Positions 1 to 64,000 of a stretch of DNA of 64,000 nucleotides are shown here, one piece after another. A program made the position numbers and the translations under genes. The first letter of the stretch is position 1. The number at the start of each line of letters is the position of its first letter. The stretch covers positions 558,001-622,000 of the forward strand of contig OZ024757.1 of assembly GCA_964016885.1 (NCBI GenBank). Reading direction: 5' to 3'. The notes below the pieces were generated by a model. That model searched no databases and was not told the DNA's origin. It saw only the letters and a program-made list of their open reading frames with translations. Source of the stretch: Eledone cirrhosa (taxonomy: Eukaryota).

Positions 1-3000
1 GAGAGAGTGACATTGGTGTGAAGACATTAGCTACTAGGGTGAGATAGGGACATTGGGGTGACAACAGTAGCTACTAGGGTGAGATAGTGACATTGGGGTG
101 ACAACAGTAGCTACTGGGGTGAGATAGTGACATTGGGGTGAAGACTAGCTACTAGGGTGAGATAGTGACATTGGGGTGAAGACAGTAGCTACTAGGGTGA
201 GATAGGGACATTGGGGTGACAACAGTAGCTACTAGGGTGAGATAGTGACATTAGGGTGAATACATTACCTGCTAGGGTGAGATAATGACATTGGGGTGAA
301 GATAATAGCTACTAGGGTGAGATAGTGACATTGGGGTGAAGACAGTAGCTACTGGGTGAGATAGTGACATTGGGGTGAAGACAGAAGCTACTAGGTTATG
401 ATAGTTAAATTAGGGTGAAGACAGTAGCTACTAGGGTGATAGTGACATTAGAGTGAAGACAGTAGTTACTATGGTGAGATAGTGACATTTGGGTGGAGAC
501 AATAGTTACTAGGGTGAGAGAGTGACATTGGAATGGAGAGAGTAGCTACTAGGGTGAGATAGTGACATTGGGGTGAAGACAGTCGCTACTAGGGTCAGAT
601 AGTGACATTGGGGTGAGATAGAGACATTGGGGTGTAGACAATAGTTACTAGGGTGAGATAGTGTCATTGGGGTGAAGACAGTAGCTACTAGAGTGAGATA
701 GTGATCTTGGCGTGAAGACAATAGCTACTAGGGTGCGATAGTGATATTAGGGTGAAGACAATAGCTACTCGGGTGAGAGAGTGACATTGGTGTGAAGACA
801 TTAGCTACTTGTGTGAGATAGTGACATTGGGGTGGAGACAGTAGCCATTTTGGGTGAGATAGTGACATTGGGGTGAAGACACTAGCTACTAGGGTGAGAT
901 AGTGACATTGGCTTGAAGACAGTAGCTACTAGGGTGAGATAGTGATATTAGGGTGAATACAGTAACTACTAGGGTGAGATAGTGACATTGGGGTGAAGAC
1001 AGTAACTACTAGGGTGAGATAGTGACATTGGGGTGAAGACAATAGCTACTAGGGTGAGATAGTGACATTCGGGTGAAGACAATAGCTACTAGGGTGAGAT
1101 AATGACATTGGTGTGAAGACAGTAGCTACTAGGGTGAGATAGTGACATTGGGGTGAAGACAGTAGCTACTAGGGTGAGATAGGGACATTGGGGTGACAAC
1201 AGTAGCTACTAGGGTGAGATAGTGACATTGGGGTGAAGACAGTAGCTACTAGGGTGAGATAATGACATTGGGATGAAGACAGAAGCTACTAGGTTGTGAT
1301 AGTGACATTAGGGTGAAGACAGTAGCTACTAGGGTGAGATAGTGACATTAGAGTGAAGACAGAAGTTACTAGGGTGAGATAGTGACATTGGGTGGAGACA
1401 GAAGCTACTAGGGTGAGATAGGGACATTGGGGTGACAACAGTAGCTACTAGGGTGAGATAGTGACATTATGGTGAATACATTACCTACTAGGGTCAGATA
1501 ATGACATTGGCGTGAAGACAGTAGCTACTGGGTGAGATAGTGACATTGGGGTGAAGACAGAAGCTACTAGGGTGTGATAGTTAAATTAGGGTGAAGACAG
1601 TAGCTACTAGGGTGAGATAGTGACATTAGAGTGAAGACAGTAGTTACTATGGTGAGATAGTGACATTTGGGTGGAGACAATAGTTACTAGGGTGAGATAG
1701 TGACATTGGGGTGGAGACAACAGTTACTAGGGTGAGAGAGTGACATTGGAATGAAGAGACTAGCTACTAGGGTGAGATAGTGACATTGGGGTGAAGACAG
1801 TAGCTACTAGGGTGAGATAGTGTCATTAGGCTGAAGACAGTAGCTACTCGGGTGAGAGAGTGACATTGGTGTGAAGACATTAGCTACTTGTGTGAGATAG
1901 TGACATTGGGGTGGAGACAGTAGCCATGTGGGTGAGATAGTGACATTGGGGTGAAGACACTAGCTACTAGGGTGAGATAGTGACATTGGGGTGGAGACAG
2001 TAGCTACTAGGGTGGGATAGTGACATTGGCTTGAAGACAATAGCTACTGGGGTGAGATAGTGACATTGGGGTGAAGACAGTAGCTACTAGGGTGAGATAA
2101 TGACATTGGCTTGAAGACAATATCTACTAGGGTGAGATAGGGACATTGGGGTGACAACAATAGCTACTAGGGTGAGATAGTGACATTAGGGTGAATACAG
2201 TAACTACTAGGGTGAGATAGTGACATTGGGGTGAAGACAGTAACTACTAGGGTGAGATAGTGACATTGGGGTGGAGAAAATAGCTACTAGGGTGAGAGAG
2301 TGACATTGGTGTGAAGACATTAGCTACTAGGGTGAGATAGTGACATTGGGGTGAAGACAGTAGCTACTAGGGTGAGATAGTGACATTGGTGTGAAGGCAG
2401 TTGCTACTAGGGTGAGATAGGGACATTGGGGTGACAACAGTAGCTACTAGGGTGAGATAGTGACATTGGGTTGACAACAGTAGCTACTAGGGTGAGATAG
2501 TGACATTGGGGTGAAGACAGTAGCTACTGGGTGAGATAGTGACATTGGGATGAGATAGTGACATTGGGGTGACAACAGTGGCTACTAGGGTGAGATAGTG
2601 ACATTAGGGTGAAGACAGTAACTACTAGGGTGAGATAGTGACATTGGGGTAAAGAGAGTAGCTACTAGGGTGAGATAGTGACATTGGGGTGGAGAAAATA
2701 GTTACTAGGGTGAGAGAGTGACATTGGTGTGAAGACAGTAGCTACTAGGGTAAGATAGTGACATTGGGGTGACAACAGTAGCTACTTGGGTGAGATAATG
2801 ACATTGGAGTGAAGACAATAGCTACTAGGGTGAGATAGTGACATTGGGGTGAAGACAATAGCTACTAGGGTGAGATAGTGACATTGGGGTGAAGACAGTA
2901 GCTACTAGGGTGAGATAGTGACATTGGCGTGAAGACTAGCTACTAGGGTGAAGACAGTAGCTACTAGGGTGAGATAGGGACATTGGGGTAACAACAGTAG

Positions 3001-6000
3001 CTACTAGGGTGAGATAGTGATATTAGAGTGAAGACAGAAGTTACTAGGGTGAGATAGTGACATTGGGGTGGAGACAGAAGCTACTAGGGTGAGATAGTGA
3101 CATTGGGGTGAAGACAGTAGCTACTAGGGTGAGAGAGTGACATTGGGGTGGAGAGAGTAGCTACTAGGGTGAGATAGTGACATTTGGTGAAGACAGTAGC
3201 TACTAGGGTCAGATAGTGACATTGGGGTGAGATAGAGACATTGGGGTGTAGACAATTGTTACTAGGGTGAGATAGTGCCATTAGGGTGAAGACAGTAGCT
3301 ACTAGAGTGAGATAGTGATCTTGGGGTGAAGACAATAGCTACTAGAGTGTGACAGTGACATTAGTGTGAAGACAATAGCTACGAGGGTGAGATAGTGACA
3401 TTGGGGTGAAGACAGTAGCTACTAGGGTGAGATAGTGACATTGGGGTGAAGACAATAGCTACTAGGGTGAGATAGTGACATTGGGGTGAAGACAATAGCT
3501 ACTAGGGTGAGATAGTGACATTGGTGTGAAGACAGTAGCTACTAGGGTGAGATAGTGACATTGGGGTGAAGACAGTAGCTACTAGGGTGAGATAGTGACA
3601 TTGGGGTGAAGACTAGCTACTAGGGTGAGATAGTGACATTGGGGTGAAGACAGTAGCTACTAGGGTGAGATAGGGACATTGGGGTGACAACAGTAGCTAC
3701 TAGGGTGAGATAGTGACATTAGGGTGAATACATTACCTGCTAGGGTGAGATAATGACATTGGGGTGAAGATAATAGCTACTAGGGTGAGATAGTGACATT
3801 GGGGTGAAGACAGTAGCTACTGGGTGAGATAGTGACATTGGGGTGAAGACAGAAGCTACTAGGTTATGATAGTTAAATTAGGGTGAAGACAGTAGCTACT
3901 AGGGTGATAGTGACATTAGAGTGAAGACAGTAGTTACTATGGTGAGATAGTGACATTTGGGTGGAGACAATAGTTACTAGGGTGAGAGAGTGACATTGGA
4001 ATGGAGAGAGTAGCTACTAGTGTGAGATAGTGACATTGGGATGAAGACAGTAGCTACTAGGGTCAGATAGTGACATTGGGGTGAGATAGAGACATTGGGG
4101 TGTAGACAATAGTTACAAGGGTGAGCTAGTGTCATTGGGGTGAAGACAGTAGCTACTAGAGTGAGATAGTGATCTTGGCGTGAAGACAATAGCTACTAGG
4201 GTGCGATAGTGATATTAGGGTGAAGACAATAGCTACTCGGGTGAGAGAGTGACATTGGTGTGAAGACATTAGCTACTTGTGTGAGATAGTGACATTGGGG
4301 TGGAGACAGTAGCCATTTTGGGTGAGATAGTGACATTGGGGTGAAGACAGTAGCTACTAGGGTGAGATAGTGATATTAGGGTGAATACAGTAACTACTAG
4401 GGTGAGATAGTGACATTGGGGTGAAGACAGTAACTACTAGGGTGAGATAGTGACATTGGGGTGAAGACAATAGCTACTAGGGTGAGATAGTGACATTCGG
4501 GTGAAGACAATAGCTACTAGGGTGAGATAATGACATTGGTGTGAAGACAGTAGCTACTAGGGTGAGATAGTGACATTGGGGTGAAGACAGTAGCTACTAG
4601 GGTGAGATAGGGACATTGGGGTGACAACAGTAGCTACTAGGGTGAGATAGTGACATTGGGGTGAAGACAGTAGCTACTAGGGTGAGATAATGACATTGGG
4701 ATGAAGACAGAAGCTACTAGGTTGTGATAGTGACATTAGGGTGAAGACAGTAGCTACTAGGGTGAGATAGTGACATTAGAGTGAAGACAGAAGTTACTAG
4801 GGTGAGATAGTGACATTGGGTGGAGACAGAAGCTACTAGGGTGAGATAGGGACATTGGGGTGACAACAGTAGCTACTAGGGTGAGATAGTGACATTATGG
4901 TGAATACATTACCTACTAGGGTCAGATAATGACATTGGCGTGAAGACAGTAGCTACTGGGTGAGATAGTGACATTGGGGTGAAGACAGAAGCTACTAGGG
5001 TGTGATAGTTAAATTAGGGTGAAGACAGTAGCTACTAGGGGGAGATAGTGACATTAGAGTGAAGACAGTAGTTACTATGGTGAGATAGTGACATTTGGGT
5101 GGAGACAATAGTTACTAGGGTGAGATAGTGACATTGGGGTGGAGACAACAGTTACTAGGGTGAGAGAGTGACATTGGAATGAAGAGACTAGCTACTAGGG
5201 TGAGATAGTGACATTGGGGTGAAGACAGTAGCTACTAGGGTGAGATAGTGTCATTAGGCTGAAGACAGTAGCTACTCGGGTGAGAGAGTGACATTGGTGT
5301 GAAGACATTAGCTACTTGTGTGAGATAGTGACATTGGGGTGGAGACAGTAGCCATGTGGGTGAGATAGTGACATTGGGGTGAAGACACTAGCTACTAGGG
5401 TGTGATAGTGACATTGGGGTGGAGACAGTAGCTACTAGGGTGGGATAGTGACATTGGCTTGAAGACAATAGCTACTAGGGTGAGATAGTGACATTGGGGT
5501 GAAGACAGTAGCTACTAGGGTGAGATAATGACATTGGCTTGAAGACACTAGCTACTAGGGTGAGATAGGGACATTGGGGTGACAACAGTAGCTACTAGGG
5601 TGAGATAGTGACATTAGGGTGAATACAGTAACTACTAGGGTGAGATAGTGACATTGGTGTGAAGACAGTAACTACTAGGGTGAGATAGTGACATTGGGGT
5701 GGAGAAAATAGCTACTAGGGTGAGAGAGTGACATTGGTGTGAAGACATTAGCTACTAGGGTGAGATAGTGACATTGGGGTGAAGACAGTAGCTACTAGGG
5801 TGAGATAGTGACATTGGTGTGAAGACAGTTGCTACTAGGGTGAGATAGGGACATTGGGGTGACAACAGTAGCTACTAGGGTGAGATAGTGACATTGGGTT
5901 GACAACAGTAGCTACTAGGGTGAGATAGTGACATTGGGGTGAAGACAGTAGCTACTGGGTGAGATAGTGACATTGGGATGAGATAGTGACATTGGGGTGA

Positions 6001-9000
6001 CAACAGTAGCTACTAGGGTGAGATAGTGACATTAGGGTGAAGACAGTAACTACTAGGGTGAGATAGTGACATTGGGGTAAAGAGAGTAGCTACTAGGGTG
6101 AGATAGTGACATTGGGGTGGAGAAAATAGTTACTAGGGTGAGAGAGTGACATTGGTGTGAAGACAGTAGCTACTAGGGTAAGATAGTGACATTGGGGTGA
6201 CAACAGTAGCTACTTGGGTGAGATAATGACATTGGAGTGAAGACAATAGCTACTAGGGTGAGATAGTGACATTGGGGTGAAGACAATAGCTACTAGGGTG
6301 AGATAGTGACATTGGGGTGAAGACAGTAGCTACTAGGGTGAGATAGTGACATTGGCGTGAAGACTAGCTACTAGGGTGAGATAGTGACATTGGGGTGAAG
6401 ACAGTAGCTACTAGGGTGAGATAGGGACATTGGGGTAACAACAGTAGCTACTAGGGTGAGATAGTGATATTAGAGTGAAGACAGAAGTTACTAGGGTGAG
6501 ATAGTGACATTGGGGTGGAGACAGAAGCTACTAGGGTGAGATAGTGACATTGGGGTGAAGACAGTAGCTACTAGGGTGAGAGAGTGACATTGGGGTGGAG
6601 AGAGTAGCTACTAGGGTGAGATAGTGACATTTGGTGAAGACAGTAGCTACTAGGGTCAGATAGTGACATTGGGGTGAGATAGAGACATTGGGGTGTAGAC
6701 AATTGTTACTAGGGTGAGATAGTGTCATTAGGGTGAAGACAGTAGCTACTAGAGTGAGATAGTGATCTTGGGGTGAAGACAATAGCTACTAGAGTGTGAC
6801 AGTGACATTAGTGTGAAGACAATAGCTACGAGGGTGAGATAGTGACATTGGTGTGAAGACAGTAGCTACTAGGGTGAGATAGTGACATTGGGGTGAAGAC
6901 AATAGCTACTAGGGTGAGATAGTGACATTGGGGTGAAGACAATAGCTACTAGGGTGAGATAGTGACATTGGTGTGAAGACAGTAGCTACTAGGGTGAGAT
7001 AGTGACATTGGGGTGAAGACAGTAGCTACTAGGGTGAGATAGTGACATTGGGGTGAAGACTAGCTACTAGGGTGAGATAGTGACATTGGGGTGAAGACAG
7101 TAGCTACTAGGGTGAGATAGGGACATTGGGGTGACAACAGTAGCTACTAGGGTGAGATAGTGACATTAGGGTGAATACATTACCTGCTAGGGTGAGATAA
7201 TGACATTGGGGTGAAGATAATAGCTACTAGGGTGAGATAGTGACATTGGGGTGAAGACAGTAGCTACTGGGTGAGATAGTGACATTGGGGTGAAGACAGA
7301 AGCTACTAGGTTATGATAGTTAAATTAGGGTGAAGACAGTAGCTACTAGGGTGATAGTGACATTAGAGTGAAGACAGTAGTTACTATGGTGAGATAGTGA
7401 CATTTGGGTGGAGACAATAGTTACTAGGGTGAGAGAGTGACATTGGAATGGAGAGAGTAGCTACTAGGGTGAGATAGTGACATTGGGGTGAAGACAGTAG
7501 CTACTAGGGTCAGATAGTGACATTGGGGTGAGATAGAGACATTGGGGTGTAGACAATAGTTACTAGGGTGAGATAGTGTCATTGGGGTGAAGACAGTAGC
7601 TACTAGAGTGAGATAGTGATCTTGGCGTGAAGACAATAGCTACTAGGGTGCGATAGTGATATTAGGGTGAAGACAATAGCTACTCGGGTGAGAGAGTGAC
7701 ATTGGTGTGAAGACATTAGCTACTAGGGTGAGATAGTGACATTGGGGTGAAGACAGTAGCTACTAGGGTGAGATAATGACATTGGCTTGAAGACACTAGC
7801 TACTAGGGTGAGATAGTGACATTGGGGTGACAACAGTAGCTACTAGGGTGAGATAGTGACATTAGGGTGAATACAGTAACTACTAGGGTGAGATAGTGAC
7901 ATTGGTGTGAAGACAGTAACTACTAGGGTGAGATAGTGACATTGGGGTGGAGAAAATAGCTACTAGGGTGAGAGAGTGACATTGGTGTGAAGACATTAGC
8001 TACTAGGGTGAGATAGTGACATTGGTGTGAAGACAGTAGCTACTAGGGTGAGATAGTGACATTGGTGTGAAGACAGTTGCTACTAGGGTGAGATAGGGAC
8101 ATTGGGGTGACAACAGTAGCTACTAGGGTGAGATAGTGACATTGGGTTGACAACAGTAGCTACTAGGGTGAGATAGTGACATTGGGGTGAAGACAGTAGC
8201 TACTGGGTGAGATAGTGACATTGGGATGAGATAGTGACATTGGGGTGACAACAGTAGCTACTAGGGTGAGATAGTGACATTAGGGTGAAGACAGTAACTA
8301 CTAGGGTGAGATAGTGACATTGGGGTAAAGAGAGTAGCTACTAGGGTGAGATAGTGACATTGGGGTGGAGAAAATAGTTACTAGGGTGAGAGAGTGACAT
8401 TGGTGTGAAGACAGTAGCTACTAGGGTAAGATAGTGACATTGGGGTGACAACAGTAGCTACTTGGGTGAGATAATGACATTGGAGTGAAGACAATAGCTA
8501 CTAGGGTGAGATAGTGACATTGGGGTGAAGACAATAGCTACTAGGGTGAGATAGTGACATTGGGGTGAAGACAGTAGCTACTAGGGTGAGATAGTGACAT
8601 TGGCGTGAAGACTAGCTACTAGGGTGAGATAGTGACATTGGGGTGAAGACAGTAGCTACTAGGGTGAGATAGTGACATTGGGGTGAAGACAGTAGCTACT
8701 AGGGTGAGATAGTGACATTGGGGTGAAGACAGTAGCTACTAGGGTGAGATAGGGACATTGGGGTAACAACAGTAGCTACTAGGGTGAGATAGTGATATTA
8801 GAGTGAAGACAGAAGTTACTAGGGTGAGATAGTGACATTGGGGTGGAGACAGAAGCTACTAGGGTGAGATAGTGACATTGGGGTGAAGACAGTAGCTACT
8901 AGGGTGAGAGAGTGACATTGGGGTGGAGAGAGTAGCTACTAGGGTAAGATAGTGACATTTGGTGAAGACAGTAGCTACTAGGGTCAGATAGTGACATTGG

Positions 9001-12000
9001 GGTGAGATAGAGACATTGGGGTGTAGACAATTGTTACTAGGGTGAGATAGTGTCATTAGGGTGAAGACAGTAGCTACTAGAGTGAGATAGTGATCTTGGG
9101 GTGAAGACAATAGCTACTAGAGTGTGACAGTGACATTAGTGTGAAGACAATAGCTACGAGGGTGAGATAGTGACATTGGTGTGAAGACAGTAGCTACTAG
9201 GGTGAGATAGTGACATTGGGGTGAAGACAATAGCTACTAGGGTGAGATAGTGACATTGGGGTGAAGACAATAGCTACTAGGGTGAGATAGTGACATTGGT
9301 GTGAAGACAGTAGCTACTAGGGTGAGATAGTGACATTGGGGTGAAGACAGTAGCTACTAGGGTGAGATAGTGACATTGTGGTGAAGACTAGCTACTAGGG
9401 TGAGATAGTGACATTGGGGTGAAGACAGTAGCTACTAGGGTGAGATAGGGACATTGGGGTGACAACAGTAGCTACTAGGGTGAGATAGTGACATTAGGGT
9501 GAATACATTACCTGCTAGGGTGAGATAATGACATTGGGGTGAAGATAATAGCTACTAGGGTGAGATAGTGACATTGGGGTGAAGACAGTAGCTACTGGGT
9601 GAGATAGTGACATTGGGGTGAAGACAGAAGCTACTAGGTTATGATAGTTAAATTAGGGTGAAGACAGTAGCTACTAGGGTGATAGTGACATTAGAGTGAA
9701 GACAGTAGTTACTATGGTGAGATAGTGACATTTGGGTGGAGACAATAGTTACTAGGGTGAGAGAGTGACATTGGAATGGAGAGAGTAGCTACTAGGGTGA
9801 GATAGTGACATTGGGGTGAAGACAGTAGCTACTAGGGTCAGATAGTGACATTGGGGTGAGATAGAGACATTGGGGTGTAGACAATAGTTACTAGGGTGAG
9901 ATAGTGTCATTGGGGTGAAGACAGTAGCTACTAGAGTGAGATAGTGATCTTGGCGTGAAGACAATAGCTACTAGGGTGCGATAGTGATATTAGGGTGAAG
10001 ACAATAGCTACTCGGGTGAGAGAGTGACATTGGTGTGAAGACATTAGCTACTTGTGTGAGATAGTGACATTGGGGTGGAGACAGTAGCCATTTTGGGTGA
10101 GATAGTGACATTGGGGTGAAGACACTAGCTACTAGGGTGAGATAGTGACATTGGGGTGAAGACAATAGCTACTAGGGTGAGATAGTGATATTAGGGTGAA
10201 TACAGTAACTACTAGGGTGAGATAGTGACATTGGGGTGAAGACAGTAACTACTAGGGTGAGATAGTGACATTGGGGTGAAGACAGTAGCTACAAGGGTGA
10301 GATCGTGACATTGGGGTGAAGACAGTAGATACTAGGGTAAGATAGTGATATTGGGGTGAAGACAGTAGCTACTACGGTGAGATAGGGACATTGGGGTGAC
10401 AACAGTAGCTACTAGGGTGAGATAGTGACATTCGGGTGAAGACAATAGCTACTAGGGTGAGATAATGACATTGGTGTGAAGACAGTAGCTACTAGGGTAA
10501 GATAGTGACATTGGGGTGACAACAGTAGCTACTAGGGGGGGATAGTGACATTGGCTTGAAGACAATAGCTACTAGGGTGAGATAGTGACATTGGGGTGGA
10601 GACAGTAGCTACTAGGGTGGGATAGTGACATTGGGGTGGAGACAGTAGCTACTAGGGTGGGATAGTGACATTGGGGTGGAGACAGTAGCTACTAGGGTGA
10701 GATAGTGACATTGGGGTGAAGACAGTAGCTACTAGGGTGAGATAGTGACATTGGGGTGACAACAGTAGCTACTAGGGTGAGATAGTGACATTGGGGTGAA
10801 GACAATAGCTATTTGGGTGAGATAGTGACATTGGTGTGAGATAGAGACATTGGGGTGTAGACAATTGTTACTAGGGTGAGATAGTGTCATTAGGGTGAAG
10901 ACAGTAGCTACTAGAGTGAGATAGTGATCTTGGGGTGAAGACAATAGCTACTAGAGTGCGACAGTGACATTAGGGTGAAGACAATAGCTACGAGGGTGAG
11001 GGAGTGACATTGGTGTGAAGACAGTAGCTACAAGGGTGAGATAGTGACATTGGGGTGAAGACAGTAGCTACTAGGGTGAGATAGTGACATTGGGGTGGAG
11101 AAAATAGCTACTAGGGTGAGAGAGTGACATTGGTGTGAAGACAGTAGCTACTAGGGTGAGATAGTGACATTGGTGTGAAGACAGTAGCTACTAGGGTAAG
11201 ATAGGGACATTGGGGTGACAACAGTAGCTATTAGGGTGAGATAGTGACATTGGTGTGAAGACAGTAGCTACTAGGGTAAGATAGTGACATTGGGGTGACA
11301 ACAGTAGCTACTAGGGTGAGATAGTGACATTGGGGTGAAGACAATAGCTACTAGGGTGAGATAGTGACATTGGTGTGAAGACAGTAGCTACTAGGGTAAG
11401 ATAGTGACATTGGGGTGACAACAGTAGCTACTTGGGTGAGATAATGACATTGGGGTGAAGACAATAGCTACTAGAGTGAGATAGTGTCATTGGGGTGAAG
11501 ACAATAGCTACTAGGGTGAGATAGTGACATTGGTGTGAAGACAGTAGCTACTAGGGTGAGATAGTGACATTGGGGTGAAGACAGTAACTACTAGGGTGAG
11601 ATAGGGACATTGGGGTGACAACAGTAGCTACTAGGGTAAGATAGTGACATTGGGGTGACAACAGTAGCTACTAGGGTGAGATAGTGACATTGGAGTGAAG
11701 ACAGTAGCTACTGGGTGAGATAGTGACATTGGGATGAAGACAGAAGCTACTAGGTTGTGATAGTGACATTAGGCTGAAGACAGTAGCTACTAGGGTGAGA
11801 GAGTGACATTGGGGTGGAGTGAGTAGCTACTAGGGTGAGATAGTGACATTGGGGTGAGATAGAGACATAGGGGTGTAGACAATTGTTACTAGGGTGAGAT
11901 AGTGTCATTAGGGTGAAGACAGTAGCTACTAGAGTGAGATAGTGATCTTGGGGTGAAGACAATAGCTACTAGAGTGTGACAGTGACATTAGGGTGAAGAC

Positions 12001-12560
12001 AATAGCTACGAGGGTGAGAGAGTGACATTGGTGTGAAGACAGTAGCTACAAGGGTGAGATAGTGACATTGGGGTGAAGACAGTAGCTACTAGGGTGAGAT
12101 AGTGACACTAGGGTGGAGACAGTAGATACTAGGGTGAGATAGTGACATTCGGGTGAAGACAGTAGCTACTAGGGGTGAGATAGTGACATTGGGGTGAAGA
12201 CAGTAGCTACTAGGGTGAGATAGTGACATTGGTGTGAAGACATTAGCTACTAGGGTGAGATAGTGACATTGGGGTGAAGACAGTAGATACTAGGGTGAGA
12301 TAGTGACATTGGTGTGAAGACAGTAGCTACTAGGGTGAGATAGGGACATTGGGGTGACAACAGTAGCTATTTGGGTGAGATAGTGACATTGGTGTGAAGA
12401 CAATAGCTACTAGGGTAAGATAGTGACATTGGGGTGCCAACAGTAGCTACTAGGGTGAGATAGCGACATTGGGGTGAAGACAATAGCTACTAGGGTGAGA
12501 TAGTGACATTGGTGTGAAGACAGTAGCTACTAGGGTGAGATAGTGACATTGGGGTGAAGA
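1..12560. repeat. 40-bp tandem satellite (~310 units in window, open at left edge) with higher-order structure
   Basis: Consensus TAGGGTGAGATAGTGACAT-TGGGGTGAAGACAGTAGCTAC repeated continuously. Diagnostic variant monomers recur at ~3.45-kb and 2.33-kb spacing. Confidence 0.98.
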
Positions 12561-12569
12561 TTAACATCA

Positions 12570-13420
12570 CATACATTGTATGCTTGCTAAGTTTACTTTT
12601 AGTTTTTTCACATTTTGGTTCTTCTTCCATGCTTGAAATTTCGTCCCTAACTTTCCTACAGATTCAGCTATGAGTACTACATCATCAGCACATAGGACGT
12701 CCCAGGGATTGCCAATGTTAAACTGCTTAATGATGGCCTGAAGGATAATTATAAACAGGATTGGGCTGAGGACTGAACTCTGGACTCCTACCTGTACATT
12801 TCCACACTAAACTCAGAACCAAACTCACTTTACTAACAGTTTCTCTGTAGATAGCTTGCACTTCTCTTACAAGGCACTCTCCTACACCTAGTTTCCTTAA
12901 GGACCACAATATGACAGATACAGATACTCTGTCAAAGGACTTCTCCACATGAACAATATTTAGATACAGAGGCTTATTCTTAGCTAGTAACTTCTCTTGT
13001 AGTTTTGTCATTAAGAAAAGAGTATATCTGTAGTACTTCTCCCTGGCATAAAATCTAACAACATCTCATCTAATTTGATTCTTTCCCTAAGTATTAAAAC
13101 TCTTTCTCACATTTCCATTACTTGTTCCATGCCTGAGTAGTTGCTCCTTTCTAGTACCTCACCTTTTCCTATATAGCATTATATTAGTATACTACTATGT
13201 CAGTTATTGGGTATGGCCCCATCCTATATTATCTGATTGACTATGTACGTGACTAGTTTGACATCTATTTCCCCAGAATCTTTCAACATCTCAGTTATTT
13301 CTAATGGAACAGCAGCTTTACCATTTTTATTCCCCTTGATTGCTTCTTTGACCCTATAACTATCTATTTCAATAGCTGGTCCCTCTTTGGGGTTAGTTGG
13401 AGGTAGTCTCTCTTTTCAGT
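12570..13420 (-). mobile_element. Degenerate RTE-clade LINE reverse transcriptase fragment
   Basis: ORF 12727-13011 (KLQEKLLAKNKPLYL..VEKSFDRV..WSLRKLGV) parallels the RTE RT at 20.9-21.1 kb; frameshifts and stops. Confidence 0.85.
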
Positions 13421-13601
13421 TATTTACCATTTTACAGGGTTAACTGTGTGTGATCCCTTCTATTCATTCGGGAACATATTCAACTTTGATAATAAATTGA
13501 CTAAATTAGTAAATTCTATACCATACAGTAGTTTCAACACAAGTCTTGGTTAGATCTTCTACAAATAAACTGAGAGGAGGGTAATTTTTTAGTAAACCAG
13601 T

Positions 13602-13607
13602 TTTATT
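13602..13607 (-). terminator. Putative polyadenylation signal of the 24-finger ZNF gene
   Basis: AATAAA on the minus strand in a context conserved below the paralogs (44956-44961, 63754-63759). Confidence 0.55.
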
Positions 13608-13699
13608 ATGAACATTTACAACATAGGTGGCACAATCCTGGGTGACTGGTGTGGTTTTTATCTTGTCTTATTGTGTTTGTGTTTCATTAAACAACTTTT

Positions 13700-14310
<611 letters not shown>

Positions 14311-16530
14311 CTAATTTCCTTTCTGAGAGAATGATTTACCATAGATATTACAGTGCCATGGCTTTTGTCCTGCCTGAATATATTTGTGAGTAGTTAAGCA
14401 AGTAGATAGAGAGGATGATTTCTCTCCTATATGGATGAGATTGTGTGTTGTTAAATGTCCTTCCAGAGAGAATGATTTACCACAGACATCACAGTGATAT
14501 GGTTTCTCTCCTGTATGGATGAGATTGTGTTTTGTTAAGTGTCCTTTCAGAGAGAATGATTTACCACAGACATCACAGTGGTATGGTTTCTCTCCTGTAT
14601 GAATACGTTTGTGATTTGTTAAGACATTATTTTGAGAGAATGATTTACCACAGATATCACAGTGATAGGGCTTCTCTCCTGTATGGATGAGATTGTGTGT
14701 TGCTAAGTGTCCTTTCAGAGAGAATGATTTACCACAGATATCACAGTGGTATGGTTTCTCTCCTGTATGAGTAAGATTGTGTGTTAATAAGCTTCCTTTC
14801 TGTGAAAATGACTTACCACAGATATTACAATGGTATGGCTTATCTCCTGTATGAGTAAGATTGTGTGTTAATAAGTTTCCTTTCTGTGAAAATGACTTAT
14901 CACAGGTATTACATTGATATGGCTTCTCTTCTGTATGAATAGATTTGTGATTTGTTAAGACATTATTTTGAGAGAATGATTTACCACAGATATCACAGTG
15001 GTATGGTTTCTCTCCTGTATGAATACGTTTGTGATTTGTTAAGACATTATTTTGAGAGAATGATTTACCACAGATATCACAGTGATAGGGCTTCTCTCCT
15101 GTATGGATGAGATTGTGTGTTGCTAAGTGTCCTTTCAGAGAGAATGCTTTACCACAGATACCACAGTGGTATGGTTTCTCTCCTGTATGAATACGTTTGT
15201 GATTTTTTAAGTCATTATTTTGAGAGAATGATTTACCACAGATATCACAGTGATAGGGCTTCTCTCCTGTATGGATGAGATTGTGTGTTGCTAAGTGTCC
15301 TTTCTGTGAAAATGATTTACCACAGATATCACAGTGGTATGGTTTCTCTCCTGTATGAGTAAGATTGTGTGTTAATAAGCTTCCTTTCTGTGAAAATGAC
15401 TTACCACAGATATTACAATGGTATGGCTTCTCTCCTGTATGAGTAAGATTGTGTGTTAATAAGTTTCCTTTCTGTGAAAATGATTTACCACAGATATTAC
15501 AGTGATATGGCTTCTCTTCTGTATGAATAGATTTGTGATTTGTTAAGACATTATTTTGAGAGAATAATTTACCACAGATATCACAGTGGTATGGTTTCTG
15601 TCCTGTATGAATACGTTTGTGATTTGTTAAGTCATTATTTTGAGAGAATGATTTACCACAGATATCACAGTGGTATGGTTTCTCTCCTGTATGAGTAAGA
15701 TTGTGTGTTAATAAGCTTCCTTTCTGTGAAAATGACTTACCACAGATATCACAATGGTATGGTTTCTCTCCTGTATGAGTAAGATTGTGTGTTAATAAGC
15801 TTCCTTTCTGTGAAAATGACTTACCACAGATATTACAGTGATATGGCTTCTCTCCTGTATGAGTGAGATTGTGTGTTAATAAGCTTCCTTTCTGTGAAAA
15901 TGACTTACCACAGATATTACAATGGTATCGCTTCTCTCCTGTATGAGTAAGATTGTGTGTTAATAAGCTTCCTTTCTGTGAAAATGAATTACCACAGATA
16001 TTACAATGGTATGGCTTCTCTCCTGTATGGATGAGATTGTGTGTTAATAAGCTTCCTTTCTGAGAGAATGATTTACCACAGATATCACAATGGTATGGCT
16101 TCTCTCCCGTATGAATACGTTTGTGATTTGTTAAGACATTATTTTGAGAGAATGATTTACCACAGATATTACAATGGTATGGTTTTTCTCCTGTATGGAT
16201 GAGATTGTGTATTGTTAAGTGTCCTTTCAGAGAGAATGACTTACCACAGATATTGCAGCGGTATGGTTTCTCTCCTGTATGAATACGTTTGTGATTTGTC
16301 AAGACATTATTACGAGAGAATGATTTACCACAGATATCACAGTGGTATGGTTTCTCTCCTGTATGGATGAGATTGTGTCTTGTTAAGTGTTCTTTCTGAG
16401 AGAATGATTTACCACAGATATCACAATGGTATGACTTCTCTCCTCTATTCTTTGTTATCTCATTAGGAATACTAATACCTTTAGGCAGTGTTTCACATTT
16501 AACCTTCTTCTCACCCAACTTATTTTCCAT
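14311..16530 (-). CDS. C2H2 zinc-finger protein with 24 tandem fingers, single coding exon (~739 aa from ATG MENK)
   Basis: Open frame with 24 CxxC-x12-HxxxH units and TGEKP linkers. The ORF-track start at 16551 is TTG; the first ATG at 16530 aligns with the paralog start. No KRAB/SCAN/BTB/ZAD domain visible. Confidence 0.93.
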
Positions 16531-16887
16531 AATGTCTCTTCTTCTCACCAAAGTATATAGACGTTTTTCTTGCGTTATATTTATATTATATTTCTAGAAA
16601 TATTGTCTGATTCTATATTTCTATCAACGTTGATCTCAGTTAATATCTGAAGATTATGAAAACTTCTTTGTCATCCAAGTTTAATTAAAATACAAAATCT
16701 TCATTCGAGATAGTGAAGAAACGAACATTTGCCAATAAACTCACTTCTGATGAAATATTTTACAGTAAGTCAGTCATAGATTTATATAAACAGTGTTATA
16801 TCAGTTCTGTATAAAACACTTTAGTCTTTGATGATAAATGTTGATGTATCCAAGGTTTAAAAATTTATCCCAATGTCATCTGGTATT

Positions 16888-16907
16888 CTGAAATAAGAAA
16901 GAAACAG
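16888..16907 (-). promoter_or_regulatory. Splice acceptor of the ZNF coding exon
   Basis: Minus strand ctgtttctttcttatttcag|AATACCAG; the same site occurs at 47058-47077 above the second ZNF. Confidence 0.7.
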
Positions 16908-17044
16908 TATGAGATAATAGAGAATACTTAAAAACTAGAGATAGATTTATTAGTGAAAATTTTAGACTTTTATATCAATAATCTCTAGATATAGACCTTT
17001 AATTGAAAAATCAACTTACTTTAGTTTTTAATTTGTTATCAATA

Positions 17045-17763
17045 TTACATCATACAACCTTGTATGATATCTATATATACAGACATATATACATATGTCA
17101 ATGTTACATCGTACAACCTTGTGTAATGTCTATATATACAGACATATATATATATATTACATTATATAACCTTGTGTAATGTCTATATATATAGACATAA
17201 ATATATATATGTTACATTATACAACCTTGTGTGATGTCTATATATACAGACATGTATATACATATGTCAATATTACATTATACAACCTTGTGTAATGTCT
17301 ATATATATACAGACATATATATATTGCATTATACCACCTTGTGTAATGTCTATATATATATATATATACAGACATATATATATTGCATTATACAACCTTG
17401 TGTAATGTCTATATATATATACAGACATATATATATTACATTATACAACCTTGTGTAATGTCTATATATATATATATATATATATCTCTCGTTCACCATT
17501 TCACCGAATTTAAATTCATAGAAATTTGGGACTTGACTCCTTCTTCCTCACTTTTCGTTGCTTCACCATTTTTGTTTGTTTACACTCGTGTTCCCTTTAT
17601 TTACGTGTCCCAACGACTTTTTTTAGCCGTTGCTCACACCAACCGCAGGTATATGGTCTTTAAAGCGATGAAATACCAATGATGGTTGGAAGATCACTGA
17701 TGAAGGACTAACTTTATTCATATGTAACCCATTAGCAACCCCGCAGCACGTTTTTCTCATATT

Positions 17764-17802
<39 letters not shown>

Positions 17803-18535
17803 GTCAATATTACATTATACAACCTTGTGTAATGTCTATATATATAGACATATATATACATATGTCAATATTACATTATACAACCTTGTGTAATGTCTAT
17901 ATATAGACATATATATACACATGTTACATTATACAACCTTGTGTAATGTCTATATATATATATAGACATATATATACATATGTTACATTATACAACCTTG
18001 TGTAATGTCTATATATAGACATATATATACATATGTTACATTATACAACCTTGTGTAATGTCTATATATATATAGACATATATATACACATGTTACATTA
18101 TACAACCTTGTGTAATGTCTATATATAGACATATATATACATATGTTACATTATACAACCTTGTGTAATGTCTATATATATATAGACATATATATACATA
18201 TGTTACATTATACAACCTTGTGTAATGTCTATATATATATAGACATATATATACATATGTTACATTATACAACCTTGTGTAATGTCTATATATATATAGA
18301 CATATATATACATATGTTACATTATACAACCTTGTGTAATGTCTATATATAGACATATATATACACATGTTACATTATACAACCTTGTGTAATGTCTATA
18401 TATATATATAGACATATATATACATATGTTACATTATACAACCTTGTGTAATGTCTATATATATATAGACATATATATACATATGTTACATTATACAACC
18501 TTGTGTAATGTCTATATATAGACATATATACATTT
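17045..18535. repeat. ~50-bp AT-rich minisatellite with internal palindromes
   Basis: Unit GTTACATTATACAACCTTGTGTAATGTC(TA)nGACATATATATACATAT; interrupted at 17487-17762. Confidence 0.95.
17487..17762. mobile_element. Unclassified ~275-bp insertion within (TA)n of the minisatellite
   Basis: Non-repetitive block flanked on both sides by TA runs and by minisatellite units. Confidence 0.5.
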
Positions 18536-18631
18536 GTCAATGTCTGTCAGTCTGGTGCATTGCTCCAGCCACAAATCTCATCAGTAGTTCACAATAGGCT
18601 TTCAATAATATATATATATACATATATATAT

Positions 18632-18714
18632 GGAACTAGCTGTTCCAATGGCAAGCTGTCAGCTCAGTTGTCATGCTCTACTATCTCAAGTATTGAGTAC
18701 TCTGTAGAATAATG

Positions 18715-18718
<4 letters not shown>
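18632..18718 (+). mobile_element. Degenerate remnant related to the 33.2/61.4-kb hairpin element
   Basis: gaactagctgt...ctctactatctcaagtattgagtactctg..aatggtc matches ctctactaccctaagtatcgagtactctg..tatggtc; flanked by TA runs. Confidence 0.55.
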
Positions 18719-18760
<42 letters not shown>

Positions 18761-19299
18761 AACCTGTCGAGAGTTATGAATCAGAATTTGTCGAATCTTA
18801 CTGTTGCCGAATTGTTGTTTTGAGAAATGTAATGTATTTCACTTCATTTCCTTGTCTCTCCATCTTTCTTGGTCTAATTTACCTATCAGTATTTATATTG
18901 TCCCTTTAACTTTTCATAATGATGGTCAAATCTGTAGGTCCTTTATAAAAATAATCTTCTCGTTAACTCCCCCCACGCCACCATTACTATTTGGTCCAAT
19001 CATAATTCAGTGGCTTATAATTATGTTTCTCTTACCAATCTCTTCCACAAAACCACTGCCTCGGCTATCACTCCTTAAGTTTAGACTTGGTTGCTTTTGA
19101 TATGCTAGATGGACTATAGAATTTGGAGAGTTTGTAGAATCTGGACACTCAATGACAATGTCAAAGATAAAGATAAATGTTGCCGGACGAGAATGCAAGG
19201 ACTCCTCTCTATTTCAGACACGGATGGCTGAACATAACCTCATCTCCCTCACCCCTCCCTGCACCACCAACCCGTCCCTTCCACCTCAACAAGGTTGTA

Positions 19300-21960
19300 G
19301 AGATGCTTCAACATGAGGAAGTTGATGTGTGTTGTGTCCAAGAGACCAGGTAGAGGGGTGGGTCTGCTAGATTTATTGTGGGTAAAATACGATGCTATAA
19401 ACTTTTCTGGGTGGGAAATTACAAAGGGCTGGGTGGAGTAGAAATTATGTTAGCTGAAAAATGGGTAGATAAGGTAATTGACGTAAATACAGTGAATGAC
19501 AGAATATTTTAAATAAGACTTGTCCTAAATAGAACTACCTGGCATTATAAAAGATTCTATGAGTCGCTAAAGCTCACTACCTCCCAAATAAACGACAGTG
19601 ATTACATAATTATTGCTGGCGACTTAAATAGTCATGTTGGACAACATTGTGACGGCTATGACAGAAACCATGGTGGCTATGGGTTTGGTACTAGAAATGA
19701 GGAAGGCTTCAGAATCCTGGAATTCTGTAACACAAACTTCAAAAAAGGAGACAATCACTTGATCACCTATAGATCAGGGGAACATGCCAGTCAGATAGAT
19801 TATATCCTTACCAGAAGACGTGACAGAGTGTCTATTGTAAAAACTAAATCCCTCCCCCGTGAAGAATGCACCTCCCAACATAGCCTCATAGTTAGTGACC
19901 TCATAGTCAGGACTAGACATACTCAACAATAAAAGAATACCTTGAGGAGAAGAATATGGAAGTTGAAGGACCCCTCAGCCAGTAACAAATTTAAAAGCAT
20001 ATTACTTGATGCTTTTGACAGTAAGAAAGAGCAATTAGAGATATACAATATAGAGGAATAGGGGGAATTCCTGAAAGTTAACCTGCTGAAGGCAAAAGAT
20101 GAGATCAGTGGCTGGAGTAGACCTATAGGCAGGAAGAGAGTAACGTGGTGGTGGAACAGTAAGGTAGAGGAGTCAATCAAGGCCAAAAAGCAGGCTTGGA
20201 AAGTATGGCGAGATGGGGGAAGTAGAGAACACTATCAAGTGGCCAGGAGAGAAGCTAGGAAACACATATAGTTTGCAAGAAGGGAAGCAGAGGAAAGAAA
20301 GTTCAAGCATGTTCTACAACGCGAGGACCAAAAACGTGAGGTGTTCAGGATGGCTAGGCAATGTGTCAAGGAAAACCGTGATATTGTCGGGGAGAAGTGT
20401 GAGCGTAATGATGATGGTGTACTTGCCATCACTGATGCTGATAAGAAAGTAGCTTGGAAGTGTCACTACGAGAGACTACTAAATGAGGAGAATAAATGTA
20501 AAAAAGATAGTCTACCCCAAATTGATCCAATAGAGGGACCAGCAGTGCAAGTTAAAGGTAGTATAATAAGTAAGGCAATCAAAGATATGAAGACAAGCAA
20601 GGCAGCTGGGCCTTCAGGGATAGTTGCTGAAATGCTCAAAGCATCTGGAATGGTGGGACACACTATGGTCATCCGGATAGTAAACCAAGTCATACAGAAT
20701 GGGAATATACCAAAACTGGCGTAGCAACATCATCATTAACTGCTACAAGGGTAAAGGAGATGCCCTAGATAGGGGAAACTATAGAGGCATTAAATTAGTT
20801 GACCAGGTCATGAAGGTCACAGAAAGAGTTATAGCACAACTAAGCAGAGAGCAAATTGATCTAGATGAAATTCAGTTTGGGTTTGTGTTAGGTAAAAGTA
20901 CCACAGATGCTCTTTTCCTTGTACAACAACTACAAAAGTTACCTAGCTAAAAGTAAACCCCTATACTTAGCTTTTGTTGACTTGGAGAAAGCCTTTAACA
21001 GAGTCCCCCGCTCCATTATCTGGTGGGCTCTTAGAAAACTAGGTGTTGATGAATGGCTTGTGAGAGCTATACAAGCCATGTATAAAGAAACAGTCAGCAA
21101 GGTTAGAATTAATGAATATAGTGAAGAATTTAGCGTAAAAGTTGGTGTTCATTAAGGCTCTGTCTTTAGCCCCCTCCTATTTATTATTGGCGTTCAGGCT
21201 ATAACAGAGGAGTTCAAGACTGGCTGCCAATGGGAACTTCTATATGCAGATGATCTAACTCTCATAGCAGAATCGATGGGTGAACTAGAGAAGAAATTCC
21301 AAACATGGAAGCATGGCCTAGAATCAAAAGGCCTTAAAGTTAGCTTGTCTAAGACTAAAGTTCTAGTATGTAGAAAGGAAAATAGGGCACAGGCTACCTC
21401 TGGGAAATGGCCATGCTCAAAATCAGCAGTGGTGGAGGGTGCTCTGAAAGTACAGTAGCCAGAGTCAGAACGGGATGGAAAAAGTTCAGAGAGCTTATAC
21501 CACTATTGGCCACTAAAGGTTTCTCTCTAAAAATGAAAGGCAGATTGTATGATGCCTGCATACGAACAGCAATGTTACATGGCAGTGAGACATGGGCACT
21601 GTGTGCAGAGGACCTGCACAGACTGGAGAGGAACGAAGCATGCATGCTCCGTTGGATGTGTAATTGTAATATACGTGAACGACAAAGGATAAATGAATTA
21701 AGTGAGAAATTAGGAATAAGAGGGATCAGATGCTGTTTACTCGAGAGAAGACTATGTTGGTATCGTCATGTGATGTGCATGAAAAACGACAGCTGTATAA
21801 AAAAGTGCAGGGCGATCAGAATTGATGGAAGTTACGGAGTAGGTAGACCCAGTAAAACCTGAGACGATTTGATCAATTCCGACCTTACACATTTACACCT
21901 CTCTAAGACAATGTCACTGAATCGAGATCATTGGCGCTACATAGTAATACAGAAGACCCG
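19300..21960 (+). mobile_element. Near full-length degenerate RTE LINE (AP endonuclease + RT)
   Basis: CCVQETR, AGDLNSHVG and QIDYIL endonuclease motifs; NYRGIKL, QFGF, AFVDLEKAF and LYADDL RT motifs; several stops and frameshifts. Confidence 0.92.
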
Positions 21961-22134
21961 CCTTACCTATATACAAAGCAAAACCTACAGTCAGTAGGCA
22001 CCTCTTAACCAAATATACACCCCCATTCCACTACCCCCCTTTCTCTATAAAGTAATGTTGGTACAACAACATACAGTCCAAATAAATGAGATAATGAGAT
22101 CGAGATCATGTAAGTGTCACTACAAAAACACACA

Positions 22135-22355
22135 GTCCACACTGTAATGTGGCTGTGTAGGTAACACGGCAGAAACCTGGCAGTCCACACTGTAAACGTT
22201 GTTGGTGTTAGGAAGGGCATCCAGCTGTAGAAAACCTGCCAGATACAGTCCTATAAGAGCGAGACACGTTGACCTGACCAATCTTGCCTCAAGTGGGACA
22301 ATTCCCATCTAAACCCATGCTAGCGTGGAAGATAGATGTTAAACAATGATGATGA
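22135..22355 (+). mobile_element. RTE-type 3' UTR / SINE tail ending in (GAT)n
   Basis: ttggtgttaggaagggcatccagctgtagaaa...aatgatgatgat, shared with the SINE tail at 63.28-63.39 kb. Confidence 0.7.
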
Positions 22356-22707
22356 TTGAGATGATAGGTTTCTTATAAGCAGTTGATATACCGTAAGCTC
22401 TTGAGAATAAGCTGGTCCTAGTGATCCAAAAGCACTTCACATCAGTAGTTTATCCCAGGTAGGTGTTGGTAATTAGGAGAGACAGAGTAATGATTTATCA
22501 AATAAGAGTAGTTAAGATGGGATTAATTCACCATAATTGTTTATTGCATGATATATATTTCTGTGATATGGTTATTCATGTGACTTTATCAGATTCTTAC
22601 ACAATCATAGTTACAGTTATGTAATGATTGGGATATGTCAGTGGGCATGTATAACTATCCTGTAGTAATGTCAGCTGGCATATGTATCATGAATAGTAGT
22701 AGTAGTG

Positions 22708-24682
22708 AAATAACAAGGAATGATATGAGAGGTTATTGACTACTGGTAATGATATAACAAGGAATGATATGACAGGCTATTGACTACTGGTAGTGATATA
22801 ACAAGGAATGATATGACAGGCTATTGACTACTGGTAGTGATATAACAAGGAATGATATGACAGGCTATTGACTACTGTTAGTGATATAACAAGGAATGAT
22901 ATGACAGGTTATTGACTATTGGTAGTGATATAACAAGGAATGATATGACAGGCTATTGACTACTGGTAGTGATATAACAAGGAATGATATGACAGGCTAT
23001 TGACTACTGGTAGTGATATAACAAGGAATGATATGACAGGTTATTGACTACTGGTAGTAGTGATATGACAAGGAATGATATGACAGGTTATTGGCTACTG
23101 GTAGTGGTATAACAAGGAATGATATGACAGGTTATTGACTACTGGTAGTGATATAACAAGGAATGATATGACAGGCTATTGACTACTGCTAGTGATATAA
23201 CAAGGAATGATATGACAGGTTATTGACTATTGGTAGTGATATAACAAGGAATGATATGACAGGCTATTGACTACTGGTAGTGATATAACAAGGAATGATA
23301 TGACAGGCTATTGACTACTGGTAGTGATATAACAAGGAATGATATGACAGGCTATTGACTACTGGTAGTGATATAACAAGGAATGATATGACAGGCTATT
23401 GACTACTGGTAGTGATATAACAAGGAATGATATGAGAGGCTATTGACTACTGGTAGTGATATAACAAGGAATGATATGACAGGCTATTGACTACTGGTAG
23501 TGATATAACAAGGAATGATATGAGAGGCTATTGACTACTGGTAGTGATATAACAAGGAATGATATGACAGGCTATTGACTACTGGTAGTGATATAACAAG
23601 GAATGATATGAAAGGTTATTGACTACTGGTAGTGATATAACAAGGAATGATATGACAGGTTATTGACTACTGGTAGTAGTGATATGACAAGGAATGATAT
23701 GACAGGTTATTGGCTACTGGTAGTGGTATAACAAGGAATGATATGACAGGTTATTGACTACTGGTAGTGATATAACAAGGAATGATATGACAGGCTATTG
23801 ACTACTGCTAGTGATATAACAAGGAATGATATGACAGGTTATTGACTACTGGTAGTGATATAACAAGGAATGATATGACAGGTTATTGACTACTGGTAGT
23901 GATATAACAAGGAATGATATGAGAGGTTATTGACTACTGGTAGTGATATAACAAGGAATGATATGACAGGTTATTGACTACTGGTAGTGATATAACAAGG
24001 AATGATATGACAGGCTATTGACTACTGGTAGTGATATAACAAGGAATGATATGACAGGTTATTGACTACTGGTAGTAGTGATATAACAAGGAATGATATG
24101 ACAGGTTATTGGCTACTGGTAGTGATATAACAAGGAATGATATGACAGTCTATTGACTACTGGTAGTGATATAACAAGGAATGATATGACAGGCTATTGA
24201 CTACTGGTAGTGATATAACAAGGAATATGACATGACAGGCTATTGACTACTGGTAGTGATATAACAAGGAATGATATGACAGGCTATTGACTAATGGTAG
24301 TGATATAACAAGGAATGATATGACAGGCTATTGACTACTGGTAGTGATATAACAAGGAATATGACATGACAGGCTATTGACTACTGGTAGTGATATAACA
24401 AGGAATGATATGACAGGCTATTGACTACTGGTAGTGATATAACAAGGAATGATATGAGAGGCTATTGACTACTGGTAGTGATATAACAAGGAATGATATG
24501 ACAGGTTATTGACTACTGGTAGTGATATAACAAGTAATGATATGAGAGGTTATTGACTACTATCAGTAGTGATATAACAAGGAATGATATAACAGGTTAT
24601 TGGCTACTATCAGTAGTGATATAACAAGGAATGATATGAGAGGTTATTGACTATTGGTAGTGATTTAACAAGGAATGATATG
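22708..24682. repeat. 44-bp minisatellite (~45 units)
   Basis: Unit GATATAACAAGGAATGATATGACAGG(C/T)TATTGACTACTGGTAGT, highly homogeneous. Confidence 0.97.
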
Positions 24683-24703
24683 TGATAAAAAGGCAAATAA
24701 TTA

Positions 24704-25018
24704 TGTCTTCTAATTAATGTAACAATCTTCTTGGACGATAATATCTCCCTCAAGGAAATGGAGAAATTATCTAAATATAAATATCTAGAGGTAGAAATAA
24801 TTCAAATGTGGATAGTGAAAACAGAAACAATACCTGTAATAATAGTTGCTCTGGGAATAAAAACAAAACAGAAAGACACATAACAGAAACCTCACAACTT
24901 ACACACACACACACACATATATATATAACAGAAAGTAGCACTACACACACACACACATATATATATATATAACAGAAAGTAGCACTACTAGCTACTACAC
25001 ATATATTACATAGAGTAC
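24704..25018 (+). mobile_element. R4/Dong-type non-LTR retrotransposon, restriction-like endonuclease C-terminal fragment
   Basis: Manual translation CLLINVTIFLDDNISLKEMEKLSKYKYLEVEIIQMWIVKTETIPVIIVALG ... QKVALLATTHIL, typical of the EKxxKYxDL..MW..IPIIVGALG motif. Confidence 0.75.
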
Positions 25019-25442
25019 CCCCAGGACTTACATATACATGATCGTGTCCACAAGACATGTATCAGACGGTGTTTCAGCTAACTCTATTAGAACCCTATTA
25101 TGTACAGCCACCAACAAATGTCCCTTCACCATCAAAGCAACCCCCTGATATACAATCCCTACTTGTCTGACTAATCCTGACATAGTCATACTTGTTTCTA
25201 CTTTTGGTACAAGGCCAGCAATTATCACAGTGTATTACTGGTACTTTAGTCAATGAAACGAAACCCACGTTTAAATAAGTTTCAACCATAAGTAGATGAA
25301 GTGAACTAAATTGAAAGTGATTTAGACTAAAACGACGATAACTTTAATTTACGTCAAACAGCGAGGTACAGTTAAATATAAAATATATTTTATAATATAA
25401 GGTAGTAAATAACATAATAAATAGACAGAGGTAATAGAAATA

Positions 25443-25632
25443 ATTGTTTTTACTTTTGGCACAAGGCCAGCAATTATTCTAGTGTATTACTGGTACTTTA
25501 TTTTATCGACCCGTTTAGGATGAAAGGCAAAGTTAACCTCGGCGGGTCTTGAACTCAGTCCGTAAAGGGACGTAACTGTGCTACAAAGCATGGCGTCCGA
25601 CCCTCTACTGATACTGCCAATCCACCGCCCTT
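25443..25632 (-). mobile_element. tRNA-derived SINE with Nin/Deu-like central domain
   Basis: Minus strand has A-box-like TGGCAGTATCAGTAG, B-box GAGTTCAAGACC, then gccgaggttaactttgcctttcatcct..gtcgataaaataaagtaccag. A 3' fragment is also at 25193-25250. Confidence 0.85.
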
Positions 25633-25719
25633 GAAATAATAAAGACAGTCATGATAACAATATATTTTATATTACATGTAACAGTGGAATCTGTCTATTG
25701 AAAAATAACCCATTTCAGT

Positions 25720-26650
25720 TTGGAAGTATTTTTCTCTATATATAAAATGACGAGGTTGAAATATCTTTTCTCAGTGTTGTTATATATTTTCACTTTTATA
25801 TAATTACTGTATCGTTGAAAGGTTCACATAATTCTATTTTTTACATACATTAATATAGACTTCAAATGAATCTTTGTCAACTTACCTCCTTCATATATAA
25901 TCAATGTGTTGTGTTGTTAGATTTTACTAAGCAACAAAAGAAATAATCTCTTTGTTGTTAAATTAGAAATTTCAAAGATGTTATCAGCTTTATTTCAGGA
26001 CATCAACGTTGGTGTAACTTCTTCATATTTAGTCATGAATTGATATCTTGTCAGAATAAAGTAGTGAGGCCAACTTTATGTCTTTAGCCCGAGATTTGAT
26101 AGGAAATATGTATATATTAGGTTGATATGTGGTTTAAATATATATATTGTCCACAAATGACTGATATCAGATATTCTGGTGAAATAGACGTTTTTCTACT
26201 ACAGATTATAATGGAACTCTGAGTAGACACAATTGTAAAGTAAGAATAGATATGACAGTATAAGACTGATGTCAGGGAAAGAAAATTATGTGTGTATATA
26301 TATATTTAATTGTTACACAAGATATAATTAGACTAATTAAAGTTGTAATGAAGACAGCAGGTAAGCGGTGTCGTTGACAATGTTTCAACTTTCTTACCGG
26401 TGTCGTACGTTAAAAGTCCCTGATATAATTTAATTCATTCAATCACATTTCCAATCGTATCTAATTGATGGTAAATCGAAAAGTATCACTCAGTTAAATA
26501 TCGATAAGGAAACATCTACGTAGTATCTCACACTGCTAGAAATAGCAGCTAAATTATCTTTTACAGCTTTGTTTTTTGTTTAGACTCTCTTAATTTTGGT
26601 TATACAATCAACAACAGTAAGTCTTTTGTTCAGACTTCGGAATAAGGTCG
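25720..26650 (-). other. Conserved ZNF 5' block, copy 1: putative non-coding exons and promoter
   Basis: Repeated at 36.65-37.2, 40.98-41.9 and 51.4-51.9 kb. Minus-strand donors CCG|GTAAGA (26397) and GAG|GTAAGT (25885); acceptor tttctttccctgacatcag (26266). Confidence 0.5.
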
Positions 26651-27074
26651 TAGACCGTCAGGACATGCACGTGTGTGTTAATATATATATATATATAAAT
26701 ACATGTTGAGAAACATGCGTTAGGGGTTAGATCGAAAGGTGATGTGTTGTGTCCTTTAGCAAGACACTTTATTGCCAAGCTGTATCGGTCAAAGTGGGTC
26801 TTTGATATATATATAAAATAGAGGTGTGACACACGAGTTGTGATATATTAGTAAAAAGGAAAAGAAAATGCTGACAAATTTTTCCCAGTGAAAAATAGTT
26901 TAATTCGGAATAAGTATTAATTAGTATTTAGTTTTAAGTTTTTACCGGTTGCGCATTTCTTATGCTTTTCAAAAATAATTTTGAGATAGAGTGGTTATTA
27001 TTTTTGCTCTGATCTGATCAGTTTTGGAAATTCTTACTGTTTTATGTGAAAAAAAGTGGCTTGGCAGGCATTAA

Positions 27075-27190
27075 AATTTGGTTGGTTGTTGAATGTCACG
27101 TAAATAAGCACTATAAAATTTGCGCCAATTCGTGTGGCAAAAATTCTTGTAGTCAAAACAATATTGATTGGTCGGTAGAAGTCACGTGAA
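27075..27190. promoter_or_regulatory. Possible promoter: two CCAAT-like + GTCACGTG(A) E-box pairs
   Basis: tttggttggttgttgaatgtcacgta and gattggtcggtagaagtcacgtga, locally CpG-rich, upstream of the 5' block. Confidence 0.35.
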
Positions 27191-27767
27191 TGTTTAAATT
27201 GATTTTAGCGCAAGCTGGTTTCGCGTTAAATGTAGGTTTGTCGAAGAGTGATCTTTTCCGCTTGATTGAGTTGCAGTCATGTTGAGAGGTCAACAGTTCA
27301 GGTGTCTATTAAGACAAATATATGTGTGTGTGTGTGTAGCACTAAAGAGCATCAATAATAAAAGAGGTGAAATGATGTATAGTATTGTCATAACAACAAG
27401 GCGTGTGTGTGAGTCCAGATTGTACGTACTGCAAGGGGAATCGATTAGGCCCTGCCGTATGGGATACTTGTGTACAAATATGTATGCACCCATCATTGTG
27501 CAATACATGTGTGTGTATGCGTATGTGTGCATGTCAGAACGTGTGTATCTATAAACATCAAAAGGTATGCACATTTGTGTATATTTGTGTTGCGCCATAG
27601 AACGTGTGTTTACGTATGTCATTGTGTTTATATGTGGATAGAAATGTATGTAGGATGTATGCTGATGTAGGTATGTATGTCAACGTGTGTATGTTGTGTG
27701 TTCGTCTTAGGAAGAAGTGTTTAGACGGGGTCCGTATTTGTTAATAAAGTGAGATTCTTTATATATA

Positions 27768-27896
27768 TATATCAATGATATTAATAGATGGAAGCTATAT
27801 TTATATAGCCATATTTATTCTATTATATATATTTCAAGAATCAGACCTTAACGGTTCAAGTTCCAGACGGAACTTGAACCGTTGAAGTCTCATTCG
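27768..27896 (-). mobile_element. Inverted Penelope-like terminal-repeat fragment ending in a ~58-bp hairpin
   Basis: 27768-27838 is the reverse complement of 27968-28033; 27838-27895 is a hairpin with an AGAC loop. Confidence 0.65.
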
Positions 27897-27928
27897 TGGG
27901 TATGTCACTATTTATAAAACAAAATTTG

Positions 27929-27989
27929 TATTTTATCTGATGAGAGCGTACCAAAGTTTTGGTACCCTTGAAATGTATATAATAGAATA
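27929..27989 (+). ncRNA. Minimal type-I hammerhead ribozyme motif (PLE pseudo-LTR type)
   Basis: Stem I TATTTTAT / CTGATGA / stem II GAGCGTACCAAA-gt-TTTGGTACCCTT / GAAA / TGTATA / TA / stem I' ATAGAATA. Confidence 0.75.
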
Positions 27990-28139
27990 AATATGGTTTT
28001 ATAAATAGTTTCCATTTATTATCATCATTGATATTATACTCCAGAAAACCAGTCGAGTGCTCTGAATCTGTTATAAATATATCTGTTGAATTACCAACAA
28101 ATTAAATATCCCTATGTTTATATATATATATATATATAT

Positions 28140-28802
28140 ACAATATATTGAGTAACACACAGATACATGCGGACACACACATATACATGAATATATCCAC
28201 ATCCATCATTGAGTTAATGGTGCCAACCTTAACCGATGTTGCTCTATGAATAACTGGGACAAACCGATCCGAATGGATTAGACTGAACCAGTATCAGAGC
28301 TAAAAGTACATTATGAAGAGAGAAGAAACATTTAGATATAATTAGTAATAAGATGTATCATACCTAAACTGCTTCTAGATTCCTCGACTACGTAGTTTCG
28401 TGGCATAATCAAAAACAATACATCTCAGAGATATAGAGCTTTTGTGAGATCTGCCGACTTATCAAGAGGATACCTCATTTTACTAGCTTCAAAGAACACG
28501 TCTATAAGATGTGAGATAGAATCCCAAAAGGCGGAGGGGGAGTCAGTCACGTGATACAACGGTCAAGAAACAGAGCTAAGCACCTTATAACCCTGAAAAA
28601 AATACCACGGAGGCGGAGGGGGTATTTATATCGAGGCCGTAGAAGAGGTGGTTAAGGGGACAAGAAGTATGAGTAATGGCAGCTTTCCAGCAGTCACTAC
28701 ACTTCAAGGATTACTCGACCAGGGGGAGTTATAAACAATATATTGAGAAACACACAGATACATGCGGACACACACATATACATGAATATATCCACATCCA
28801 TC
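28140..28802. mobile_element. ~530-bp unclassified segment flanked by ~68-bp direct repeats
   Basis: acaatatattgag.aacacacagatac...ccacatccatc occurs at 28140-28207 and again at 28736-28802. Confidence 0.5.
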
Positions 28803-29039
28803 CTTGATATAAAAGACACAGAAGCGAAAAGCGAAAACCATAATGTACTATATATATATATATCTATATATATATATATATATATATACGTATATATAAA
28901 CATACATATATATCCATATATATATACATACATTGAAGACCTCACTCTGTCATGAATGACCAAGAAAGTTTATATACATATATTTAGATATGAATGTATG
29001 AATATGTATATATAAATATATATACATATTGTTATACTT

Positions 29040-30772
29040 GGGAGGGTCATATTTGTGTAATATTGCCAGAATCAATAACAGAACACACTCACTGTTTGGT
29101 TGGTTTTCGCTTTTCGCTTCTGTGTCTTTTATATCGGAAATCTAATATAATATAATATACTCGGTCCTCAATGTTGCCATTGACTGACCGACGGTCAAAA
29201 ATTATACAGATACAATATAGACACAAACACATATATATAGTTTATCATAAATCTTTCGCAGCACATCTGCAACATCATCAGTGGTTCTATTGTTTCCTCC
29301 TGTTGAATTGTATGGCTACGCCATTTTTATTCAGTCTGTCTATATATTTATTTATTTATTTGCTTGTTTGTTTATTTTATTTTGTCTTCTTTGCGCATGC
29401 GTTTGCGTGTGTGTATAGTGTTTTGTTTGATGTGTTCGTGATTGGGTGATTAATGTGTGTTTATGTGTTTGTTGTTATTGTGCTTGTGTATGTATTTATT
29501 TATTTTATTTTATTTTATTTACTTATTTATATTTCTCTTAGGTCAGTGTTGTTTGTTTGGGTGTTGTTGTTATTCCATTCATTCTTTCTGTTTAGTCTTG
29601 GTCTTCTAATTTCTATTTCACTGGCCTCTCTGATTTGCCTATCTGCTGGGTCATTTCTATGTTTAGATATTATTCTAATTTCTATGCTGTCTATGTTACC
29701 GTCATGTTGTTGTCTGGCATGTTCGTATAGTACTGCCCCGTTTTTTCGTCCTTTTAGTTCCCCCCAGTGTTGGTCTATCCTTTCACCTATGCTATGAGCT
29801 GTCTCACCTATGTATGTTGTTGTCATGTTTCTGCAGGTACCCTCTGTACATCTTATGCTATAGACTACGTTTCTAGTTTTACAGTTTATCCGGGGGTTTA
29901 CCTTACATATGATACATTTCCTATTGGTACAGTGGGTTTTCTTAAAAGGGTAGGTTTTGCTGATCAGGGATTTTATGGTGGTTCCTGACTTTTCTACCAC
30001 CTTCATTTTTAAGTGGGTCTTTCTCAGGGCCTTTCTACACTGGTTAGCTAATATCCCTCCAGGGGTAGCGTCCACAAACATGACACTCTGGTATCTCTGG
30101 TTGTCGTACCATGAGGTGGCTTTCCCTATCTTATGTCTAGCCCTATCTAAGCTATTCCATGATTTGCTCCTGTATAATGGGCAAATTCCTTTCATGTCCA
30201 GTTTTATGAGGGTCTTATACTTCTCCATGGCTCCTTCGTATACTCTGACTCTGTCTTTGGTAGTAGCCAGAGAACTGCATATGGTTGATGAAGTGTTGGA
30301 TGTGTCTTTCCATTTCTGTTGGGCCGCACATGCGGGACACATTCTTCATCACTCGTACCAAATATGCGATCAGAATATTAAACTTAGCACTACTGGGCAT
30401 TGCTGAGTTTTTGAGTATCAGGTATTTGGAGGCCATGGGTTTAGCATAGTCTGAGTGGAGAATTTGGGCTCTCTCGTCTATAGTGTTAATCCAGAGTTCT
30501 GTGTCTAATACAGGTAGTCTATTGTTAGGGTGTTTGGAAGGGAAGTCGATAGTTACAGTTATACTCTGGTGTATGGAATTAGCTATCTGCTGGATGCTTT
30601 CCATTGTGCTACGTTCTAAATCAAACTTGTTAGTGCTCTCTAGTGGGGATGTTCTTATAACTATATTGATATCGTCTACATAACGAGAGTACATGATGAG
30701 GTCTATGGAGCTCTCATTAAGGAGATCTTTAAGTCTCCTTTCCCACCATACCATGAAAAGGTTGGCAATATA
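29040..30772 (-). mobile_element. 5'-truncated Penelope-like retroelement (Naiad-like): RT C-terminus + GIY-YIG endonuclease, frameshifted
   Basis: YSRYVDDI, LPVLDTELW, MQFSGY, PLYRSKSW, MFVDATPGG, Cys cluster and NVVYSIRC..YIGET..ERIDQH..IREA..LNRKNEW across ORFs 30215-30826 and 29527-30342. Confidence 0.88.
29254..29281 (-). ncRNA. Hammerhead core (partial) in the 3' region of the Naiad-like PLE
   Basis: Minus strand CTGATGA-T-GTTGCA gatg TGCTGC-GAAA; stem III and stem I' not recognisable. Confidence 0.5.
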
Positions 30773-31499
30773 TATACATATATATACGATAGCATGGGTC
30801 AGACTAGTCGTTCCGTTGTGAAACAAGTCAGATCAAACGACCATTTCTGCCTTGGTTTCTATTGCTGGATGGTCTTCCTAACACCAACCACATTTACAAG
30901 GTGGACTGTGCAGTTATTGTTGTCTCATGTCACTAACATGACCACTCTATAGGGTGGACTGGGAACTATTGTTGTGTCACCATCACAACAACCACCACCA
31001 CCTTAGAAGGCAGAGTAGGTGCTCTTTGTCATGTCACCAACTTGTGTGCTCATCAGGGCAGTTCAGGTGCCATCTGTCTTGCCACTAACATGACCACTTT
31101 ACAAAATGAGCTGGGTACCTTCTGTCATGTCCCCAACATGACCACCTCACAGGGTGGACCGATTACTTATTTGTCATTGCACCAGCACAACTACCTTGCA
31201 GGGAAGGTTAGCTACTGTTTTGTCATAACACCTGTATGACAACCTTACTGAGGGTGGACTGAGGGCTTTTAGCCATTTCAGCAGCATTCTGGGAGAGCAT
31301 GTTAAGCTTTCTATACTTGACTACATTGGTTGGTTAAGAGAGGTGCATCAGATGTGGAAAATGGTGTTGGGGTGTGTATGTAGGGTGTGGATTGGAGAGG
31401 TAGGTCAGTGTGGGGTACTGAGCTGGAAGGGGGTGGGGTGTTAAGGCATAGTAGGGTTATGGTGCGTGGAGGAGGAGAAGTGCTGCATACTTTAGACCA

Positions 31500-31790
31500 C
31501 TAAATGTAGCTATTTGCTGTAGTAGCACCCTGAACTTTTGCCATCCCCTTCTTACTCTGGTTAATGTACTTTCAGAACACTTACCTTCACTGCTGATTAG
31601 GTTACCCAGGTAATAGAAACTGTCAACTGCTTCTATAGAACCCTCAAAGAATCTCATAGAGCTTGTCCCCTGGGAGTGATTGCTGTTTACTGTTCCAATA
31701 CAATGACCACATATAAAACCTACGTTCTTAGTTAACTTACTTGTACATCTCTTGTGTACCAGAGTCTGCATTCGGGAAATAGGATTGAAT
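31500..31790 (-). mobile_element. RTE LINE fragment
   Basis: VHKRC..GFICGHC..EAVDSFYYLG..RVRRGWQKFR; homologs at 43.1-43.3 and 60.26-60.54 kb. Confidence 0.8.
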
Positions 31791-32191
31791 TTCTCTCATT
31801 CTTGCTATATACATTATATATTTATAAGTAAAGACATATTTTGATATACATGTTATATATATATATATATAAACACAGTAATGTGGTCATGACAAAAAGC
31901 GCCCAACCCAAATTGTAAAGTGGTTGTGTAGGTGTCATGACAAAGATCACCAACTGCTCACACTAAATATTGTTGGCGTTAGGAAGGACATTCGGCCATA
32001 AAAACCAAGCCAGAACCAGTTCTGTAGGAGTCAAATCTCATTGATTGTGGACTCACTTTCAGTTCTTTTTCAGAAACAACAACCAAAAACTAACAGAAAT
32101 GAATATGTAAAAAAATATGACAGGTTCCACATGATATTTTTAGTAGTGTTTTTATAAATTAAATAAAGACCCCAAATTTAATGTGAGGCTA

Positions 32192-32229
<38 letters not shown>

Positions 32230-33166
32230 CCATGGAGCTATAGAAGAAAATGTGGCATATATACATACACAGGGAAAAGATATGAAGAAGATAGTGGTAA
32301 GAAACTCTCAAGAGAGCTGGATAGCAGAAGTTCTTCAGAGAAGAAACACATCTCACACAAGTGTTTCAGTCCTTAACTTCTTACACTTTATAGGGGCCAG
32401 GCCACATACAAATCAATTAAGTCACGTGGAGTTTTGGTTGACAGGATCTAGCTGGAACTCAACATTGTTGCCTCTGGTTTCCAACTTATATCTAGAAACA
32501 TTGAGTTTGGAAAAATAACATTGGTTGTCATAGTAACAGTAAGATGTCAACAGTGCCACCACCCACCACCAACTACAAACATGACTTAGAGTTACCTACC
32601 TTAGAGTGTGTTAAAATACAAACAACACTCTCAAACTGTATGGAGGTGTTTTTGTTCAAGGGCTAAATATTAAGTAGATATGACATACACACAGAAGAGA
32701 TATAAAGTATGTATGACAAAATGTGCTGCAGCCAATAGAGGAGAGAGCAGATGTTGATATTAAAGCAGGTGTGTGTTGTTGGTTAATGTTGATTGAACAG
32801 GTGTTGTCTACTGGTTTTAGTAGTACCACCTTTCATGTAGGAGAGAGAGAGACGTTCAATACTAAAGCTTGTGTTTGTTGCTTTAGTGTCAGCTATGTTG
32901 ATTGTAAATAAGGCTAATTAGTCATTTACACAGGTGAAAAAACTATATATTTTCACCTGTCTCAAAGTCCAGCTGTAGGCAGAGGTAAGCACTGTGATGA
33001 CGAGAACCATTTTAGTTTGAAATGCAGAGACAAATATACTCCTTGCCTTTGCTGAATTCCACCAGATGGCACTGGCTGTCAGTCTTCTATTTATAACTGA
33101 GGCTTTCAAAATGTTTATTTATTAAACATGCCGTATATCTTAGATGTAGTAAATTCTCTCACATAC

Positions 33167-33203
<37 letters not shown>

Positions 33204-33205
<2 letters not shown>

Positions 33206-33392
33206 GAAAAGAGTCAGGACCCCGACGGCTGAGTTCTGGCCGTTTGACAGCTAGTTCAGATCCAGCTGTCAAAACGGCCAGAACTCAGCCGTCGGGGTCC
33301 TGACTCTTTTCCTATTACCCACTCTACTACCCTAAGTATCGAGTACTCTGGGGCATTATGGTCCACCTGGTTCCTTACTACACTTCCTTCAT
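33204..33392 (+). mobile_element. Fold-back (hairpin) element with hammerhead 3' half, in (TA)n
   Basis: Palindrome 33205-33312 followed by an 80-bp tail; flanked by TA runs. Confidence 0.8.
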
Positions 33393-33423
<31 letters not shown>

Positions 33424-33829
33424 ATATGTACGGGTAAAATTTGTTTGTGTGGATCAGTGTACAAACAAAAATAAGTAAGATTGCTTACCAAAGTATTTTT
33501 CTCGACATGGTCTTTGTATATTGTAAAATGCAGCGACCTCACCTCGAACTTTGAAATCTTTCTGATGAAATGCAGTATTTTATGTATTGCTAGTGATTGT
33601 GCATAATAATAATATGTAACCAGCTCTCGTAGACTGATATTGTATTGAAACATGGGTTAAAGAATGCACTTTGATTAAATTCTTCTCTTCTAACCTATAA
33701 TTCATGCCTAGTCATTTGTTTTTCTTATACATTTAAATATATACATATATATATGTGTGTGTGTGTGTGTGTAAATGATAAATAGAAATAACACTATATA
33801 TATATATATATAGATAGATATATATATAG

Positions 33830-33990
33830 ACCACGAAAAACATGGGCGGGGGTGGTGAGAGCAGACCTCAGATCGCTGAAACTCATGGTGGAGATGACAA
33901 AGGACCGTGACAAGTAGAGAGATGCTGTGCTGAATAGGACCCGTCCAACCCTTGCAAGTAGGGGAAAGCGGCCGTAAAATGATGATGATA
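33830..33990 (+). mobile_element. RTE LINE 3' end
   Basis: RPRKTW-coding sequence, then gacccgtccaacccttgcaag...gtaaaatgatgatgat; inverse-orientation homolog at 50825-50995. Confidence 0.75.
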
Positions 33991-34013
33991 AATATATATA
34001 TATACACACACAC

Positions 34014-34095
34014 ACGGAGGTAGGCTGAAAAGTTCACAGGCTAACTATAAAGAAGTGATAGTGATGCTAGAGCTGTGCAATCTTGCATGCTTTAA
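34014..34095 (+). mobile_element. Possible mariner terminal-repeat fragment
   Basis: acggaggtaggctgaaaagttcacaggct resembles mariner ends of the TACGAGGG..CTGAAAAGTT type. Confidence 0.4.
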
Positions 34096-34261
34096 TTTCT
34101 CTGTAGAAAACCTATTCCTGGTATGTTATATAAAGACTTAAAATAATAGAAATAAAATTGACCTTAGTAGGATTTAAACTCAGAGTTGAGTGTTGAAACA
34201 AACACTGTAAATCTACAGATATATACACATGAACACAAATATATAGTTATAATTATACCCA

Positions 34262-34720
34262 CGTAGAAGTGGTTGATAGCTTCTGCAATCTAGGTGACTT
34301 AATTAGCAGAGCAGGAGGTTGCCCTGCGAGAATAATAGCTAGAATAAGGATAAGATGGAAAAAGTTTAGAGAGCTACTCCCACTGTTGACCACAAAATGT
34401 TTCTCTCTCTATACAATAATACGACTGTATGACGCCTGTGTGGAAAGTGTGATGCTGCATGGTAGTGAAACATGGGCTGTGGACTGGAGAGAAATAAATA
34501 AAGCAACCATGCTTCATTGGATGTGTCTTGGAAGTGAGAGAGAAAGGACATGTTGAGGGGGATGCTGGGTTTAAGAGGGATCTTAAGGGGTGTGTAGGAG
34601 AGAAAACTGCTTTAGTATGGACATGTGATGTACATGGAAAATGTTTGCTGTGAGAGAAGCCATGTTGAGAAGGACCCATCCAGAACATGCAAGCAGGAAA
34701 AACAGATGTAAAAATGATGT
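34262..34720 (+). mobile_element. RTE LINE C-terminal fragment
   Basis: VDSFCNLGD..RIRWKKFRELLPLL..LYDACVESVMLHGSETW; paralog of 43925-44435. Confidence 0.85.
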
Positions 34721-34739
34721 ACATATAATCACATATTTA

Positions 34740-34943
<204 letters not shown>

Positions 34944-35624
34944 TCAACATTGGTAAACTGTAGATATCAACTTTCCTGTCCAGAGCAATTCTCTCCAAAG
35001 TCAGTTGTGGTATTCCAGCATATTCTATAAAGTTTATCATTCAACCTCTTAGGAGGTCTGCTCTCTGGCATTTTCCCAGGAAATCTATTCTAATACAACT
35101 TTCTAACATAGCTATCATCTCCTCTCCTGATGACATGTCAACACCATTTTAACCTCCACCTTTTGAATAGCGGGAGTCAATTCTTTCTCTATATCTCTTT
35201 CTCATTTCTATATCACTCTCTCTCCTTCTCTGGGAGAAATCAGCTGTGTTTAGACCAGGAGTTACAAGTCTATATGAAGCCATACAATATCTGATTTCAT
35301 TTAGCTAACAACATATGTTTTACATGTGGTCATTGCACAGGATCAGTAGGCAACAAATGACCACAGAAAAGATCTCTATCAAATTCTTGGGGGGGTTCCA
35401 TAGAAGTAGACAGCTCCTGCTACCTTGGTGACCAAATCAGCAGCAGAGGTTGGTGTTCTGTAAGTACAGTAGTCTGAGTGAACATGGAATAGAAAAAGTT
35501 CAGGGAGCCACAACCACTGCTATCTACTATAGGCTTTTCCCTGAAAACAAAGAGCAGCTTGTATAATGCATGTATACAAACAGTTTAACATATATACACA
35601 TATATATACACACATATAAAGAGA

Positions 35625-36370
35625 GGTAGGAGGTCTCCCGATCAGCCTGTCAAGCAAAGTGGTAGAGTTGTGGGACCTTCTCTTTTACTGAGCTGAGGAT
35701 GACATTGCAGCTGACGGAGTTGAATGTGTTCTTGTGGTCAAGTTTGGGGATGACCCTGGGGGACAAGAAAGGCAAGTTGGTAAAGGCTCTGGTAGTGTGG
35801 GGAGCAGCCTCACATCCCAGCTTGGTACTAACTCCTAACGGGATGGGGAAAATTTCCTCTGACAGTGAGTCAGAGACCGATAGCAAACACACCTTTGCAG
35901 TGAGACAACGAAGGGTGCACCCAGCCACAATGGGGCGCAGGTCTCTGTTGGGTTTAGTGAGACCAAATAATTTGGCATCGAAGAACAGTGGGGAGATATA
36001 GGGGAGAACGTTCACTGAAGAGAACTGATTCACAAACTGAGTCAGACTCTCTAAGAACTCGAGTCTGGGGTCACAGGAGGATAAGGAGATACCATCCTTG
36101 AGGTGCTGAGGTCGAAGGCCGTCAATCCTGAGCCTGAACTAGTGGGGAAGGATGTAATCACCTTTCTGATGTTATCAGTAGTGTAGACCAGTCTTGAGTA
36201 TTCTGGTGGTTCAGGCCAGTGTAACTGATCATATGGGGGTACCGATGGGTGCTTCTCTTTCAGTCTATCAAGAGAATCAGAGTTACACGGAGTAAGGGAG
36301 AACAGAGAAGAGAGGAGATGGACAGCTCCTTTCATGTCAAATTCGCTGAATTTGGCACACTTGAGGTTTA
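35625..36370 (-). mobile_element. CRE-like non-LTR retrotransposon RT fragment
   Basis: LFGLTKPNRDLRPIVAGCTLRCLTAK..GCEAA..KLDHKNTFNSV; homologous to 56450-56799. Confidence 0.85.
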
Positions 36371-36649
36371 TCAGTTGCCTGTTGCACTGAGCTCGATTTC
36401 GAAGTGAGGTGAGAAGTGCAAAGCTATTCCGAGCTTCCTTAGAGATCCGGTTGATGAGCTTCGATTTGGATAAACCCTGGAAGACTGTGGCAAAGTCCTC
36501 CTCAGTAGAGAGCTGGTCTTTGAAGAGTGGAAGGTCTTATGTATAGAAAAAATATTTAATGTATATATATTTTTGACATGTGTATATAATCTCATATGTA
36601 AAACATAATAAATTAGTGGAAAAAAGGTAATAATGATAATATTTGTCGT

Positions 36650-36852
36650 TAGCTAGAGATTTAATAGGAAATATGTATATATTAGGTTGATATGTGGTCT
36701 AAAATATATATATTGTCCATAAATGACTGATATCAGATGTTCTGGTGAAATAGTCGTTTTTCTACTACAGATTATAATGGAACTCTCAGTAGACACAATT
36801 GTAAAGTAAGAATAGATATGACAGTGTAAGACTGATGTCAGGAAAAGAAAAT

Positions 36853-36886
<34 letters not shown>

Positions 36887-37215
36887 ATTGTAACAAGATA
36901 TATTAGATTAATTAAAGTTATAATGAAGTCGGCAGGTACGCGGTGTCATACGTTAAAAGTCCCTGATATAATTTAATACATTCAGACACAGTTCCAATCG
37001 TATTTAATTGATGGAAAATCGAAAAGTAACACTCAATTAAATATCAATTATATATCTATAAGAAAACCTCTACGTAGTCTCTCTACCTTCTAGAAATAGC
37101 AGCTAAATTATCCATTACAGCTTTGTTTTGTGTTTAAATTCTCTTAAGTTTGGTTGTACAATCAACAACAGCAAATCTTTTGTACAGACTTCGGAATAAA
37201 CTGGAAGACCGCCAG
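36650..37215 (-). other. Conserved ZNF 5' block, copy 2
   Basis: Colinear with 26085-26660; has a small deletion that removes the CCG|GTAAG donor. Confidence 0.6.
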
Positions 37216-37268
37216 AATATCATTTTCTGTCTTGTTATGTGTGTGTGGGTATAAATATATATATATAT

Positions 37269-37600
37269 GTGTAGCGAAATCTCTCACACCTTGACCCCTG
37301 GGTGACATTTAATGGTCATTTTCTACATTATCTCCTTTCGGAGAGTGGTCGACCAGGGGACTGAGGAAGTGACAGATATAAATAGTCTGCCCTAGACCAG
37401 CAGAGGCAGCAGTTCTTAATAGAGTAAACATGTAGACTATCAGTATCTACAGACCCCTTGGGGTTTTACAGACCTTTACTCTCTCTCACTCAATCTCTAT
37501 CGGTCTCTTTCTTAACCAAGCCAGTGAAGTTCATGGAGTTTTATTAAATACAATTTAATTCTACTTTTACAAACAAACAACGTACATAATTCCTGTGTAT
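37269..37600 (+). mobile_element. Possible solo/truncated LTR
   Basis: Begins TGTAGC next to TA repeats; has TATA-like gatataaata and ATTAAA; no clean 3' CA or TSD found. Confidence 0.3.
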
Positions 37601-37602
37601 TT

Positions 37603-37980
37603 TTAGTATAGCTCCGCTATGTAGATGACATAAATATCGTAGTAAAAACTACCCCACAGGAGAACAGTCGGGAATTAAAGAAGAACACCATGGAAAGCAT
37701 CCAGCAAATAGCTAACTCCATCCACCAGAGTATTAAAGTTACCATAGACTACCCAAATAAACACCCCAACCAAGGATTACCTGTACTAGACACAGAACTC
37801 TGGTTGGAAACTATTAGTAATAAAACACAAATCCTCCATTCGCATTATGCCAAACCCATGACCTCCAAATACCTGATCCACTGAAACTCAGCTGTTTCGG
37901 ACGACATAAAAAAAATCAACATACTGATTGTGGACTTAGTAAGAGTGGTGAGGAACGTGTCCCGCATGTGGAACCCCAAA
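37603..37980 (+). mobile_element. Second Naiad-like PLE RT fragment
   Basis: RYVDDINIV..MESIQQIANSIHQSIKVTID..LPVLDTELW..HYAKPM, closely matching 30.4-30.7 kb. Confidence 0.85.
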
Positions 37981-38133
37981 GAATATATATAAAATAAGCC
38001 CTAGTGTCCCTTTTCTAGGTGCTGGTACGGGGGTTGGATGAATTAATATAAGATCTGTCTTATAATAGCAGAAACACGATATACATGGTACACAATGTGT
38101 TATACAACAACAAACGGAATCTTCGACGATATA

Positions 38134-38482
38134 CAGTGTACCCCCGGTATTCGCGGTTATTCACGGAATTTTCCTTAGACCCTAAGTAATAATTGTTCGT
38201 GGAAACCACGGAAACGTAAATATCTTCCGCGATTTTTTTATAGCTTTTAGCTTTCTTCATGGCAATATAATTTTAACGCTAAATTATTAATAACAATATA
38301 CCGTATTTGTCGGCCTATTGGACGCCCCTTTGCATAAGACGCCCTCTCTCTAATTTCATTATATTTTACGCTGTATTTTGAGGTTTATAGGCATTTTTAT
38401 GGAGCACGTCCAATATTCGAGGTTTTTCACTCTTCACGGGTGCCCCAGGAATGCAACCCCTGCAAATACCGGGGAGGGCAAC

Positions 38483-38484
<2 letters not shown>
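38134..38484. mobile_element. Pogo/Tigger-like MITE with imperfect TIRs
   Basis: Left TA-CAGTGTACCCCCGGTATTCGCGG; right reverse complement CAGTTGCCCTCCCCGGTATTTGCAG; internal TACCGTATTT..TAAGACGC pogo-like end at 38299. Confidence 0.5.
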
Positions 38485-38517
<33 letters not shown>

Positions 38518-39782
38518 TTAGTAGTAGTAATATTCTATGTCTCCTATCCCCAGAGGTTTGACCAAACACAATTTAGCAAGATAAAATCGACCATGACACA
38601 TTTCTGCTAACAAAATCTGTAGCTATTTAAAATAACAAACCCAGTGTCTAACAATTCAGCAACATTTGGACGTTCCTTGAGCTGATCGGCAGTGAAACAT
38701 ACGTAATGTCTTTAAATATACATATGCTGCAACACTGATTCTTTGTTCTCTAATTATATATATATATATATATATATAATTAATACAATAACAGAGATAG
38801 TTTAAAGCTAATCTCTGACTGGTAACCATCTCACTCAACAAACATTAGGTTATATTTTAATATAAACCCAATTTAAGTGTTTGGGGTGCTAACAATATGT
38901 ATTATGTGGAAAAGCCAGTTGTATTATTTTATGAGATATAATTAAAGTTAAAATATATCTCTCTTTCCAAACAATTGTTTCATTATAAGTTTTCTACAAA
39001 TTCGGAGAATATTTCCAGTTTATGTAGAAGCCTAATATACATTCATGTAAGAATATATTTAGGTGGGCGCTTATAAATCATCAGTGGAAGCCCATTAAAC
39101 TTTGATATAAGAAAAACATTTCTTACCACAGTTAAAAATCGTGTTTGTTAAGTTGCTCCTTCCCGCATCGAATGACCGGCAAATTTGAAATTCCAGCAGT
39201 TTTTGACTGAGGAAGTATTATTGCGTCACTAAGCGGGAAGGGGAGACAACTACGATCCACGTTTCGTTGGCCTTAATGGTATGTGTTGGAGACTATGGAG
39301 GCACTGATGTGGGGTTCAATCTCAGTCCGAATCTGTACTATATATATATATAGATAACGCTTTCTGTACCAAATACAGATTCTGGTTCGATGAAACAAAT
39401 CCACCCATTCAAAAGGGTTCCTATTTCAGTTAAAATCTTCCAACAATTTTAAATAAGAACCATATTTTAAATTACTATCTTAGTAATGAAATAATTAATA
39501 AATTTAACCTTTTTGGTACAAACCCAGCTAAAATTGGTTCTCGTTCTATGGAAATGGTTCCTCTTTAAATTAAAGTCTTCCCCCGAAATTCTATATAACA
39601 ATCACATGTTAAGTTATTATGTTAGTAATTAACTAACAATTGATAAATCGCTCAAAATTCTTCATAATTGAAATACAGGGTTCATAATTATATTAAAATC
39701 TTCCAACAAATTTATACAAGAACCACATGTTAAGTTACAAATAAAATAATTCACAATTAAAATCTTTAGTAATGAAATAATT

Positions 39783-39968
39783 AATTGTTTCTACTTTTGG
39801 CACAAGGCCAGCAATTATCCAGTACATTACTGGTACTTTATTTTATCGACCCCGTAAGGATGAAAGGCAAAGTTAACCTGGGCGGGATTGGAACTCAGAA
39901 TGGCAAGGGCCGTAACTCTTTGCGTCAAAGCATGGCGTCCAGCCATCTACCGATACTGCCAATCCACC
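39783..39968 (-). mobile_element. Nin/Deu-like SINE copy
   Basis: Colinear with 25443-25632. Confidence 0.85.
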
Positions 39969-40194
39969 AATAATTGTTATAAATACCTCAAAATTCCTCA
40001 TTAATTAAACCGAAGACATGTAAAACCTCCAGAGTCTTTCAGTCGGACATGAAAAATTAATTTCTAATGGAAGAAAAAAAATGTTAAAGTCGGCCAAGGG
40101 AGATCACTCTCAGAGACTTATTGTAATTCCTGTTCGTTAATTAATCTGGATTAAGTAAATCCGGTATATTTTGTGTGGAGGAAACCGGATTTAC

Positions 40195-40295
40195 GCGGTT
40201 CGTGAGTTCGAATCCCGGCCTGGGCGGTTAGTACGTTGGGGCCTTGAACAAGACACTTTATTTCTCATCGTTTCATTTTACCTAGCTGGCAAGAA
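40195..40295 (+). mobile_element. tRNA-derived SINE fragment with CORE/Meta-like domain
   Basis: B-box GAGTTCGAATCCC followed by ccttgaacaagacactttatttc; similar fragments at 26720-26780 and 63082. Confidence 0.6.
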
Positions 40296-40419
40296 AAATC
40301 TCCCTGAGAACAATGTCTATAAAATATTCAGACACATTATAATATAAGATGGATTCTACATGTATTTCAAAGGGAAACCATGTCACACTTGCTGAATCTC
40401 CCTGAGAACTACGTATATA

Positions 40420-40977
40420 CTAGTGTCTATCAGACAGTGTATCTAGGACTAGTATAGTAGTTCGTATTAGTGGCTATCAGACATAGTGTATGTAGGACTA
40501 TATAATGTACAGTACAGTATTTAGTATTAGTGGTTATCAGACATAGTGTATCTAGGACTACATTACCTAATGTACAGTAGTTAGAATTAGTGGCTATTAG
40601 ACATAGTGTATCAGGACTACATTACCTTATGTACAGTAGTTAGAATTAGTGGCTATTAGACAGAGTGTATCTATGACTACATTACATAATGTACAGTATA
40701 GTAGTTAGTAAGTTAGTATTAGTAGCTATCAGACATAGTGTATCTAGGACTACATTGCATAATTGCATTATATACAGTACAGTAGTTAGTATTAGTGGCT
40801 ATCAGACATAGTGTATCTAGGACTACATTATCTAATGTACAGTACAGTAGTTAGTATTAGTGACTATTAGATATAGTGTATCTAGGACTACATTGTCTAA
40901 TGAACAGTACAGTAGTTAGTATTAGTGACTATCAGACACAGTGTATCTAGGACTACATTATCTAATGTACAATACAG
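40420..40977. repeat. ~60-65-bp degenerate minisatellite (~9 units)
   Basis: Unit GTGTATCTAGGACTACATTATCTAATGTACAGTACAGTAGTTAGTATTAGTGGCTATCAGACATA. Confidence 0.9.
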
Positions 40978-41910
40978 TTTGGAAGTATTTTCCTGTATAT
41001 ACAAATTGATAAGGAAAAAATATTTTTCAATGTTGTTATATATATTTTCACAACATCTTTGAAAGGTTCACATAATTCTATTATTTACATACATTAATAC
41101 AGACTTCAAATAAATCTTTGTCAACTTACCTCCTTCATATATAATCAATGTGTTGTGTTGTTAGTTTTTACTAAACAACCAAAGAAATAATCTCTTTGTT
41201 GTTAAATTAGAAATTTCAAAGATGTTACCAGCTTTATCTCATGACATTAACGTTGGTGAAACTTCTTCATCTTAAATTGATATCTTGTCAGAATAAATTA
41301 GTGAGGCTGACTTTATGTCTTTGGTCACAGATTTGATAGGAAATATATATATATTAGGCTGATATGTGGTCTAAAATATATATATTGTCCACAAATGACT
41401 GATAGCAGATGTTCTGGTGAAATAGACGTTTTTCAACTACAGATTATAATGGAACTCTTAGTAGACACAATTGTAAAGTAAGAATAGATATGACAGTGGA
41501 AGACTGATGTCAGGGAAAGAAAATTGTCTTGTATATATATATATAATTGTTACACAAGATATAATTAGATTAATTATAGTTATAATCAAGACAGCAGGTA
41601 CGCGATGACGTTGACAATCTTTCACTTCTCTTACCGGTGACATAGGTTAAAAGTCCCTGATATAATTTAATACATTTAGACACTGTACCAATTGTATTTA
41701 AATGATGGTAAATCAAAAAGTATCATTCAGTAAAATATCAGTTATATATCTATAAGAAAACCTCTACGTAGTCATTCACCCTGCTAGAAATAGCAGCGAA
41801 ATTATCCATTTCAGCTTTGTTTTTTGCTTAAACTCTCCAAAGTTTGGTTATACAATAAAAGATAGCAAGTTCTTAGTACAGACTTCAGAATAAAGTTGAA
41901 GACTGTCAGA
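40978..41910 (-). other. Conserved ZNF 5' block, copy 3
   Basis: Colinear with 25720-26660, including both donor-like sites. Confidence 0.6.
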
Positions 41911-42439
41911 ATATCTATGAGTGTATGTATATATATATATATAGAAAATTCTGGGATTACTTACTCGCTTGTCTCTAATGTAATACAGTGAAAAGGGTGC
42001 ATAATGGTAACATTCTTTGAAAGAAAATCGACCCTGAAATGCGAATACAAATGCAATAAAACAAGTTTTGCATAAATTGGAGGACTGCTTCCCGAGATAT
42101 AGGGTTTTCCCAGGTGCCTTCATAAACAGGGAGTGCAAGATAGTGGTTGTGACATAGTAGATTGAGAGAGAGACATAGAGAGATGGGAAAAACAGAGACG
42201 GAGAAGGAAGAGAGAGAGAGCTGGTGAAGTTGTGTATATATATGTGTATGACCAGTGTATATAGATCACAGACACCCACATATATATACGTATACACACA
42301 CACACGTATATATATGGGCCTTCCAGTTTCATTTCACATTATATGTCTGTGTATATTTTAATTATTTAAACATTATTTTTAAGTGAACATGATATTTAAA
42401 AACATTTTTAAGTGAACGTGGGGCCATGGGTGGTCTAGT

Positions 42440-42637
42440 ATATAATATAGAGAGGAGGGAAAAACAGGAGAATGTGTTTTCAATTACAGAGGGTATAAGA
42501 CCACCATTTTAATTTATCATTTTAATTATAATATATTTCCCAAACCTTTCCTAGTTTATATGTTTTTCACACTAATGGTCTTATACCCCTGTCATTGAAA
42601 ACACATCCTCCCCTGTTTTTTTCTCTCTATATTGTAT
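42440..42637. mobile_element. MITE-like element with ~60-bp terminal inverted repeats
   Basis: aatatagagag..aaaaacagg..atgtgttttcaat.acag.gggtataagacca is mirrored at 42577-42637. Confidence 0.7.
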
Positions 42638-42779
42638 TTTTAAGTACACAGGAATTCTTTCCTTTGAGCTCTTTAAATTACAGGGATAAACGTGAGTCCT
42701 TTACTCCGTTGTTTTACTTGATATATATATATATACAAATATATATATATATATATATATATACATACAAATATATACT

Positions 42780-43340
42780 TCCATCAACGTTGAGCACTCT
42801 GCACATTTGTATACAGCTGTTATCCTTCATACACATCACATATCCATACCACCCCAATCTCCTCTCCTACACACTCTATATAATCCCTCTAATGCCCAGG
42901 TTCTCTCTCAGTTTATTTACACTTTGCTGTTCATGTATATTACTATTACACATCCATTGGAGCATACAACCTTTATTTCTGTCCAATCTTTGGAGGTCTT
43001 CAGCACACAATGCCCAGATCACACTGCCATGCAACATTGCTGTTGGTATGCAAACAAAGTCTTTTGTAACTGGCAGCAGTAGTAGTAGCATCCTAAACTT
43101 TGGCCATACCGTTCTTACTCTGGTTACTGTAATTTCAGAACACCTACCTCCACAGCTAATTTGGTCAGCCAAGTAACAGAAACTGTCAACTGCTTCTATG
43201 GAACTCTTTAAAAATTTGATACAGCTTGTCTCCTGAGAGCGATTGCTGCTTACTGCTCCAGTGCAATGACTACATGTAAAAACCTACGTTCTTAGATAAC
43301 TTACCATGTATCCCACTAAATCACTTGTGTACACATAGTC
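42780..43340 (-). mobile_element. RTE LINE C-terminal fragment
   Basis: ORF 42876-43172: RVRTVWPKFR..AMLHGS..WALCAEDLQRL..LGIRGI. Confidence 0.85.
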
Positions 43341-43924
43341 TATTTAGTGTAAATAATGTTTCATACACTTAACATGTATGTGTGACCATTGGTTTCCGAG
43401 TCCACTGATGGCCATCACTGCTTATTAGAGGAGGCACTTCCAAATTGACCCTTCGTTGGGAATGCCGACAAATATATTAAAAGGAAGTTCTTTCCTCCAA
43501 CAATTTTCACCCCAAACAGAGAAGAGCTTCATATTGGAAACAAGGGAGGTAAATCTTTAGTTGTGGAATTGTCAGGCTTAATTTATCTGTGTAATATAAG
43601 TTTCCTGTTAATTATCTAAAACCTTTGATCCCTTGATTGAATTGGGAATCAAGGGAGGTAACCTTTGGTGTTGTTGACTTTTCAGCTATTTTGTAAATAG
43701 CTACAATAATTAAGGTAAAAATATAGAGGGTGAGAGAAAGAAACAGACTGAGAAAGGGCAAGAGTCAACATCAGTATTTAACTGGTATATTATTTAAAAA
43801 CATCAAATAATAGCAGTAAAGTTTACCTCGGTGGGATTTAAACAGAGTTGAGAGCTGGAACTAATACTGCAAATCTACAGAGATATATACACATATATAC
43901 ATGAATATTATAAATATACACACA

Positions 43925-44435
43925 TAGAAGTGGTTGATAGCTTTGCAATGTAGGTTATTATCAATGAAGGGGGTAGCAATGGAGGGGGGGGGGTGCTCTG
44001 AGAGAAGAATAGCTAGAACAAGGATAAGATGGAAAAAGTTTAGAGAACTACTCCAACTGTTAACCACAAAAGGTTTCTCTCTCTGTACAAAAAGACGACT
44101 GTATGACACCTGTGGGCAAAATGTGATGCTGCATGACATTGAAACAAGTGCTGTGACCACAGAGGACAAGTAGACTGGAGAGAAATGAAGCAACCATGCT
44201 TCATTGGATGTGCCTTGTAAGTGTGAGAGAAAGGCAGAGCTTGGATGATATGAGGGAGGAGCTGGGCTTCAGATGGATATTAAGTGGTGTGCAAGAGAGA
44301 AGACTATGTTTGTACAGACATGTGGTGCACATGGGTAATGATCGCTGGGTGAAGAAATGCGAGGAAATCCCAGTGAAAGGAAGCCGTAATAAAGGTAGAC
44401 CCAGAAAAACCTGGACAGAGGCTGTCAATACAGAT
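43925..44435 (+). mobile_element. RTE LINE C-terminal fragment
   Basis: WKKFRELL..ERRLCLYRHV..GRPRKTW. Confidence 0.85.
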
Positions 44436-44707
44436 ATGCACATAATTATATACAAATATATATATGGACACAAATTTCTACACACATATATATACATATA
44501 TATATATCAAAAGTATATATATTGAGTTAAAAACCACAATATACCCTTATAATTAAAATAGCTCAATAAAAAGATTTTCCAAGCCTTAGAATAAAGAGTG
44601 ACAAATACAGATATATACATATGTGTTCAAATCACAAGGGACGTATACCACCTGACAATTTAAACACATATCTGTGTCTCTATCATAGATAGATAGAGAG
44701 AGAGAGA

Positions 44708-44875
44708 TAATTGTTTCTACTTTTGGCACAAGGCCAGCAATTAACCAGTGTATTACTGGTACTTTATTTTATCGACCCCATAAGGATGAAAGGCAAAGTT
44801 AACCTCGGCGGGATTTGAACTCAGATCGTAAATGGACGTAACTACGCTGGAAAGCATGTCTGACCCTCTACCAAT
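44708..44875 (-). mobile_element. Nin/Deu-like SINE copy
   Basis: Colinear with 25443-25632; 5' end slightly truncated. Confidence 0.85.
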
Positions 44876-45039
44876 CTGAATCATAGAGCTTTGTCAGCAA
44901 AAGTCACAACTTCTACAAATAAAAAGAAAGGAGAATAATTTCTGTGTAAAACAGTTTTATTCAAAACATTTACAACATTGGAGGCACTATTTTGCCTGAG
45001 TGATATGGTTTTTATCTTGTCTGATTGTGTTTGTGTTGC

Positions 45040-45594
45040 ATTAAGTAACCTTTACAAGAGAATTATTTACCACAGACATCACAGTGATATGGTTTATCTC
45101 CTGGATATGTTAGTATCTAGTAAAGCCACAACATTTAGAGAGTCGTTTACCATATCAAAGTGTTATGGCTTCCCAACTGTATGTATATGTTTGTGTATAA
45201 TAAATGTAGCATTCAAAGAGAATGATTTCCTACAGATACCACACTGATATGTATTTGTGTTTCATTAATTAAACAATTGCTTCTCTCTTGTATGTATATA
45301 TTTGTGAGAAGTTAACTACATTCAGAGAATTATTTACCAGATATCACAGTGATATGACATGTCTCCTGTTATGTATGTTTGTGGGAATTAACGTGACTAC
45401 TTCGAGAGAATGATTTACCACAGATATCACACTGATATGGCTTGTCTCCTGTATGTATAAGTTTGTGCTTTATCAAAATTCCTTTTTCAGAGAATGATTC
45501 ACCACAGATATCACAGTGATATGGCTTCTCTCCTGTATGAACATGTTTGTGTCTAGTTAAGTGAATACTTTGAGAGAATGATTTACCACAGATA
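45040..45594 (-). pseudogene. About three out-of-frame fingers followed by degenerate fingers
   Basis: ORF 45369-45626 continues the array in another frame; eroded finger motifs extend to ~45040; polyA signal at 44956-44961. Confidence 0.85.
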
Positions 45595-46710
45595 TCAGTG
45601 ATATGGCTTGTCTCCTGTATGCACATGTTTGTGTCTAGTTAAGTAAATACTTTGAGAGAATGATTTACCACATATATCACAGTGATATGGCTTGCCGCCT
45701 GTATGTACATGTTTGTGTCTAGTTAAGGTACAACTAACAGAGAATGATTTACCACAGACATCACAGTCATATGGCTTTTCTCCTGAATGTATAAGTTTGT
45801 GCTTTAACAAGCTTCCTTTATGAGAAAATGATTTACCACAGATATCACAGTGATATGGCTTCTCTCCTGTATGTATACGTTTATGGGAGGTTAAGGTACT
45901 ACTTTCAGAGAAAGATTCACCACAGATATCACAGTGATATGGTTTCTCTCCTGTATGTATACGTTTGTGTCTAGTTAATTCAATACTTTGAGAGAATGAT
46001 TTACCACAGATATCACAGTGATATGGCTTGTCTCCTGTATGTATACGACTGTGATTTATCAAGCTTCCTTTATGAGAGAATGATTCACCGCAGATTTCAC
46101 AGTGATATGGCTTCTCTCCTGTATGTATACGTTTATGGGAAGTTAAGTGACTACTTTCAGAGAATGATTTACCACAGATTTCACAGTGATATGGCTTCTC
46201 TCCTGTATGTATACGTTTATGGGAAGTTAAGTGACTACTATCAGAGAATGATTTTCCACAGATATCACAGTCATATGGCTTCTCTCCTGTATGTACATGT
46301 TTGTGCTTTATCAAGCTTCCTTTTTGAGTGAATGATTTACCGCAGATCTCACAGTGATATGGTTTCTCTCCTGTATGTATACGTTTATGGGAAGTTAAGT
46401 TACTACGTACAGAGAATGATTTCCCACAGATATCACAGTGATATGGCTTCTCTCCTGTATGTACATGTTTGTGCTTTATCAAGCTTCCTTTTTGAGAGAA
46501 TGATTCACCGCAGATATTACAGTGATATGGCTTCTCTCCTGTATGTACACGTTTATGCATAGTTAAGTTGCTCTTATTAAAGAATGATTTTTTACAGATA
46601 TCACAGTGATATGGCTTCTCTTTTGTATCGTTTGTCATCTCATCAGGTATAGTAATCCTTTTAGACAGTGTTTTACATTTTATCTTCTCACTGAATTTAT
46701 TTTCCATCAT
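45595..46710 (-). CDS. C2H2 zinc-finger protein, 12 intact fingers, truncated by a frameshift (371 aa)
   Basis: [15 protein letters not shown] leader plus 12 C2H2 units. The stop arises from gatatcagtg in place of gatatcacagtg (2-bp loss). Confidence 0.85.
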
Positions 46711-47057
46711 GTTCCTTTCTTCTCAACAAAATATACAGCTGTTTTTCTTGTAATATTTTTTATATTGTATTCCTAAAAATATTTCTTTGATATTTCCCTC
46801 AACTGTATTCTCAGTTAATATCTTCAGATAACATAAACTTCTTTATTATCCAAGTTTAGTTAAGATACAAAATATATCTCATAGAGAAGAAGATAAACTT
46901 AGTTCTGAGTAAATAATTCACAGTAATTGAACAATACAGTTATATAAACAGTGTTATATCACTTCTGTATAAATAGATTTATTCTTAAAATGATGATAAA
47001 TATTGGTGATGTATCCAAGATGAATAAAATTAATTCATCCCAATGTCATCTGGTATT

Positions 47058-47077
47058 CTGAAATGAGAAAGAAACAC
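47058..47077 (-). promoter_or_regulatory. Splice acceptor of the second ZNF coding exon
   Basis: gtgtttctttctcatttcag|AATACCAG, homologous to 16888. Confidence 0.7.
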
Positions 47078-47899
47078 TATGAGATAATAGAGAATACTTA
47101 AAGATAGATTTAACAGTGGAAATTTTCTATTTCTATATTGTTAAACTGTAGATATCAACTTTCCTGTCCAGAGCAATTCTCTCCAATGTGAGCAGTGGTA
47201 TTCCAGCATGTTATCCTTCTATCTCTTGGGAGGTCTCCTCTGTAGCATTTCCCCAGGAAATTCACTCTTCTAGGACTTTCTAACATAGCTATTCCTTCCT
47301 CTCTTGATAACCTGTCAACACCAGTTTAACCTCCACCTTTTTATTAGCAGGTGTCAATTGTTCCACTATATCCTTTTCTCACTTCTCTATCACTCTCTCT
47401 CTCTCTCTCCTTCTCTGGGAGAAATCAGCTGTGTTTAGACCAGGAGTCAGGAGTCCATATAGATGCATACAATATCTGATTTCCCTTCAAGTTTTATCCA
47501 GGTTTCAATTGTGTTCAGACCTGGAGAGAGAAGATCGGCTCCATAAGGTTTAAAATATGCCCAAGAAACATTGTAAGTCACTAAAGTACCCCTAAGACAG
47601 TGTTACAGGTCCATACAATATATATATACACACACACACACATATATTTCCCTTTCTCTGGAAGAAATCAGATCAGTGTATTCAAATCTGGAAGGAAGGT
47701 GTGGTCTCCATCAGGTAATACCCAACAAATGTTATCTGTCACTGAGGTACCCCTATCACTCCACTTCTATGTCTGGGTTAGCCAGTCAAGTAGGGATTAA
47801 GTATCTGTATTTCAGGGAGTTACTTTGGTGGTGGAGACACATCTGTTGGTGTGGGATTTCATCGGAGATTGTACATAATGTTCTAATTCTGTAAGTTAG

Positions 47900-49430
47900 C
47901 AAAGTTAGGATTAACATTGACTATAGTGAAGAGTACAGAGAGAAGGTGGGTGTCTACCAGGGCTCTGATCTTAGCCCTCTCTTGTTTATTCTCATCTTTC
48001 AGGCTATAACAGAGGTATTTAAGACTGGCTGCCCATGGGGACTCCTGTAGGCAGATGATCTAACACTTATAGCTGAATCTATGCTGAATTAGAGAAGGAA
48101 TTCTGAAAACATGGCCTAGGATCAAAGGGTCTTAAAGTCAACCTGACAATGACTAAGGACCTAGTAAGTAGAAAGGAAAGCAGGACCCTGACCCCCTCAG
48201 AGAAATGGCCTTGCTCAGTGTTCAAGAAAGGTGTAGCTAGAAATTCCATCCTTTGTCCAAACTGCAAACGATTGGTACACAAGACATGTAGTGGGATCTC
48301 AGGTAGTTTAGCTAAGAAGTAGGTTTTACATGTGGCCATGGCACAGGATCACTAGGCAGCAAACAAGCTCCATCAAGTTCTTGGATGGTTCTGTAGAAGA
48401 AGTAGACAGCTACTGCTACCAAGGTGATCAAATCAGCAGTGGAGGTGGGTGTTCTTAAATTACAGTAGCCAGAGTGAGAACAGGATAAAAAAAGTTCAGG
48501 GAGCTACTAAAGGTTTTTCCCTCAAAACAATAGGTAGATTTTATAATATGTGTATATGAACAACAATATTGCATGGCAGTGAGGCCTGAGTGTTGTGTGG
48601 AGAGGACCTGAAAAGATGGAAAAGAACTGAAGCTTGTATGGCTCAATGGATGTGTATAAGTAAAATACATGAATGGCAAAGCCTGAATGAACTGAGGGAG
48701 AAATTAGGCATAAGTGGGATAAGATGCAGTGTGCAGGAGAGGAGATTACGTTGGTATGGACATGTGGTGCACAAAAAAGGATGATAGCTGCACAAGAAGT
48801 GTGCTCAATGTTGAAGGAAGCTATGGAGTAGAAAGACCTAAGAAGTTTATGATGAGGTGATAAAAACTGACCTTCCACAATTGGACATCTCAAAGGCAAT
48901 GACACAGGACTGAGATCTCTGACACTACGTATGTAAAGAATAATTGAGAGGAAGAGAAACTTCCTCCAACTTAACCAACAGAAAGAGCAACTATTGAAGT
49001 TGACAGTTTTAGGGTCAAAGAAGCAATCAAGGAAATGAAGAATGGTAAATCCATGGAAGCATCAAAGATAGTTACCAAGATGCTAAAAGCATTAGGAGAC
49101 ATGGAACTCAAACCTGTAGAGTCAATCAGGTAATACAAGACAGAATCATAACCAATGTCTGGTGCAGCAGTAAAATCATAAATTGCTACAAAGGTAAAGT
49201 CCTAGAAAGGATCAACTACAGAGGAATAAAACTGATGGACCAAATCATGAAAGTGAAAGAGTTATCGTGCAACTAATTAGAGAAAGATTCAAATTAGATG
49301 CAGTTCTGTTTTATGCCTAGGAAAAGTACTACAGATGCCCTCTTCTTAGTGAGACAAGAGAAGTTCCAAGCCAAGATTAAGCTGCAATATTTAGCTTTTA
49401 TAGATCTAGAAAAGGCCTTTGACAGAGTAG
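47900..49430 (+). mobile_element. Two adjacent degenerate RTE LINE fragments
   Basis: LSPLLF..ADDL..WPCS..VHKTCSG..RLRWYGHV, then a second piece with NYRGIKL..STTDA..DLEKAFDRV. Confidence 0.8.
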
Positions 49431-49499
49431 CTGACTTCATTCCAGCCATGCAGCATTCACCATGAACCTATCAAATATAAGTCAGAGGTCACCTTCTGT

Positions 49500-50200
49500 C
49501 TAGTTAAGTAACACCATATCTTCAGCAAATTCTATTCAACTGATCTGACATCCACCAGTCGTGATACCACTTCCAACCTGGCTGCCCAGGTCAATCCTGT
49601 TCATGTAAATAATGAACATGAGAGGTGACAGTATGTACCCTTTGCAGACTCCCACATCTAATGGTCTTGATTTAGCACCATTTATCCTAACACAAATACT
49701 CGGGCATAAAGAGACATCAGAACAGCAACAAGTTGACCATCGAACCCATACTCCCGCACAACCTACCACAGTATGTCCTGAAGAATGTGATCATATGACT
49801 TTTCAGGGTCTATAACACAAGAATATACTTCTTGGAAATACTCCCATGATATCTTGAAGACCTGCCACAGTGTGAATATTTGGTTGGTTGTGCTGCGTCC
49901 AGGGACAAAACTGCTCTGTCCATCAGCTGTCTTGGACTCGACAATCTCCCTACATATCTTTGCCACAAACTTAGACTTTACCAGGGAGGTTTAGGAGATC
50001 CCTCTGTAATTGGAACAATCTCTCTTGTCTCCCTTTCTATAATTGGGATTATCACTCCTAATTGTCATTACTTGGGTGCCTTTCCAGCACACATGAATCA
50101 CCAAGAGAATATCTTCTCTATTTGAGGTTTTTAACATCTTGGGCCAGATTTCATCTTCCTTAGCAACCTTGCCACATTCTCGGCAGAGCTGTTGCACTAG
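49500..50200 (-). mobile_element. LINE RT fragment of a different RTE-like family
   Basis: KGDKRDCSNYRGIS, GRSTTNQIFTL, DPEKSYDH, LSPLMFIIYM. Confidence 0.8.
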
Positions 50201-50344
50201 AAGGTTGTTGCAGGTGGTGGGTAGCAAAATTATATAACATCTCCACTAGGTTTCTGTAAATCTGAAATCAACAAAATCCATTTGCAGGGGCCTGCAAGTT
50301 AATTGGGCTTTGGAAGATAGAACAGTAGAATTTACTTTGTCAAC

Positions 50345-50460
50345 AGCTTTTCGTTCCGCATCCGCCGGTTGTAAAAACTAGTAGTAAACACTGCTAGTAG
50401 TCACGTGGTTTATCCCAAGGGAGGTAACCCCCGGTTTTGGCGGTCAAATTCAAAATTTGA
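50345..50460. promoter_or_regulatory. CpG-rich promoter-like patch
   Basis: GTCACGTG E-box plus AAGGGAGGTAAC motif and clustered CpGs in a CpG-poor context. Confidence 0.3.
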
Positions 50461-50711
50461 ACAAAGGAATTAAATCCTTTACACAAACCGAATGAAAGCT
50501 CTCAACTACATGTTATTAAACCAACAATTAACCAATCAATAGAATTGTCTAATTACATTAATCAATTAATCTAGGAGATAATATAAGAAGGTAGTACAGC
50601 ATAATCGAAGCTCTGGTTGTGGGCAAGCTAACGAATGCTGTCGGGAAGTGCAGCCAAAAGCACTCAATAAGGAATTTTACCCTAGAGTTATATATATATA
50701 TATATATATAT

Positions 50712-50766
<55 letters not shown>

Positions 50767-51409
50767 ACTGGAAGGTAATATCCGTAGTGGTAGAGCACTC
50801 AGTTTGAATATTTGTGTAGATATATATATCATCATTTTACGTCCGTTTTTCCCTGCTTGAAAGGGTTGGACGGGTCCTATTAAGCACAGCATCTCTCCAC
50901 TTTTCATGGTCCTTCGTCATCTCCTCCGTGAGATACTGCGATCTGAGGTCTGCTCTCACCACCTCTGCCCTTGTTTTTCGTGGTCTACCTCTACTACGTC
51001 TGTCTGCCATTTATTATATATATATATGTGTGTCTGTGTTCGTTTTTCTTTTATATTCAGTTATAATATTTATAATATACGGCTCAGAAATATCTCTTTC
51101 CTAGTGCTATTTTATTGTAAGAGACTATTTTGAGTTTCTAACTCAATATATACCTTTGATAAATATATACATATACATTTCTATACATTATCCATATATA
51201 TTTTTTTTTTTTTTTTTACGTGTGTATATAATCTCATTTGTCTATTTAATTTATATTTCCTGGCCTGGTATGAGTAACAATTTTTAGAGGGTTTAAAACA
51301 CAAAATATAGAAAAGTTAAGTCAGAAATATTTAAAAATAAAACATAATAAATTAATGGAAAAAAAACGTAATAATGATAAAAATTGTGGAAATACCTTGA
51401 AAAATGTGT

Positions 51410-51904
51410 CTTTAGCCAGAGATTTGATTGGAAATATGTATATATTAGGTTGATATGTGGTTTAAATATATATATTGTCCATAAATGACTGATAGCAGAT
51501 GCTCTGGTGAAATAGTCGTTTTTCTACTACAGATTATAATGGAACTCTTAGTAGACACAATTGTAAAGTAAAAATAGATATGACAGTGTAAGACTGATGT
51601 CGGGGAAAGAAAATTGTGTGTGTATATATATATAATTGTTACACAAGATATAATTAGATTAATTAAACTTGTAATGAAGACAGCAGGTACGCGGTGACGT
51701 TGGCGGTTCAATTCTTTTACCGGTGTCATACGTTAAAAGTCCCAGATATAATTTAATACATTCAAGCACATTTCCAATCGTATGTTTCACCCAGTTAAAT
51801 ATCAATTATATATCGATGAGGAAACCTCTACGTAGTATCTCACACTGCTAGAAATAGCAGCTAAATTATTTATTACAGCTATTTTTTTTGTTTAAACTCT
51901 CTTA
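51410..51904 (-). other. Conserved ZNF 5' block, copy 4, truncated at 51904
   Basis: Colinear with 26085-26590; sits 5' of the 46.7-kb ZNF. Confidence 0.6.
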
Positions 51905-52187
51905 ACGGTTCAAGTTTTTCCTGGATAGTGAAGGAAAAGAGAAGAAAAGTCAGACATTTCAAATCACTAAGATGAGCAGGCAAACGAGGCCGAAGCATAG
52001 GGCTGAAAAAACGTTATTCTTAGACGCTATGCAGAATTTAAATAATTAGGATATATGTATGTATAGGTAGGAAGAAGAAAAAAAGAAAGAAGAGCTTGTA
52101 TTTACGTTAATTTAAAAAGAATTAACAATTTGTGGGAATGGTGGAATATGATTCCAGAATTTAAAATTTATTTAGCTATATTATGAG

Positions 52188-54397
52188 TATAACAAAATAC
52201 TGGTGTGTATGAATATAACAAGACCCTAGGTTGTGTATATAACGTTTTATTAACAATTTGAAGTTATGTAGAATAGTATAGTTGACATGTCAATGAGTAG
52301 TAGATGAGAGAATGAAGTAAAGTTATTAGTTATCGTTTTGAAGTTAGCTGGCAAGAGGCCATGTTAGGGTTACCAGACGAACGCGCCTGGCCGGAGGGTC
52401 AGGCAGGTTAGAAGGCCAGGAGCCGAAAGGCAAATGAGAGAGAGAGAGCTGAAAGTTATTCCGTTTATAGGTTCTCAAGACGGAAGTGACAAAAAGGGTT
52501 CTGACACCCCAACGGGAAGTAACTCCAGCTACTTCCTGTCTAGAGAGCGTTAATCTATTGATGTGATCGTCACAACAAGGGAGGCAACTCTTGCTACATT
52601 ATCCCCCGCCAGATTTTTAAAACATAAAAATCGAATGAAACATGTATGGAGTAAAATGGCGAGCATGTAACAGGCATGAAAATTACGAAAAAAAATAATG
52701 TTTGCAATAAAAGGAAAACAGAAAAATATATGCATGCAAAAACCAATGATAGATATCAAGGTAGCCAACCGCTCTTGGCCAGAGAACGACTGGACATCTA
52801 TCGATCCGTCACTCAAAGATACAATGTAATCAAAGTAAAAGAAGAGGTCAAAGTTCAAATGGTCAAAATACAGTTCACAGGTGTACAATCACATGACAGC
52901 AGGAAAGAAAGTGTGTTCCAGAGAATGAATGCAGGTGGTTTCTGGTCTGTGGTATAACGTGAAATTTCCAACCTCTGAAGGGATTTTCTCACAGGAAGAG
53001 TGCTGCAAAAATAAATTATGTGGCTTGTTCCGCTGGTTTTGGTTGTTGATGAAGCTGTGTTGCTGTTGATGTTGTTGTCTCGCGGAGTGAGCGTATTCGA
53101 TGTTTAAATTCACAGTAAAAATGAGTTGCGCAAAGTGCTAGAAATAACAGCCAAAGTTGATGGTCGATGTTGAGAATGCGTTGACCTGGAAGGGTCAAGA
53201 GGCCAGCGACCAAAGAAATAAGCATTTTGAATAAATGCGCAGTTTTCAACGGCAAATTTACGTGGTAAATTTTTAAACCGGCAAATAGGAGAATATAGCT
53301 TAAGGCTGGAGAATCCTTGGCGAGAAACATTATCCCAGGCGTGTGGTTATCTCAGTGAGTCGAGATGTGTGTTGCCTACACGTGCCGAAACAAGGTTAAG
53401 TTGAGAAAAAGAAAAAAATTTCTATTGCGCGAGAAAATGGCGCGAAAATGATAGTGCAACAGGTCGTTGGCAGCCATTTTGAAAAATGTGTGTGAGAACG
53501 TGACAATATGATGAAAAAGAGAGAAAGGCTTCACTTAGTATAACAAATATGGCGAGTTCAATTTTTTTGTGAACGATGAAAAAAAAAACTTGGTGGAAAG
53601 AATAAGCAATAGTTGAGATTCAGCAAAAATAAATGTTCATGTTGAAAAGTGGAAAAAAAAAATCAAATTTCTTTTTTTTTTAAAATGTTCGTTGTAAGAA
53701 ACGAAAAACATATATATACATCCAGTGAAATGCGACACTTAGTTGATGTACGACACGTGCGTGAGATAAAAAGAGTCTGTCTGAACGAGAATTTCACATG
53801 TGCGTGTGTTCGTTTCTGTGTCTGCGTATTTTCCTAGTTTGTTAATAAAGTTTGCTGCGTATTCGAAATGTTGGTCGACCCATTTCAACGAAAATGGGAT
53901 ACTGCTAATTAATTTTCTTTTTCCATACTCACACAACACCAGATTCTGTTATTTTATTCTTTTCTTTTCGGGGTCACCACTTATAACAACATACTGGTGT
54001 GTATGAATATAACAAGACCCTAGGTTGTGTATATAACGTTTTATTAACAATTTGCAGTGATGTAGAATAGTATAGTTGACATGTCAATGAGTAGAAGATG
54101 AGAGAATGAAGTAAAGTTATTAGTTACCGTTTTGAAGTTAGCTGGCAAGCGGCCATGTTAGGGTTACCAGACGAACGCGCCTGGCCGGAGGGCCAGGCAG
54201 GTTAGAAGGCTAGGAGCCGAAAGGCAAATGAGAGAGAGAGAGAGAGCTGAAAGTTATTCCGTTTATAGGTTCTCAAGACGGAAGTGACAAAAAGGGTTCT
54301 ACCTCCCCAACGGGAAGTAACTCCAGCTACTTCCTGTCTAGAGAGCGTTAATCTATTGATGTAATCGTCACAAACAAGGGAGGCAACTCTTGCTACA
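52188..54397 (-). mobile_element. Complete non-autonomous LTR retroelement (Gypsy-type termini)
   Basis: LTRs at 52188-52598 and 53982-54397 (minus strand TGTAGC...GTTATA). 4-bp TSD TGAG (52184-52187, 54398-54401). PBS TGGTGACCCCGA (53968-53979, tRNA-Trp-type). PPT-like GGCGGGGGATAA next to the 3' LTR. No pol. Confidence 0.92.
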
Positions 54398-54562
54398 TGA
54401 GTTACAATATTGTATATATAATCAATTAGATTATATGAATAATTATGGTTGTAAGTAGATTTTATCTTATTACATTACAATAGGTTGTAAGTATATAAAT
54501 ATCTATATAGATTAATAATTGTGCATGTATAAGTATTATAGAAATAAGTTAAAATTATTAGT

Positions 54563-56799
54563 AACATACATAATGACACAAATCTTAGAGGAAAGTCATA
54601 AAATCACTTATATCAACACAAGTGGATAAGTTCCTTCAGAATGAAAATATAAACAGAACATATAAATAAATTTACAGTAGAATAACATAACAAATATGTT
54701 TTAAATATATACATAAATAACATTACAAATGCCTCGGTAACACTACAAAGGATGATATAATGAAAGATATATTCCTTCAATGCTACAATATTAAGGAAAA
54801 TGTAAAAGAAGGGGTGAACAACGGAGCCAACACCAGGGCAAAAGACAGCAACGCGCTAGGAGTACTGGGAAACCTCTCTAATAATGTTTGAGGCAAGCCA
54901 GCACACTCGCAGCGTTGCCCCGGGTGATGACGAGGCTGATGCGCTGAAACAGCCAAGCACCCTCGCAAGATTCGCCAGTCACCTCAATTAGGCGAGCCGC
55001 CAGTGATGAAAGGAACCTCGCAGTCAGCGGCCCGACTCCCCCAAACGTCTCGAAAGCCACAGGCTGAAAAATGTAGCTGGCCGACAGAGCAGAGTATTTG
55101 AGGGTCTTACTCCGTTCGGCTGCAGAAGCTGTGGCTCTCGTCCTCACCGCAGTATCCAGGATGTGGGAAAGAACAAAAGAGTCACTAACAGTGACGTCCC
55201 AGACAAGGCACCTGCCTCTCGACCAAGGGGACAGTGTAAGACCGTCAGGTCTTTTGCCGTCACTTCTGGACAACCTAGATGGTTCCAAGACCGAGGGGAT
55301 ATTCGCCCGGGCCAAAGCTCTCTTCAGAATGAGGTTTATCTCCGTGTGACGCGCGAAGCGGCCGGCATTCAGACGGCAAGAAAGACTGTGGAGTCGAGGA
55401 GTTTGCCGCATCGGCACCTCAAACCCATGCATACGTCGGCTCCCACTCTGAGGGCGATGGAGACACGAAGTTCGTCCAGGCTGAGTAGGCCACCAACGTT
55501 GGTCACGGGTAGGGCATCGACCCAGTCGCCTGAGTATTTGGCGCTGGCAGATAATAAGCGGCACCTTGAAAACTGATCTGAATGGACGAAAGGGAGTCGA
55601 ATGTGGCCCTCGAACATATGCTGTCCCAAGCTCTCTGACTTCGACTGTCCTCCACCTTCTCAGGAAGAGACAAGCCCAGCCCACTCCACCGCTGGAGAGC
55701 TTCACCCAACTCCCTGTTGGAACTAGTCCATGCTGGAGAGGAGAGGATGCTGCTCACCAGGGTGGAGCAAGCGTATGTGGAGGAAAGGAAGCAGGGGAGA
55801 GAGAGGGACGAACACTTACGGAGACCAAGACCCCCAAATCGCTTCGGCAACGCAGCCTGATCGCGCGACTCCGGAGAGAGTCTAACATTGACCAGACACT
55901 CGAGTCTCTCGAAGATTAGTTCGTCGAAGTGTTGGAGGCAGGACGGAAATCTGTGAGAGGGGCTGACCCTGAGCAGATACAGAAGCTTAGGAATAGATAG
56001 GTAGTTCCTGAGCAAGAAGAAACCTTGATGGGGTTCGTTAGCTTCGATATTCCTCAGCAGCTGCTCAAGGCCAACCATCTTCGATTGGAAGGTTGACTCG
56101 AAGGCCAGGTCTGTGATTGGGGCTCCTAAGGAGCACCAAGCCGACGAGAGAGGGACCGCGATGGATGGGAAGGACTCTGTGTTGAGAAGCCGAGTAGTTG
56201 AGGATCCAGAGCTCACATTTGGAGCTATTGATATGGAGACCCCGGCGGCCAAAATCCTCCACCACCCTGTTGGCAGTGGCGAGAACCATATCCAGAGTTC
56301 CCCCCAAAACAGACGTCGTCGAGGTACCAGACATTGAGGTCCAACTCAGCCACCATCTTGGTGACGTCATCAATGCCCAGTGCAAACAGTGCGGGCCCGA
56401 GTGGATCACTCTGTTGGACTCCTGAGGCAGAGGTGATGATCTGGTCACCGAAAGAGAGGTAGGAGGGCTCCCGATAAGCCTGCCAAGCAAAGTGATAGAG
56501 TTGTGGGACCCTTTCTCTTACTGAGCCGAGGACGATGTCGCGGCTGATGGAATTGAAGGCATTCCTGAGGTCAAGTTTGAGGATGACCTTGGAGGACGAG
56601 GAGGGCAAGTTGGCAAATGCTCTGGCAGCGTGGACAGCAGCCTCACATCCCAACCTGGTACCCACCCCCAGCTGGATGGGGGAAAATTCCTCCGCCAGTG
56701 AGTCGGAGACCAACAGCAAACACGCCTTTGCAGTGAGACAGCGAAGAGTGCAGCCAACCGCAATGGGGCGCAGGTCCCCGTTGGGCTTGGTGAGACCAA
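54563..56799 (-). mobile_element. 5'-truncated CRE/SLACS-like non-LTR retrotransposon (RT, zinc knuckle, restriction-like endonuclease), frameshifted
   Basis: QLGVG..GCEAAVH, DLRNAFNS, GVQQSDPLGP, WYLDD, GGLG, CRCG..RH, KRPDGLT..WDVT..KTLKY..FETFG..QRIS..RGNA. GC-rich island; flanked by ATTAGT. Confidence 0.9.
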
Positions 56800-58990
56800 A
56801 TTAGTTGTTTACATTTCTCATATGAGTTACGAAGGATGTTGATTCTGCATTTTACATAAAAAAAACACGTAGTTCAAGTTGTAAGAGGAGAACAATTTGT
56901 AGATTCGAATATTTTGTTCTAACATTGGAAATGTTTTCAGAGTATTGTTAATTTAGCGAAGTTATATAGTTTATCATACATATTATATTATAATATAATG
57001 TTTGTTTGCTCGATTTAAAAGGAAAAGATAACTCCAATCTTGTTTGCTAACCGTTAAATTTGATGAATGATTTACTCAGAAAATATATAGAGAAAATTAT
57101 ATATTATTTTGTGTGAGATTAATTTCAATTATATATTATTTTAGTCGAAACATGTGGGAAAGTTTGAAGATCAAAGAAGAGGAAAAAAGTAATGTGAATT
57201 TCGATGCACTATCGTAAAGAGGATAAATTTCAGAATTTCAATTAAAAATTATCAATCTACATCTAAAAAAATATATTTAGAGGAGTATCATTAAGAAAAT
57301 AATGTCAAATGGTAAAAATAGTAAAAATATTTTTAAAAAATATTTTTAAAATATTAAAAATTAAGAAGAAAGATCATTTAAAAAAATTTAAATTTAAATT
57401 TTTAAAGAAAATACTCAGTAAACAATAGGATCATTTTAAAGGTGTATAAGATATAGTCAAGTGTAATGAATATCATAAAGTAAAAATACTTCTGAAAGTG
57501 GAATTTTGACGATGTCTGAAACTAGAAAATAATTCTGTTTTAAGATTAATAATGTTGACAGTTAACTATATAAAAAGATTTCCTCGATACACAAGTTACA
57601 GAATCTTGAGAAAGCCATATTTCGGTATGCAGGTGCTCTCGAAATCGTTCCCCAAGATATTGAATAGTCTATATTGTTGTCTTTTAAATTCCAAATTAAA
57701 TGTGAAAGTGAAGTGGAATATTTTTATCGGATCTATTAAATGTGTGTTTATGGTTATAGCAGCGTTCTTTGAATTTTGTAAAAGTGGCACCAATATAGTT
57801 AAATATTTTGTCTCTAGTTTTAACTGGGCAATTATAAATTACGTTTTTGTCTAAGCAATTATTTTGTAAGGGGCGGTTTGATTTAATTCTACAGTTACAT
57901 TTTCTGGAGTTGTTGTTATTCGGAACGGTACTATTATTATGAATATTGTTGTTAGAAATATTATTATTGCTATCTTGGTTTGTTTGGTTAGGGTTTAAAT
58001 TTAAGTTTCTATTATTAATTCTATTTATATTTTGTGCTATGTTCATAGTAGTAGAGTAAGATAGTTTTATAGTGTGTCTGTTAAAAATAGAGTGGTTTCC
58101 GTGGGCTTTAGGAAAACATTTATCTAGTGCTTTAAAAAATAGCTTTGCTAAAGGTGTTTTAACGCTTAATGAGAATGGGGTATAGTACCAAATAATATTT
58201 CTAGTTCTAGTTTTTTTGTTTGGTTTAGTATTTAAGTTAAATTGTTTATTATTATTATAATTAATTCTAGGATGATTTGTCATGTTATTGTTATCTATGT
58301 ATTTAATTTTATTCGAGTATCCTGCTCTATGTAAAGCCTCATTGTAATATTCTGCCTTATCTTTAAAAATATTTTTATTAACAGAGATGCGTGAAATCCG
58401 TTGTTGGACACGATTGACAATAGTGTTTTTTATATTTCTAGGATGATTAGAATTGAAACTTACGTAATTTAGATTTTCCTTAATTTTATGGAATGGATAG
58501 TAAAGACCTGTGCTAAGGTTTAAGGTTACATCTAAGTTAACGATTTTGTAATTATTTTCGATTTCTAAATTCAGGTTGTAGTTGTTGAAAAATTGTATTA
58601 TGGATTTCCTTTTCCTATTAATTTCACTATCGAGCAAACATAAACATTATATTATAATATAATATGTATGATAAACTATATAACTTCGCTAAATTAACAA
58701 TATTCTGAAAACATTTCCAATGTTAGAACAAAATATTCGAATCTACAAATTGGTCTCCTCTTACAACTTGAACAATATGTTTTTTTAATGTAAAATGCAG
58801 AATCAACACCCTTCGTAATTCATATGAGAAATGTAAACAACTAATAATTGTAACTTATTTCTATTTCTATAATACTTATACATGCACAATTATTAATCTA
58901 TATAGATATTTATATACTTACAACCTGTTGTAATGTAATAAGATAAAATCTACTTACAACCATAATTCTTCATATAATCTAATTGATTTG
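56800..58990 (-). mobile_element. 5'-truncated Penelope-like retroelement (Nematis-like) with inverted terminal-repeat copy
   Basis: ORF 57696-58637: LDVTLNL..SNHP..RIS..YNEAL..GY..RNIIWY..IFNRHTIKLSYS..CNCR..VIY..YIG..FKER..NH (GIY-YIG). 58630-58990 is the reverse complement of 56800-57013 plus 54420-54560. Confidence 0.88.
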
Positions 58991-61389
58991 TTGGGTTACC
59001 AACAAATTGAATATTCCTTTTGCTTATATATATATATCCCCACTGAAAGTTTCGTGAAATAGTCTTTTAAGACTAAACAGAGCATTTGTAGTTTTTTCAA
59101 ATTGAAGGATTTCACCAAATTCTGTGGATAAATCTATATCCTGATTCTTTTTGAATTGAGTTTGAATTATTTTCCCACATCTTACGTTAACTATTTTTCC
59201 ACTTTGACGCTATAGTCATTTATATATTATGGAATACTGTTAGCTTCTTGCTACAATAATTTCTATACTTTTCATTTATATATATATATATATTTGAAAA
59301 AAGGGAAAAGAATGACTGTTAACAAGTGAAGTCATTCTTTTCCTTTTTTTCATATATACCTAACTGTACTAAGGATCTCACACATTTTCCAATATATATA
59401 TATACATATACATATACATATATATATATATATACATACATATATATATATGTATAAATATATATACATACATTGAAGCCCCCCCCCCATCTCGGTCACG
59501 AATGACCCTGAAAATTTATATAAATATATATACATATATATACGATAGCATGGGTCAGACTACCTTGGTTTCTATTGCTTGATGTCCTTCCTAACACCAA
59601 CCACATTTACAATGTGGACTGGTTGCTTTTCTTGCCTTACCAAAATGACCTATTTATAGGGTGGACTGGGCAGTTATTGTCTCATGTCACTAACATGACC
59701 ACCCTGGAGGGTGGACTGGGTTCTTATTGTTGTGTCACCATCACAAAAAACACGACCACCACCTTAGAAGGCAGAGTGAGTGTATTATCTGTCATGTCAC
59801 CAACTTGAGTACTCATCAGGGCAGCTTGGGTGCCATCTGTCTTGCCACTAACATGACCACTTTACAAAATGAGCTGGGTACCTTCTGTCATGTCCCCAAC
59901 ATGACCACCTCACAGGGTAGACTGATTACTTATTTGTCATGTCACCAGCACAACTACCTTGCAGGGAAGGTTAACTGCTGTTTTGTCATAACACCTGTAT
60001 GACAACCTGACTGAGGGTGAACTGAGGGCTTTTAGCCATTTCAGCAGCATTGTGGGAGAGCATGTTAAGCTTTCTATACTTGACTACATTGGTTGGTCAA
60101 GAGAGGTGCATCAGATGTGGAAAATGGTGTTGGGGTGTGGATTGGAGAAGTAGGTCAGTGTGGGGTACTGAGCTGGAAGGTGGTGGGGTGTTAAGGCATA
60201 GTAGGGTTATGGTGCGTGGAGGAGGAGAAGTGATGCATACTTTAGACCACTAAATGTAGCTATTTGCTGTAGTAGCACCCTGAACTTTTGCCATCCCCTT
60301 CTTACTCTGGTTAATGTACTTTCAGAACACCTACCTTCACTGCTGATTAGGTCACCCAGGTAACAGAATCTGTCAACTGTTCTATAGAACCCTCAAAGAA
60401 TTTCATAGAGCTTGTCCCCTGAGAGTGATTGCTGTTTACTGTTCCAATACAATGACCACATATAAAACCTACATTCTTTGTTAACTTACCTTGGATCCCA
60501 GTACATCTCTTGTGTACCAGATTCTGTATTCAGGACAAAGGATTGAATTTCTCTCACTCTCGCTATATACTTTATATATTTATAAGTGAAGACATATTTT
60601 GATATACATGTTATATATAGGCGCCAGGCCACATCCAGGTCAATTAAGTCACATGGAGTTTTGGTTGACAGGATCTAGCTGGAACTCAACTTTGTTGCCT
60701 CTGGTTTCAAACTTATATCTAGAAACTTTGAGATTGGGAAAATAACATTGGTTGTCATGGTAACAGTAAGATGTCAACAGTGCCACCACCAACTACAAAC
60801 ATGACTTAGAGTTACCTACCTTAGAGTGTGTTCAAATACAAACACAATACCCTCAAACTGTATGGAGGTGTTTTTGTTCAAGGGCTAAATATTAAGTAGA
60901 TATGACATACACACAGAAGAGATATAAAGTATGTATGACAAAATGTGCTGCAGCCAATAGAGGAGAGAGCAGATGTTGATATTAAAGCAGGTGTATGTTG
61001 TTGGTTAATGTTGATTGAACAGGTGTTGTCTACTGGTTTTAGTAGTACCACCTTTCATGTAGGAGAGAGAGACGTTCAATACTGAAGCTTGTGTTTGTTG
61101 CTTTAGTGTCAGCTACTCTGTTGATTGTAAATGAGGCTAATTAGTCATTTACACAGGTGAAAAAACTATATGTTTTCACCTGTCTCAAAGTCCAGCTGTA
61201 GGCAGAGGTAAGCACTGTGATGACGAGAACCATTTTAGTTTGAAATGCAGAGACAAATATACTCCTTGACTTTGCTGAATTCCACCAGATGGCGCTGGCT
61301 GTCAGTCTTCTATTTATAACTGAGGCTTTCAAAACGTTTATTTATTAAACATGCCATATATCTTAGATGTAGTAAATTCTCTCACATAC

Positions 61390-61436
<47 letters not shown>

Positions 61437-61438
<2 letters not shown>

Positions 61439-61626
61439 GAAAAGAGTCAGGACCCCGACGGCTGAGCTCCAGCCATTTCGACAGCTAGTTCAGATCCAGC
61501 TGTCAAAACGGCCAGAACTTAGCCGTCGGGGTCCTGACTCTTTTCCTATTACCCACTCTACTACCCTAAGTATCGAGTACTCTGGTGTGTTATGGTCCAC
61601 CTGGTTCCTTACCACACTTCCTTCAT
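61437..61626 (+). mobile_element. Fold-back hairpin element (duplicate of 33204-33392)
   Basis: Same position within the duplicated block; the left arm retains TTTC (GAAA on the minus strand). Confidence 0.8.
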
Positions 61627-61656
61627 TATATATATATATATATATATAAAGATATG

Positions 61657-61853
61657 CCGAAGGAAATGTGGTAAGGAACCAGGTGGACCATAACGCACCA
61701 AAGTACTCAATACTTGGGGTAGTAGAGTGGGTAATAGGAACCAGTAAGACCCCGACGGCTGAGCTCAAGCTGTTTCGACGGCTAATTCTGGACTAAGTCC
61801 AGAATTAGCCGTCGAAACGGCTTGAGCTCAGCCGTCGGGGTCTTACTGGTTCC
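61657..61853 (-). mobile_element. Independent fold-back hairpin element insertion with 12-bp TSD
   Basis: TATAAAGATATG at 61645-61656 and 61854-61865; a single copy at the paralogous site ~33417-33428; 123-bp palindrome at 61734-61856. Confidence 0.88.
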
Positions 61854-62046
61854 TATAAAGATATGTACGGATAAAATTTGATGTGTGGATCAGTGTACAA
61901 ATGAAAATAAGTAAGATTGCTTACCAAAGTATTTTTCTTGACATGGTCTTTGTATATTGTAAGATGCAGCGACCTCACCTCGAACTTTGAAATCTTTCTG
62001 ATGAAATGTAGTATTTTATGTATTGTTAGTGAATGTGCATAATAAT

Positions 62047-62230
62047 TGTTTCTACTTTTGGCACAAGGCCAGCAATTAACCAGTACATTACTGGTACTTT
62101 ATTTTATCGACCCCATAAGAATGCAAGGCAAAGTTAACCTTGGCGTGATTTGATTCAGACCATAAAGGGCCGTAACTCTTTCCTGCAAAGCATGACACCT
62201 GACTCTCTACTGATACTGCCAATCCACTGC
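62047..62230 (-). mobile_element. Nin/Deu-like SINE with 17-bp TSD
   Basis: TGAATGTGCATAATAAT at 62030-62046 and 62231-62247; empty site at ~33594. Confidence 0.92.
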
Positions 62231-62342
62231 TGAATGTGCATAATAATATGTAACCAGCAGTTGTAGACTGATATTGTATTGAAACATGGGTTAAAGAATG
62301 GACTTTGATTAAATTCTTCTCTTCTAACCTATATTTCATGCC

Positions 62343-62731
62343 TAGTGACATTGGGGGAAGACAATAGCTACTAGGGTGAGATAGTGACATTGGGGTGAAG
62401 ACAGTAGCTACTAGGGTGAGATAGTGACATTGGGGTGAAGACAGTAGCTACTAGGGTGAGATAGTGATATCAGAGTGAAGACAATAGCTGCTAGGGTGAG
62501 ATAGTGACATTGGGGTGAAGACAGTAGCTACTAGGGTGAAATAGTGACATTGGAGTGGAGACAGTAGCTACTAGGGTGAGATAGTGACATTATGGTACAG
62601 ACAGTAGTTACTAGGGTGAGATAATGACATTAGGGTGAAGACAGTAGCTGCTAGGGTGAGATAGTGACATTGGGGTCAAGACAGTAGCTACTAGGGTGAG
62701 ATAGTGACATTGGGGTGAAGACAGTAGCTAC
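62343..62731. repeat. Short (~10-unit) array of the 40-bp satellite
   Basis: Same consensus and orientation as 1-12560, followed by the same RTE fragment. Confidence 0.97.
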
Positions 62732-62734
62732 AAG

Positions 62735-64000
62735 ATGACAGATACAGATACTCTGTCAAAGGACTTCTCCACATGAACAATATTTAGATACAGAGGCTTA
62801 TTCTTAGCTAGTAACTTCTCTTGTAGTTTTGTCATTAAGAAAAGAGTATATCTGTAGTACTTCTCCCTGGCATAAAATCTAACAGCATCTCATCTAATTT
62901 GATTCTTTCCCTAAGTAGTTGTATTAAAACTCTTTCTCACATTTCCATTACTTGTTCCATTAGTTTCATGCCTGAGTAGTTGCTCCTTTCTAGTACCTTA
63001 CCTTTTCCTTTATAGCATTATATTAGTATACTACTATGTCAGTTATTGGGTATGGCCCCATCCTAAATTATCTGATTGACTGGAGGCACATGGTTGTGAG
63101 TTCAATTCTCAGACCGGGTGATGTGTTGTTTCCTTGAGCAAGACACTTTATTTCACATTGCTCCAGTTTACTCAGCTGTAGAAATGAGATGATAGGGACT
63201 GAGCTCCCTATCATTCCACTGTAAAGTGGACGTGTAGGCGCCACGGCAAAAAAGCACCCAGCACTCACTGTAAATGAGGTTGGTGTTAGGAAGGGCATCC
63301 AGCTGTAGAAATCAAGCCAGAATCAGTTCCTGTCCCACCCTTGCAAGCAGGGAAAAGTGGACGTAAAATGATGATGATGATGATGATGATGACTATGTAG
63401 GTGACTAGTTTGACATCTACTTCCCCAGAATCTTTCAACATCTCAGTTATTTCTAATGGAACAGCAGCTTTGCCATTTTTATTCCCGTTGATTGCTTCTT
63501 TGACCCTATAACTATCTATTTCAAAAGCTGGTCCCTCTTTGGGGTTAGTTGGAGGTAGTCTCTCTTTTCAGTTATTTACCATTTTACAGGGTTAACTGTG
63601 TGTGATCCCTTCTATTCATTCGGGAACATATTCAACTTTGATAATAAATTGACTAAATTAGTAAATTCTAAACCATACAGTAGTTTCAACACAAGTCTTG
63701 GTTAGATCTTCTACAAATAAACTGAGAGGAGGGTAATTTTTTAGTAAACCAGTTTTATTATGAACATTTACAACATAGGTGGCACAATCCTGGGTGACTG
63801 GTGTGGTTTTTATCTTGTCTTATTGTGTTTGTGTTTCATTAAACAACTTTTACAGGAGAATATATACCACAGATATCACAGTGATATGGCTAGTATTTAG
63901 TGAAGTGATTAATTTGAGAGAATAATTTACCAAATATCACAGAGATGTGGCTTCTCTCCTATATGAATAAGTTTGTGTGTAGTTAACTTGTTACATACAC
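62735..64000 (-). repeat. Duplicate of 12911-13790: RTE fragment plus 3' end of another ZNF paralog
   Basis: Near-identical sequence; polyA signal at 63754-63759; degenerate finger motifs from ~63850 to the edge. Confidence 0.93.
63082..63389 (+). mobile_element. Composite SINE: tRNA-like head, CORE/Meta-like domain, RTE-derived tail, (GAT)n
   Basis: GAGTTCAATTC box; ccttgagcaagacactttatttcac; ttaggaagggcatccagctgtag; absent at the paralogous position ~13242; flanked by TGACT. Confidence 0.88.

Follow-up and report, generated by a model that had tools for sequence, protein, structure and literature searches.

Short palindromic insertions of a Penelope-like element in Eledone cirrhosa and their ends inside a predicted hammerhead ribozyme

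One of the questions raised by a short palindromic insertion is how its two arms came to be made, and from what template. The window considered here, a stretch of 64,000 nucleotides from the genome of Eledone cirrhosa (assembly GCA_964016885.1, contig OZ024757.1, positions 558,001 to 622,000 of the forward strand), contains such an insertion, in which two opposed copies of one half of a hammerhead ribozyme lie within a target-site duplication (TSD). What is the element from which the insertion derives, what is it about the hammerhead region that makes each arm end there, and how are two copies of the same piece of sequence joined head to head? The answer favoured here, which the sequence comparisons below make probable, is that the insert is a short non-coding Penelope-like insertion that arose by twin target-primed reverse transcription, with both cDNAs running off the 5' end of the RNA and being joined head to head.

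The insert and its target site

The sequence TATAAAGATATG occurs three times in the window, twice as the TSD that brackets the insert and once, as a single copy, at an empty paralogous site (Table 1). The paralogous segments (30767-33712 and 59523-62346) match at 88-95% in collinear blocks, and at the target the second segment is complete relative to the first and has, in addition, the insert and one further TSD copy. TSD lengths, where resolvable, are 12, 12 and 14 bp. A reading of this DNA made earlier from its letters alone had described the 197-bp insert, its 12-bp duplication, the empty paralogous site and a 123-bp palindrome, all of which were found again, as was its proposal that the inverted arm meets the target at TAT, the bases common to the second TSD copy and outer end B. 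It had also described the order GAAAC-stem III-GTC-GGGGTC on both strands with the 5' core missing, and this is indeed the content of the insert, which is without a complete hammerhead core since the 5' core and the 5' strand of stem I are absent. That reading had named the fixed terminal inverted repeats and TSD of a DNA transposon as grounds for its own refutation; in the family the centres vary among copies and a tail lies beyond the inverted pair, which places the insert outside the definition of a MITE or DNA transposon.

Table 1. Features of the insert and its surroundings (window positions).
Feature	Position	Strand	Remarks
TSD copy 1, 12 bp	61645..61656	.	edge of (TA)n tract
Insert	61657..61853		197 bp, between the two TSD copies
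Single base matching neither parent nor TSD	61657..61657	.	
Tail-bearing arm	61658..61798	-	parent positions 3391-3531; outer end A at 61658
76-nt 'tail' between two fixed outer ends	61658..61733	-	inferred RT start sites A and B
Palindrome	61734..61856		123 bp, 97.6%, centre 61795
3' half of type I hammerhead (predicted)	61749..61784	-	
Stem II 3' strand	61784-61777	-	
GAAAC	61776-61772	-	followed by stem III
Predicted cut	between 61754 and 61753	-	
Stem I 3' strand	61753-61749	-	
Inverted arm	61796..61856	+	parent positions 3395-3455, outer end B
TSD copy 2	61854..61865	.	opening TAT shared with the element at outer end B
Empty paralogous target site, single TSD copy	33417..33428	.	
Older short inverted copy, sister subfamily	61437..61625	+	same architecture
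Paralogue of older copy	33204..33391	+	

The tail-bearing arm is identical to one parent copy (L031) at 140 of 142 bases, and at the junction three bases (ACT) are common to both arms. An older short inverted copy, overlooked in the sequence-only reading and from a sister subfamily with 932 pattern matches genome-wide, is present in both paralogues and is thus older than the segmental duplication, the insert being younger than it. The sole mismatch between the palindrome arms (61771/61819), an A against a G at parent position 3418, was considered as a trace of RNA editing or of two templates and this was rejected, since in an unselected set A was present in none of 57 tail arms and in one of 57 inverted arms; a sporadic CpG change is the explanation adopted, and the frequency of the mismatch among matches to the insert is ascribed to query bias.

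Elsewhere in the window are a 40-bp minisatellite (1-12560, about 315 copies, and again at 62.3 kb, 62343-62731), a 44-bp array (22702-24682) and 84-bp tandem arrays (14415-16448 and 45321-46628), which resemble C2H2 zinc-finger coding repeats on the minus strand.

The parent element and its hammerhead

Searching the 3.0-Gb genome with the insert returned longer copies, in which the DNA upstream encodes an ORF of the RT/GIY-YIG type. The parent unit is 3,531 bp in length, with complete units in head-to-tail arrays at up to 100% identity and an intact ORF of 716 amino acids. The encoded protein contains the Hydra motifs RWR37, DKT117, YRDD348, CxCX5C572 (CNCPDRSIC), YIG606, CxxC..E670 (CNLCSEE) and N..CxH (N..CKH 689), with no match to GxKF/Y anywhere in its 716 residues. 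Its look-alikes in the ESM Atlas (0.96-0.99) belong to GIY-YIG and RVT_1 families, a PDB sequence search with the protein gave no match, and neither did a Pfam search with a truncated 637-aa copy. The single ORF with RT and, at its C terminus, a GIY-YIG endonuclease is that of EN+ Penelope-like elements (PLEs), and the architecture is also theirs, with tandem and partial-tandem units forming pseudo-LTRs, inverted 5' copies and a tail; the flanks of copies display an insertion preference for (TA)n. By its motifs and organisation the parent is a PLE of Hydra-clade character, in agreement with the source that the sequence-only reading had suggested, namely a PLE with an RT-GIY-YIG-type ORF and a hammerhead in its pseudo-LTR. 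The family is represented by 16,488 exact A-type pattern matches genome-wide against 0 in a reversed control, so that the pattern of the insert does not reflect chance.

A number of relatives of this element were also encountered. At C1:437.2 Mb, C1:91.5 Mb and C2:320.6 Mb (L134-L135, L137-L138 and L139-L140) between 3 and 4.5 full units stand head to tail in an array, at 98.6-100% identity, as expected from rolling-circle copying or tandem transcripts, and in the array at C1:91.5 Mb a 55-bp piece of the ORF is repeated about 65 times at the inversion junction. At a further locus (L136, G000:C2:356029790-356032020) about 7.5 direct units of 299 bp are found, each with a complete U3-A8 hammerhead (with shortened loop II), the tail and the first 125 nt after the tail, and with a 5' end also at 3394; this locus is a retrozyme-like derivative of the same family. 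Within the window itself, a fragment of a second, AT-rich Hydra-type ORF (57574-58628, minus strand), with 39-48% amino-acid identity to the parent, is flanked by inverted arms at 56800-57003 and 58642-58845 (96%), and a short degenerate tail fragment of the same superfamily lies between TA tracts at 18676-18717.

In the parent the order is stem I, TTGAGAA, stem II, GAAAC, stem III, GTC and stem I, such that the core is UUGAGAA, a U3-A8 variant with the general form TTGANAA. The sequence-only reading had proposed a search for a parent in which CTGANGA lies upstream of the hairpin on an RT-GIY-YIG ORF; the ORF-bearing parent exists, and a search for a CTGANGA parent gave 0 matches. Likewise, the palindrome arm that had been taken for stem II is not this helix, since the native stem II is a different one of about 8 bp with a long loop. 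The minimum-energy fold is a three-way junction in both of the full-length parents folded, with z-scores of only -1.3 and -0.6, and differs from such a junction in the L136 and L155 variants. Across 15 hammerhead sequences 96.5% of cells are paired and three pairs have two-sided changes; core position 7 varies freely, and U3 is found with A8 in 11 of the 15 and with G8 in two, the remaining two having a C-A mismatch. The 5' half of the hammerhead matches at 5,180 places in the genome, and Rfam gave no match with either the 64-kb window or the parent pseudo-LTR. From this alignment and folding the parent is predicted to carry a type I hammerhead, with three helices and the core in place. An RNA starting in loop II would be without the 5' core and therefore without cleavage in cis, and in silico such an RNA co-folds with the 5' half into a hammerhead (3346-3370 plus 3391-3446). 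The U3-A8 core is a published PLE hammerhead variant (PMC4209133).

Some subfamily masters with a mismatched C3-A8 core (L175, L190, L191 and L201) have still produced copies, which suggests that mobility may not depend on cleavage. At L033 (C3:322.14 Mb) a different element, in which the hammerhead-like motif is a canonical CTGAAGA...GAAAC, ends directly upstream of a copy of the family at the same TA tract.

Where the copies begin and end

Fundamental to the origin of the insert is the distribution of ends across its family, which was determined for 95 of the first 100 among the matches listed, all situated within the initial 42 Mb of C1 and including at least two pairs that are not independent. 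The outer ends are fixed: tail arms end at unit positions 3531-3535 (site A), and of the 80 copies with an inverted arm 68 have it ending at 3455 (site B), the other 15 having a tail arm without an inverted partner. Genome-wide the two patterns are near 1:1, with 18,246 B-type matches against 16,488 of the A type. The inverted arm is longer by at least 5 nt in 12 of 75 short copies, it is the longer arm in L031, L032 and L035, and in one array the arm that ends at B measures 16 kb, the one that ends at A only 280 bp. Either arm can thus be the long one, and a single self-copying cDNA cannot produce such copies. Both arms have the same subfamily variant in 60 of 67 cases (six differ and one could not be assigned), as in all 20 of a scripted cut-site subset described below, and the arms are therefore copies of one RNA or of sibling RNAs.

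The inner ends are concentrated in one zone. Of the tail arms 66 of 95, and of the inverted arms 59 of 75, stop at 3389-3401, with a further 19 and 14, respectively, stopping downstream of this and a single arm of each kind at 3316-3388. This zone is inside loop II and lies about 20 nt further on than the foot of stem II, at which foot no more than two arms of each kind stop; it is just downstream of the apex (3387-3390) of a distal hairpin predicted in loop II by minimum-energy folding. Among the 75 junctions 55 are distinct, that of the insert recurs 51 times genome-wide, and one junction is found on different subfamily variants. By eye, 30 loci of the sister subfamily of the older copy have the same stop zone. 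Whether the zone is passed relates to the template: on hand-assigned classes, and with full traversal of the unit assumed for most of the long copies, it is passed by 10 of 95 arms on first passage, by 44 of the 50 copies extending at least 238 nt into the ORF, and by none of the 17 short tandems re-primed in the first 230 nt of the ORF. Such template-dependent passage is not predicted by a fixed structural stall, and is predicted by a linear RNA that begins in the zone together with continuous templates, tandem or circular. Only 2 of the 50 long copies end at the zone, where a simple start-to-end mRNA predicts more.

Is there, then, a sign of a transcription start within loop II? Fourteen of 15 sequences preserve the motif T[TC]AGT at 3393-3397, and this (TCATTT / T[TC]AGT) resembles the initiator consensus, although the initiator reading is weak. 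The match to a DPE downstream of the putative start is poor, and no cap-G signature was seen among nine short spacers. An Inr/DPE promoter has been placed in the pseudo-LTR of Penelope itself (PMC2377424). A single RNA run gave one 140-nt piece of the element, elsewhere than the predicted ends. In run X2, strand-switch joints were found at the stop zone, where depth exceeds that of the bin upstream about 14-fold; this run, perhaps from the assembly's own sample, argues only against an assembly artefact. At two loci (L046 and L091) there are poly-T runs at the inner junction, which may reflect a switch of template to a poly(A) tail or the addition of A residues to a cDNA end.

A second and much smaller set of inner ends coincides with the predicted ribozyme cut. 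A targeted search for paired cut-site ends, with a pattern that would also catch pairs ending up to 7 nt further upstream, gave 314 matches. Among the 100 of these that were listed, by hand count, each of the two arms stops precisely at G3436 in 44, with a spacer between them that is non-templated and mostly A/T; blunt joints at G3436, which CG microhomology could also explain, account for 29, and other arrangements for 27. When 20 of the listed rows were examined by script, 13 were exact, three blunt and four other, all with matching arms and starting at site B. Of 14 rows without the GTC triplet, six begin at GGGGTC by eye and eight have point changes. The class amounts to about 1% of insertions, and its peak appears only in the targeted search: the aligner run on the first 100 matches listed gave two ends at 3436, which is not significant (p=0.14). 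As indirect evidence, the G3436-ended class points to cleavage by the hammerhead in vivo, and it supports the view that inner ends mark the 5' ends of RNA.

Twin priming would bring these features together as follows. The endonuclease of the element would make one nick in each strand of a TA-rich target, with 12 bases between the nicks, and each 3' end would prime at a fixed position within the RNA, either A or B; these two sites are 76 nt apart, and at each of them TAT/TTAT can pair with the target. The template would usually be a linear RNA with its 5' end about 140 nt upstream of A and about 65 nt upstream of B, inside loop II, this end probably being a transcription start at A3391-A3395 where the cDNAs would run off. 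The two short cDNAs would be end-joined, in this case via ACT (or with one added T), to give the palindrome and tail, and fill-in would generate the TSD. Templates that run uninterrupted through the pseudo-LTR would give rise to the longer and tandem copies, and RNA already cut by the hammerhead to the minor class.

The alternative that survives best accepts twin priming and sees the zone instead as the place of a nuclease cut in the RNA, or of a protein block to RT, at the apex of an extended stem II hairpin. The predicted distal apex adjoins the zone and the three core pairs of this hairpin are 93% paired across the 15 sequences, although none of its pairs has a two-sided change. The zone is 10 nt wide, as against the sharp peak at the cut site, and of the loci primed near the zone four or five begin at 3386-3391, as the 3' end of a cut RNA would give, yet such loci number only six genome-wide. 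A block by protein or structure, moreover, should halt copies that enter from the ORF, most of which pass. This alternative is considered improbable.

More doubtful still is the route that the sequence-only reading had put first, in which a single cDNA, having stalled at stem II, turns back to serve as its own template and is then joined to the target at TAT. The palindrome centre does lie in the region of stem II, junction overlaps of 1-4 nt are common (20 of 47), one copy (L084) keeps the apex loop, and three (L049, L059 and L112) fold at local palindromes. However, the 3' foot of stem II is the end point of only two of the 95 tail arms and its 5' strand of none, the apex loop is retained in just one of 75 junctions, and several of the tail arms without an inverted partner end in the same zone. 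An arm made by self-copying can be no longer than its template, yet inverted arms are often the longer, up to the 16 kb against 280 bp of the array above; copies coming in from the ORF mostly run through the site, and the copies with both arms at G3436 and non-templated spacers offer no hairpin for folding. Fold-back is thus largely refuted as a general route, and may account for a few percent of copies.

Could the mobile unit instead be a short non-autonomous element, either a fixed palindrome, as that reading had also offered, or short copies with their own start in which the palindrome is rebuilt at each insertion? Short copies do predominate, with 85 of 95 stopping at or downstream of the zone, an internal start site, if real, is present in every one of them, and the 299-bp retrozyme-like array exists. 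The fixed form is contradicted by the junctions, since the one in the insert is limited to 51 copies, 55 of the 75 sampled differ, and the same junction is found on different subfamily variants. The re-primed tandems include ORF sequence (+45 to +230), and so had coding RNA as their template. A separate short element is accordingly very unlikely, and its 'rebuilt each time' version, which may still hold, would use the same mechanism as twin-primed run-off. Finally, it is scarcely credible that longer palindromes were inserted first and lost their centres to cruciform-driven deletion, for although perfect inverted repeats are unstable and the junctions asymmetric, copies 99-100% identical to the master already have the short form, long inverted copies persist, and deletions would not be expected to respect a single upstream limit, or to stop precisely at G3436 with A/T added.

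Known systems and what the copies may record

Twin priming is familiar from L1, where both target ends prime cDNA to give an inversion with a TSD and the arms copy different parts of the RNA; in the insert, by contrast, both arms copy the same part from two fixed sites, and a palindrome results. Within PLEs themselves, inverted 5' copies, tails, TA targeting and hammerheads are already known (PMC8557442). The family resembles the Hydra clade (PMC8557442) in its single ORF with a C-terminal endonuclease, RWK-like and DKT motifs, CxCX5C linker, CxxC/CxH and absence of GxKF/Y, and also in (TA)n targeting, a pseudo-LTR hammerhead and an inverted 5'-truncated copy with a tail. It differs in being 3.5 kb in length, against less than 3 kb, in having a tail of 76 nt, against 30-40, and in its U3-A8 core with a long loop II, where Hydra has a canonical core (PMC8557442); compared by eye, its protein clearly differs from Hydra-1_Obim (PMC8557442 supplement).

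A close functional parallel is PAc, the Poseidon element of Anolis carolinensis (PMC11167929), for which both target strands are cut and, in vitro, extended from two internal RT start sites that bound the tail, and which also has AT-rich targets and a hammerhead near the pLTR-ORF junction. PAc belongs to another clade and primes without target homology, whereas sites A and B of the family display TAT/TTAT (PMC11167929). No RNA reads of PAc ended at its hammerhead cut, whereas many insertions of the family end exactly at the predicted cut; in the sections consulted the account does not extend to an explanation of inverted arms or to run-off palindromes, and the later steps of PAc insertion are given there as unvalidated (PMC11167929).

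The hammerheads of the Cercyon PLE of Schistosoma mansoni (PMC4209133) share the U3-A8 core, a long helix II, a short helix I and motif pairs on opposite strands 100-700 bp apart, although they are minimal motifs without helix III, whereas in the family helix III is 5 bp long and capped by a palindromic loop, and a monomer is enough for the fold in silico. Metazoan non-LTR retrozymes (PMC7229834; bioRxiv 10.64898/2026.07.22.740005) are, like the insert, short, non-coding and PLE-related with a type I hammerhead. They are direct tandems of complete ribozymes, whereas the insert is an inverted pair of half ribozymes, and it is L136 that fits the retrozyme pattern. A literature search limited largely to openly readable papers found no description of palindromes formed by run-off, or of insertions that end where a PLE hammerhead cuts.

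On its own the insert is ordinary, and the interest rests upon the family-wide end statistics and a mechanism that can be tested. More tentatively, and with the balance lying a little against it, the sequence patterns may be read more broadly: the mini-palindromes would be a fossil map of the 5' ends of PLE RNA, with transcription starting inside the hammerhead such that the 5' end of the mRNA has only the substrate half, which the 3' pseudo-LTR could complete in trans; the G3436 ends would reflect germline cleavage by a metazoan PLE hammerhead, with the cut RNA serving as template; and PLE inverted ends in general would be twin-primed from two fixed RT start sites.

The formation of inverted ends by PLEs and the role of their hammerheads are both treated as open in the literature (PMC8557442, where hammerhead function is 'still unclear'; PMC11167929), and the G3436 ends bear upon the question of cleavage in vivo. 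A young, intact family of about 17,000 copies permits nucleotide-level predictions for both, namely that priming is twin and uses two sites, and that 5' ends of the RNA lie at 3391-3396 and at G3436. If twin-primed run-off is correct, the copies would themselves record where the RNA starts and where the hammerhead cuts.
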